From NCBI GenBank assembly GCA_977862235.1, contig OZ374557.1:3720001-3784000 (forward strand): DNA of 64,000 nucleotides, given 5' to 3'. This document shows positions 1-64,000 of this stretch, piece after piece; the first letter of the stretch is position 1, and each line of letters begins with the position of its first letter. Both the position numbers and the translations under genes were made by a program. Source of the stretch: Dudresnaya verticillata (Eukaryota). A model generated the notes under the pieces. It worked only from the letters and a program-made list of their open reading frames with translations, did no database searches and was not told the origin of the DNA.

Positions 1-490
1 GGCGATTACGAGGTTTGCCATTCTCCATTCTTCATGCCTCTTTTGCATGCGGTATGCCGGATTTCTTGCTCCTTGAGGTCCTAAGCCGAGTGAGTCGCAG
101 CAGTTCACGCCCCGGATAACAACTCAAAGAGTGTTTCCTTTAGACATTAGACCGGCTTGAGACTGCTTCTGTTTCGACAGCTGCGGACGATGAGCAAACT
201 CGCTATGCAAGGCGGTTATCGATTTCCGCCTTGCCCCCTTATCAGCCATCTCAACAGTCATACAATTCGGCGTTTATTAATCATTGCCTTCAGTTATAGT
301 CAACAAAGCGTAAGTGGATATTTAACAGTTAGGCCCCAGAATGATTGTGTACTTAAACCATATATCCGCACCGAAACTTGTCGACTCCATCGATCATCAT
401 GAAAACGAGTAGACGGGATGCCGTACATGCGCGAAAAACAGATTACGAGTATCGTGTTCAAGCTCGCGCCTCCTGCGGACATTGACGCAG

Positions 491-838
491 TTAGCATAGA
501 AATTGGAATGCGCGAGAGACTCCTTCGCAAGCCCAGAATAAAATGCCGTGCCCGGTTTGCTCCACTATAGCCGTGTTGCCCTCCTTCCACAGTGTTTTAG
601 CTCCTTTCTTTGCCTTCTCCTTGTCCTTATTGACGGCTCCATTCACAAATCGTTTGGCAGCCAGACCAACTTTAGCTGCAATCCAGCCTTCGCCTGCAGT
701 GACCGTACCGGTACCCAAAGCGGCAGTGAATGATGACCATGACGCAAATGCAGATATACCACCATCCAGTGGTGCTAGGACGAGACTGACAAGGGACGCT
801 GCAGCCAGTCCAGCGATATATCCCCAACGTTTACCCAT
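491..838 (-). CDS. Small (115 aa) Gly/Ala-rich putative membrane protein, copy 1
   Basis: ATG..TAA ORF MGKRWGYIAGLAAASLVSLVLAPLDGG... with a hydrophobic N-terminus, small-residue helices and a Lys-rich segment. Canonical TATAAAAG lies about 240 bp upstream, followed by a C/A-rich leader. Confidence 0.6.
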   Translation of the reverse strand: MGKRWGYIAGLAAASLVSLVLAPLDGGISAFASWSSFTAALGTGTVTAGEGWIAAKVGLAAKRFVNGAVNKDKEKAKKGAKTLWKEGNTAIVEQTGHGILFWACEGVSRAFQFLC

Positions 839-1078
839 GCTTGAATACTTTGTGCTTGGATTGGAAGACGTAAGACGCTTGAATGAGAGAAAATTGGTAA
901 ATGTGGAGCAAGGACGAGCGTGTGTGTGTTGAGTACACTGTACTTGGGGGAAGCGTTGCGACGGAAGGCTTGCGGTGAAATTGTCAAGATGATGAGATAT
1001 TGGTAGAAGGTCGTTGTGGTTGCTGTTAGGATTGTGTTTGTGAGGTTCGATGCCTCTTCTCCCCTTACCCTGGCGGGG

Positions 1079-1086
1079 CTTTTATA
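1079..1086 (-). promoter_or_regulatory. TATA box (TATAAAAG) of the 115-aa gene; recurs every 3622 bp
   Basis: Plus strand cttttata = minus strand TATAAAAG, upstream of the ATG at 838. Confidence 0.55.
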
Positions 1087-4000
1087 ATGAAGTGCTGATC
1101 TATATCGCACGCGGGTTTGTTTACCAACTGTCGTAGTCGTTGTTGGAGCCCTGTTGGATTGCCGCTGCTTGGATTGTAGAAGGAAGACATAGAAGCGTCG
1201 GAACGAGACTGTTTCAGATACCTTGCTCGCTAGAATAGGGGGCTCGGTTGTTCGTTGCTATTCCGATGACGTAAAGATTAGTGCCAGTACCGTGGCGGTG
1301 ATAATGATGATTCTTCTTCTCGGACACACGAGGGCGGGAGAATCGCATTGAGCAACAAGCCCTGGTCGGGGTCCGCTCTCTTCGAAGCACTCACATATAG
1401 CAAACGTGTATTTCGGCGGCAATGCTTGGGCTTGCGGTTCTGAGAGCCACTTATTGCGCAAGGCTCAGCGAGCGGTGGCTTAGAGGGCTCGCTGCAGCCT
1501 GTCGACCCAGGGCACATACATATATAATATATATCAGAATGTTTGTAGTAGACCACCTTTGGAACAGTGGATGATGCAGTATTGTAGGTAGGGAAGTGTG
1601 TGGGAACGCGTCTGTGTCTCAATAATGAGATTTTGTTCAGCTTCACTGTCCGGCGTCCAGGGCGATACGTGACATTCAATGCGGTCGCAGTCACGTCCTA
1701 CTTTCTTGTGGGCGTGGCTTCTCTTGAGAAGACCAGCCTGTTTCAATTCTTTTTGAGTCAACCAGAAAGGCCGAAGTTGTGATCACGTTTCCTGGCTGTA
1801 AACTTGACAGAGTCTCACATCTTCTCTATGGTCGCGTGACCTTGAGAGTCAAGCTCGGGTCCGACAGGCTCCATACAGTTGCATGCGCACAAAATAACAT
1901 GCGGCGCAGCTTTCGCAGAATACATAGCAGAAGCGGCAGAATGCGAAAAAGAGATTGTCCCCATTAAGTCCTTTGCTCGAGCTCGAGTTTCCCACGAGAG
2001 GTTTTTCAGATCAACTTCTCGGCACGAAACAAATTCTATTGGTGGGCCGTCCGGTGGGACGGTCAGGCCAACCAACTGGAATTAAGATACGATGGGCGCC
2101 CGGTGGGCGCCCAGGCGGATGGCAGATTAACCTCAGCCTTTAGATGCGATATGTGTAAAAAAAAGGGAGAGACGCAACAGGAAGAGGTAGACCCTTGAAA
2201 GAGAAAGGTGTTCAAACCAGACCAGAACCTCTGCAGCAGTTGCAGTAGTTGACCTCACCAGGCGTGACCAGGCTTGCCAGCAATGAGCAACCGAGGAGCG
2301 ATTACTGGACAATTGCCTTTAAAAGGAAACGTTAATCAGACTAAAGTGACAAACCAGCAGCTCGCAACGCACAGAAATAATACCTGTCTGACTGGGCGCC
2401 TATCCTACCTTGCCTGGTTTTTATTCTGGTCCTTCCGTAGGGCGCGTGGTCACGTCGGCCCTCGAGAGGACCCTCAAGCGGAATCGCAAAAATGACGTAG
2501 ACAAAAAGGTCAATGGACTCGCACTCTTTGTGAGCAATGGATGTGTTTCTGTTTCCGCTAACACCGAAGGGGCTCACTCGAGCCTGAACCCCCTCCGTAG
2601 CGTGAGGCCCTGCTGGCAACGCCCATAGTAATAGTATATCTGGGAATGGAGGGAGGGTGTCCATAGAGGGCGGTGTTTTCACTCTTCATGACTTCACGAA
2701 CAGTCTTCCCCAAGATCAAATATCGTCAGTGCTGGGTGTTGTGAGAGTCTAGGCTTCGGCTCCGGTTCTACTGTGAATCTGTGAATCTATCTATTCACAA
2801 CACCTAGAGCGGACTCAGAATAGCATTATTTCAAAATACCAGAGTGAGAATGTCACTATCTTTAACGGTAAGAGAAACATCTCACTCTCTTCAAGCATCT
2901 GGTTTTAGAGTAGTGTCGCCCAGCACGCGCTAAGCCGCATTGCTAGACTCCAATATCTGCCAATCTGCAAAGTTGTTGGCAAAGCCAACACGTACCATAC
3001 AGAACAGGAAATCTATTGAGGGACGAGACGCCATGAGCGTACTTGTTGACATCAGCACCCTCATGCATGCATGAGATGCGCTACGTAGGGCTAATCGATG
3101 CTGATGGAGCAAGGGGAATTCAAACGAGTGCTTCACAGAACGGCCTCCCTTTCGATGGACTATGTAATGCCGCGAACAATCCCCCTACAGCTTGTGGTTC
3201 GCATATGCTGCTGATAACTGCAAATACGTGCAAGTGTTTGTGCTGAAATCGTTCGACGCCCAGTGCCGTTGTCGGGTTCTGCCGCACCTTTTGAAACCGC
3301 AATTGTGCAAAGTGGCAACAGTGTCGCAAAAAGGCATTTTCGAGAGTCAAAGGGGAAATGCCGAGCACAATATGCTCGACTCTGATTAACTCTGTTCCCA
3401 ATTGCGGGCTGACGTTCAGGTGGTCTAGGTCCGAACAATGAACTAGTCCGTATCATTGCTCTGTGCTGTTGCGTGGCAGTGGGCTTCGAAATAGGTTGGT
3501 AGCCGCCTTTTGATGATAAGCTCCAAGGCTCTGTGCCAGCGGTTCTATACCTGTCCTACAAGTCTTCTGCTCAACTTAGAGCAGCTCAAGGAATCAATCG
3601 CGATAAACAAAAATAACTATCGGGCGATTACGAGGTTTGCCATTCTCCATTCTTCATGCCTCTTTTGCATGCGGTATGCCGGATTTCTTGCTCCTTGAGG
3701 TCCTAAGCCGAGTGAGTCGCAGCAGTTCACGCCCCGGATAACAACTCAAAGAGTGTTTCCTTTAGACATTAGACCGGCTTGAGACTGCTTCTGTTTCGAC
3801 AGCTGCGGACGATGAGCAAACTCGCTATGCAAGGCGGTTATCGATTTCCGCCTTGCCCCCTTATCAGCCATCTCAACAGTCATACAATTCGGCGTTTATT
3901 AATCATTGCCTTCAGTTATAGTCAACAAAGCGTAAGTGGATATTTAACAGTTAGGCCCCAGAATGATTGTGTACTTAAACCATATATCCGCACCGAAACT

Positions 4001-4112
4001 TGTCGACTCCATCGATCATCATGAAAACGAGTAGACGGGATGCCGTACATGCGCGAAAAACAGATTACGAGTATCGTGTTCAAGCTCGCGCCTCCTGCGG
4101 ACATTGACGCAG

Positions 4113-4460
4113 TTAGCATAGAAATTGGAATGCGCGAGAGACTCCTTCGCAAGCCCAGAATAAAATGCCGTGCCCGGTTTGCTCCACTATAGCCGTGTTG
4201 CCCTCCTTCCACAGTGTTTTAGCTCCTTTCTTTGCCTTCTCCTTGTCCTTATTGACGGCTCCATTCACAAATCGTTTGGCAGCCAGACCAACTTTAGCTG
4301 CAATCCAGCCTTCGCCTGCAGTGACCGTACCGGTACCCAAAGCGGCAGTGAATGATGACCATGACGCAAATGCAGATATACCACCATCCAGTGGTGCTAG
4401 GACGAGACTGACAAGGGACGCTGCAGCCAGTCCAGCGATATATCCCCAACGTTTACCCAT
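4113..4460 (-). CDS. 115-aa Gly/Ala-rich protein, copy 2
   Basis: Identical translation to 491-838. Confidence 0.6.
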   Translation of the reverse strand: MGKRWGYIAGLAAASLVSLVLAPLDGGISAFASWSSFTAALGTGTVTAGEGWIAAKVGLAAKRFVNGAVNKDKEKAKKGAKTLWKEGNTAIVEQTGHGILFWACEGVSRAFQFLC

Positions 4461-7400
4461 GCTTGAATACTTTGTGCTTGGATTGGAAGACGTAAGACGC
4501 TTGAATGAGAGAAAATTGGTAAATGTGGAGCAAGGACGAGCGTGTGTGTGTTGAGTACACTGTACTTGGGGGAAGCGTTGCGACGGAAGGCTTGCGGTGA
4601 AATTGTCAAGATGATGAGATATTGGTAGAAGGTCGTTGTGGTTGCTGTTAGGATTGTGTTTGTGAGGTTCGATGCCTCTTCTCCCCTTACCCTGGCGGGG
4701 CTTTTATAATGAAGTGCTGATCTATATCGCACGCGGGTTTGTTTACCAACTGTCGTAGTCGTTGTTGGAGCCCTGTTGGATTGCCGCTGCTTGGATTGTA
4801 GAAGGAAGACATAGAAGCGTCGGAACGAGACTGTTTCAGATACCTTGCTCGCTAGAATAGGGGGCTCGGTTGTTCGTTGCTATTCCGATGACGTAAAGAT
4901 TAGTGCCAGTACCGTGGCGGTGATAATGATGATTCTTCTTCTCGGACACACGAGGGCGGGAGAATCGCATTGAGCAACAAGCCCTGGTCGGGGTCCGCTC
5001 TCTTCGAAGCACTCACATATAGCAAACGTGTATTTCGGCGGCAATGCTTGGGCTTGCGGTTCTGAGAGCCACTTATTGCGCAAGGCTCAGCGAGCGGTGG
5101 CTTAGAGGGCTCGCTGCAGCCTGTCGACCCAGGGCACATACATATATAATATATATCAGAATGTTTGTAGTAGACCACCTTTGGAACAGTGGATGATGCA
5201 GTATTGTAGGTAGGGAAGTGTGTGGGAACGCGTCTGTGTCTCAATAATGAGATTTTGTTCAGCTTCACTGTCCGGCGTCCAGGGCGATACGTGACATTCA
5301 ATGCGGTCGCAGTCACGTCCTACTTTCTTGTGGGCGTGGCTTCTCTTGAGAAGACCAGCCTGTTTCAATTCTTTTTGAGTCAACCAGAAAGGCCGAAGTT
5401 GTGATCACGTTTCCTGGCTGTAAACTTGACAGAGTCTCACATCTTCTCTATGGTCGCGTGACCTTGAGAGTCAAGCTCGGGTCCGACAGGCTCCATACAG
5501 TTGCATGCGCACAAAATAACATGCGGCGCAGCTTTCGCAGAATACATAGCAGAAGCGGCAGAATGCGAAAAAGAGATTGTCCCCATTAAGTCCTTTGCTC
5601 GAGCTCGAGTTTCCCACGAGAGGTTTTTCAGATCAACTTCTCGGCACGAAACAAATTCTATTGGTGGGCCGTCCGGTGGGACGGTCAGGCCAACCAACTG
5701 GAATTAAGATACGATGGGCGCCCGGTGGGCGCCCAGGCGGATGGCAGATTAACCTCAGCCTTTAGATGCGATATGTGTAAAAAAAAGGGAGAGACGCAAC
5801 AGGAAGAGGTAGACCCTTGAAAGAGAAAGGTGTTCAAACCAGACCAGAACCTCTGCAGCAGTTGCAGTAGTTGACCTCACCAGGCGTGACCAGGCTTGCC
5901 AGCAATGAGCAACCGAGGAGCGATTACTGGACAATTGCCTTTAAAAGGAAACGTTAATCAGACTAAAGTGACAAACCAGCAGCTCGCAACGCACAGAAAT
6001 AATACCTGTCTGACTGGGCGCCTATCCTACCTTGCCTGGTTTTTATTCTGGTCCTTCCGTAGGGCGCGTGGTCACGTCGGCCCTCGAGAGGACCCTCAAG
6101 CGGAATCGCAAAAATGACGTAGACAAAAAGGTCAATGGACTCGCACTCTTTGTGAGCAATGGATGTGTTTCTGTTTCCGCTAACACCGAAGGGGCTCACT
6201 CGAGCCTGAACCCCCTCCGTAGCGTGAGGCCCTGCTGGCAACGCCCATAGTAATAGTATATCTGGGAATGGAGGGAGGGTGTCCATAGAGGGCGGTGTTT
6301 TCACTCTTCATGACTTCACGAACAGTCTTCCCCAAGATCAAATATCGTCAGTGCTGGGTGTTGTGAGAGTCTAGGCTTCGGCTCCGGTTCTACTGTGAAT
6401 CTGTGAATCTATCTATTCACAACACCTAGAGCGGACTCAGAATAGCATTATTTCAAAATACCAGAGTGAGAATGTCACTATCTTTAACGGTAAGAGAAAC
6501 ATCTCACTCTCTTCAAGCATCTGGTTTTAGAGTAGTGTCGCCCAGCACGCGCTAAGCCGCATTGCTAGACTCCAATATCTGCCAATCTGCAAAGTTGTTG
6601 GCAAAGCCAACACGTACCATACAGAACAGGAAATCTATTGAGGGACGAGACGCCATGAGCGTACTTGTTGACATCAGCACCCTCATGCATGCATGAGATG
6701 CGCTACGTAGGGCTAATCGATGCTGATGGAGCAAGGGGAATTCAAACGAGTGCTTCACAGAACGGCCTCCCTTTCGATGGACTATGTAATGCCGCGAACA
6801 ATCCCCCTACAGCTTGTGGTTCGCATATGCTGCTGATAACTGCAAATACGTGCAAGTGTTTGTGCTGAAATCGTTCGACGCCCAGTGCCGTTGTCGGGTT
6901 CTGCCGCACCTTTTGAAACCGCAATTGTGCAAAGTGGCAACAGTGTCGCAAAAAGGCATTTTCGAGAGTCAAAGGGGAAATGCCGAGCACAATATGCTCG
7001 ACTCTGATTAACTCTGTTCCCAATTGCGGGCTGACGTTCAGGTGGTCTAGGTCCGAACAATGAACTAGTCCGTATCATTGCTCTGTGCTGTTGCGTGGCA
7101 GTGGGCTTCGAAATAGGTTGGTAGCCGCCTTTTGATGATAAGCTCCAAGGCTCTGTGCCAGCGGTTCTATACCTGTCCTACAAGTCTTCTGCTCAACTTA
7201 GAGCAGCTCAAGGAATCAATCGCGATAAACAAAAATAACTATCGGGCGATTACGAGGTTTGCCATTCTCCATTCTTCATGCCTCTTTTGCATGCGGTATG
7301 CCGGATTTCTTGCTCCTTGAGGTCCTAAGCCGAGTGAGTCGCAGCAGTTCACGCCCCGGATAACAACTCAAAGAGTGTTTCCTTTAGACATTAGACCGGC

Positions 7401-7734
7401 TTGAGACTGCTTCTGTTTCGACAGCTGCGGACGATGAGCAAACTCGCTATGCAAGGCGGTTATCGATTTCCGCCTTGCCCCCTTATCAGCCATCTCAACA
7501 GTCATACAATTCGGCGTTTATTAATCATTGCCTTCAGTTATAGTCAACAAAGCGTAAGTGGATATTTAACAGTTAGGCCCCAGAATGATTGTGTACTTAA
7601 ACCATATATCCGCACCGAAACTTGTCGACTCCATCGATCATCATGAAAACGAGTAGACGGGATGCCGTACATGCGCGAAAAACAGATTACGAGTATCGTG
7701 TTCAAGCTCGCGCCTCCTGCGGACATTGACGCAG

Positions 7735-8082
7735 TTAGCATAGAAATTGGAATGCGCGAGAGACTCCTTCGCAAGCCCAGAATAAAATGCCGTGCCCGGT
7801 TTGCTCCACTATAGCCGTGTTGCCCTCCTTCCACAGTGTTTTAGCTCCTTTCTTTGCCTTCTCCTTGTCCTTATTGACGGCTCCATTCACAAATCGTTTG
7901 GCAGCCAGACCAACTTTAGCTGCAATCCAGCCTTCGCCTGCAGTGACCGTACCGGTACCCAAAGCGGCAGTGAATGATGACCATGACGCAAATGCAGATA
8001 TACCACCATCCAGTGGTGCTAGGACGAGACTGACAAGGGACGCTGCAGCCAGTCCAGCGATATATCCCCAACGTTTACCCAT
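7735..8082 (-). CDS. 115-aa Gly/Ala-rich protein, copy 3
   Basis: Identical translation to 491-838. Confidence 0.6.
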   Translation of the reverse strand: MGKRWGYIAGLAAASLVSLVLAPLDGGISAFASWSSFTAALGTGTVTAGEGWIAAKVGLAAKRFVNGAVNKDKEKAKKGAKTLWKEGNTAIVEQTGHGILFWACEGVSRAFQFLC

Positions 8083-11000
8083 GCTTGAATACTTTGTGCT
8101 TGGATTGGAAGACGTAAGACGCTTGAATGAGAGAAAATTGGTAAATGTGGAGCAAGGACGAGCGTGTGTGTGTTGAGTACACTGTACTTGGGGGAAGCGT
8201 TGCGACGGAAGGCTTGCGGTGAAATTGTCAAGATGATGAGATATTGGTAGAAGGTCGTTGTGGTTGCTGTTAGGATTGTGTTTGTGAGGTTCGATGCCTC
8301 TTCTCCCCTTACCCTGGCGGGGCTTTTATAATGAAGTGCTGATCTATATCGCACGCGGGTTTGTTTACCAACTGTCGTAGTCGTTGTTGGAGCCCTGTTG
8401 GATTGCCGCTGCTTGGATTGTAGAAGGAAGACATAGAAGCGTCGGAACGAGACTGTTTCAGATACCTTGCTCGCTAGAATAGGGGGCTCGGTTGTTCGTT
8501 GCTATTCCGATGACGTAAAGATTAGTGCCAGTACCGTGGCGGTGATAATGATGATTCTTCTTCTCGGACACACGAGGGCGGGAGAATCGCATTGAGCAAC
8601 AAGCCCTGGTCGGGGTCCGCTCTCTTCGAAGCACTCACATATAGCAAACGTGTATTTCGGCGGCAATGCTTGGGCTTGCGGTTCTGAGAGCCACTTATTG
8701 CGCAAGGCTCAGCGAGCGGTGGCTTAGAGGGCTCGCTGCAGCCTGTCGACCCAGGGCACATACATATATAATATATATCAGAATGTTTGTAGTAGACCAC
8801 CTTTGGAACAGTGGATGATGCAGTATTGTAGGTAGGGAAGTGTGTGGGAACGCGTCTGTGTCTCAATAATGAGATTTTGTTCAGCTTCACTGTCCGGCGT
8901 CCAGGGCGATACGTGACATTCAATGCGGTCGCAGTCACGTCCTACTTTCTTGTGGGCGTGGCTTCTCTTGAGAAGACCAGCCTGTTTCAATTCTTTTTGA
9001 GTCAACCAGAAAGGCCGAAGTTGTGATCACGTTTCCTGGCTGTAAACTTGACAGAGTCTCACATCTTCTCTATGGTCGCGTGACCTTGAGAGTCAAGCTC
9101 GGGTCCGACAGGCTCCATACAGTTGCATGCGCACAAAATAACATGCGGCGCAGCTTTCGCAGAATACATAGCAGAAGCGGCAGAATGCGAAAAAGAGATT
9201 GTCCCCATTAAGTCCTTTGCTCGAGCTCGAGTTTCCCACGAGAGGTTTTTCAGATCAACTTCTCGGCACGAAACAAATTCTATTGGTGGGCCGTCCGGTG
9301 GGACGGTCAGGCCAACCAACTGGAATTAAGATACGATGGGCGCCCGGTGGGCGCCCAGGCGGATGGCAGATTAACCTCAGCCTTTAGATGCGATATGTGT
9401 AAAAAAAAGGGAGAGACGCAACAGGAAGAGGTAGACCCTTGAAAGAGAAAGGTGTTCAAACCAGACCAGAACCTCTGCAGCAGTTGCAGTAGTTGACCTC
9501 ACCAGGCGTGACCAGGCTTGCCAGCAATGAGCAACCGAGGAGCGATTACTGGACAATTGCCTTTAAAAGGAAACGTTAATCAGACTAAAGTGACAAACCA
9601 GCAGCTCGCAACGCACAGAAATAATACCTGTCTGACTGGGCGCCTATCCTACCTTGCCTGGTTTTTATTCTGGTCCTTCCGTAGGGCGCGTGGTCACGTC
9701 GGCCCTCGAGAGGACCCTCAAGCGGAATCGCAAAAATGACGTAGACAAAAAGGTCAATGGACTCGCACTCTTTGTGAGCAATGGATGTGTTTCTGTTTCC
9801 GCTAACACCGAAGGGGCTCACTCGAGCCTGAACCCCCTCCGTAGCGTGAGGCCCTGCTGGCAACGCCCATAGTAATAGTATATCTGGGAATGGAGGGAGG
9901 GTGTCCATAGAGGGCGGTGTTTTCACTCTTCATGACTTCACGAACAGTCTTCCCCAAGATCAAATATCGTCAGTGCTGGGTGTTGTGAGAGTCTAGGCTT
10001 CGGCTCCGGTTCTACTGTGAATCTGTGAATCTATCTATTCACAACACCTAGAGCGGACTCAGAATAGCATTATTTCAAAATACCAGAGTGAGAATGTCAC
10101 TATCTTTAACGGTAAGAGAAACATCTCACTCTCTTCAAGCATCTGGTTTTAGAGTAGTGTCGCCCAGCACGCGCTAAGCCGCATTGCTAGACTCCAATAT
10201 CTGCCAATCTGCAAAGTTGTTGGCAAAGCCAACACGTACCATACAGAACAGGAAATCTATTGAGGGACGAGACGCCATGAGCGTACTTGTTGACATCAGC
10301 ACCCTCATGCATGCATGAGATGCGCTACGTAGGGCTAATCGATGCTGATGGAGCAAGGGGAATTCAAACGAGTGCTTCACAGAACGGCCTCCCTTTCGAT
10401 GGACTATGTAATGCCGCGAACAATCCCCCTACAGCTTGTGGTTCGCATATGCTGCTGATAACTGCAAATACGTGCAAGTGTTTGTGCTGAAATCGTTCGA
10501 CGCCCAGTGCCGTTGTCGGGTTCTGCCGCACCTTTTGAAACCGCAATTGTGCAAAGTGGCAACAGTGTCGCAAAAAGGCATTTTCGAGAGTCAAAGGGGA
10601 AATGCCGAGCACAATATGCTCGACTCTGATTAACTCTGTTCCCAATTGCGGGCTGACGTTCAGGTGGTCTAGGTCCGAACAATGAACTAGTCCGTATCAT
10701 TGCTCTGTGCTGTTGCGTGGCAGTGGGCTTCGAAATAGGTTGGTAGCCGCCTTTTGATGATAAGCTCCAAGGCTCTGTGCCAGCGGTTCTATACCTGTCC
10801 TACAAGTCTTCTGCTCAACTTAGAGCAGCTCAAGGAATCAATCGCGATAAACAAAAATAACTATCGGGCGATTACGAGGTTTGCCATTCTCCATTCTTCA
10901 TGCCTCTTTTGCATGCGGTATGCCGGATTTCTTGCTCCTTGAGGTCCTAAGCCGAGTGAGTCGCAGCAGTTCACGCCCCGGATAACAACTCAAAGAGTGT

Positions 11001-11356
11001 TTCCTTTAGACATTAGACCGGCTTGAGACTGCTTCTGTTTCGACAGCTGCGGACGATGAGCAAACTCGCTATGCAAGGCGGTTATCGATTTCCGCCTTGC
11101 CCCCTTATCAGCCATCTCAACAGTCATACAATTCGGCGTTTATTAATCATTGCCTTCAGTTATAGTCAACAAAGCGTAAGTGGATATTTAACAGTTAGGC
11201 CCCAGAATGATTGTGTACTTAAACCATATATCCGCACCGAAACTTGTCGACTCCATCGATCATCATGAAAACGAGTAGACGGGATGCCGTACATGCGCGA
11301 AAAACAGATTACGAGTATCGTGTTCAAGCTCGCGCCTCCTGCGGACATTGACGCAG

Positions 11357-11704
11357 TTAGCATAGAAATTGGAATGCGCGAGAGACTCCTTCGCAAGCCC
11401 AGAATAAAATGCCGTGCCCGGTTTGCTCCACTATAGCCGTGTTGCCCTCCTTCCACAGTGTTTTAGCTCCTTTCTTTGCCTTCTCCTTGTCCTTATTGAC
11501 GGCTCCATTCACAAATCGTTTGGCAGCCAGACCAACTTTAGCTGCAATCCAGCCTTCGCCTGCAGTGACCGTACCGGTACCCAAAGCGGCAGTGAATGAT
11601 GACCATGACGCAAATGCAGATATACCACCATCCAGTGGTGCTAGGACGAGACTGACAAGGGACGCTGCAGCCAGTCCAGCGATATATCCCCAACGTTTAC
11701 CCAT
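11357..11704 (-). CDS. 115-aa Gly/Ala-rich protein, copy 4
   Basis: Identical translation to 491-838. Confidence 0.6.
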   Translation of the reverse strand: MGKRWGYIAGLAAASLVSLVLAPLDGGISAFASWSSFTAALGTGTVTAGEGWIAAKVGLAAKRFVNGAVNKDKEKAKKGAKTLWKEGNTAIVEQTGHGILFWACEGVSRAFQFLC

Positions 11705-14700
11705 GCTTGAATACTTTGTGCTTGGATTGGAAGACGTAAGACGCTTGAATGAGAGAAAATTGGTAAATGTGGAGCAAGGACGAGCGTGTGTGTGTTGAGT
11801 ACACTGTACTTGGGGGAAGCGTTGCGACGGAAGGCTTGCGGTGAAATTGTCAAGATGATGAGATATTGGTAGAAGGTCGTTGTGGTTGCTGTTAGGATTG
11901 TGTTTGTGAGGTTCGATGCCTCTTCTCCCCTTACCCTGGCGGGGCTTTTATAATGAAGTGCTGATCTATATCGCACGCGGGTTTGTTTACCAACTGTCGT
12001 AGTCGTTGTTGGAGCCCTGTTGGATTGCCGCTGCTTGGATTGTAGAAGGAAGACATAGAAGCGTCGGAACGAGACTGTTTCAGATACCTTGCTCGCTAGA
12101 ATAGGGGGCTCGGTTGTTCGTTGCTATTCCGATGACGTAAAGATTAGTGCCAGTACCGTGGCGGTGATAATGATGATTCTTCTTCTCGGACACACGAGGG
12201 CGGGAGAATCGCATTGAGCAACAAGCCCTGGTCGGGGTCCGCTCTCTTCGAAGCACTCACATATAGCAAACGTGTATTTCGGCGGCAATGCTTGGGCTTG
12301 CGGTTCTGAGAGCCACTTATTGCGCAAGGCTCAGCGAGCGGTGGCTTAGAGGGCTCGCTGCAGCCTGTCGACCCAGGGCACATACATATATAATATATAT
12401 CAGAATGTTTGTAGTAGACCACCTTTGGAACAGTGGATGATGCAGTATTGTAGGTAGGGAAGTGTGTGGGAACGCGTCTGTGTCTCAATAATGAGATTTT
12501 GTTCAGCTTCACTGTCCGGCGTCCAGGGCGATACGTGACATTCAATGCGGTCGCAGTCACGTCCTACTTTCTTGTGGGCGTGGCTTCTCTTGAGAAGACC
12601 AGCCTGTTTCAATTCTTTTTGAGTCAACCAGAAAGGCCGAAGTTGTGATCACGTTTCCTGGCTGTAAACTTGACAGAGTCTCACATCTTCTCTATGGTCG
12701 CGTGACCTTGAGAGTCAAGCTCGGGTCCGACAGGCTCCATACAGTTGCATGCGCACAAAATAACATGCGGCGCAGCTTTCGCAGAATACATAGCAGAAGC
12801 GGCAGAATGCGAAAAAGAGATTGTCCCCATTAAGTCCTTTGCTCGAGCTCGAGTTTCCCACGAGAGGTTTTTCAGATCAACTTCTCGGCACGAAACAAAT
12901 TCTATTGGTGGGCCGTCCGGTGGGACGGTCAGGCCAACCAACTGGAATTAAGATACGATGGGCGCCCGGTGGGCGCCCAGGCGGATGGCAGATTAACCTC
13001 AGCCTTTAGATGCGATATGTGTAAAAAAAAGGGAGAGACGCAACAGGAAGAGGTAGACCCTTGAAAGAGAAAGGTGTTCAAACCAGACCAGAACCTCTGC
13101 AGCAGTTGCAGTAGTTGACCTCACCAGGCGTGACCAGGCTTGCCAGCAATGAGCAACCGAGGAGCGATTACTGGACAATTGCCTTTAAAAGGAAACGTTA
13201 ATCAGACTAAAGTGACAAACCAGCAGCTCGCAACGCACAGAAATAATACCTGTCTGACTGGGCGCCTATCCTACCTTGCCTGGTTTTTATTCTGGTCCTT
13301 CCGTAGGGCGCGTGGTCACGTCGGCCCTCGAGAGGACCCTCAAGCGGAATCGCAAAAATGACGTAGACAAAAAGGTCAATGGACTCGCACTCTTTGTGAG
13401 CAATGGATGTGTTTCTGTTTCCGCTAACACCGAAGGGGCTCACTCGAGCCTGAACCCCCTCCGTAGCGTGAGGCCCTGCTGGCAACGCCCATAGTAATAG
13501 TATATCTGGGAATGGAGGGAGGGTGTCCATAGAGGGCGGTGTTTTCACTCTTCATGACTTCACGAACAGTCTTCCCCAAGATCAAATATCGTCAGTGCTG
13601 GGTGTTGTGAGAGTCTAGGCTTCGGCTCCGGTTCTACTGTGAATCTGTGAATCTATCTATTCACAACACCTAGAGCGGACTCAGAATAGCATTATTTCAA
13701 AATACCAGAGTGAGAATGTCACTATCTTTAACGGTAAGAGAAACATCTCACTCTCTTCAAGCATCTGGTTTTAGAGTAGTGTCGCCCAGCACGCGCTAAG
13801 CCGCATTGCTAGACTCCAATATCTGCCAATCTGCAAAGTTGTTGGCAAAGCCAACACGTACCATACAGAACAGGAAATCTATTGAGGGACGAGACGCCAT
13901 GAGCGTACTTGTTGACATCAGCACCCTCATGCATGCATGAGATGCGCTACGTAGGGCTAATCGATGCTGATGGAGCAAGGGGAATTCAAACGAGTGCTTC
14001 ACAGAACGGCCTCCCTTTCGATGGACTATGTAATGCCGCGAACAATCCCCCTACAGCTTGTGGTTCGCATATGCTGCTGATAACTGCAAATACGTGCAAG
14101 TGTTTGTGCTGAAATCGTTCGACGCCCAGTGCCGTTGTCGGGTTCTGCCGCACCTTTTGAAACCGCAATTGTGCAAAGTGGCAACAGTGTCGCAAAAAGG
14201 CATTTTCGAGAGTCAAAGGGGAAATGCCGAGCACAATATGCTCGACTCTGATTAACTCTGTTCCCAATTGCGGGCTGACGTTCAGGTGGTCTAGGTCCGA
14301 ACAATGAACTAGTCCGTATCATTGCTCTGTGCTGTTGCGTGGCAGTGGGCTTCGAAATAGGTTGGTAGCCGCCTTTTGATGATAAGCTCCAAGGCTCTGT
14401 GCCAGCGGTTCTATACCTGTCCTACAAGTCTTCTGCTCAACTTAGAGCAGCTCAAGGAATCAATCGCGATAAACAAAAATAACTATCGGGCGATTACGAG
14501 GTTTGCCATTCTCCATTCTTCATGCCTCTTTTGCATGCGGTATGCCGGATTTCTTGCTCCTTGAGGTCCTAAGCCGAGTGAGTCGCAGCAGTTCACGCCC
14601 CGGATAACAACTCAAAGAGTGTTTCCTTTAGACATTAGACCGGCTTGAGACTGCTTCTGTTTCGACAGCTGCGGACGATGAGCAAACTCGCTATGCAAGG

Positions 14701-14978
14701 CGGTTATCGATTTCCGCCTTGCCCCCTTATCAGCCATCTCAACAGTCATACAATTCGGCGTTTATTAATCATTGCCTTCAGTTATAGTCAACAAAGCGTA
14801 AGTGGATATTTAACAGTTAGGCCCCAGAATGATTGTGTACTTAAACCATATATCCGCACCGAAACTTGTCGACTCCATCGATCATCATGAAAACGAGTAG
14901 ACGGGATGCCGTACATGCGCGAAAAACAGATTACGAGTATCGTGTTCAAGCTCGCGCCTCCTGCGGACATTGACGCAG

Positions 14979-15326
14979 TTAGCATAGAAATTGGAATGCG
15001 CGAGAGACTCCTTCGCAAGCCCAGAATAAAATGCCGTGCCCGGTTTGCTCCACTATAGCCGTGTTGCCCTCCTTCCACAGTGTTTTAGCTCCTTTCTTTG
15101 CCTTCTCCTTGTCCTTATTGACGGCTCCATTCACAAATCGTTTGGCAGCCAGACCAACTTTAGCTGCAATCCAGCCTTCGCCTGCAGTGACCGTACCGGT
15201 ACCCAAAGCGGCAGTGAATGATGACCATGACGCAAATGCAGATATACCACCATCCAGTGGTGCTAGGACGAGACTGACAAGGGACGCTGCAGCCAGTCCA
15301 GCGATATATCCCCAACGTTTACCCAT
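14979..15326 (-). CDS. 115-aa Gly/Ala-rich protein, copy 5
   Basis: Identical translation to 491-838. Confidence 0.6.
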   Translation of the reverse strand: MGKRWGYIAGLAAASLVSLVLAPLDGGISAFASWSSFTAALGTGTVTAGEGWIAAKVGLAAKRFVNGAVNKDKEKAKKGAKTLWKEGNTAIVEQTGHGILFWACEGVSRAFQFLC

Positions 15327-16005
15327 GCTTGAATACTTTGTGCTTGGATTGGAAGACGTAAGACGCTTGAATGAGAGAAAATTGGTAAATGTGGAGCAAG
15401 GACGAGCGTGTGTGTGTTGAGTACACTGTACTTGGGGGAAGCGTTGCGACGGAAGGCTTGCGGTGAAATTGTCAAGATGATGAGATATTGGTAGAAGGTC
15501 GTTGTGGTTGCTGTTAGGATTGTGTTTGTGAGGTTCGATGCCTCTTCTCCCCTTACCCTGGCGGGGCTTTTATAATGAAGTGCTGATCTATATCGCACGC
15601 GGGTTTGTTTACCAACTGTCGTAGTCGTTGTTGGAGCCCTGTTGGATTGCCGCTGCTTGGATTGTAGAAGGAAGACATAGAAGCGTCGGAACGAGACTGT
15701 TTCAGATACCTTGCTCGCTAGAATAGGGGGCTCGGTTGTTCGTTGCTATTCCGATGACGTAAAGATTAGTGCCAGTACCGTGGCGGTGATAATGATGATT
15801 CTTCTTCTCGGACACACGAGGGCGGGAGAATCGCATTGAGCAACAAGCCCTGGTCGGGGTCCGCTCTCTTCGAAGCACTCACATATAGCAAACGTGTATT
15901 TCGGCGGCAATGCTTGGGCTTGCGGTTCTGAGAGCCACTTATTGCGCAAGGCTCAGCGAGCGGTGGCTTAGAGGGCTCGCTGCAGCCTGTCGACCCAGGG
16001 CACAT

Positions 16006-16302
16006 GCCCGCCCGCGGAGGCGGACGGGTGGTGCAGTGGTTCACCTCTGCGCCGTTGATTCCGGGAAACCGAGTTCGATTCCCGCCAGGTCCCATGGTTC
16101 TACATTTTTCTCAAGGATTTTTCCCCACCGGGGCTGTTTGCCCATTCTTCTCATGGAGCCGGCTGGACTGCCTCCAGATTACGGGTGTAGGTCCGTCTAG
16201 TGTACCATACAGTAGATATCTGGTTGGGAGGGCGTGTGCCTGCAAATGGGCCCTAGCCGCCCGCACAACCGCGCACGATAAAGATTCAATAAAGTACAAC
16301 AT
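16006..16302 (+). mobile_element. tRNA-derived SINE (about 297 bp)
   Basis: Absent from the homologous site in the tandem units (empty site ggcacatacat at 1511-1521). Pol III A box TGGTGCAGTGG (16029-16039), B box GAGTTCGATTCCC (16071-16083), tRNA-like head ending GGTCCCA, AATAAA at 16288, flanked by CACAT (16001-16005 and 16303-16307). Confidence 0.85.
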
Positions 16303-16724
16303 CACATACATTATATCAGAATGTTTGTAGTAGACCACCTTTGGAATGGTGGATGATGCCGTATTGTAGGTAGGGAAGTGTGTGGGAACGCATCTGTGTC
16401 TCAATAATGAGATTTTGTTCAGCTTCACTGTCCGGCGTCCAGGGCGATACGTGACATTCAATGCGGTCGTAGTCACGTCCTACTTTCTTGTGGGCGTGGC
16501 TTCTCTTGAGAAGACCAGCCTGTTTCAATTCTTTTTGTGTCAACCAGAAGGACCGAAGTTGTGATCAGGTTTCCTTGCTGTAAACTTGACAGAGTCTCAC
16601 ATCTTCTCTATGGTCGCGTGACCTTGAGAGTCAAGCTCGGGTCCGACAGGCGCCATACAGTTGTATGCGCACAAAATAACATGCGGCGCAGCTTTCGCAG
16701 AATACATAGCAGAAGCGGCAGAAT
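16303..16724. repeat. Diverged copy of unit positions 1513-1942
   Basis: Alignable with about a dozen substitutions (e.g. aacagtgg/aatggtgg, gcagta/gccgta). Homology stops after ...gcggcagaat. Confidence 0.9.
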
Positions 16725-16902
16725 ATGCCGCTGTGGCTCCCCCCAGAACGGTAACACGAGTATTGAACTTTCTGATTCCTAGACGGAAGCCCTCGAACTG
16801 CTCTGGTTCTAAGTCGTGCTTCGTTGCTGGCCTGTGAGGATATTGCATGGGCACTCTAACAATATGCTTGGAAATGTGCCCGTGTAGTTCGCGTAGGACC
16901 AC
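16316..16902 (-). pseudogene. Decayed coding sequence of unknown function
   Basis: Protein-like frames VVLRELHGHISKHIVRVPMQYPH...GHATIEKM* and TQKELKQAGLLKRSH...GGLLQTF*, broken by a stop and a frameshift. No recognisable domain. Confidence 0.3.
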
Positions 16903-16920
16903 CTTAAAGAAACCGTTAAA

Positions 16921-16962
16921 ATTGAATCATCACTGCAACAATTGTTGCAGTGATGATTCAAT
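16921..16962. repeat. Perfect 42-bp palindrome with no spacer
   Basis: attgaatcatcactgcaacaa|ttgttgcagtgatgattcaat is its own reverse complement. Confidence 0.95.
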
Positions 16963-18139
16963 ATTAATATCCAAATGGAAACAATATTACAAGTTTTGGG
17001 AACACATAAAGGTGTTGAGGGATTGCATACCCAAGCTTCTTGCGGAAATGACTAGACTGTACAGGCTTTGAATACAAGGATCTGGAATATGAAAGCGATG
17101 CCAAGCTCGAGAATGTCAGCGAGGACTTATTGATACCTGGGAAGAGTCAGGTTTTGCATCATATGCTGAAGAAGTGGCGCCCTGCTCTTCTCCGCAAGGC
17201 GATCCCTTCTGGAGGTTCTTTCGCTTCTGACCGGCAGAAAGATCTCGATGCTTGTCGCCTTACAGTTCTCAAGTTGACGGTAATGTAATGTCTAGCCCCT
17301 CTCATTCGCCATTCGAGTTCACTGTGTTTATTGCTCCTACAGTGAACCCCCGTTGTAAGCATGCTAGTTGGGAGAAAGGTTCTTTATGCTTTTATGGGGG
17401 GTGTACAATTGCCGAGGGCTAGACAGCAACTTTTCTATTTCCTCGAAAAGTAGTCTTAAGATCCTTGTTTGCTTCATAGAAGCAACTTTCTCCACTCTTA
17501 GAGAGCGTTGGCACTTGTAAAAAGCCTTTCGGCCAGCGTCACAGAGGCTACCATTCTTTTCGAGGATGGACCGAGCCTGAGCACCGTTTGAGTTGGGCTG
17601 TTGAACAGCTTGTGTGAAACAAGCGAGGGTGTTCAACTGTTTAAAATTTTGCAATTATGCATTTTGGCGTACTAACGGGCCACATATTAATCAAACATTA
17701 AGGTTTGTCCTCGGATCTGTATGCATTATGCGGGTATGCAGGGTGCATACTTATATGGCTCAAAATCGCATGTTTTTTGGTAGTGGAATGGTTCAGTATG
17801 CATATAGCGCGGTTATGCATATTGTGCAGGGTGCTTACAGCGGGGTTTCACTGCACTTCAATTCGACCGTTCTCCTGCATTCCTTAAGGACACCTCCGAG
17901 GGCTATGGTTGCTCTGAGTTTGGGCGCGCCACTGTTCTCTGCACCCTCTGTGGGCTTTGCCGCTCGGCTTAGTTTTCGCTCTCCACGCATTCTGAACACC
18001 TGTTACCATCATGCTTCTACATGCCCATGTGCTGAATGCAGTACGAAACGCCATAACGCCTTTCGTGACCGCCTTTATCGCGAACTCAATATCTTTGCAG
18101 AGGCCACATGAATGCTTTACACAACTGGTACACGCCAGC

Positions 18140-19726
18140 TCAATACGTTTGCGCTCCGGACTCTGCAGATTCGCGGTGAAATCGCCTTCGATGCTTCCCA
18201 AGCGATGATGACTGTGTAAAACAGCTCGAGCATTGGTCACAAACCCATGGCTTCCTTTTCTCGTGGACTGCAGACCGATGTGCCTCTCTGGTAGAAGAAT
18301 CAGCAAACGACTTCTCACAAGAGGCACAAGGAAAGTCTCGAACCATCATATGAACTGTTTTGAAGTGGCGTTCCATGACATGTCGTCGCACGAAACTTTG
18401 GGTACAGGAATGCATAAAGCAAAGAAAACGACCCTCACTTGTCCTGGCAGCAACCTTGTCCCCTTTGTGCTTCAGAAACTCGTGTACCCGCAATTCTAAT
18501 TCGGTTTCGAAACCTACACCACAGGACGAGCAATACAAGTCCGGCGGCGGACGCAAATCAACTACCTCTTGTTCTCTTCCAGTCCTGGACATTTGTCCAT
18601 CATTCGACTCGCGAAACTCAGCTTTGACATCTTCTCCATCCATACTGGGCCGCCTGTTGCTAGGAGCCTTGGTCCGTCGCTCCGCCACCTTCGTCTGGTC
18701 CAAAATACTGGGTGAAACTGAGATTCCCAACCGCTGCGAGCCATCAGCTGGACCGACACGGGCAACAGCGTGGTTCTCTCTCTGTAAAAGGCGTCCCTGC
18801 GGCGTTGTCGTGGAACCGCCAGTATCTGGGATCTGAGCAGTGCCTACCACATTCTGAGCATTGCCTACCACGTTATGAGCAGTGCCTACCACATTCTGAG
18901 CAGTGCCTACCACAGGGCGAGAAGATCCAAGAGGCGGTGCTCCAGCCAGTGTTGTATTTGTAGTCCAACGGGATGTGCTTGGCTTAGCGGAGTTGCGAGG
19001 ATGGTCGGTAGGAGTCAGGCAGGTATTTGGCTGGCGAATTTGGTCGGAGGACAACATAGGTTGGGGCTGCGCAGATCTCAGCGACCCGGATGCCGACGGT
19101 GTACATCCTTGGGGCTGCGAAGCCGGAATATATACTTGTCGGGCTGGCAACAGGGGCAGCGATGGCTTCAGAACAGATGGGGCGACAATTTGACGGGATG
19201 CGACTGGATGCACATGTGAGTTGTGTTTGTGTGTGTGGTGGTGAGAATCATGAATATGGTTTGTGCGGTGGTGAGAACCATGAATATGGTTTGTGCGGTG
19301 GTGAGAATCATGAATACGGTTTGTGTGATGGTGGCAATGGTGCTGGTTGCGCACCGATCTCACGTCTGGGGACGGTGGAATAGGGCAACTTTCCTCGCCC
19401 TCGTTGTGCGCACGGATATGATCGTTGCAGAGCGAATTGGTGGAGCAGCAAGACGAAGCACAGAGGCGGCATGGGGGGGACAATACGGCACGCTTTGCAC
19501 CCGGTGTCTCGGAAGAGACTTTCGACGAGCGTGGGCGTTTGGATTGAGCCAGTTCGAGGGTCACGGATAGCCGTGCAGCATCTTGGAGATGCTCAACTAG
19601 CACTCGGTCGACAGAATACCCAACGTGGCGCATCATGGACTTTACCCGCGAAAGAGCGGACAGCACGTCACGGTCCCGGTCCACCGGGTATGCACAAGTC
19701 AAACACTGGCTGTTTTGCGGCTGCAT
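18140..19726 (-). CDS. C2H2 zinc-finger protein (4 C-terminal fingers), about 528 aa, probable transcription factor
   Basis: Fingers CSSC..HEFLKH, CFMHSC..HFKTVH, CASCEKSF..HRSAVH and CDQCSSCF..HRRRFH, with a KRKPW linker. First ATG (MQPQNSQ) is at 19726; the ORF-track start at 19858 is a GTG upstream of a poly-G tract. Confidence 0.88.
   Translation of the reverse strand: MQPQNSQCLTCAYPVDRDRDVLSALSRVKSMMRHVGYSVDRVLVEHLQDAARLSVTLELAQSKRPRSSKVSSETPGAKRAVLSPPCRLCASSCCSTNSLCNDHIRAHNEGEESCPIPPSPDVRSVRNQHHCHHHTNRIHDSHHRTNHIHGSHHRTNHIHDSHHHTHKHNSHVHPVASRQIVAPSVLKPSLPLLPARQVYIPASQPQGCTPSASGSLRSAQPQPMLSSDQIRQPNTCLTPTDHPRNSAKPSTSRWTTNTTLAGAPPLGSSRPVVGTAQNVVGTAHNVVGNAQNVVGTAQIPDTGGSTTTPQGRLLQRENHAVARVGPADGSQRLGISVSPSILDQTKVAERRTKAPSNRRPSMDGEDVKAEFRESNDGQMSRTGREQEVVDLRPPPDLYCSSCGVGFETELELRVHEFLKHKGDKVAARTSEGRFLCFMHSCTQSFVRRHVMERHFKTVHMMVRDFPCASCEKSFADSSTREAHRSAVHEKRKPWVCDQCSSCFTQSSSLGKHRRRFHRESAESGAQTY
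18834..18913 (-). repeat. 21-bp in-frame tandem repeat (VVGTAQN, about 4 copies) in the zinc-finger gene
   Basis: Repeated tgagcagtgcctaccacattc units. Confidence 0.85.
19234..19330 (-). repeat. 30-bp in-frame His-rich tandem repeat (HHRTNHIHDS, about 3 copies)
   Basis: Repeated ggtggtgagaatcatgaatatggtttgtgc units. Confidence 0.85.
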
Positions 19727-20372
19727 CTTCCCATGCACTCGTCTCGTTAGGTTGAATAGGCCGATGGGACAACACCGAGATGGTTTGTGGAGATGGGGGG
19801 GGGGGGGGGGAGGGGGGGGAGTGGGGGAGTGGGACTGCCACGGTACGGCGCTCGGCACTCGGCGCGAGAAGAAAGAAGGGCGGTGGGTTTTTGGGCCGTT
19901 GTCGACAGTCTGACTTGCGCCGGCCCTCCCGCCCGCACTAATTTAACCCTCTCGGAGAAATGTAGAAAAATGCTGATTTTGTTGCAGTGTAATGCAAACG
20001 GGCGCTACGGTCTGGCCGCGCGGATACCGGCCGCGCGCAGTAATACGGTCCCTGTGTCATCGGGGTGGGTAAATGCGGGTCAATGCCCTAACGTAGGTCA
20101 GATTTTTCATTATTTTCAAGCATAACCGCTACCATGACGAGCCGGTTCCTAGCAAACATGCCGGGATCTCCCAAACGGTCCAGAAACGGCGATATATGAG
20201 CGTGCCAATCGCTTTCTCGCGGCAAAATGCTGTCCGGAACAGTCACCGGATGACCGCTTCCCTTTCACCCAGCATTTTGCTCGCAGCATTGAGCGCCGCA
20301 GGGCATCGCAAGCACTTTTTGTAGCCTGGGCTACGATCCGGACACTCGAAGGAGCTAACGCACACGCCCACT

Positions 20373-21079
20373 ATGCAGAAACCTGGCGAGCCCTACGCCA
20401 CCGTGCCCCCGCACCTACGCGGCGCATTTTTGGCTGTTACCAACAACAGCATGCCGACGAGAAAAGCTGCCCGAGTCTTTGCTGTACCATACAGCACACT
20501 TCAGCGCTACGTCAAGATTTCATCACAGCTACTGGGCCCTACAATTCGAATGGCAGGCCATCCTCGTCCTGCTGCCCTCACAAAGAGCGAAGAGCGAAGA
20601 AAAAATAATTGCGGACTCTGCTCTAGAGTTTGCTCGAAACGGGACTCCGCTATCGTGTGATTGTCTCAAAGATATTGTTCAAGTCTACATGCGTCGTCTT
20701 CCAGTCTCTCGAAGAAGAGTAATTCCATTCCGGGACAACAGACCTGGAGATGCTTACATTGCATCCTTCTTAAATCGACAGCCAATTCTCAGTCTCAAAC
20801 GTTGTACGGCACTGGAGCATTCTAGAGCAATCGCAATGAGCTCTGCCAACATGGCAAAGCACTTCGCAAGAGTCCTTCATGTTTACAAAAAGTATGACAT
20901 AACAAGCCCCGAGTAGATCTTCAACCTAGACGAGAGTGGTTTTTCAACACGTACGGCAGCTCTTTCAAGAGCCAAACCTGCTATTGAGTCACAAGGGCGC
21001 TAAAATGCTATGGAACTGAAGTGGGCCAGTAATGCAGAGCACGTTACGGTAATGCCTGTGGTTTCGGCTGACGTTACAG
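20373..21079 (+). pseudogene. pogo/Fot1-like (Tc1/mariner superfamily) DDE transposase, 5' fragment, truncated by an LTR insertion
   Basis: Psq-type HTH (MPTRKAARVFAVPYSTLQRY), CENP-B-type HTH (LTKSEEKIIAD...GTPLS...PGDAYIASFLNR), then *IFNLDESGF and HVTVMPVVSAD of the DDE_1 domain. One frameshift and in-frame stops. Confidence 0.85.
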
Positions 21080-21754
21080 TGTGGTGTAGTGAAAACGCAC
21101 TAACTCCGAGACGGGCAGCTGGCTTGACTTTCCTTAACGGACGAGAGAAACACTACCTCCACGGGGTGGTAGAGCAGTCCGCACCGAGATGGGAGAACAG
21201 CGAGCGGCTAACCGAGACGGATATTGGGAAGCAACAGACAAGGGGGTGGTATAAGTGCCGGGACGGACTCCGTAACGGTGGTGGTGGTAGACCCCGACGG
21301 GCTCGGCGCGGGGAAAACCATAAAGGACTGGGCTAAGGTTGCTTACCCGTTTACCTTAGGAGCCGCTGCGGTGCCGCCCTGATATACAAGTCAGGGTGGC
21401 ACCGAGCGGTCCGGTCCGTGGGGGCCAGACCCTAGTGGTCTGGACCCATGGTGGAATCGGCCCTGCTGGTCCCAATCTCCGACACGGACATGCGCAGCAT
21501 TCTCATTGGCTGGCGCACTACTCTACACACTGAACAGATACTCACTAAAAATAAAGAATAAATACTACAAATACTCCGCTACGGTTGATGCGCTACATTG
21601 CTGTAAAGCAATGCATACCAGCGTACAGCAATGCGCACAACATCCGACACGGTTACACGTTGCCCGATCATCAGCGTGGCATATTGCCACAACATCTGTT
21701 ACGGTTGGTTCGCCGTGGGCATGCCGCATGCACGCCACGGCTCACTTCACTACA
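21080..21754 (-). repeat. 3' LTR of family A
   Basis: TG...CA ends, homologous to 45737-46411, adjacent to polypurine tract (minus strand ttaaggagggggggtc). Confidence 0.92.
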
Positions 21755-21795
21755 GACCCCCCCTCCTTAAATGGCTCCACGTCCTCGGGCGCCCA

Positions 21796-22438
21796 TGTAG
21801 TAGTATGGCCCGTCAAGGCAGAAACCCGCCAACCGGCAAGGACAGCTGTCCTGACGGTGCAAAACACACTAGCTTGGGTAGCTCGGGAAAAGGTTGGTAG
21901 AGACTTTGAAAGGCACAGAGCCTAAGGGAAAGGGGGAAAAGGGGCGGCGCCACCCAGCTAGCACAGCGCAACCGTCGTGCGGAGGCAAGTCTCGTAAAGC
22001 ACCTGAAAGGGAGGTTACGGTGAGTCCGTGAATTCCAGAAAAAGGGTAAAGACCCGAAACCCACCGTGGGTTCTATTCAGGAGGCCCCTGCTACTCAGGG
22101 GCCTATTAAGTGTACAGAGCCGAAAATGTTCTTACCTCCTATGAGCTATTCTAAGCTATTCTAACTGTCATTATTAATCTAATTATACTGTTGTCAGTTA
22201 TAAATACGGATTAGTGGTAGTACCGCGTCGGGCCGCGTGAGCGGCCACAATTAATTACCCAATGGCAATTTGCCATCAGATTTGGTGCCAGCAGGGACGC
22301 CAGCGAGGCGCATCGCCCTTACAGCGCACGGTGCTTGTGCGCGCCTTACAGCTTGATGCGCGTGGGCGTCTTACACCTTGATGCGCACAAAATGACTTAC
22401 AGTGCGCCAGCACTCCTGATGCGGCTCATTCTTCCACA
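21796..22438 (-). repeat. 3' LTR of element B
   Basis: Direct repeat of 34496-35138; adjacent to the PPT. Confidence 0.96.
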
Positions 22439-22982
22439 CGGCCCCCTTGTTAAGGCTGAGAGACCCGCAAAGCCAGCAAGGCTGTTTCTATTGGCCCCGT
22501 CTTGGGCGAGCTTGAAATCCCAGTGGGGTATTGGGCCAACGGCGCACTTGTAACCGCCGCCACTGGCTGCCGTTGTGGAACCGTTCACAGTAGTGACAAA
22601 TCACTTGCTTCGCCGTCCCAGTCTCGACGGCGCCCGTCTCATAATTGCGACGAACTCTGTGCGCTTTCGCGCGGAAAGCCCCAAGCGGCTGCATACTTCA
22701 GCAACATCACAGCGGCTTCCGCTACCATTCCCGGGACACATCCGCACCTCGCTCCACCATCGTCAGCCGATCTTCCGCGCCTTGCGTCCGGCGTCCGGCG
22801 ACGCCATCTAGCTTTCGCTTCTTTCTTCCGTTGCGGAGGTCTGCGCGAGTTGCAGTAGCGGGACCCGCTGTACCCTGTCGCCACCCGTGCACCTCTTCCT
22901 ACGACCGGGCCGTCACGTGCGAAACACTCAAGAATAGCCCCTGTGGCTGGATAGAAGACCTGTTCACCCCGTGGAAGTCACG

Positions 22983-25273
22983 ATGAGCTCTAGCCAGATG
23001 GCTTATGGCGCTGCAGGTTCGAGCACCGGTGTGCTGGGCGTTGATGTTGACGAGGTCGGCGTGCCCTTCTCCATCAAGGAGAGTCGTGATTGGCGCGTAC
23101 GCACCGACCTGACGCACTTGAAAGCGAATGCGGGCGCTGACCGTTCCGACATTCGCCGTCGCGGGATGCGTAACGCGCAGCGTCGCACGTGGCATTCGCA
23201 TGCCCGTGCCCGTTTATCCTTGTTGACGGGTTTGACCCGCCGCCTGCCCACCCTCACGGGTCCGTGGCAGTGGGATTTAGCGCATCCGCGCTTTCGCCAT
23301 GAGGTGCGCTACACAGCCACCTTATGCAACAAGCTCAACTTCGAGCTGGAGGAGATCCAACAAGTTCACGATAGTGGCCAGTTCGACCTGGGGATGGTAG
23401 CGCATGAGCGCCCGCTGATTCGCAGCGGCAGGGACAACTTCCCTTATACCAAGGCGCGGGTCGTGCGCTGGGATGAAACGTCCAACTACAAATACGCGTT
23501 GGACAATCCCCAGACGGCCATGCCGTCCGACCTGGTACGCTTCGAGCGTAGGAATCGCCACCGTACTGGCTGTTTTGTGCCAGCGCACTGCCAAGAGGTC
23601 CCCTCCATCAAGCCGGATTTCTATAGGGTCAAATACCCTCACGTTACGGGCGACCATGCGGATCTGGAAGTCTCCTATTCCATGCCGGTGGGCACGCCAA
23701 CCATCATAGCCTATCTTGGCTTAGAGATGATGGACGGTCATGCCGACGAAAACCTCTTATGGTCGATATGTCGGCACAGTGGGTAGTCATGGTGACTCAG
23801 GTGTTTGTCTACGAAGCCCGTCGGGGCTTGCTGTACTTCATCAGAACTCGTCTTCGTAGAGCCATTCGGGCCATAGGCGCGGCCGCCTTCTTTGCCAACT
23901 CGGCGGATGCCGAGGATCTGGACCAGCTATTGGTATTCTGTGAGCGTATCCGCTGGAGCGGTATCACCAAGCGCAATAGGCACTTGCCAGAGAACACCGG
24001 CCACGTGACCCCGGTCTACGACCGCGGGGACTGGGTCGAGTTCGATCCTGTCAAGTGGCATCCAGTCCTTCCCGACTATTTGATGGCACCGATACCCGGG
24101 GAGGGTGAACCCATTACTCTCGACGAGGGTGAGCGCCGAACGGGCTACACGAAAGGATGGGTCAGCATCCGTTGGCGAGATGAAGGGCCGAAACACCCTG
24201 ATGAGGTGCCTCCTTTTGACGATACCGTCGATGGGGAGACTCAGGGGCCGTATGCCCCAGTGTTGCCACATCATCATCGGGCTGACGCCGAGATTAGGGA
24301 TCTGTTTGGTCGGAGGGGCTTGGCCATCCGTTTGGCTGCCCACTGGGGCATTTATTCCCTCAACCTTCACAGTCTTGCTGACTGGGTGGACGACGTATTA
24401 GCCGAATATGAGGCTAATTGGATTGGCACCCCTGGTCCCATTGAGCGTCTCCTGGCTCATCTGGAGAAGTTGCCCCCATTGGGCGGCCTAAAGGAGGAGC
24501 CGGGTGTCCAGATCAAGAGAGAGACTGGCTCTAAGGTTCGCCGCGGCATCGGCTACGGGAAGGCGGGTCCTTCCGCCCAAGGCTCGTCCGGAGCGTTCCT
24601 GGCGCCTGACGCTCGTGAAGCCACTGCGGCTGACGCGTCTAAGATTCCGCGCGAAGAGCCGTCGGCTGGGGCCTCTAGTGAGGGTGTAGCTGCCGGGCCG
24701 GTGGCTGCGGCAACTATATCGTCCAAGACCGGCGGTCCGGCTCAGCCATCGGCTTCTCGAGTTGGCGTCCCCCTACGCTCAGTGCTTCCAGGCAACGTGT
24801 CTACGTCTAGCGAGGCGCGTCTCGGGCCTTTACAGCCGAATCTGTCTGCCACCGGCGAGGCCGTGGAGGTGACGTCAGGGCCAGGCCCTACAGTGACGCC
24901 GTCGCCTATGCCGGCTCAGGCTGAGTTTCCTTCCACCGGAGCCGAGGAGGTTACCACGGAGCCGCTACATGAGGCGTCGAAGCCTACTGACGACGTGCTC
25001 ATCAAGACGGATCTGATCCTCAAGGAGGAGGGGGAGTTGGAGGTCAACGAGGGCGGAGGTGCTACACCTGAAGCAACGCCGATGGACGTTGAGCTTCCAG
25101 CCAGTAAGGCTCGTGGTGCCGCAATGGAGGGCATGCGCCGAGGCCGCGGTCCGCGTCGTGGTCAAGGTCGGCGAATTGTTCGCGAGGTCCGTCGCATCGT
25201 GACGGCACGAGCTCCCGCGGCTCCGAACCCGCCGCTTGACGGCGACGAAGTCATTGACCTTCTCTCAGATTAG
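22983..25273 (+). pseudogene. Antisense accessory ORF of element B (about 763 aa after correcting one 1-nt frameshift near 23775); unknown function
   Basis: ORFs 22971-23786 and 23759-25273 join at LLWSICR/(A)QWVVM. Globular N-terminal half, P/S/A/E-rich tail, C-terminal DEVIDLLSD. Motifs shared with the family A antisense ORF. Confidence 0.75.
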
Positions 25274-26321
25274 CTGAGCCAAGTCCTTCATGGCTTGAGG
25301 CATCGAGCCTAATATGGGTTAGAAGCCTATCTCAGCGGCTTAACCGCTTAACAATAAACCTCGTTTTGTATGCTTAACCCAACGCCTCTTGTAGGCTTCG
25401 AGCCTTCACGTCCGATGCCACTTTCCTCCCTAGTGGGACAGTGGTGCCTTTGCTTGTTCAGACACCGTGGGACAACCTATTATTGGTTGACCAATACGCC
25501 TCACTAGCGTCTGTCGCTGCCTGAGAGCGTGCCAGCAATATCCACAGTCGCTCTACAGTGCAGTGCGACGCACTGTAGCGCGTTTTGGCGCGAAAGCCTG
25601 TATGGCTGTTAATTGGCCACATCACTCCGCCACCTTGCTGTAGCCTTTCTAGCAACTCACGGACTGTGCCCACCGCCACAACCAAGAGGTATTAGTCAGC
25701 GGCATCGGCTTCTTCGACCGCGTGGCTTCCAGAATTCTCAGCGTCAATACGCTTGGCGCTTTCTCCTCCCCTATCAATGGAGTCTTACGCGGTTCCAAAC
25801 GTCCTCCCCAGTAGATGGGGGAGTCGGAGTATCAAGATTCACCAGTCTAGGATGGGGCGTATTTGTGCCTTACACCCTCACTGGGTTTGACGCGAACGCC
25901 GTTTTTGTGGGAGGTAGTTGGATCAACCTCGGGCTATTGTCCCGTCCATATTGTAGCGTATCGCTTTTGGGGCAGTCCAGCCGCCCTCAAGCGTCATAGT
26001 GCTGGTAGTTATAATTGCAATAAATTATCAGTTGGCCATCGCCGCTGTTCCTTACCCGCACCGGGGGGAGAGTGGTCGCCATAGCTTTTGCCTTTTCAGG
26101 ATTGAGTCCTTGGGGTAGCCATGTTCCGGCCACTCTGTCTAACAATAGCCTCTGTGCTCGAGGTTGGCCTCAACCTGGATCTGGCCTTGAGCCAGGTTGA
26201 TAACCTTATGCATAGCGTTAGTCGCTGTACACAGGTGCGCCTCTAAAGTAGGATCAACTCCCAGCTCTGAAGCGCCCGCTCGCTTTGGCAGAACTCATCT
26301 TCCAGAGTTCACCTCTTGATT

Positions 26322-26508
26322 ACATCTATCCATTTCCATGCTTCTATCCAGGATCCAATCCTTCTAACATCTATCCATGATATACATCTATCCAGAGTCT
26401 TGACTCTTCTTTCATCTATCCATTTCCACATCTATCCAGAGTCTTGACTCTTCTTTCATCTATCCATTTCCACATCTATCCAGAGTCTTGACTCTTCTTC
26501 CATCTATC
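26322..26508. repeat. Minisatellite in the 3' non-coding region of B (44-bp unit, about 3 copies, built from CATCTATCC sub-repeats)
   Basis: acatctatccagagtcttgactcttctttcatctatccatttcc starts at 26384, 26428 and 26472, with further catctatcc copies upstream. Confidence 0.85.
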
Positions 26509-26775
26509 TGGTCGCATCTTCTGAGAGGCTAACCTCTGCGTCTGCGCGCCCGGTCATGGGTGCATCCCACACATAGTCCATAGGCTGCATTCGTATTTAC
26601 GCGAGGGCGTCGGTTTCGGCACCCAGAACCAAAGTTCTACCTCCACTCACATCAGGTGAATCTTAACAATCGGGCGATCCGACCCCATACAGCTTAACTG
26701 CTGTTTTTGGTTGGGCGCACCAGATGGAGACCACTTGTAGGCCCGGTGCCTTACTCAGCGCGCGTGCTCATCACG

Positions 26776-29700
26776 CTAATTGTCAGGGAGAGGTATCCCT
26801 TTTTGGCGGTGATACCTTACAACCACATTGTGAGGGAGATGACCCTTTGGCTCCCAAGTGTCCCTTGAAGCCGGGCTCTGGAACCACCGCACACGATAAA
26901 GGTGTGTGTCGGGGTCATAGGAAACAATCCTTTCGTACACGTGTTCGCGTGGTGGTGCCCTCTTGAAGCGCGAGAATTTTCGACTTGACGTCCCTTCAGC
27001 CACTGTCGGCGGAGGTGATGACGCATCCACACCCTCATCTCTAGGAGCATTCTCCTGTCGTTGGGGGACAACAGGTGCAGTATGGGCGCCGCTAGGTTGC
27101 GCATCCCCACCTGTGTCAGCCAGTGTCTCGCCTTCAGCACCAGTGCTTCGGGATGGGCCGGTTCATTACCGCCTGATGCGGTGTTCATCGGGGGCCCAGT
27201 GCCGTTTGTGTTGGGCCCGTCGGTTGGCCCAGCTGGGCTACTTGAAGGTGCTGCACCTGTCTCCGGTGGCATTTCCACCACCGTGGGAGTCATGTCTAGT
27301 GCCAGCGGCGCTTCGTGTGGCGATGGAGCCAAAGTGACTCGGTCCAAAGAGATTGTTTCTCTGTCGCCCTTGATGCCGAGAACCACCACATGCGTTCCTC
27401 TCTCGAGGACCTTATATGGCCCAAGGGCTTTCGGGAACAGTTTCCCTTCCCTCGCCACGCCTGAAGCGTCCTTCAATTTGGTTTCCCGTTCGAGGAATAC
27501 CCACGACCCAGGACGTACCCTTTGGTTAGCCGGTCGAATGCGGCTATTAAAGTTGGTTTCATAGCGCTTTTGCGCTAGTTGCATCCTCGGCAGAGCCGTA
27601 TCCATGAGCTTTTCCAGCCGAGCGGTTAGGCGCTTCTTGACGTTCGTAGCGGGTATCCCGTCAATGTCTACCGTTTCCGCTTGTTCCAGTAGTAGGGAAG
27701 TCGGCGGATTTGACAAAACCAAGTCAAAAGGGGCTAACCCTGTAGCGCGATGCACTGTCGTATTGTAAGCGTACGTGAGCGCTGAGGTGAACTCGTCCCA
27801 GTCCCTCTGGTCTTCCGCTATGAAGTGGCGAAGGCCCGTTAGGATGGTGCGGTTGAACCTCTCGGTTTGCCCATTAGTTTGGGGATGGTATGTCGACGTG
27901 AACATATTCCGAATCCGTAGGATATCGCACACGGCGAGGAAGAACTTAGAGGCAAATTGAGATCCATTGTCTGAAAGGACGTAACGGGGCGGTCCATAGG
28001 TAAAGACCCAATGGTCGCAAAACGCCTTCGCCACTGTATAGGCGGTTACCGTTTTCATCGGTATCGCTCGCGTCAGCTTTGAGAAGCGGTCCGTCATAAC
28101 CAACAGGAACTCGTTTCCTTTCCCGGAGCGGGGTAACGGGCCCAGGATATCGATTCCTACGAACTCTAACGGCATGGTCGCCGGGAAGAGTTTCATATGC
28201 GAAGCATGTTTCCGCAACTTCACCCGCTCTTGTGCGCATTTGACACAATTACGCACGGTGGCGTATACATCCAATGCCATCTCTGCCCAATATACCTGTC
28301 TTCGCAGGTTATGATACATCCGGGTTCCACCTGGGTGTCCCGCCATCTCGGGGTAGTCGGCTAGGTGTAATGCCCTTTCCTTAAGAGAACGAGGTATGAG
28401 AACCTGTATCGCCTTGTCGATATACGACTTCCGGACTAGGAGTCCTCGTTCGTCCTCGAGATAGCAACCAGGCTTCCCGGCCTCGAGGTTCCTTCGGACC
28501 CAGATACAGAATTCACCTGTTTTCTGCTCACGGAGCAACTCTTCTGTGGTGATGAGGGATAATCCCTTTTGTCCAGATTCCTTCTCGGCCACTTGGGTGA
28601 TGACCACTTCGTCATCCGAATCGGACTCATCGACGGGTTCAATTTCCCATACTTCCAACGATCGCTTGTTGGGCTCCGGTCGCGACCTTTCGCAGGGTTC
28701 GTCCCTCGGATCAGTCTCGAGGACTAGACACGGGATTTCCAAGTCCGGTTCCCATGGCGTGAAGCCATACGTGGGCAGCCGAGATACGGCATCAGCAATC
28801 TGATTCTTTTTGCCTTTTCGGTACTGGACCGTGAAGTTGTATTCCAGGAGGCGTAATCTCCAACGGGCCAACCGTTCAGAAGCATCGGTCATGCTCATCA
28901 TCCATTTCAGCGCCTGATGGTCTGTATACAGGTCAAAGTGGGACCTTTCTAGATATGGTCTGAGCAATTGTGCAGCCCAGACCACTGCGAGGCACTCCTT
29001 TTCGCCTACAGAATAATTCTTCTCTGCCTTCGTCAGTCCTCGGCTCCAGAAGCCTATCGGGTGTCGAGTCCCGTCTTCTTCGGCTTGCATCAGCGCGCAA
29101 CCAATTTGGTAGTCGCACGCGTCGGTATCCACCGATAGGGCCTTACCCTCTTGTGGCAACCTAAGAATAGGAGGCGCTATTAGCGCTGTCTTCAACAATC
29201 CGAACGCCTCGCGTTGACGTTCATTGAACTGCGGTAGTTCAAAGCCCACTTCCTTCTGAAGGAGGGCATTGAGCGGAGCTGCCACGCGAGCGAAGTTAGG
29301 CACGAATCGCCTGTAGACGTTGCATAGACCGATGAAAGACCGCAACTGGGTCTGGGTGGTCGGCTCCTTGAAGCCTTCGATGGCTTGCGTATTCTTAGTC
29401 GCCACTTCTAATAAACCCGGACGGATGACGTGCCCTAGGTATTCGACACTCTTTGTGAAGAAGTTGCACTTCTTGAGTTTCAAGGAGACCCTGCTTCTTG
29501 TAATACAGAGAGAATCTCTTTTACGTGCGTGACATGCTCGTCGACAGTCGCAGAGAATACGATAATATCGTCGAGGTATACGAGGCACGATTTCCATCGA
29601 AATCCTGATAAGAGGATGTCAACCGTTCGTTGAAAGGTCGCCGGAGCGTTGCATAGCCCAAAGGGCATCCTGCAGAATTGGAAGCAGCCCGCGTGGCATG

Positions 29701-31299
29701 TAAAAGCAGTTTTATGCTTATCCTCCGGGGAAACCGGAATCTGCCAGTAGCCTGAGTTGCAGTCCAAGGTTGTAAAATATTGGGCCTCGCCCAGGGAGTC
29801 CAAACACTCGTCCATGCGCGGCAGAGGATACGTATCCTTCACTGTAATCGCGTTCAGCTTGCGATAGTCAACGAAAAAGCGGAGGGACCCGTCGGACTTC
29901 TTAACCAAAACGACGGGGCTCGCAAACTCAGAGCGTGCAGGCTCTATAACGCCTTCTTTGAGCATTTTGTCGACCTCATTCTGTTCTGCTTGACGGGCTT
30001 TAGGGCCCGACCGATACGGTTGCGTAAACACAGGTTTCGAACCTTCTTGAAGCTCAATACGGTGTTCGGTCACCTTAATGGTTCCGAGTTGTCCGTCCCA
30101 CATACTGGCGAACGGTTTAAGCATCTTGCGCACGCGACGCCGATCCGAAGTGGACAGATGTTCCAGCGCGAGGTCATCGACCGTAATAGCTGTTGTCGCT
30201 GATGTCGCGATTTTGATTCCAGGCTTAGAGTCTATATCCGTCTTCAGAGCAGCAGCAAGCCCCGCCCCCCCTACATCGGAGAATGTTTCGGACGAGGGAA
30301 GCGAGTCACTGTCAGGAACATTATCCTCGATGGAGACAGTGTAGACCGGCGTCTGCGTGGGCGCCGGTACAGCCTTGCCAAGGCTTTGATTCTTGTAAAG
30401 CCGTTGAGGACGCGAAGAGAAGTTCGCGACCTTGACGTGGAAGAGACGGTTCTCTTCAATGTTGACGATTCCATTCGTCAAAACGACTTGACGGCGTTCG
30501 TATAAGCGTGGAAGGGATTCCAGGAAATGTGTTCCTTTGGCGGAACAGGTAACAGGAACCCATGACTCACTGCCGGGCAGTAAATTAGTAGTTTGTGCGA
30601 CGCGAATGAGTCGCGAGGTAGGTAACGGGGGAACGTCCATTGGTTCGTCAGACCTGCCCTCACGGGGTATACCGCATCGGCGGCGTAGAATTGGGTGAAT
30701 GGACCCGTCGCGAAGAACCATGTTCTGTTGGCGGACGCGTAACCCTTCCACGTGGGTATCGATAGACGTGCAACCCAATATAGCATCTACTGCCAATGCC
30801 CTTACGACAACAAAAGGTTGCCGAACGGTGTAGGACCCGAGCCTGATTATCAGGGAGACTGTTCCCAGTGTAGTTAGTCGGTGACTTGACGCGGAGGTCA
30901 AGTTCAAAATTGACCGCGTTGTAGAAATCCGTTTCTTGTCTTTCGGTGATAGAACATCCGCGCGGATGAGATTAGGGCCCGCCCCTGTATCCAGTACGGA
31001 GAGCACACGAGTAAGATCGTCAACAGAAGTCCCGATGGACGCGGCTACTTTATAATTGTAGCGCGACAAGGAGCAAACGGGATCCTTACAATACTCATGA
31101 TACTTCCGTCCAGGGGGTAAGCCCACGGGACGCGCTAAGATCTTCTTGGGAAGAGAAGTGACAGATTCACTGACAACCGGTCGATCCGTTGAGGAGAAGC
31201 TTTCGAAGCTGTAGCTCGAGGAGCTTGATTCAACGTACCGATCGGGGGGTTCCGATGCCACCTGAGATATGTGGTGTACCGAAACCGGTTCCCCCCTCG
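26776..31299 (-). pseudogene. pol: pol of element B (PR-RT-RNaseH-INT-chromodomain), frameshifted
   Basis: LDTGAGPNLI (PR); MPFGLCNAPATFQ and YLDDII (RT); TDACDYQIG and TDHQAL (RH); GHPGG..CVKC, DNGSQF, HPQTNGQTER and GPY (INT); YERIVSY..YRVRWFQSPASRDTWEP (chromo). Frameshifts near 29490 and about 27100. Confidence 0.93.
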
Positions 31300-33987
31300 C
31301 TAGTTTTTCGCCTTCGTTGCGGGCGACCGCGGTAGCGGTGGAGGTGGTGGGAAGGGACGAGGCCCTTGGCGTGGTGACCTTGGCGTTTGCCTCGGAGCGT
31401 CGATGGGGTGGTTCAGTCGAGGTTGAAATTGAACCTGTCGATTTCCCCCTTGAGTTGCACCCAAATTTTGACGGGGCTCCATCCGTTGCCCCATGGGCGG
31501 CCCGGCGGGCACTTGCTCGTTAGCGAACTCCGGCAGTCGGCCAACGGTCGCCAGCCACGCTTTTTGCTCGTGTGATAGTTGATGAAACTGTCTTCTTTTT
31601 AAAGTCTCAAAAGACTGCTCATCGGTTCGAGCCAAATGTGGACAGTTGGGCTTTTTATGGCCAATGCCGTAGCATTCGAAGCAGATATCATTGGGTTGAT
31701 CTTCAACCGTCACCCACCCAGGGCGTTGAGTCCTGGTTGGCTGTGCCCAGGCTGGGAGCCTATTGTTGTAGTTCTGAAGTACCGCGTCAACTTCACCGTG
31801 ATAAGGTTAGTCGTAGTAATACTGTGTCGACCATGAATCCGATTGGGTCGCTGTTGATGGTGGCGCTTCGCTAGCGATGGCAGCCACGACTGCGTCTTCG
31901 CTTTCCGCATCAGAGCCGCTGCTCTTTGAAGTATCCGAATCGGAGGCGGATGCATTCTTCGCCTAGCGAATTAGGAGCGCCCGCCCTGACTTGTGGGTAC
32001 GAACCTTCTTTAAGGTCTTCCTTGGTAGCGTCCTATTCGCTTTTGGCGTTCGTCCGCCACCCACTAGCGCCCGATGGGAATCTCCGTGTGCAGTCGCAAG
32101 CTCGACGTAATCCGCCAGTCTGGCAGTCCTTGGGTCCAAGGACGACGTACTTAAAAGCGGCTTCACCGCTGGTAGCAAACCCCGAATAAACCTGGTTATC
32201 AAATCTTGTTCGGTGTATACACCAGCGACTCGACGCGCTTTGTTCTGCAACCTTCTCGAAAAGGTTACCTCGTCCTCATCTGGCTCCTGCGCCATTGTGT
32301 CCATCTCAGAGGCAATCCTCTCAATATAGACGTCCTTGGCATATGTCCGAAGAAGGTAATTCACGGCTTCGGGCCATTCGGTGAAACCACCATTGTCGTC
32401 ACCCGCAGCGTCAAAATTCGCTTCAAACATATCCTTCGCATCCTTCTCGAGGAACTCGGGGATGACGAGGATAGCGGCACCTTCGCTGATATGGGCTTGA
32501 TCGAGCTGCCTCTTCAGCGTGGCTAAGAAGCCAATAATTGACACCGGGTCACTCCCATCAAAACGGCGACTCCGCATAACGGACTTGACATGTTTGATTT
32601 TCTTCGTGGTCGCCTCGGTCACCTCGGGCCCGCGGTAATCATCCAGGTTCAATAACCTATACCTTCTATAGGACAGCACCTGTATGAAAGCAGGATTCCT
32701 AGGAGTCAGCTCCTTCACACCGCAACGTCGGGGACCCCTCCAAGAAGACCATGACGGTCTAGAATGCGAACGGGAACCCGGTCCTTCTTCATCCGAGGGA
32801 CCCGGATTAGGGTGAGACCCTGACCGAGGATTCTCCTCGTGACGATGACTCGAATATCGGTCACGAAGAGAATCCACTTGGTCGCGGTGCGTAGAAGACC
32901 CAATTGGTCTTTTACACTGGCAACCCAGTTGGCAACGGCCTCCATCTCCTTCACCTTGGGACCCGCTGTCCGACCCCCTATGGGGTAGCCTCCTACGCCT
33001 GTCGCGCGTGCCGCGATGCACTGGTGAGCGTCGTCTCATGACTTCAGGGATATTATCCCTCTCGCGGGTTACGCGCCGCATCTGTAATTCCAGAAAAGCG
33101 ACACGACGCTTCTCCTCATCGAGTTCTTTCCTTAGGACCTCGATGGCTCTGTCCTGTTCAACGCACCGTGCGTTGTCTACGTTAAATTGAACGTCCGCAA
33201 TAGCTATTGCGGCTTCTGTCCTGGAAAGGTCGGCAGCCTTCGTGGCTTCATCTAATTCAAGATGAACCGATTCCAACTGGTCCCCCATTGAGTCCACTTG
33301 GGCTTGTAGGGTCTCGACCCTTTCCTCTTCTAAACCCCTCAAGGGGCGTTGTTGGCAACGAGAAATGACCATTTCTTGGCACTTAGCCAGTAGCTGGTCG
33401 TCTCGACGAGCGGTGGCGTCGTCGAAATAGCGTTTCACCCGTGTGAGGGTTTCATCCGCCTGGCTTTCAAGCAGCGCCAATACGCTAGTTCCGAGAGCAT
33501 TCTCGATGCTGGTCTCAACCAATTGACCAATTTCGCGCTCCGTAAAGCACCGTTGGTCGCTTGAGTTTTCCTTCGTTCTCATCGGCATTCCGATATCGGG
33601 TGGAAGCGATGAAGTCGTTTCTTCTTCTAAGGCCAATCCGCCTGTGTCGTGCTGGCTGTAACCAGCTCGAAACATCGGCGGCGGCGGCATACTAGGGTCC
33701 GGACCCTCATTCGCACCAATGTTGGCGGTGCTTGCGGCTGCAGTCCGGGCCGTATTTTCTCCTTCAGGGATCTGTCCCTTTCCATGAGCAGACGGGTCTT
33801 CGTCTCCTGGTGCGCCCGCCATTCGGGGCGGGCGTTCCACTTCTCCTACTGTAGGACCTCGAGCCAAAGCGGCTATTACAGCGCGGGTTCTTGCTCCCGT
33901 GGTCCTCACGGAGGATAAGCTGCCGGTACGGCTACCATCCCGGCTTGTTAAGCCTGGGCGGGTGGTTTCACCGTTAGATGTCGGCAT
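31300..33987 (-). pseudogene. gag: gag of element B (frameshifts near the 3' end)
   Basis: 674-aa ORF with coiled coil and capsid-like FDGSDPVSIIGFL...QEPDEDEVTFSRRL; downstream zinc knuckle CFECYGIGHKKPNC. Confidence 0.88.
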
Positions 33988-34476
33988 CTTCTAACCGAGG
34001 TTGTTATCGACAACCTGAAAACGTAGGATTCGGTCCTGTGGTTGCACTGATCGGGGAACTTCTCCCTAGGATGGCAAACTTCTCAGAACCGTAGTTCTCG
34101 GGGTTACGGGCGATTCTGTCCGTGTGGAACTCCCAGCGCGCACGCCCGCACAGCCCGTATACAGACGTATTTTTTGATGACAGGTATTACGATAACCTGC
34201 AGGAAGAGCTCCTTGAAGGGGCGTCACTCCACGACTAGGATCTTGTTCCTTGTACACGATTAAAAACCGCAGAAGCGGTGGCCGTTGCTTGCCTCGAATT
34301 TGACGCAACTTCGAAGCTTGATATGAAGCTGAGAAACCGTCGACACTTGGCCGACTAGGATTTCACCCTCAGGAAGTAGTTCCTTGAATTCTTGCACGGG
34401 GAATTCTCGTCCCGTGGGAAGGTCCGAACGACGACTTGCGGATGAGGTAGTAAAAAGGGGCCGACCCTGAAAACGA

Positions 34477-34494
34477 TTCTAGGTCGGGAGACCA
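34477..34494 (-). promoter_or_regulatory. Primer-binding site of B (TGGTCTCCCGACCTAGAA)
   Basis: 1 nt inside the 5' LTR; begins TGG, complementary to a tRNA CCA end. Confidence 0.9.
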
Positions 34495-34495
34495 C

Positions 34496-35138
34496 TGTAG
34501 TAGTATGGCCCGTCAAGGCAGAAACCCGCCAACCGGCAAGGACAGCTGTCCTGACGGTGCACAACACACTAGCTTGGGTAGCTCGGGAAAAGGTTGGTAG
34601 AGACTTTGAAAGGCACAGAGCCTAAGGGAAAAGGGGAAAATGGGCGGCGCCACACAGCTAGCACAGAGCAACCATCGTGTAGAGGCAAGGCTCGTAAAGC
34701 ACTTGGAAGGGAGGTTACGGTGAGTCCGTGAATTCCAGAAAAAGGGTAAAGACCCGAAACCCACCGTGGGTTCTATTCAGGAGGCCCCTGCTACTCAGGG
34801 GCCTATTAAGTATACAGAGCCGAAAATGTTCTTACCTCCTATGAGCTATTCTAAGCTATTCTAACTGTCATTATTAATCTAATTATACTGTTGTCAGTTA
34901 TAAATACGGATTAGTGGTAGTACCGCGTCGGGCCGCGTGAGCGGCCACAATTAATTACCCAATGGCAATTTGCCATCAGATTTGGTGCCAGCAGGGACGC
35001 CAGCGAGGCGCATCGCCCTTACAGCGCACGGTGCTTGTGCGCGCCTTACAGCTTGATGCCCGTGGGCGTCTTACACCTTGATGCGCACAAAATGACTTAC
35101 AGTGCGCCAGCACTCCTGATGCGGCTCATTCTTCCACA
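34496..35138 (-). repeat. 5' LTR of element B
   Basis: Direct repeat of 21796-22438; adjacent to the PBS. Confidence 0.96.
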
Positions 35139-35242
35139 GCCCACCGTAGCGGATCACTATCGCTTCCCCACCCACGAACACACACAACCGATACGGAAGT
35201 GTTCTCATCAGTCCCTTCCCCTTCGTGCGCGCTTCTCCCACC

Positions 35243-38200
35243 ATGTCAGGGGAGAAGACTGTGGAAGAATGAGCCGCAGCAGAAGTGCTGGCGCACTGTA
35301 AGTCATTTGTGCGCATTAAGGTGTAAGACGCCCACGCGCATCAAGCTGTAAGGCGCGCACAAGCACCGTGCGCTGTAAGGATGATGCGTCCCGCTGGCGT
35401 CCTTGCTGGCACCAAATTTGATGGCAAATTGCCATTGGGTAATTAATTGTGGCCGCTCACGCGGCCCGACGCGGTACTACCACTAATCCGTATTTATAAC
35501 TGACAACAGTATAATTAGATTAATAATATGCTCTGTACTTAATAGGCCCCTGAGTAGCAGGGGCCTCCTGAATAGAACCCACGGTGGGTTTCGGGTCTTT
35601 ACCCTTTTTCTGGAATTCACGGACTCACCGTAACCTCCCTTCCAGGTGCTTTACGAGCCTTGCCTCTACACGATGGTTGCTCTGTGCTAGCTGTGTGGCG
35701 CCGCCCATTTTCCCCTTTTCCCTTAGGCTCTGTGCCTTTCAAAGTCTCTACCAACCTTTTCCCGAGCTACCCAAGCTAGTGTGTTGTGCACCGTCAGGAC
35801 AGCTGTCCTTGCCGGTTGGCGGGTTTCTGTCTTGATGGGCCATACTACTACAAAGACCAAGCGCTCACCGTCGCCCTTTCAACCGACACGGCGTTCCCGC
35901 GCTGGTTCCACGACTAGGGCGCAGGGCGTGCTAACCGTTACGGATGCTTCGACTCAAGCGTCGGCTTCTTCCTCGGCGGCAGCGACGCGACCCGCAACGG
36001 GCGGTCGTACGAGCGTTGCCGTGACGGAACCTTCACCGGCTCCATCAGCGAGCCGAGGGTGGTCGGTCTATGATCCGAATCGGTTTGCTGCGAGCGCAGC
36101 CACAAGGACCGCGCTACCAGGGAGTGCAGCGACCCACCGTGACGGAGAGGCGCCAACCAAGGACCGCGATGATGCGTTCCATCGTGGTGGCGAGGAGCTC
36201 AGCTTGGCAGACCTACCGGCCATTCCGTTACGGGCACCATCGACACCGGTATCGACGCCGAGTCGTAGGATGGTGGCTAGTCCACATCCTTCATCAAGTA
36301 CACCGAGACGGATGCGTGGGCCCCCGCAAACCAATCCACCTGCACCGGGGCCTTGGTGGCCGGTGGTGCATACCCGTGACGGAGAGGGCCCTGTCCCGAG
36401 TGGTTATTGGCCGGGGTACCACTTTGATCATCGCGCGGGGCGCCCGGCTAGAACCAATGCGGAGAGGGCAAAGATTAAGCCCCCGATGACGGTGGACTAC
36501 TTCATCGAGAAATATCCAACCGTCTTGGAAGCAAGAAGGTACAAGGCCGTCATGGCACAACCCTTCAAGGCGAATCAACGCATTGGCGTTGTTCCGAATC
36601 GGGGAGAATTTGTATGGCAAAGCCGATGGTTGCATGGCTATTGTCAAGCGCGGACCTCTACCGTTTCGGATTTGTTGTGGTATCGCTGCCATGGGGAGGT
36701 AGGATATACCGCCAAGGTGAGTCACCTGTTGGCCAAAGGTTTCCGTCTCCGGGGTGCACCGGTCGGAGTGCAATTCATTTGCTTCGACCGCCCCTAGGAC
36801 CAGTCGGTATATTGGTTCCGCTATGCCGATGGGTGGAAGGACGATGCCGCGACGGAACACCGTTTGCGAACTCGTTCCCGTGATGGAATACAAGTTGGCT
36901 CGCCAATCCTGCAGACGTGGAATACTAAGGAGTTCTTCCATCTTCCGTATCGGGTGCGTCGTGAATTGTACCTTACAGCTCCGTCATGGTGGGAGCGTTA
37001 TGAGGTGACCCGTTGGTTGTCTGTCCCCACGCCTTCCGTCGTAGCATACTTCTCGGCGGACTTCCTCACCGAACGGGAGTGGAATCATAAGCATCCGAAC
37101 GGAGAGCGTCCCCCGAATCAGGATCAGCTCGATGTACTGTGGCGCATCTTCCGATCGGAATGGGCCATGTTGATGCTCTTCTCGTGGCTCCAAGTGGCCT
37201 ATTACGGAGTGCGGTATAACACCAAGTTAACCGACTGGCGATGCTTCCCACGGGATGAGGATGACCTGCCCGGAGGAGACTGTGGCCGTATTTCTCAACT
37301 TCCCGTAACGGTGATCGCCCTAATTCGCCAAATCGGCGTAGCCGATTTGGTGACGGGGTCGGCGTACACTCTCCATCGGGTGGAACGTCTTTTATCCGTA
37401 CACGGAGAGCAGGTTTGGCAACGCACTCCAGGCTTCTTGGGGTATAGTTGGGACGAGGACCGTGTCCTATCGGTGCCCCCGCTTAGGCCCGGAGTGGGTG
37501 AGCCATATTTCCTTCATCGAGAAGACCCACGTCCGGAATGGTTGGCATTAGAGGTGAAGGCCCATCGGGGCTATGCTCCTCGCCAAGCACCAAGGGATGC
37601 GTACCGTGACGGTTTGGGCGGGGCTGAAGAGTGGGGGAGCTGTCAGGAGGCAGCGGGGCGTTCGCGTACAATCGACCCGCGCGATTCCGTTTCGGTGAGG
37701 CAGCAAGAGGCTGACCCCTTCCTGGAAGAACAGGAGGAGGTCATGTCCGTGGCCTCAATGGCAGCGGGTAGCGAAAAGACCCCCGCTCCAATCCTTCCGG
37801 TGACCGCGACACCCACGTCGCGCGATGTGGATCGTGATACTAATACTCCCGTATCGGATAAGGCCCCAACGCCCATAAGCGTGGTTGCGCCGACTATGGC
37901 GGTGTACAAGCCTGCGGCACCATCCAAGGAGGGAGCCTCAAAGGAACAGACCGTTTCGGGAGTGGCGCCGGATACTGTGCCGGCGGCACTGTCTCCTGCG
38001 ACGCAAATGCCTGCAGCCGCTGAACCGCCCCCGCCAAGTGCTCCGCTGTCGGCGCCCACTCCCACGCCAGCGGTGAGTGAGGCACCGATCACCGTATCGG
38101 CAGTGGCTGCAAAGCGCCCAAGTGTTGGGGCAACTGGAGACAAGCCCTCGGTTCTCGCGTCAAGTCGTGAACCGTTACGGAAAAGCGATATCGCCTCGCC

Positions 38201-38384
38201 AGATAAGGACTTGGATCCACCGCTGCGGAATGACGTACCTTCACCCGAGTCGGGACCATCCGTATTGGTGGTTTCCTCAACGGAGCATTCACTCGAAGCC
38301 GGGGTTAGGGATAAGCCGTCGATCTCCCCGAAGGTACAGTTTCAAGAAGATGAGGATCCCCCTTTACGGTTCCGGCTCATCTAG
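35243..38384 (+). pseudogene. Antisense accessory ORF of element A (about 847 codons after removing the solo LTR; one internal TAG at 36795-36797); unknown function
   Basis: ccaccATG TCA GGG GAG AAG AC[solo LTR]C AAG CGC restores MSGEKTKRSPSPF. ORFs 35781-36797 and 36864-38384 are in the same frame, separated by a single stop. Confidence 0.78.
35260..35852 (+). mobile_element. Solo LTR of family B, inverted relative to element B, TSD AAGAC
   Basis: Reverse complement of the B LTR with an internal deletion of about 50 bp; TG..CA ends; AAGAC at 35255-35259 and 35853-35857. Confidence 0.95.
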
Positions 38385-38407
38385 CCGCTACGGAAAGTGG
38401 GTTACAG

Positions 38408-38689
38408 GTGCTGCGAGGCATTTGCCGTACGCAGCGCTTCCCATTGCCAGGATCCGTTCAGGAAGCGCTAACCTTAGCGGAGGGGCTAATGGAACAGATA
38501 ATTCATCTCCGCGCAGTGGTCCGTCGTCAGCGTCGGCGCATGGATAGTGCGATTCGCGTCTTGGGAGACAATACGCAGCGCGTATTCCAATCGGATCCGA
38601 GTGGGGAGCCCGGCTTACGAACGGGTCAGGGGAGCAACGAGGAAGATACAGTTGCCCCTGCTCCGAAGCGGCGTCGACGTAACTCTTAG
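38408..38689 (+). CDS. Short ORF (possible last exon of the A antisense gene): coiled-coil-like segment and C-terminal PKRRRR
   Basis: VLRGICRTQ...EALTLAEGLMEQIIHLRAVVRRQRRRMD...APKRRRRNS*; preceded by ttacAG. Confidence 0.4.
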   Translation: MLRGICRTQRFPLPGSVQEALTLAEGLMEQIIHLRAVVRRQRRRMDSAIRVLGDNTQRVFQSDPSGEPGLRTGQGSNEEDTVAPAPKRRRRNS

Positions 38690-38710
38690 AGTTACAGTTC
38701 GACGATCTCC

Positions 38711-41700
38711 TTAACGGTTTCCATTATGCCTCGATCTTAGCTTGCGATAAACATTGTGTGTTCTGCTTACACCCCAGCACCCCAACTGTCCGTTACGGTG
38801 AGTGACGTGTTGGATTAGCACGTCGCCGTGGCTTACCCTTAGCGGATTTCTTTTTTTTTGCTTCCAATATCGGTAGATGAAATTCCGCGGCAACTCCTCC
38901 GCGGGCTCAAACGTATCCTGCTCCGGAGGGTAACCATACCAGCGGACTTTGTATGTCATCCCAGTAGGTTCGTCGCGGTGACCGACAATCTTGTCGAGCA
39001 CATATTCCGTATCGGCTTGCAGTGGTTCCGTCGCGGAGGGATTAGTACCTTCAGAAGGAGGTACTACTGTAGTACCTTCTGGATGTGGCACTACTTCTCC
39101 GTAGACGGTTGATGGCGTGACAGGCGACACTGGTAAGGGTGCCAGCTGAACCGCAACTCCGATCGGAACCTTCGTTATGCGATCGATACTTACGGGGATC
39201 AATACCCCTTCCTTGCGGATTGTAACAACATGTTCCGTTGCGGATTCCACTTCATAAGGCCCCGTGGCTCTCGGAAGGAGTTTCTTCATTTCCTGAGCCA
39301 CCTCGCCCACATCATCCGGTTTGTCTTCCAATCGGTCCCGTTCACGGCGTTCGGCAGGCCGCAAGTTATGGGGCGGCCTGTCGACATAGACTTGATCTCC
39401 GTTACGGATTATAGGCCTAAAGCACACCTTAGGTCAAACAGTGTCTTGGCTTTTTGCTGAGCTACTGTTTGCTTAGTGCGCGCTGTCTGGAGCGCATACC
39501 GTAAACGGCGCATGGTGCTCCGCTTCTGTAGCACCGGGGTCATACGCCCTTCCGTAACGGTTTCTTGATGCTCGACAGGAGCCCCTCGTACAATAATGTC
39601 CGATGGGTGGCGTGTCAGTACCAAATCAAATGGCGTTGTTTCCGTAATACGGTGTACCTGCATATTGTACGCATATGTCAACGGTTGCAGGTACAAATCC
39701 CAATCGGAGTGATGATCCTCAACGTAATGGCGCAAACGCTGAGCGATTGTCTTATTAAATCGCTCAGCTTGCCCATTTGTCTGCGGATGGTAGGCAGCGG
39801 TGAGCAGGTGCCTGACTCCGAGTAAGGAACATACCGCGTCGAAGAACTTAGCAGTAAACTGCGGTCCATTATCGGTTAGGACAAATTGGGGTGCGCCGTA
39901 GGCGTACACCCAAAAGTCCAGAAAGGCGTTAGCCACCACAACGGCTGTTGTTGTCCGTAACGGAATACAGCGCGTCAGTTTAGAGAACTGATCGGTTATT
40001 ACCAAAACGTAGACATAACCCCGTTTTGTCTTCGGAAGTGGCCCGAGAATGTCGATAGCGACAAACTCCAAATGTCCGCTAGCGGGGAAAAGCTTCATAA
40101 ATCTTTGGTTCCGAAAGCGGGTTCCCTTTGTCTTCACGAAGGAGCGACATGTCCGAACGGATTCAAATACATCGTTGGCCATATGAGGCCAATAATAATC
40201 CTGTCGGAGTGTATAATACATCTTAATTCCGCCTGGGTGACCCGACATCAGGGTGTAGTGGGATAAATCCAATACCCGTCCACGGAGTTCGCCTGGTACC
40301 ACCTTCTGCAGAGCAGCATCCAATTGGGACTTGCGCACCAAGAATCCGTTACGGTCATAGTCAAACTGGGATCCAGGGGAGCCTACCGTATCGGCTTTGA
40401 GACGACAGAAAGGGTCTCTGGTTGCGCTTCGAGAAACTCTTCCCTGGTAATTGTCTCATCCTTAACGTCGGATTCTTGGATTACAGTAAAACGTGACGGT
40501 ATTGCGTCGGGCTTGTCGGGGAGGCGGATGCACTCCCACTGGCAGGCTCCACGGAGCATATTACGTTATTTTCCGTAGCGGTTTCTTGTGATGTGGGCCA
40601 ATCGGTTAAATATACTCCATGCTCATATAACCCGACGACGGTGTTTTCGGCGACAAAGCAAGGTATTTCTTCATCCAAAGGTCTATCGTCACCGCCATCC
40701 GTTCGGAGTCGCGACATCCCATCGGCGAGTTGATGCCTAATTCCAGGACGGTATTGCACCTCGAATTCAAATTCCGATAGGCGGAGCCTCCACCTGGCCA
40801 GGCGACCAGATGAGTCTGCGAGGTTCAGGATCCACCGCAGGGCATCGTGATCCGTTCGGAGAATAAACTTGTCACCGTAAAGGTAGGGTCGGAGTGTTAA
40901 CATGCTCCAGACCACGGCTAAGCATTCCTTTTCGGTTGTCGTATAATTTTTCTCCGCATCGGTGAGGCTTCGGCTCCAATATCCAATAGGGGGGTGATCG
41001 CCATTCGGTTGTTCCTGCAGAAGGACACAGCCGACTTGATGGTCACATGCATCAGTGTCCAACGTATATTTATATCCGTGACGGGGTAGAGCCAATATAG
41101 GTGGAGAGATAAGGCGTCTCTTCAGTTCCTCGAAGGCTTCATATTCCGTATCGGATAATATTCCAAACTCAAAGGGTGAACCCTTGCCGGTTTTCTTATT
41201 TAGCGGTGCTGAAATCCGAGCGAAGTTGGGTACAAAGCGACGATACACGTTGCACATTCCCAGGAAGGATCGCAATTCCGTTTGGTTAGTCGGCGGCTTC
41301 GTGACCTTAACGGATTGGATATTTCGATTATCCACTTCTAATTTTCCGGGACGGATAACATGCCCCAGGTATTGTACAGACGCGTTGAAGAAGTCACACT
41401 TTGACAATTTCAACGTTACCCCAGCGGATCGTAAAAGCGTAAGGACTTCCTTCAGGTGGTGGAAATGTTCCGTAACGGTTTTTGAGTAGACAATTACATC
41501 GTCTAGGTAGACGAGGGTAAATTGCCATTTAACCGTAGAAAGGATTATATCCACTGCCCGTTGGAAGGTTGCCGGTGCATTTTTCAATCCGAATGGCATT
41601 CTCCCAAAACGGTATAAGCCAAAATGAATAGTGAAGGTAGTTTTGTCCCTTTCCTCTTCCGGAATCTCGACTTGCCAATATCCGCTATTGCAATCCAGGG

Positions 41701-43132
41701 TGGTAAATACAGTAGCTTCCCCAAGGGAATCTATGCACTCATCCATCCTGGGCAAGGGATATGAGTCCCTAACCGTTACGGAATTGAGCCTTCTATAGTC
41801 AACACAGAACCGCATGGTGCCGTCCCTTTTTGGAACGAAAAACACGGGGCTGGCCCACTCCGATGAGGCTGGTTCAATTACCTTAGCGGAAACCATGCGA
41901 TCGATCTCTGTCTTTTCGAGTTCTCGCTGCTTATGTCCAGCACGGTATGGGCCTTGATATACTGGCTTAGCTCCGGGAGTTAACTCGATGCGGTGCTTGG
42001 CAGCTGTAATGTTGCCAAGATCGCCACTCCACATTGACTTATATTCCTCGAGTAGGGTTAAAATCCAGTTACGGAGCGATGCTTCTTCTGTGCCGATCTG
42101 GACTTGATCCTTCCAGTCGGTAGTATTTGTATTTTCCGTTACGGGTTTGCTTACTTCCTTGTCGTGAGGGGAGATGCTGCTGGCCTTCTCGGATGTAGGG
42201 ATAGAATTAAATGATTGAATAATTCATCCCCCCTCCTTAAATGGAGGTATACCGTCAACGGTAAAAATAGCAGAAGGGGCAGCAGTAGCGAGGCCCACGA
42301 CAGTAGATTTGGGCAACCGTACCGGCTTGTTAGAAACATTAGAGACCCAGATCCGAAACGGTGTGTTAGGTACAACATCCATAATATCATTAGCCATTAA
42401 CGTAAGGTGCTTAAAAGCCGGCTTAGGATTATTTTGTAGAAAGCATAACCCACCCGTGGGGGTATTGACCGTTACGGTGGTTTGAGTAATAGGGGGAATA
42501 AGGGTAGATTTCGCTAAACGAATTTTCTGAGAAACCGTAGCGGTAGAGAGAGGTGAGGGCTGTAGGGTTGCAGTGGTTCCCGTCTTCGGAATTTTGGCTT
42601 GACCAACAAGGGATACCGGTGGGTAATGATGAAAAACAACTTTCCGTAACGGAGGGAGGATTGTCTTCACGTAGCGGTCGATGAAGGTAGTTCCCAAAAT
42701 ACAGGGAGCCGCCAAGTTCGCGACCACTAGAAAATGGACGCGAGCACGGAGCTCTCCGATACGGACGAAAAGTTGGATCTGACCAATAGGGCGTATAGCG
42801 CGATCAGACGCATCCCGTAATGGAGGACTGGCTGCTGGGCGTATGAGTGGGAGCCATTGACGGGGAAGGCGCCGGGCACTAATGAGATTGGGCCCAGCGC
42901 CAGAGTCCAAGACGGAGATTAAAGGAAGCATCACGCTATCTGTCCGTCCCACGGTAATTTGCATCTTGTAATTTTGATGTTGCATAAAGCAGATAGTATC
43001 ATTGGTCTGATAAGCCAATAGGAGTTCCGTAACGGTATCTCGCTGATCCCCTGGCGGGTCCACACTCGCTAGAGGTGGAACGCCGTGAGGCGGGGATGGC
43101 GGCGCCCTTACGCATCCCCCCTTGCGTTTTCC
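38711..43132 (-). pseudogene. pol: pol of element A (PR-RT-RNaseH-INT-chromodomain), frameshifted
   Basis: LDSGAGPNLI, MPFGLKNAPATFQ, YLDDVI, TDACDHQVG, TDHDAL, SGHPGG, TDNGPQF, HPQTNGQAER, GPY, and chromodomain EYVLDKIVGHR..YKVRWYGYPPEQDTFEP. Confidence 0.93.
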
Positions 43133-45588
43133 GAATTCAAGGTTGCACCAGTCGGATCCGCCTCCACGGGCTCGCGCAATTCTGCGAGTTCCACTCGGTC
43201 ATGGTCCTCCACCGATAGTATCGGCGCATTCCGTTGCGGAGGGGGCATTTGCGGTCTGCCCCGATTCCCTTGCGGATTCGAACTGGTTCCTACTACGAAC
43301 CTGCGACCTACAGGGTAGTGCTTCTGGAAGTTGCGCTCGCGCTCTTCCATAAGCCTAACCCGATCGGAGTCATGTATCCATGGGCAAACAACGTGCTCTG
43401 GCGAAAGGCAGATGCGACAGTTACCACTTCCGTAAAGGCGTCGGACCCGAGGATCCGACTCATCCCGTAGCGGAGGTGCTGGTTGCTGCTATCCTCGCCC
43501 ATCGTGGGCATTATTTCCGTAACGGTGACTCGGCTTCTGTTGGGGGCCAGGAGCCGGTCGAGATCCACCATAGGGGGGACCTTGCGCGCGTGGAATCCTG
43601 GGCGGAGTAGGGTGGACGCTTTGCGGGGGCAAGGAGTACGGGGTAGAAAAGGTAACCCCCGTGCTCGTACCCGTAGCGGCACCGTGGCCTCCCTCGACGG
43701 CTAGCACTTGATTATCCGTAGCGGAAAGATTCCCTTGCGACTCATACTGTACATCAGATACGGAATCCAGCGACAACACCTTAGACGGGCGCGCTTTAGT
43801 GCGCCCATCAAAGACGTGAGCCGGAACGGTTTGGCGTCGAGCTGCCCGATGGGACTGACCCAGGCCAGTCGCATAGCGAGTGATGGCCTGATAATCCAAC
43901 TGGGAATGCGTCGCTAGATAATTTCTCATCTGTTGACGAGTACCCGGTAGGAGTCCTTCAACGAACAGTGACTTCAATGTCCGATCGGAAAATACTGTAC
44001 CACAACGGAGAGCCTTGGCCCAAAGCTGGTTCGAGTACTGCTCTTCCGTCATGGCGGATGTTTGCCTGAAGTTGCTGATATCCGTATAGGCTTCAGCAAT
44101 CACTTCATCCGTAGCGTAGGTTCTCAATAAAACGTTCACCACCTCGGCATATGTGCGGAGCATCTCGGACTTCTCCACGTCAACCGCCATGGTACCTCCA
44201 GCAAGCCTAGCCTGTAGAAGGGCTTCGGCCTGTCCTTTAAGGAAAAACTGGAAGCACCAGATGGCAACCCCTTCGGCGATGCCGTTGATGTTACAACCGT
44301 CACGGAACTTAGCGAGAAATCCCAAGACGGTAATAGGGTCCGTCCCATCGAATGTATGGGACGACATCTGGACGTCGAGTTTCTTCCGTATACGGCTCAT
44401 GTTCTTTGAGAACTTAGAGCCGTAGGTCTTACTCCTCTTATCCAATCGGTAGGTGCGGTAGTCCAGCGCCTTGACAAACTTGTCATGTAGCGGCCGGATT
44501 ACCTTCACCTTTCCGGATTTGGCACCGTGTTTTCTGGTCCGGTGCCTATTCTCTCTATCCGTTACGGAAGAACTCTCTGAGTCTGAATCCGTAGAGGTAG
44601 AGGAGTCATGCCTTTTTTCGCGTTTCCGCGATCTTCTGTTTCTCCTCTTGCGGCGGCGGTGTTGGCTATCCTCTGAGCTGCTCTCATTGAATTCCATACC
44701 GGATTGGTGGCGTCGTCGCTGGGTGTGGTCGCCCATGTGCGACCGACGGGGAGGGTCAGAGCGGGAGTGTCGGGCATCTCGTTTATGCCGACCTCGACTG
44801 GTCCTCCGGCTCGGATGGGGTGAGCTGGACGCGTCGCTGAGATGGTCGCTGCCTCCACCTGATCATTCCGGAACGGTATAGCGCTCTTGCTGATAGCGCC
44901 CTGGCGTAGGCACATCTACGTGTCCAGGAGAATACCGTAACGGTGGCTGAGTGTGTGTTGGTCCCGTAGGGGCGTATTGATGTTGAGAATCCGTTACGGG
45001 AGCCGGTGGCAGTGGCCCAGAGGGTACTGTGCCCGGCGGCAATCCCATAACGGAGGGTTGTTGCGGCTGCTGCGTTCTTCCCTCGACCGGGAATTCATTC
45101 CATAACGGTGGTTGCTCAGTGAAAGCTTCCGTAGCGGGAGGCGTTGCCATGCCGGGAGCAATCTGGCTCTCGAGCTCGGCGGCCACCTTTTCCTGTAGGA
45201 TCAAAGCTTGCACTATCCGAGGAAGGTGCTGCTCCAGATAGGAATTAACCAAAGACGGAACAGTTTCCGAGAGGGATATCTCCACCTCTTTTACCATTCC
45301 AGGTTGTACTTCCAATCGGAGATGCTCTAACACCCTAGGAAGGACCTCCGACAGGACCCAGTGGACCCGATGGGATTCCGGCTTGGGTTGCGGAGCTGCC
45401 TTCCTCGAGGCGTCTGATCCGACACGGGAACGGGGAGCTTTACCAGCAGCACGCTTTAGGATGTCTTCTGGGTTCTCCACTCCGTAACGGATTTCACCTC
45501 CTTCACTGCGCAGACTGCGCGCAGCGGGGGTAGTGTCACCCGCTTTTGGTTCCGTAACGGGAGGGTCAGCGTGTTCTTCGTTCTGCAT
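43108..45588 (-). pseudogene. gag: gag of element A, frameshifted
   Basis: Starts MQNEEHADPP just inside the PBS; FDGTDPITVLGFL capsid-like region homologous to B gag; ends ...ENARGDA*. Confidence 0.85.
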
Positions 45589-45713
45589 GATACCTTAACG
45601 GAACACAACGGTTGTTCTTGCTTGTCTATCCAATATTCCGTAACGGGTTGTCGGTACAGCCGAATTCCTACTGTAGCGGATTTCGACGGCTGTTTCTTCT
45701 AGCCGTGACGGTG

Positions 45714-45731
45714 TTCTAGGTCGAGAGACCA
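45714..45731 (-). promoter_or_regulatory. Primer-binding site of A (TGGTCTCTCGACCTAGAA)
   Basis: 5 nt inside the 5' LTR; 17/18 identical to the B and C PBS. Confidence 0.88.
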
Positions 45732-45736
45732 AAAGA

Positions 45737-46411
45737 TGTGGTGTAGTGAAAACCCACGAACTCCGAGACGGACAGCTGGCCTGACTTTCCTTAACGGACG
45801 AGAGCAACACTACCTCCACGGGGTGGTAGAGCAGTCCGCACCGAGATGGGAGAACAGCGAGCGGCTAACCGAGACGGATATTGGGAAGCAACAGACAAGG
45901 GGGTGGTATAAGTGCCGGGACGGACTCCGTAACGGTGGTGGTGGTAGACCCCGACGGGCTCGGCGCGGGGAAAACCATAAAGGACTGGGCTAAGGTTGCT
46001 TACCCGTTTACCTTAGGAGCCGCTGCGGTGCCGCCCTGATATACAAGTCAGGGTGGCACCGAGCGGTCCGGTCCGTGGGGGCCAGACCCTAGTGCTCTGG
46101 ACCCATGGTGGAATCGGCCCTGCTGGTCCCAATCTCCGACACGGACATGCGCAGCATTCTCATTGGCTGGCGCACTACTCTACACACTGAACAGATACTC
46201 ACTAAAAATAAAGAATAAATACTACAAATACTCCGATATGGTTGGTGCGCTTCACTGTTGTACAGCAATGCGTACCAGCGTACTGCAATGCGTACGACAT
46301 CCGACACGGTTACACGTTGCCCGATCATCAGCGTGGCGTATTGCCACATCACCCGTTACAGTTGGCTCGCCGTCGGCGTGCCGCGTGCGCGCCACGGCTC
46401 ACTTCACCACA
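45737..46411 (-). repeat. 5' LTR of family A
   Basis: TGTGGTG...CACCACA terminal inverted repeat; homologous to 21080-21754. Confidence 0.93.
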
Positions 46412-47007
46412 GTCGCGCGATGTGGATCGTGAGACTACTACTCCCGTATCGGATAAGGCCCCAACGCCCATAGGCGCGGTTGCGCCTACTATGGCGGTGC
46501 TCAAGCCTGCGGCAACATCCGAGAAGGGGGCCTCAAAGGAGCAGACCGTTTCGGGAGTGGCGCCGGATACTGTGCCGGCGGCACTGTCTCCTGCGAGGCA
46601 AATGCCTGCAGCCGTTGAACCACCCCCGCCAAGTGCTCCGGTGTTGGCGCCCACTCCCACACCAGCGGTGAGTGAGGCACCGATCACCGTATCGGAAGTG
46701 GCTGCAAAGCGCCCAAGTGTTGGGGCAACTGGAGACAAGCCCTCGGTCCCCGGGTCAAGTCCGGAACCGTTACGGAAAAGCGATATCGCCTCGCCAGAGA
46801 AGGACACGAATCCACCGCTGCGGAATGACGTACCTTCACCCGAGTCGGGACCATCCGTATTGGTGGTTTCCTCAACGGAGCATTCACTCGAAGCCGGGGT
46901 TAGGGATAAGCCGTCGATCTCCCCGAAGGTAGAGTTTCAAGAAGATGAGGATCCCCCTTTACGATTCCGGCTCATTTAGCCGCTACGGAAAGTGGGTTAC
47001 AGGTGCT
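46412..47007 (+). repeat. Fragment of a second family A copy (homologous to 37817-38412, tail of the antisense ORF)
   Basis: SRDVDRETTTPVSDKAP...EDPPLRFRLI* closely matches the end of ORF 36864-38384. Confidence 0.92.
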
Positions 47008-47905
47008 TGTGGTGCAAGGGGAGGCGAGCCCTTTTTCGCTGAGAGCGGGCAGACCAAATACGTCGACCGACGGAGAAACCGCCACCGGCGCTCACCACCG
47101 CCGTTGGCGCGCGAACACGTCATCGACGGCTCACTGGGGCGCGCGCGCACACTGCGCGCCGCACGCCACGCGGGCACTGTACGGTGATGGACCGAAATGG
47201 CGCCCCGGGGCACTGTAATACGGATCCAGATGGGATCCGGATCCGGTATTCGGATTGGCTATCCGGATCGCCTAAGCTGTAAGATACGCGCCTGTAAGGC
47301 TGCCGGTGTTCGCATTACTGGCCCGATCCGGATGGGATCGGGATCGGACAGGTATCGGATTAGATCCAAGGCGCACGCTCTACAGTACGCGCGCGCGCAC
47401 GGCTGTAAGGCACACGCGTCCACATGTGTGTGTAAGTACCCACACAGGGGGTTGCACGGCAACCTGTCAGGTGCGCGGCTGCATGCAACGGGTGATCTGT
47501 CAGACGCGCCTCGGGACGACACCTGTCCCGAGTTCCCGCGCTACGCACGCGCACCGCCGCCGCACCGCCGTACTGTACTTAGTTAAGCCGTCCCACACGT
47601 AACAGTAGACGCCCGGGCAAGCCGGCCTTGGTCCAGACTTCCCCGTTCCGCACGCGCGTATCCTACCGATGCCTACGGCTCAAGCGTCTACCTCCCGTGC
47701 TTCCACGTCTATCATCGTCCTTGACGTGTTCCCTTTCTGTTTCCTTTTCCCTTCCTTTCCGCCTCGGGCGTTTACAGTCCGCCCAAGGCGTGTCCTTTGC
47801 TCTACCACAAGTCGCCCAAGGCGGGACTACTCACCGCCAAGGGCGCAGCTACCCACCGAGCCCCGAACTGCTCGGCGGTCTATCGTCTCAGACGTTTGCA
47901 CCACA
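47008..47905 (+). repeat. 5' LTR of Ty3/gypsy element C (898 bp)
   Basis: 10-bp terminal inverted repeat TGTGGTGCAA...TTGCACCACA, followed by the PBS at 47908. Confidence 0.88.
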
Positions 47906-47907
47906 TC

Positions 47908-47925
47908 TGGTCTCCCGACCTAGAA
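47908..47925 (+). promoter_or_regulatory. Primer-binding site of C (TGGTCTCCCGACCTAGAA)
   Basis: 2 nt after the LTR; identical to the B PBS. Confidence 0.9.
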
Positions 47926-48032
47926 TTGTGCTACGTTTCAACGAGTTACTCCGTCGTGCGACGTCCGACTCTCCATCTTCTGACGTTTGTCGCTAATCGT
48001 CCACGACGTTCAAGCAACTCTACGATTGTATC

Positions 48033-48850
48033 ATGGCCTCACGACCGCCGCCGTCGCGAGGCCCAAGTTCAAGAAGACCGTCTTCGACGCGTGGGAGTGT
48101 ACCCGCGTCAGAGCGGTCGCTACAGCGGATGACAACGAGGTCTGGGCGCCTCGTGAGCCCCGAGATCGCCTCGGCGTTCCCAACGCTATCCCCGGGCCAC
48201 GGCCACGCAGGCTCCCACGCGTCGTTCAACGGAGAAGAGTTACCTCCCCCGCCGACGCGCAACCCCGTCGTCGTCCGCACCTCAGTCCCCGAGGGATCGG
48301 CCCTCCGCACCTACCGCTCCTACGTTGACTCGGCTGATACAGTACAAGCCGAGCAACAGGACGTCGTAGACGGAACACAAGCCGACATCGTCGAGGGACA
48401 ACCGGAACTTCCGGATCAACCAACCATCCCCGTCAACGACGATCAAGGGCCCTCCGCGGAGCGCAACGTCGCTGACAAACCATTGAAACACGGGGCATGT
48501 TGCCCCACTCCCCACGGCAGTGCCGGCTGTTCGCCGGCTAAGCCGAAGTCGCCAAGTCAAAGGGCGCAAGGGACGCCCGACTGGTCAAACCGCGAAAGCC
48601 AACCGCCAACGGCGTCACCCTCGGCCGTCCGCGTGGGTAACTTAACGATACCACGCGAACGGATCCGAGAGGTGTGCGTCTTGGAGGACGATGCGATGCT
48701 CGCTAGATTCTCCGGGTTGCTGGACGACAGTGTCGGAGGAATCGCAAGTCGTCTACAGACGTTGGAAGAAGATCGGAATGGCGCCCTACAAGGGCTTCGA
48801 TCCGATCTCGACCGTCTATTGACGGACCAAAACGCAGCAACCGGGCGCGC
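48033..48850 (+). pseudogene. gag: N-terminal part of gag of element C (right end approximate; interrupted)
   Basis: ATG ORF MASRPPPSRG... just after the PBS; low complexity then coiled coil, like the gag N-termini of A and B. Confidence 0.6.
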
Positions 48851-49579
48851 CTCCAATATCATCGAGGGCGCAGAGGCGCCCTCACTTCTATGAGCGGCAT
48901 GCGACTTGAGCGTAGCGGTGCTCAGATCGTCTGGCGCTGCCGGACGGGACGCGTTTGCGGGCGCAGGGGCGCCCGCACCGGCATGTGTGGCAGGCTGGAC
49001 AGGCGCAGCGGCCCCGACCCCTATGGATTGAGCAGCAGGGCCAGCGGGCCCCACCTCTACCACGACGGCAGATGACGCGACTGCCGACGTTGGAGCCACT
49101 GCCCCGGGAGCAGTGTGCCCCTGGGGTTGTGGGGTGCCGCCACCGGTACTGTAGGCGCGGCCGTCGATGGCGCGTCCACGGCCGGTGGCGTAGCAGGAGC
49201 GGGCGCCCCTTCGGCAGGGGCGCCGCAAGATAGCAGAGACCAGTGCGTCTTTGCCATCCTCGGGTTACCACGCGTCGAGCGCGTGTGCGCGTTGATGAGT
49301 AGTGAGGGTGAAGGGAGAACAGAACAATAAACACAACAGCGGTCAGTGGTTTGCAGAGCGTGGGGCAAGGGAGAGTTGTGGAGAGTGATACCCGCAACCT
49401 TCCCAAGGCTTCCCACGTGGTGATCCTTATATGCGCAGCGGCACAGACGGTCGGGCACGCGCATACACCGTCGACGGGCGCGCGTGGCAAACGTTGCCAC
49501 CGGCCACTCGGGATTGCCATCGTGGCCGCGGGGAACCTGAGCGGCCGTGAGCGGGGCACTCACGCTTGAGGGGGGGCCG

Positions 49580-50459
49580 TGTAGCATAGCTGTCAGCACA
49601 CCATCAGTAGCGGCTGTAAGGTATGCTGGCAGCCCCGCACTATAATGCTGTCCACGATGACGCCCGTTGGCTAGTCGTGGTTGGGCAGCGTGCCCTTAGT
49701 TTTTGCGTTGATTTTAGTAGCACCATCAGTAGCGGCTGTAAGGTATGCTGGCAGCCCCGCACTATAATGCTGTCCACGATGACGCCCGTTGGCTAGTCGT
49801 GGTTGGGCAGCGTGCCCTTAGTTTTTGCGTTGATTTTAGTAGCGGTCGAGCGCATTGCTGCCGACAGCGGCCGCGCGCCGTGCCGCACACAGCGCACCCC
49901 AGTGACGCTCTCCGGCATCGAGCCGTTGAGGGCCGCTGCCCGTTACGCCCCGCGCGTGCCCACGGGTAACCGTTACCCGGACGTGTCGACACGTGTATGG
50001 GCGCGCGCTCGCACACCTCCCGCGTTGGTGTTGTGGGGCGCACCCACTGTATATTAGCCGTAGTGTACATAGCGTAGGGCATTTAAAACCGTCTGTCATC
50101 GACGGCTCAGTAAACCAGGCAAGCAAAAGCTCGGTCTGAAGCTTGCCCCCAGCCTTTTCGGGTTCTATCCCTTTGCCTTACGCCAGCGGGCGGTTTCCCC
50201 TCTTTCCCTGCCACGCTAGACTTTCCCTTTCCTTTTCTTTTTCCGGTCGGCTTCGTGTCGCCCTTCGACAGGGACGCTGGGATTCTGTCGCTGCCTACCC
50301 GCGTACTGTAGGCCTCGTGCGCGCTCCGGCATCGACGCCGTCAATCCGCACCTGCGGGGCCCGCACGCGGTCGACACCGCTCTACCACAAACAGGTACGG
50401 GTCTATGTGGCGGTTTTGGACCAGCGAGTATCAGACTTCGGATCGACCCGGCGTCTATA
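49580..50459 (+). repeat. 3' LTR of a family D (copia-associated) element with an internal 122-bp tandem duplication
   Basis: Preceded by PPT gaggggggg (49568-49576); homologous to LTR 55777-56544; 49599-49720 is repeated exactly at 49721-49842. Confidence 0.8.
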
Positions 50460-50464
50460 GTACA

Positions 50465-53400
50465 GTATTGGTCGCTCAAGAAGCTCAAGCTGACGGACCG
50501 TCGCTTCGACAAACTTCTATCGTATGCCGTTACTGGCTTCAGAACACGTCCTAAAAGAGAACGGGACGTGAAACGGGGAAGATCCGCGACCAGATACGCA
50601 GATTGGAACTGACAATGAGGGATAATACCTTCTCCCAGGAAGGCCCCGTTATGATTCTCGAGTTCCTCGCTCGCTTCGTCGACGAGGCGGACACCCTCGA
50701 AAGCTCCGAAGCCCAAACACTCCTGGCTGTGGGCTACTTTGTACGTGGGAAGCCGCTTCGCTTTTCCCCTGGGCCAATTCATCGCCGTCCAGCGCATCCG
50801 GAGGCCTCTCCGCCTGGGGAGAAGCCGTTAACTATCTGCTACTGACCTACGCGACGCCTAACGTAATTCGCGAAGAAGAAAATCTCGCGCTGCGTTCCAC
50901 CCGCCAAAGTCAGGGCGAAAAAGAAGCCAATTACGCAAGAGATTGAGCAAGACTTGCAGTCGCTGCGGGAATGCTTACCGGATGTGGGAGAAGATTAATA
51001 TCTTTGTTGATGTGCTTGACCGGGTATCCGCTCGCTGGTCGCGCGCTACCGAGAGGAGACACCTCGTGACGAGTTGTCTTTTGAACATCTTGTGCATTAT
51101 GGACAAGACGAAGGTGACGCGCACCAGGCAAGGCCCGGCCTTCCAATGAATAGAGCGCTACCGTTGACTGTTTCAAACCGTCACGAGAACAACCGGGTTT
51201 GTCCCCGTTCAAGGGCACTAGGCACCGAATCATCCGTGTAATTCCGCGATAGGAGTATTGGCACTCGTCATGAGCGAGAAGAAGCCGACGGCGAACTTCA
51301 CCTGTTCCAGTCGGATGCGTCGGTGCCGAAGACGGACCTACCAACGGACACAATCTCCGAGGATTCCGACCCCGCGCTAGCGTTTTATCAAAGGGGTGGA
51401 CCCCCGCGTAACGTCCCGGCCCCGCGTATTCCATACCAGGAACACGAGCGACACGTCGCACAGGAGCGGCCGGGATGGCAAGACCGCGGACCGAGCCGCG
51501 CAAGGGATAGGAATGCGCCTGGACCGCATATCATCTGCTTCACGTACTACACGAGGAACCACCTGTCCACTGAGTGTGTACACCCCTTCAGTGGTCCGGA
51601 GTCGGGGTCCGCAACTTCGAGGCGCTGGCGGCGGAAGAACAAGTGCGGGTCTGCCGCAATTCTTATGCCCAAGCTGTGGAACGCGTCGCAATTCGACGCT
51701 GTCAAGCAGGGGCTGAACCCCTTCCTCAAGCCGCCGACAGACACCCGCTGGTGCTACGTCGCGAGGACACCGCGGTCAACCGCGCCCAGGGAAACTAATA
51801 GGGGTTCCTGGCCCCATGGCTGGAGAGTCAGTCTATTCCTCGTCGACAGACGGGAGTCGGGGTGAGGAACCGAACCACTTACCGGGGATATCCCCGCCGA
51901 TGTCCAATCCACCAACGGACATCTCCGACGCGGAAAAAGGCGCGAAGACCTACCCCCTTGTGCCGTACGTGGCACAGGGTGCGGCAGCATCGAGATACCG
52001 ACGATGTCTGCGTGTTCGTGAAGCGCAACTTTAAGGTATATGCCGAAATGGGCGCAAGAATAGGACTGCTCGATCGTAAGTTTAGCGTCCTTGACACAGG
52101 TGCAGGACCCAATTTCATCCGGAAGTCAGAATGTCCACCGGCGATGAACTCCGAAATCAAGTCCGTGTACCTACCCACGGTCGCAGACGCGAATAACAAG
52201 CCGATACCGACGTTAGGCACGATTGAACTCATGGTTCGCCTCGGTCCCCGCGTCGTTAAGCTTGACTTCATCGTGTGTGAGCGGTTAGCTGCGCCAGTCA
52301 TTCTGGGTTGCAACGTTTGTGACCGGTTTGTCGAGGCCATGCCCATAACCCTCGTACCAAGGAAGTCGAACTCGACGACGGAACACTGGTACCGATAACC
52401 CAACTGCCGATGAAGCGCCCTCCGTCCTACGGGCCGTTACCAGCAGCTCAAGAGTTCTGTAAAACCGGGGGACGATCCTCGCAAAAAGTACGCAAGGCTT
52501 TGAAGACCACCCTTCCTGCGCAATCTCAGACGTGGGTTACTGTCACCACGGGTCGGGTTGGAGTTCTTTTTCTCTACCCCAGCAATACGCCGTACGACTG
52601 GAAGGCGTAATAGCCACTAATAGCATTTCCGAGGTCGAACCCTCGCGTCCGTTCCGGATTCTACTCGCGAACTTCTCGCGTCAGGTGCAAGCACTGGCGT
52701 AAGGCCAAGTCGTGGCGATAGCCCTCCCGCACCTCAAAGCAATCATCCGGGGTCATCTACAGCTTGTGGATGTGTTGGGGTTGACGGAAGTCGCCAAAGA
52801 CGCCAAGCCGGGGGGACGCCGCAGTCAGAAGTACGAGAAGCGGAAATCCCCGAGAAACCACCCACTGTTGAGGGCCTTGACCTGTCGCACTTTCCACTGG
52901 TAAGTCAAGCACGTATGAGGGGGCTCCAAGGGGAAATATTCGTCTATGTGGGACGGGAAATTGGGTGAGATTAACACCACCGAACACTACATCGATTTGC
53001 TTCCAGGGTTGTGTCCCTTTTCGTCGCCACCGTATCGCGCAGGTCCGAAACAGCGCGAGCTGAAACAAACCGAAGTGGAGCGGATGCTCCGCGCCGGGGT
53101 AATCAAACCCGCACAGTCACCCTGGGCATCCCCAGTTGTGCTCGCGCCTAAGAATGATGGCACCTTGCGATTTTGCGTCCACTACCGACGGTTGAACGCC
53201 CTCACGGTGCGAGAGACCTACCGGCTTCCATGGATGGACGAGTGCATCCACTCGCTCGGAGATGCATCGGCATTCACGACGTTGGGATGCAACTCTGGGT
53301 ATTGCCAGATCCCCATTGCACCCCGCGATCGTGACAAAATCACGTTTACCTGTCACGCGGGTCTGTTCCGCTACCGTCGAATGCCATTCGGGCTCACTAA

Positions 53401-54690
53401 CGCGCCCGCTACATTTCAGCGCATATTGGATATACTCCTGTCGGGAGTCAAGTGGAGGACGTGCCTTGTTTATCTAAACGACGTTATTATTTACTCTCGG
53501 GATATCGATTCACACTATCAACACGTAGAGGAACTCTTCGCTACGCTACAGAAAGCAGGGGTGACCCTGAAGCTCAAGAAATTTGACTTCTTCACGGATA
53601 AAGTCACCTATCTCGGACACGTGATAAGACCCGGTCAACTTGGTATCGACCAAACCGCGGTTGCAGCATTACGAGAGGCACAATACACTTGAAACCAGAC
53701 GGAGTTGCGCTCCTGTTTCGGTCTCTGCAATGTCTACCGGCGGTTTGTCCCCTATTATGCACACGTCACTGCTCCGCTTAACAAGTTGTTCAAGAAGGAC
53801 CAGCCGGTGAATTTGGAACAACTCGGCGTTGAAGAAGACGCGGAATTCCGCGCGCTCATCAAGGCGGTGATCGAACCATCAATTTTGGGCTTACCGAAGC
53901 CGCGGCTCGCATACTCCGTCGACACTGACGCCAGTCAGTATCAAGTAGGGTGTGTCTGTTTCAAACGATCATTGAAGGGTAACGGCGCTCACTCAGGTAT
54001 TTCTCCCGGTCGCTGACACCAGCGGAGAAAAACTATTCAGTATCCGAGCAGGAGTGTCTCGCTGTCGTGTGGGCCGTCACCACGTTGAGACCGTACCCCC
54101 AGTTGGAGCACTTCAAGATCCACACTGAACATTCGTCACTGAGAAGGCCCATGGAGATCAATGACCCGTCTGGTCGGCTGGTGCGATGGCGTCTACGCCT
54201 TTCGGAATTCGACTTAATGGGGGGCGGTATTGCCCTTTGGCGCTAATGATGACTGAATTCTAGTCCGGACAGTCGCGGCTGATTTCCAGGTTGTGATTCC
54301 ATTTGTGCTTCGAGCACGTATCCTACACATGACCCATCATGAGAAGATCGCCAGTCATCCGGGTGGACGCAAGCTTTTCTACTCTCTACGCCACCACTTC
54401 TATTGGCATTCAATGACAGTGGATTTCTACACCACGGTTCGGAACTGCGTCACGTGCGCGAGCAATGGAGTGAAACTACGACGTGTGTGCAAGTATTTAC
54501 GGTTATTCCCGGAGACAGTGCCGTTTGAACAGGTTTCGATTGACCTTCTCGGAGAACTCATCCGGTCTAAGCGCATCAATCGATTCCTACTCGTTATCGT
54601 GGACATACATTCAAAGCTAACGCAGACTATACCGCTCAAGAGTACATCCTCGATGGAGATTGCGAAGGCGTTCGTACACCATTGGGGATC
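50465..54690 (+). pseudogene. pol: Decayed gypsy gag-pol (likely continuation of C): gag core, PR, RT, RNaseH, partial INT
   Basis: FSQEGPVMILEFLARF (gag), VLDTGAGPNFIR, MPFGLTNAPATFQ, YLNDVII, VDTDASQYQVG, ASHPGG..CVTC. Many stops and frameshifts; truncated in INT. Confidence 0.88.
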
Positions 54691-55776
54691 AAATGCTTCC
54701 GAGAGCAGAAGCGTCGGAAGGGCTGTCCGCTCGACAACGAATCCCCTCCACCCGCCTCCTCGGCGGGGGAGCTTCGTGCTTGAGGAAGGGGCACAGGCAT
54801 TTATCGCCCTTTTACTTCGAGAGGACCTTGAGGCCCCTAAATCCCACAGCACGGGGACGCCCTGCGGCTACCTAAGCCGACGACGAAGTCGTTTTGGGCT
54901 AAGTAGACAACGAAGTATTTTTTGGAAAGGCGCCCACGTCACACCGACAGCAGAGGCCGGAGTACAGGATGATACTGCGCACAGCGCAAGGGTGAAGATG
55001 CCGGGCACTACGTCTAATAACGTCATCAGCTCGAGGCTTCACAGCGGCGAGCCCGGCCATGCAAAAGCTAACCCATATCGACACGGGTTAGCCAACTGAC
55101 GTCTACGTCAGGTATGCGCGCAAACCCCAACGCCGAGCGGCAGAGGCCTATGCGAAGCGTGCGGATGAGCGCGCGGGGTCACTGCAGCCATGGCAGTCGT
55201 TTCATTCGCACACGAGCGACAGGCGTCTAAACCACCTCACCAAGCCACGCTGGGTTAGGCCAGAACATTCGACGTCGACGTGGAATGGCTCGCTCGCAAG
55301 CAGAACAAGGAAGGCGTCGACGACCCTTTTGGTATTACACATTGCGCCGCTCTCGCGCGCAACAGAGCCCCCTGGCGTGTAGCCGGATGGGGCGCCAACA
55401 CTCGCTATTTCCCACGCCGATGGGAAACGCTAAAGCCAAGAAGGCGGGCTCCCCGGGTTGAATCGTACCGCTTCGGCATATGAGCGGCACAATTACCTGG
55501 ACGGTGGAAAGGCAAGGGGCGTTCAAGGCAGAAGCCCAGTCACCGCCGAATATTAACCCATGCGCGCACGCTGACTCCCAAATGTGGGACGGGTGTGCTC
55601 AATTGCAGAAGCTCTGGTTCTTGTTCAGGTTACAGTGGCTACTGTAGCGAAGAAACTTAAGCATTGCGATTGTCCAATGGGTTATACACTCCTGGGCCTC
55701 TACGCAATTATCACGGGGCATCGAAGCCCCTGGAACGGGGTTGGTTTCCCAAACCGCCGTCCTACGCGCTCACTGG

Positions 55777-56544
55777 TGTAGTATAGCTGTCAGTACCCCA
55801 ACAGCAGCGGCTGTTAGGAGTGTGTTCGGCTGCGGACTGTAATGGTGCGCATGACGAAGCCCGCTGACCAGTCTTATTTGGGCAGCGAGTCCGTTAGTGT
55901 TTTCGCTGATTTTAGAGGCGGTCGATCGCCTTGTTGTGAGCAGCGGCCGCGCACCGTCCAGCACACGGCGCGCCCCAGTGGCGCTCTCCGGCATCGAGCC
56001 GTTGAGAGGACCGCTGCCCGTTACGCCCCATGCGCGCCCACGGGTAGCTGTAACCCGGAGGTGTCAACACGTGTATGGGCTCGCGCGCACACACCTCCTG
56101 CTTTGGTGCTGTAGAGGCGAATTCACTGTAAGAATAGCTCTAGGTGTACATAGTCTAGATTATTTAAGGCCGTCTGTCGTCGACGGCTCAGAAAAGCGCG
56201 AAAGCAACTGCTCGCACTGAAGCTTGCCTCTAGATTTTCTGGTTCAACCCCTTTCCTCTACGCCAGCGGGCTGTTCTCCGTTTCCCTCGCCTCGCTAGGC
56301 TTTCCTTATTCCTTTTGATTTCCCGTCGGCTTCGTGCCGCCCTTCAACAGAGGCGCTGGGGTGCGGCCGCTGCTTAACCGCGTACGGTACGCCCCGTGCG
56401 CGCTCCAGCATCGATGCCGTCGATCCGCACCTGCGGGGCGCAGGCGGTCGACATCGCTCTACCACACTAAGTTACCCATCGACGGGTCTTTGTGGCGGCT
56501 TGGGGCCAGTGTTCGGTAGATATCGGATCGACCCGAATGCTACA
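55777..56544 (+). repeat. 5' LTR of Ty1/copia element D
   Basis: TGTAG...CTACA ends; followed by a TGG-starting putative PBS (tgggcctaagctctgag, 56547) and the gag start. Confidence 0.8.
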
Positions 56545-56582
56545 ACTGGGCCTAAGCTCTGAGTCCGTTCACGACTTAAGCC

Positions 56583-59500
56583 ATGGTACTAGCGTCCCAC
56601 CCAACCCATCGACGGGTTTGGCACCAAGGCGGTATCAGCGGGCGTACCTCGACTAAAGCGACGGAGGGGCGGCAGGCGTCGAAGCGACTATCCCTACTGC
56701 AGCTGTCGCCACGCGCTACAGTACGTCTTGTGGGTTCGCGTCGACGAGAGCACCCCCGCCCCCCGCTAGCGGCGGCGGCGGAGGAGGTTAGATGATCACA
56801 AGCGCTCGACTCACTTCAGGTCCCACTGCGGAGGCACTTCCAGTAGCGCTCCCCGTCGATGTGACGCTCCTTGCATACTATTCAAACAGGTAATCACCAA
56901 GCCATGGCGTCGAAGCCGGCCGTAAGGAACGTCACCCGCTATGGAGCAGTTCGGGAACGATGGAACCCGTAGTGGAGTGGGGCATCAAAGCCTCACCACC
57001 CGCTAAATGAGCCTAGCTCGCACTCAGCCGCGCGGTCAAAGGTGCAGCTGTTGAAACCCCGTCGACGAGGACCGATGTATCCGACCACCCCTTACCTTTT
57101 AATAAGAAACGCAGCGGCAGTCTTAAAACTATCAAGGCGATGCACCGCCTCGAACTAGGATGCTTCAAACGTACATGCCACTATGGCATAAGTATTGGGC
57201 GGCTCCCTAAGACCAACGCCGAGAAAGACGAGCGCAGAGCCCGCAGCCCAGGCATCTCAGACACAAAGCCCTCTACCGCAGGCAAGATAGCAGTCTGCAC
57301 CGGAGAAGCACTCACTGCGGGACGCGGGGGCGCCGAGCTCCATAAGCCAATGTGGCATCAGTTATGGGGCCTGCAGGGCGGTAAGGGCCCATCGACAGGC
57401 CCCATCATCGGAATTACCGCTTCCTATTTGCTGCGGGTACGACGCCAGAAGCTGCCGACGGCGCGACTACGGTACCCAATAGGGCCGGACGGCCCCGGGG
57501 CACACGATGGTATAGATCCCATCGACGCATACCCCACTGGTGGAGGCTGGTACTCCTCCCGTAGCTTCTTGCGGACCGGAACATGAGACATGCGCTGGAC
57601 TTCCCCCTGAAGCCTCTGCATATCACGGTAAAAGCCGTCCCGCTCTCCGCGGTAGCGAACCGCGACTGCGTTCGAGATATTGACATCCTCCTGCAGCGCC
57701 ACTGCGCTAGACGCCAGGGCCTGTATGAGCGCTCGTATCGACACCCATTGCCCAACGCACACCAAGGAGGCTACACTGCGCATATTCCGGTCGGCCCAGA
57801 CTGCTCCACCTACCGCCTTGTCCAATGGGTGACCACAGATGGGGCGGAACATAAGCCATCGACGGCTGCCCAGACGGGCCCGGTCGAGTTTGATACACCC
57901 CCGCGGGAGAAGCCAGTGGAGGGAGGTCCTGAGGCGACCACACATTTGCCGCAATGGCGGCGGACGCACGACATACAGCTCTCTTGGGTGGCGTCGGGAT
58001 GTACTATTCGGTCTCCGACGCCAACTAGTCTCTTCAGATGCGTCAGCTGGAACTATTGACCACAGGTGTCAAGATCCGGTCCACTTTCACCGGACTGACT
58101 GAAGATGGCTATCAACCCAGTCAAGCTGGGATTCAGACGAACATGCTTCAGTATGGAAGAAACCCGCGCCATCTTTCATGCCCAGGATTCAATAGCAAGA
58201 CCAACAGCCATGGTCGCACCACTCATTTCCAGCCGCGTAACAAATCCAATCAAACTGGACAGCGAACGTTTGCAGAGGCTCGCCGTCGCAATGAGTGCTA
58301 TCGTTGTAGTGCTAGTAACTGGACCCCGAGTCACCGTTGTGCCAAAGGATCCATCCATGCCAACATTCGAAACCGTATCAAGCAAGGCGAAAACTCCACA
58401 TACATAGTGGCCTCCCTTTTTGAAGACACGGAGCAAGTTCTCACCACTCAAAATGATGAGAAGGAAGAGTACCCCACACATTTTGGGGCAGTGACTGAGA
58501 CTGAGCTGGATCCCTTCGACTCAGCCCTAGGACTTTCCGACTCGGAAACCCATACCGGCTTCGTGAACCCAATAGACGTTGTCGATCAAGACATCTTCAC
58601 GAACCATGTCTCCACTGCCATGGCACCCGACCACACGCCAGGTAACTACCAGGATTTTCGGGACGGCGAGAAGACAATTTGATGCAACAACCTTGTCGCC
58701 CAAGATCTAAGCGATTGCTGAACTGCTATCCCAAGGCCATACCCAAGCATTGTTCCGCACCAGGCTCTTGTGCAAGAACAGACATCAGGATGGTTGACAT
58801 CCACGTCGGTTCACTAGGCAAAGAAGCGCGCACTTCCAGACGCAATGGCTTCTGTGTAGACATTGGTGCTCCGAAGTAAGTTGTTGGACGCAAGGAGATG
58901 AATCGCATTTTGAACGCAGTTGGCATGCATACTCGTCGCTTCATGCCATCACAAAACCGTTTCAGATTCGCAGACGCGACTTACAACTGGCTAGGACGCG
59001 TATCCATTCCACTTGCAACTCCTTCAGGTGTAACCTGCATCGGCGTGGAGATGGACGTCGTTGAGGCTGACATACCCGCACTTCTCGGTATGGACGTACT
59101 GGAAAAGCACTCACCTACGCCGTGCACAGTCTCCAACCAGTTGATGAAGCGTACAACGCTCAGAGATGCGGAAGTAAAGCTGGTATACCTCAATGAGTGG
59201 CAGGTACCACTGCAATAGTCACGCAGTAACCATCTTTATATGCAAATGAGCTTCACAACAGCAAGCTACTTCACTGTTCCCCAACTGAAGAAACTCCATA
59301 GGCAGTTCTACCACGTCAGTGCACAGAAACTGTACAACCTTATCAAGCGAGCGAGACCTGATCAAGCCACGCCTGAGAGTTTGAAGACACTTCAAGACAT
59401 TTCGAAGCGTTCTGATCCGTGTCAACCAATCGGGCATGCTCCGCATCGTTTTCGTGTTTCATTTGGAGCTGAAGACCTTCGATTCAACGAGCTCATCTTC

Positions 59501-61902
59501 ATGGACATCATGTCCCTGGACTCTAAACCAGTCTTACACATTGTAGATGAGGCAACAAAGTTTGGAACAGCCAGATTTCTCCCAGATGTATCCACACTGA
59601 CAATCTGGAGGAGCTTGATGGCTTGCTGGGCCTCGATATACACGGCCCTGCGAAACAGAATTCTCACGGACTAAGGATCCCAATTTAGGGAAAACTTCAT
59701 CCACATCGCTTCTCTTCACAATGTAGAAGTTAACCGGACCGGTGTGGAAGCGCATTCAAGCCTTGGGATTTGTGAGAGGTATCACGAGCCCCTCCGGACC
59801 ACGTTCCGCAAGCTCAAGATAGATTTACCGAATGCTGAAAAGCATGACTTGCTAGCCTGTGCCTTCAAAGCGATGAACGACACTCTCGGCCCTGAAGGAC
59901 TTGTACCTTCCGCACTCGTCTTCTGGGAATCCCTGCAGGTTGCAACCTTATCACAACCAGGAGCTTCCAGGCCCACAGTAGCCAAACCAGCCTCCATGAT
60001 TGACAAAGCTCGCAAAGAGATGAAGACGCAAATGGCCGCCCTGAAGATGAAGAGAGCTCTTCACCACGCAACCCCACCTGCTTGTGACCGTAGTTATGAA
60101 CCGGGCGACCCAGTTCTAGTCTTCCATGAAAAGTCAATTGCGAACCGTATCGGAGAGTGGCTTGGACCGTATGAAGTAGAATCCGTGAACTACCAGACGA
60201 AACTGGTGTACATTCGCGATAAGCCTGATGGATCAGCTATACCCTTCAACGTCACACAGTTGAAACCTTACTTCACCCCAGAACTTTTGGCTGAAACATT
60301 CATGATGGCCTTGGGCCAAAGCTTGCACCACTTCAAGTCTCCATCCGAGGACAACGACAGTGTATTCACGACAGAAGTATTGGACCCGAACGATGAGCGT
60401 ACAACAGGCTACAAAATGTCCGACGCTAAGAAGGAAGAGCTTCGTAACCTCATGTAAAGAGGCACCTTCAGGGTTATCCTCAAGGAGGACATTCCCCCAG
60501 ATGCGAATGTTTTGCCAGGCCGCTTCGTGCTTGCAATCAAGTCCACACTTGATGTTCAAGTTAAATACAAGGCTCGATACGTCATTGGTGGTCATCCAGA
60601 CAAAATGAAAGACCTCATAGTACACTCCACAACGACTCTCCAGCCACAGTCTGTACGCCTCCTACTGGCACTTGCAGGAATCTTCGGGTTTGATATCTGG
60701 ACCGCTGATGTATAACAAGCGTATCTCCAAGCCTCGGAACCGTTATCACGGGAGATATACATCCGCAATCCCGTTCCAGAGTTCGAACTCGAACCTCACC
60801 AGTGCCTCAAACTGTTGAAGCCCTTGTACGGATTGTGTGACGCCGGTGACCTCTGGCACATAACTCTGGACAAGCATCACCGTCTTGAACTTGGAATGAA
60901 GCCACTCCAAATAGACCCCGCCTTGTACTACCTTTTGCGTAAAAGTGTACTGCAAACCTGAGTGGTTGCTACGTAGACGACCTGATGCGTTGTCGACACG
61001 AAGAATTCAAGCAACTCTCGAAGCAGACCAAGAAGCGATTTGAGATGACGGATGGGTCCAAGCTACTGTCTAAATTCACAGGGTTCGTCATCGACCGTAA
61101 CAAGAACGGCGAAATGTTCATAGACCAGAACGAATACCTTCGAAAGCTTGAGTGCCTTTCCTCTGAATCCAACTTCCGAGCATTCCGATCCATGCGAATG
61201 AAGTCAGCATGGTTGTCCATCTCACGTCCCGATTGTCTTTTCGAGATATCACAACTCGCCCAGGTTACGGAGGAATAATTCAAGAAAGACAAGCCCGTAC
61301 TGGTGCGTAGACTTAATTAGGCTGTGCAGTATGCCATTCAGCACCGAGTCAGGCAGAGAGTACCCAAGCTTGACATCAGCACGGTTAAGGTAGTTGGGTT
61401 CTCCAACTCGTCGTTTGCGAACAACAAGGATTTCTCCTCGCAACTCGGGCACATATTGTTCCTTACGGATGCTAGCGGATCTTCAGTACCCATCACCTTC
61501 AAGTCGTGCAAGTCCCGCAGAGTCACGCGCTCAGCAATGTCCGGTGAGGTAATTGCCTCATCAGACATTTTCGACATTGCGATTTCCCTCTCTCAGGAGC
61601 TAGGAGTTCTTCTGAGTAAGCGCATCCCTTTCCAGCTTCTAACCGATAGCAAGAGCCTCTTCGATGTCATCTTCAAGGGCTCCAGAACATCTGAGAAACG
61701 GATGATGTTGGACATTGCAGCTGCAAGGGAGGGATTCCGCGACAAGGTAATATATGACATCGGCTTTGTGCGTAGTAGTGAAAACGTTGCTGATGGACTA
61801 ACGCAGATGATGAGCCAAACCAAGCTTCGAGAAGTTGTGGTCTCCGGTTCACTCTTTATCAAGCCGGAGCAATGGATTGTGCGCAGGAATGAACAATGTT
61901 GA
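56583..61902 (+). pseudogene. pol: Ty1/copia gag-pol (gag-PR-INT-RT-RNaseH order), decayed
   Basis: CYRC..HRC knuckle; VDIGAP (PR); HRQFYH, DIMSLD, TD*GSQF and GICERYH (INT); KARYV, ADV*QAYLQ, KPLYGL and YVDDL (RT); TDSKSLFD and ENVADGLT (RH). INT precedes RT. Confidence 0.92.
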
Positions 61903-61914
61903 AGTTCTTTTGGG

Positions 61915-63155
61915 CTACGTATTCTTGTACTGAAGTAGCTCCAGCACTTCTACTACAAACAGCTTGTCGCATCTTGGCCCACCACACATCCGCAAACGTT
62001 CGGCAGTCAGTCCAATAGGATACTCCTCTGCGGAGTCGAGGATCACGCCCTGGTTCGCATCAACCACGACGCAATGGTCCACGAGATGACCCTTCTCTTG
62101 CATCAAACGGACGAGCCAAACACCGCTCGTGAGGTCGGCCAATAGTTGGAAAGCATGAACATCCTTTCCCAGTTGCACTTGCCTTCTGAAAGCTTTAGAA
62201 GCCCTCAAGCAGAGCTTCAAGCCCATTTGCAGAAGTACCTGGCCCACTTGACCCAGCTTCTGCATGTGCTTCACTTCTGCTCTCCACACCTCACATGCCC
62301 GCTTAGCTCCTGCGTCACGACAAATGATGCTAATGGAATTGATAGTCGCTGCTGGAACGCAGTCGAACTCGGAACTGCACGCCAAGAGACCCTTGCGGGC
62401 GTTGAGAAGGTACGGAGCCAGGTCACCGTTGGCTTCTCGAGCACCCGGTCCACCCATCATCATGGCAACCACGGGATGGCGCTTGTAAAACTTGAGTACC
62501 GACTCAAGTACTATGTGACCACTCCCTGGAGTACACTGCAGGCGGGTAATAGGAGGAGCGGAAACAACACACGAGCTTGGAATTGGAACTTCTTGTGGCG
62601 CCACTTCTTTTGTCAAGTACGAAATGTTTCGGCCGGTACACCACCCAAAGTCGACGGAGAATGGATCCACTTCATGGTATGAGTCTAACCCACCCTTCCG
62701 GTTAGCCTACCGTACCACCTCCCGCTCCACAGTGTCTTGCCATCCGCGCTGTACCCGGTACCAAGCAGAAGTGCGTCAATCTGCCAAGGTTCTTCGTCTT
62801 TCCCATTTTGGACTTCTTCCCCAGCGCTGGGATCTTCTGACGTCTCCTTGATTTGACTCACTTGATGTTTACACGCCTTGGCCGCCGTCTTGCGCACTCC
62901 TGCAATTCTGGGAACCTTCTTCGCACGTCGGCGCCCGCCCTTCGTCTTCATGGTAACTCGGCGTACGCCAAGAGAATTGGTGCTCGGGATAGTGGTTAGT
63001 AGCGCGGGATGGGAGAGACCCCGAGGATAGGAGTGAACAACGTCCCCGGCTAGGCAAGCTGAGCTGCCGCTTGTCACTCGGGACAGAGGAGCACAGGTGG
63101 GCAGCGAAGGAGCGCAGGCGGGCATTGTTGACGACTTGCACAGAGACGGGCCCAT
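61915..63155 (-). pseudogene. Antisense gene with a putative papain-like cysteine protease domain (one frameshift near 62700; start 63155 or 62951)
   Basis: EFDCVPAATINSI ... DHCVVVDANQGVILDSAEEYP gives Cys-His-Asp order; basic MKTKGGRRRAKK segment; TATATAAA upstream; stop lies 12 bp from the copia pol stop. Confidence 0.55.
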
Positions 63156-63231
63156 CTCTGTGAAGCGTATGGTGGCGGGCAAGTGTGTGCAGGGAAGGGG
63201 TGAGTAGGAGCTGGGAGGGCAGGGGGTCTGG

Positions 63232-63239
63232 TTTATATA
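63232..63239 (-). promoter_or_regulatory. TATA box (TATATAAA) of the antisense protease-like gene
   Basis: Plus strand tttatata in otherwise GC-rich sequence. Confidence 0.5.
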
Positions 63240-63761
63240 GCCCCGCCGGCCCCGCTCATACTCCGCAATTTGTCCGACCACGCTTCATCACACTGCCCGG
63301 CAAACCACCGACGATTGCATTGCCGCCAAATAAGATTCTGGAGTTTTGCTTACTTTTTCGGCCTTTATAGCGTAACGGAAGGATTTCGGCCACTCTCGCC
63401 GACGCCACAGTTACGACTGGGGGGAGTGTCGCGATAGGCCCGCATGGAGTCGTAACGGTCCACTGTAAGGCATCTTACAGTGCCCCTGGCGCCGTCGACG
63501 GACGGTTGCCGTTCGCGTCGTCCGCGCCGCTCGCAATTCCCGCCGCGGCGCGCGGCTACTTCAAGGCGCCCGACCGAACCGCAGCGGACCGCCCCTCCTC
63601 CAGAACCCAGAACCGAAGAAGAGAAGTATAGTAGCGTTGACATCCAGTCCGCTACTTCCGCCGCGGTGGACTGCTGCGGCCCTTCTCATACCTTCGGTAA
63701 ACCTCCACCCAGCCCTCTACGTGCTCTCGCTTCCGCCCCGCTCGCGCCCGCTACGCCTCCC

Positions 63762-64000
63762 TGTAGTGCCAGGGGGGGTCCCCCATTTTCGCTTTCAAGC
63801 GGGTTGATATGCAGCGTCTACCGACGGACGACCGCCAACGGCGCGCTCAACCCGCCCGCCGCGCAAACACGTCACCGACGCATGCCGCTGGCCACTCGGG
63901 CCAGAACGGCTCGCTTGGCGCGCAGACCGCACGCTTGAACCCGGGGCACTGTACGGCGCCACGCGTACGCGCGTGGCGCAGTGGGAGGAACGGTCGCTGT
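63762..64000 (+). repeat. Start of an LTR related to LTR C (runs off the window)
   Basis: tgtagtgccagggg..ttttcgct..gcggg..accgacgga..accgcc..aacacgtca.cgacg..cccggggcactgta parallels 47008-47217. Confidence 0.6.

Follow-up and report, generated by a model that had tools for sequence, protein, structure and literature searches.

A family-specific symmetric mark in a red algal chromodomain retrotransposon and an antisense gene as its candidate reader

Organization of the locus

The window, i.e., the whole stretch of 64,000 nucleotides of Dudresnaya verticillata contig OZ374557.1 that was analysed, contains element A, a chromodomain Ty3/gypsy retrotransposon whose nearest named relative is the Chondrus locus of XP_005718191.1; it combines LTRs, gag, a pol order PR-RT-RH-INT and a chromodomain placed after the integrase, as is characteristic of chromodomain Ty3/gypsy elements. 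On the reverse strand, the 5' LTR (45,737 to 46,411, TG...CA) contains seven CCG-N3-CGG sites and is adjoined by a candidate primer-binding site (45,720 to 45,731), assigned from sequence only. It is followed by a stop-interrupted gag (43,489 to 45,594; Retrotrans_gag, E 2.9e-5), an aspartyl protease segment with a weak domain match (42,224 to 43,198; E 0.035), the reverse transcriptase and RNase H (40,481 to 42,223) and the integrase (39,409 to 40,455), both recognized by domain search, and the C-terminal part of the integrase with the chromodomain (38,711 to 39,433; E 5e-10). No CCHC zinc knuckle is found in the gag of A, whereas element B has one.

Element B (21,796 to 35,138, reverse strand) is nested in A and flanked by the target duplication GCCCA, and a solo LTR of family B (35,260 to 35,852, forward strand; target duplication AAGAC) lies within the antisense gene of A. 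A family-A 3' LTR (21,080 to 21,754, reverse strand) carries eight sites and shares 95.9% identity with the 5' LTR; as its flank is unlike the one at 46,412, this LTR may belong to another insertion event than the 5' LTR. A second family-A copy is represented by a fragment of the antisense gene (46,412 to 47,007, forward strand; 94.7% identity, seven sites) that ends at 47,008, where the LTR of element C begins. The observed/expected CpG ratio stays at 0.8–1.2 throughout the window, with depletion nowhere, and there is thus no sign of strong CG methylation from which an element would need to escape.

The mark of element A

The mark of element A, which has no strand and runs through positions 35,853 to 46,411, consists of 73 CCG-N3-CGG sites, 23 of them exact CCGTWACGG, with W-CCG-TWA-CGG-W as the broad consensus. 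Exact copies are confirmed at all 23 coordinates listed in an earlier note and at the two that it gave in addition, 21,270 (in the LTR at 21,080–21,754) and 46,767 (in the fragment at 46,412–47,007); these are the 25 exact copies of the window, and 25/25 lie in family-A DNA. A scan of the window returns 0 copies in element B, element C and host DNA; the absence from B and the host claimed earlier is borne out, yet B bears a dispersed mark of its own that had been overlooked.

An order-3 Markov model trained on element A itself predicts 7.2 CCG-N3-CGG sites in its 10.6 kb, against the 73 observed, and 0.81 exact words. The sites are separated by a mean gap of 145 bp, every region has 5–14 per kb, and 60/73 are inside ORF segments. 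They are spaced more evenly than random (P 0.018); when the exact word is taken alone, the evenness falls short of significance (P 0.06). That protein sequence does not explain the word, as had been proposed, is upheld by its presence in all three frames (VT, RNG/RYG and PLR) and by shuffling the synonymous codons of the eight ORF segments 500 times: 21 exact words are observed in these segments versus 0.8 ± 0.9 (maximum 5) after shuffling, and for CCG-N3-CGG, 60 are observed versus 8.4. Internal duplication was considered as the origin of the sites and rejected; the flanks show no relationship, with a mean of 12 and a maximum of 19 matching bases in 40. None of 151 related loci holds the exact word in at least two copies in the scanned core.

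In element A, the word is realized at 21 of the 28 places where the peptide permits it (0.8 expected), compared with 0/4 in B. The permitting peptides are themselves in excess, 28 versus 4.1 ± 2.2 in residue shuffles, from which it follows that the amino-acid sequence of A has been bent by the word. Motif-compatible peptides are kept in the nearest pol relatives even with a residue changed (DRNG/DRYG, PRHG/PRYG, TVTE). Conservation among family-A copies, put forward earlier as a check, points the same way: 1/90 motif positions differ versus 58/1179 others (P 0.07), and 1/60 CpG positions within the motif versus 22/179 (P 0.009). The mark of A is real and family-specific, has been gained independently at each site, is costly in codon and residue choice, and is conserved.

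Marks of element B and related families

The internal part of element B contains 89 perfect inverted repeats of the form AG-NN-(5/6 nt)-N'N'-CT (5.7 expected), or 109 once 7-nt spacers are included, and five more are present in each LTR; other related families have inverted-repeat marks with CT or CG ends. Against codon shuffles, B shows 57 versus 4.8, and the related loci L085, L088 and L086 show 25 versus 3.3, 30 versus 3.3 and 32 versus 5.6, respectively. Arm pairing is required in all four, and AG..CT sites with unpaired arms are not enriched. Spacing is more even than random in B (P <0.001, 5–7 nt spacers) and not significantly so in L085, L086 and L088. CATCTATCCA, considered as a dispersed mark in B, was rejected as a local 44-bp tandem array.

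In three related groups, silent divergence in the arms is about half that elsewhere (0.11 vs 0.21, 0.15 vs 0.28 and 0.17 vs 0.37), while in the loops it is not reduced, or reduced less than in the arms; one control group likewise has lower stem divergence. A second measure of arm conservation gives 14/21 versus 173/468 identical (P 0.01). Compensatory double changes amount to 35–50% versus 28–52% in control groups and are not above chance, and the marks turn over, with 10/23 sites common to L088 and L085. The RT tree, rooted on a distant element, served only for grouping loci.

Sister families share a homologous antisense gene yet carry different symmetric marks, mostly perfect inverted repeats of 4–5 bp in which the end bases and span are fixed and the arms must pair. 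The check proposed earlier, a search for private motifs in other families with the antisense gene, has a positive outcome for B, L085, L086 and L088. Among the 26 loci carrying the gene, however, six (L001, L003, L005, L011, L026 and L067) show no hairpin excess (ratio 0.9–1.1) and weak words at most, e.g., CCTCGAGG within one mismatch in L003 (20 vs 7.8).

The antisense gene and its product

The antisense gene of A (35,243 to 38,689, forward strand) starts with an ATG at 35,243 and encodes a conserved domain of ~340 residues (~36,410–37,520) with low-complexity flanks. The ORF reported earlier at these coordinates is a broken gene: besides the solo LTR, it is interrupted by stops at 36,795–36,797 and 38,382–38,384, the latter common to the second copy, and its basic tail PKRRRR, ending at 38,689, sits in another frame. 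The homologue in B (22,938 to 25,273, forward strand) is spread over two frames; a profile from which B was left out links it to that of A (E 4.8e-15 and 8.8e-6), and pairwise BLAST gives no link between the two proteins. The gene is clade-wide, being present at 26 loci, and a full HMMER search finds 61 database homologues. Word-index protein searches with the antisense domain gave no match, and neither did searches of viral contigs with the antisense protein and RT of A. A second antisense family (the L002 group) aligns weakly to the first, with a probability of 44%.

Members of the family have conserved Arg, Trp and Tyr residues and, in some cases, coiled-coil-like tails; basic C-terminal patches occur in 7/18 long homologues and in L085, L086 and L088. 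Intact versions of the domain occur naturally in L085, L086 and PXF39757.1. Sequence and structure searches match the antisense protein to no known DNA-binding fold, and a sequence search of the PDB returns no match. Fold searches with the family model give best values of E 1.7 (Foldseek, PDB), E 1.4 (viral) and Z 4.3 over 52 residues (VIA); single-sequence folding of the protein of A gives an unusable model (pLDDT 35), and an Atlas search with that of B gives no usable match. The VANC, MAIN, PMD and TRP28 (PF04195) Pfam families are unmatched by the 71 rows scanned; a remote kinship may still exist. The antisense protein constitutes a new family whose confident predicted model has no fold match, which does not prove a new fold.

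DNA or RNA as the site of reading

The position preferences of the marks are mirror-symmetric between strands. In 31 elements, stems are in excess 2.76x when perfect, 1.26x with G-T and 1.11x with A-C, and single arm changes to G-T and to A-C are about equally frequent. There is no GNRA/UNCG or purine loop bias, folding energies are equal on both strands, and a search of Rfam gives no match. We infer from this equivalence of the strands that the marks are more likely read on DNA than on RNA. The obligatory arm pairing in B nevertheless fits poorly with reading of an ordinary duplex and suits single-stranded nucleic acid; marks of the paired type may possibly act as a small cruciform, or as a hairpin on either strand. 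A hairpin reading of the word of A was rejected, covariation giving it no support: the inner pair of its CC-N5-GG sites is G-C in 73, C-G in 8, A-T in 5 and T-A in 4, and as an RNA stem it would have 3 bp and about -2.4 kcal/mol.

Interpretation and rival explanations

The reading that we tentatively favour, judging it quite possible though short of probable, is that the marks are family-specific DNA self-tags to which a protein of the element itself binds, in all likelihood the antisense product, and that they likely keep copies active against silencing. The antisense protein would act as a dimer in the nucleus and bind the marks of its own element; once bound, it would coat the element's copies and shield them from host silencing. 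Copies with more marks would then replicate better wherever the cognate protein is expressed, and this advantage would let marks accumulate site by site and diverge between families. Within this scheme, the nuclear dimer of the antisense protein is a less secure assignment than reading on DNA, and anti-silencing is the least secure. A more far-reaching version seems unlikely: that a red algal clade possesses a self-recognition code in which a new-fold protein reads DNA symmetry itself, from tens to more than 100 mini inverted repeats (cruciforms or hairpins) in coding sequence, with end bases and span as the family key and A hardened to a fixed palindrome, thereby licensing its own copies against silencing.

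Rather unlikely, in our estimate, is that the marks are dispersed stem-loops on genomic RNA through which Gag, or else the antisense protein, brings about family-specific packaging, dimerisation or nuclear export, much as packaging signals direct assembly in ssRNA viruses. The required pairing of arms in B, L085, L088 and L086, a density of one mark per 110–330 nt, the slight excess of G-T over A-C on the coding strand and the CCHC knuckle missing in A and present in B would fit such a role, but the unbiased, mirror-symmetric loops, the strand-equal energies, the parity of G-T and A-C single changes and the short stem of A's word argue against it.

Both strands of the cDNA pass through single-stranded stages. 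Marks acting on the cDNA within the particle or later, on single-stranded intermediates or the pre-integration complex, could be read by integrase or RT, e.g., for cDNA protection or to block self-integration; perfect Watson-Crick arms without G-U would suit DNA hairpins and integrase is a symmetric multimer, but the sequences at which insertions occurred in the window (GCCCA, AAGAC, GTCGC and GTGCT) are unlike the marks, and we regard this as improbable. A host DNA-binding protein for which sites accumulated because of a gain in expression appears similarly improbable. The word of A contains TAACGG, a MYB core, and its half-sites are independent of each other (OR 0.8), as in any common position-weight motif; on the other hand, TAACGG/CCGTTA is barely elevated outside the palindrome, pol is an unusual location for an enhancer, the host DNA of the window has no sites, and the marks of A, B and C differ in one window of a shared host. 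Fold-back template switching by RT, making functionless short palindromes, is very improbable: it would yield perfect, strand-neutral arms, compensatory changes at chance level and site turnover, but cannot produce one fixed word at 21/28 possible places in A, the constant end bases and span of the mark in B, or lowered silent divergence in arms.

Relation to known systems and significance

In the available text on the VANDAL elements of Arabidopsis (PMC5735166), these are DNA transposons encoding VANC, for which motif binding has been shown; their motifs, YAGTATTAY and AGTTGTCC, are non-palindromic, non-coding and spread as tandem repeats. As there, an element-encoded accessory gene goes with a short, accumulated, family-specific motif that differs among related families. 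Unlike VANDALs, A is Ty3/gypsy and not Mutator-like, its marks are symmetric and coding with unrelated flanks, and most marks of the clade have complementary arms; no sequence link to VANC is found. The VANC-like self-recognition envisaged in the earlier note therefore stands in part: a selected, family-specific, dyad-symmetric mark, an accessory gene and homologues with differing marks are present, but the protein gives no Pfam match to VANC, the marks lie in coding sequence, where each site arose on its own, and they are mostly a structure rather than a word. On the best reading, the system resembles VANC in logic and was built by point mutation in coding sequence.

Retand elements, non-chromovirus Ty3/gypsy elements of flowering plants, have lineage-wide antisense TRP28 ORFs between pol and the 3' LTR, proposed to encode a nucleic-acid-binding regulator whose function is not known (PMC11963269). 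A shares the lineage-wide antisense ORF and its position, but is a chromodomain element whose ORF lacks PF04195, and its mark is dispersed; the family-specific repeats of Retand are tandem arrays, and the accessible text of that report describes no element-wide mark (PMC11963269). Dispersed packaging signals in MS2, STNV, parechovirus and HBV are, in the text available, strand-specific RNA hairpins recognized mainly in the loop (PMC6281560). Like the present marks, they are many small degenerate elements across coding sequence, and they are read by a self-encoded protein; B, L085, L086 and L088 form comparable stem-loops, while A shows no arm covariation, and the fixed bases at the stem end, the strand neutrality and the fixed palindrome of A set the marks apart.

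In the literature covered, mostly outside subscription journals, no description was found of the motif, of inverted-repeat marks or of the protein family in red algal elements. Sequence-specific counter-silencing is established in plant DNA transposons, and we know of no target for the lineage-wide antisense ORFs of LTR retrotransposons. Here, a gene and a candidate target coincide, and the target varies by family within one genome; intact natural gene–mark pairs exist (L085, L086) and make the role of the antisense ORF testable by cross-binding. If the self-tags are true, they would give elements of this kind a novel means of distinguishing their own copies from others. A protein that recognizes short inverted repeats irrespective of their inner sequence would, if true, represent an unusual mode of nucleic-acid recognition, residing in a well-modelled domain that has no structural match. 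An overlaid code can also dominate which synonymous codons, and even which amino acids, a retrotransposon uses. In bacteria, HIP1 (cyanobacteria) and DNA uptake sequences are short, genome-wide, host-driven words that likewise accrue in coding sequence at a cost in codons and residues; unlike them, the word of A is confined to one retrotransposon family.

Family A carries a private, selected word

Element A, at 35853-46411 on the minus strand, is a chromodomain Ty3/gypsy retrotransposon broken by stops and frameshifts; its named pol relatives come from Chondrus crispus and Agarophyton chilense, and the reverse transcriptase (RT) tree clusters it with the Chondrus protein, which makes its host probably a florideophyte red alga. 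The window holds 25 exact copies of CCGTAACGG/CCGTTACGG, every one of them recovered where the earlier note had placed it; 23 lie within the element, and the other family-A LTR and a second family-A copy fragment hold one each. Identity between the two A LTRs is 95.9%, with no match between their flanks. The underlying motif is W-CCG-TWA-CGG-W, and CCG-N3-CGG is observed 73 times against an expected 7.2, at a density of 5-14 per kb across the LTR, leader, gag, pol and antisense gene. Because its arms show no covariation and the outer CC and GG are almost invariant, the mark of A is a word; position 4 tolerates the most change. The 73 CCG-N3-CGG sites are spaced more evenly than random (P 0.018), the evenness of the 23 exact copies misses significance (P 0.06), and the sequences flanking these copies are unrelated to one another.

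The enrichment could in principle be a by-product of the encoded protein, an explanation that the earlier note had set aside, and rightly: when synonymous codons are shuffled 500 times in eight ORF segments of A, which keeps the protein, the mean is 0.8 exact words (maximum 5) against 21 observed, and 8.4 CCG-N3-CGG sites against 60; element B has 7 against 5.2 in the same test. Of 28 places at which the peptide would allow the word, 21 realise it; residue shuffles yield 4.1 such peptides (in B, 4 are present against 3.9), so the protein of A is itself bent toward the word. Comparison with the nearest pol proteins finds motif-compatible peptides kept at several A sites and not at others; DRNG/DRYG and PRHG/PRYG are changes that the motif's central base permits. 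Conservation among A copies holds at CpG positions (differences at 1/60 in the motif and 22/179 elsewhere, P 0.009) and falls short of significance over all positions (1/90 and 58/1179, P 0.07); the low CpG change could reflect selection or protection from deamination. The word is also private to the family, as the earlier note proposed: of 161 related loci fetched with an RT alignment, 151 have cores of at least 2.5 kb, and none of these 151 reaches two exact copies. The mark of A is very probably real and selected.

Inverted-repeat marks in element B and related families

Two family-B insertions are nested in A: element B itself (21796-35138, minus strand; target duplication GCCCA) and, at 35260-35852, a solo B LTR (target duplication AAGAC). 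B contains 89 inverted repeats of the form AG-NN-(5/6 nt)-N'N'-CT, where dinucleotide shuffles give 5.7; the codon-shuffle comparison is 57 against 4.8. No enrichment is seen for sites that have a single inner pair (33 vs 33) or none (25 vs 50). A short 44-bp tandem array follows pol at 26296-26508, and since each unit holds one B-type inverted repeat, marks can also multiply through local duplication. A CCHC zinc knuckle is present in the Gag of B (31683) and was not found in A (gag 43489-45594) or in element C.

Short perfect inverted repeats are in at least two-fold excess in 27 of the 151 loci, all of RT identity at least 47% and many closely related mutually. Private marks analogous to that of A, a prospect raised by the earlier note, occur in B, in L085 and L088 (CT-NN-(4)-N'N'-AG, 25 vs 3.3 and 30 vs 3.3 in codon shuffles) and in L086 (CG ends, 32 vs 5.6, likewise); preferences in other groups are weaker. 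In the pol ORFs of two distant elements, L072 and L112, spaced near-palindromes (GTTG-N-CAAC, 11 vs 1.4, and ACTG-N6-CAGT, 21 vs 5.4, within one mismatch) hint at such marks outside the red-algal clade. Several near-complete algal-type retrotransposons among L085-L094 have intact gag, pol and antisense ORFs and are useful test material; their presence in a record that is titled a bacterial genome bin is eukaryotic contamination.

L088 and L085 (70% identical) have 10 of 23 pol sites in common, with unchanged arms, and between them four-fold sites are more conserved in arms (14/21 vs 173/468, P 0.01); arm conservation is not significant in gag or in the L086/L089 pair. Silent divergence, computed from non-independent sequence pairs, is about half as high in arms as outside in three of six excess groups (0.11/0.21, 0.15/0.28, 0.17/0.37); two others show a smaller reduction (0.54/0.69, 0.61/0.67) and one shows none (0.21/0.19). 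Two control groups give 0.09/0.15 and 0.16/0.16. Compensatory changes in arms are not above chance.

DNA or RNA as the target

Dispersed packaging signals, as described in PMC6281560, consist of RNA stem-loops that coat proteins recognise. In 31 elements selected for inverted-repeat excess, 5-bp stems stand at 2.76 times the codon-shuffled level when perfect, 1.26 times with one G-T and 1.11 times with one A-C; GNRA and UNCG loops show no coding-strand excess (20 vs 28; 7 vs 9), and folding energies are equal on both strands. Spacer preferences are mirror-symmetric (C second and G second-last in B, TKMA in L085/L088, WGCW in L086, TWA in A), and this strand symmetry speaks for a DNA target that is double-stranded or strand-neutral. 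An RNA target keeps some weight, since 4-bp stems are poorly tolerant of G-U. Recognition of the marks at the DNA level nevertheless appears likely from these patterns, and the need for pairing suggests that B's target may be a small cruciform or hairpin.

The antisense protein as candidate reader

The antisense ORF claimed at 35243-38689 stands in both its end points and not in its continuity: the gene starts at 35243, the solo LTR and two stops (36795 and 38382) interrupt it, and a basic tail ends at 38689 in a different frame. Its protein has 61 homologues at E <=0.001, including Gracilariopsis chorda proteins. The domain they share is ~340 residues long, and Arg, Trp, Tyr and Glu are conserved in it. 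A profile built without B matches both B frames (E 4.8e-15 and 8.8e-6) as well as ORFs in 26 loci, 10 of these by construction. The predicted structure of homologue P0123, from 71 rows, is mostly helical (pLDDT 92); the domain has no Pfam family, PDB sequence match or fold match. C-terminal patches of basic residues are present in L085, L086 and L088, and 7 of 18 long homologues have them too. L002, L028, L031 and L076, from a sub-clade with 3-nt-spacer inverted repeats, carry a second antisense protein family with a weak profile match to the main one (44%).

Six loci possess the antisense gene with weak words only and no hairpin excess, which disfavours a strict link between gene and mark. 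Judging from sequence, a reader encoded by the elements themselves is quite likely; the single best account, held tentatively, is that the antisense protein would be this reader, in an anti-silencing or licensing role. The proposed system resembles most in logic that of VANC, the Arabidopsis VANDAL protein that binds family motifs and removes silencing, yet, residing in a Ty3/gypsy retrotransposon, is not itself a VANC/VANDAL system. Retand elements bear antisense TRP28 ORFs throughout their lineage, described in PMC11963269 as of unknown function, and red algal silencing of elements is reported to involve methylation, small RNA and H3K27me3 (PMC8566409). No description of A's motif, the inverted-repeat marks or the antisense family in red algal elements was found in the open literature searched.

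Surroundings of the element

Element C (47008-57000), a third Ty3/gypsy element, is inserted into the second family-A copy; it has no antisense-family match and shows mild excesses of CGTCGA (24 vs 6.6) and of CG-ended inverted repeats with a 7-nt spacer (15 vs 3.9). A degenerate transposase-like fragment, pogo/Tc5-like by eye (20359-21079, plus strand), was the target of a family-A LTR insertion, and a fragment of another retroelement, integrase-like by eye, lies at 59675-60457 (plus strand); neither has a Pfam match. Positions 1-16006 hold more than four tandem copies of a 3622-bp unit with zero mismatches, either a very recent amplification or an assembly artefact, with no Pfam match in the single ORF tested. 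The protein of a host gene at 18140-19942 (minus strand) has C2H2 zinc fingers at its C terminus, together with a His-rich repeat.
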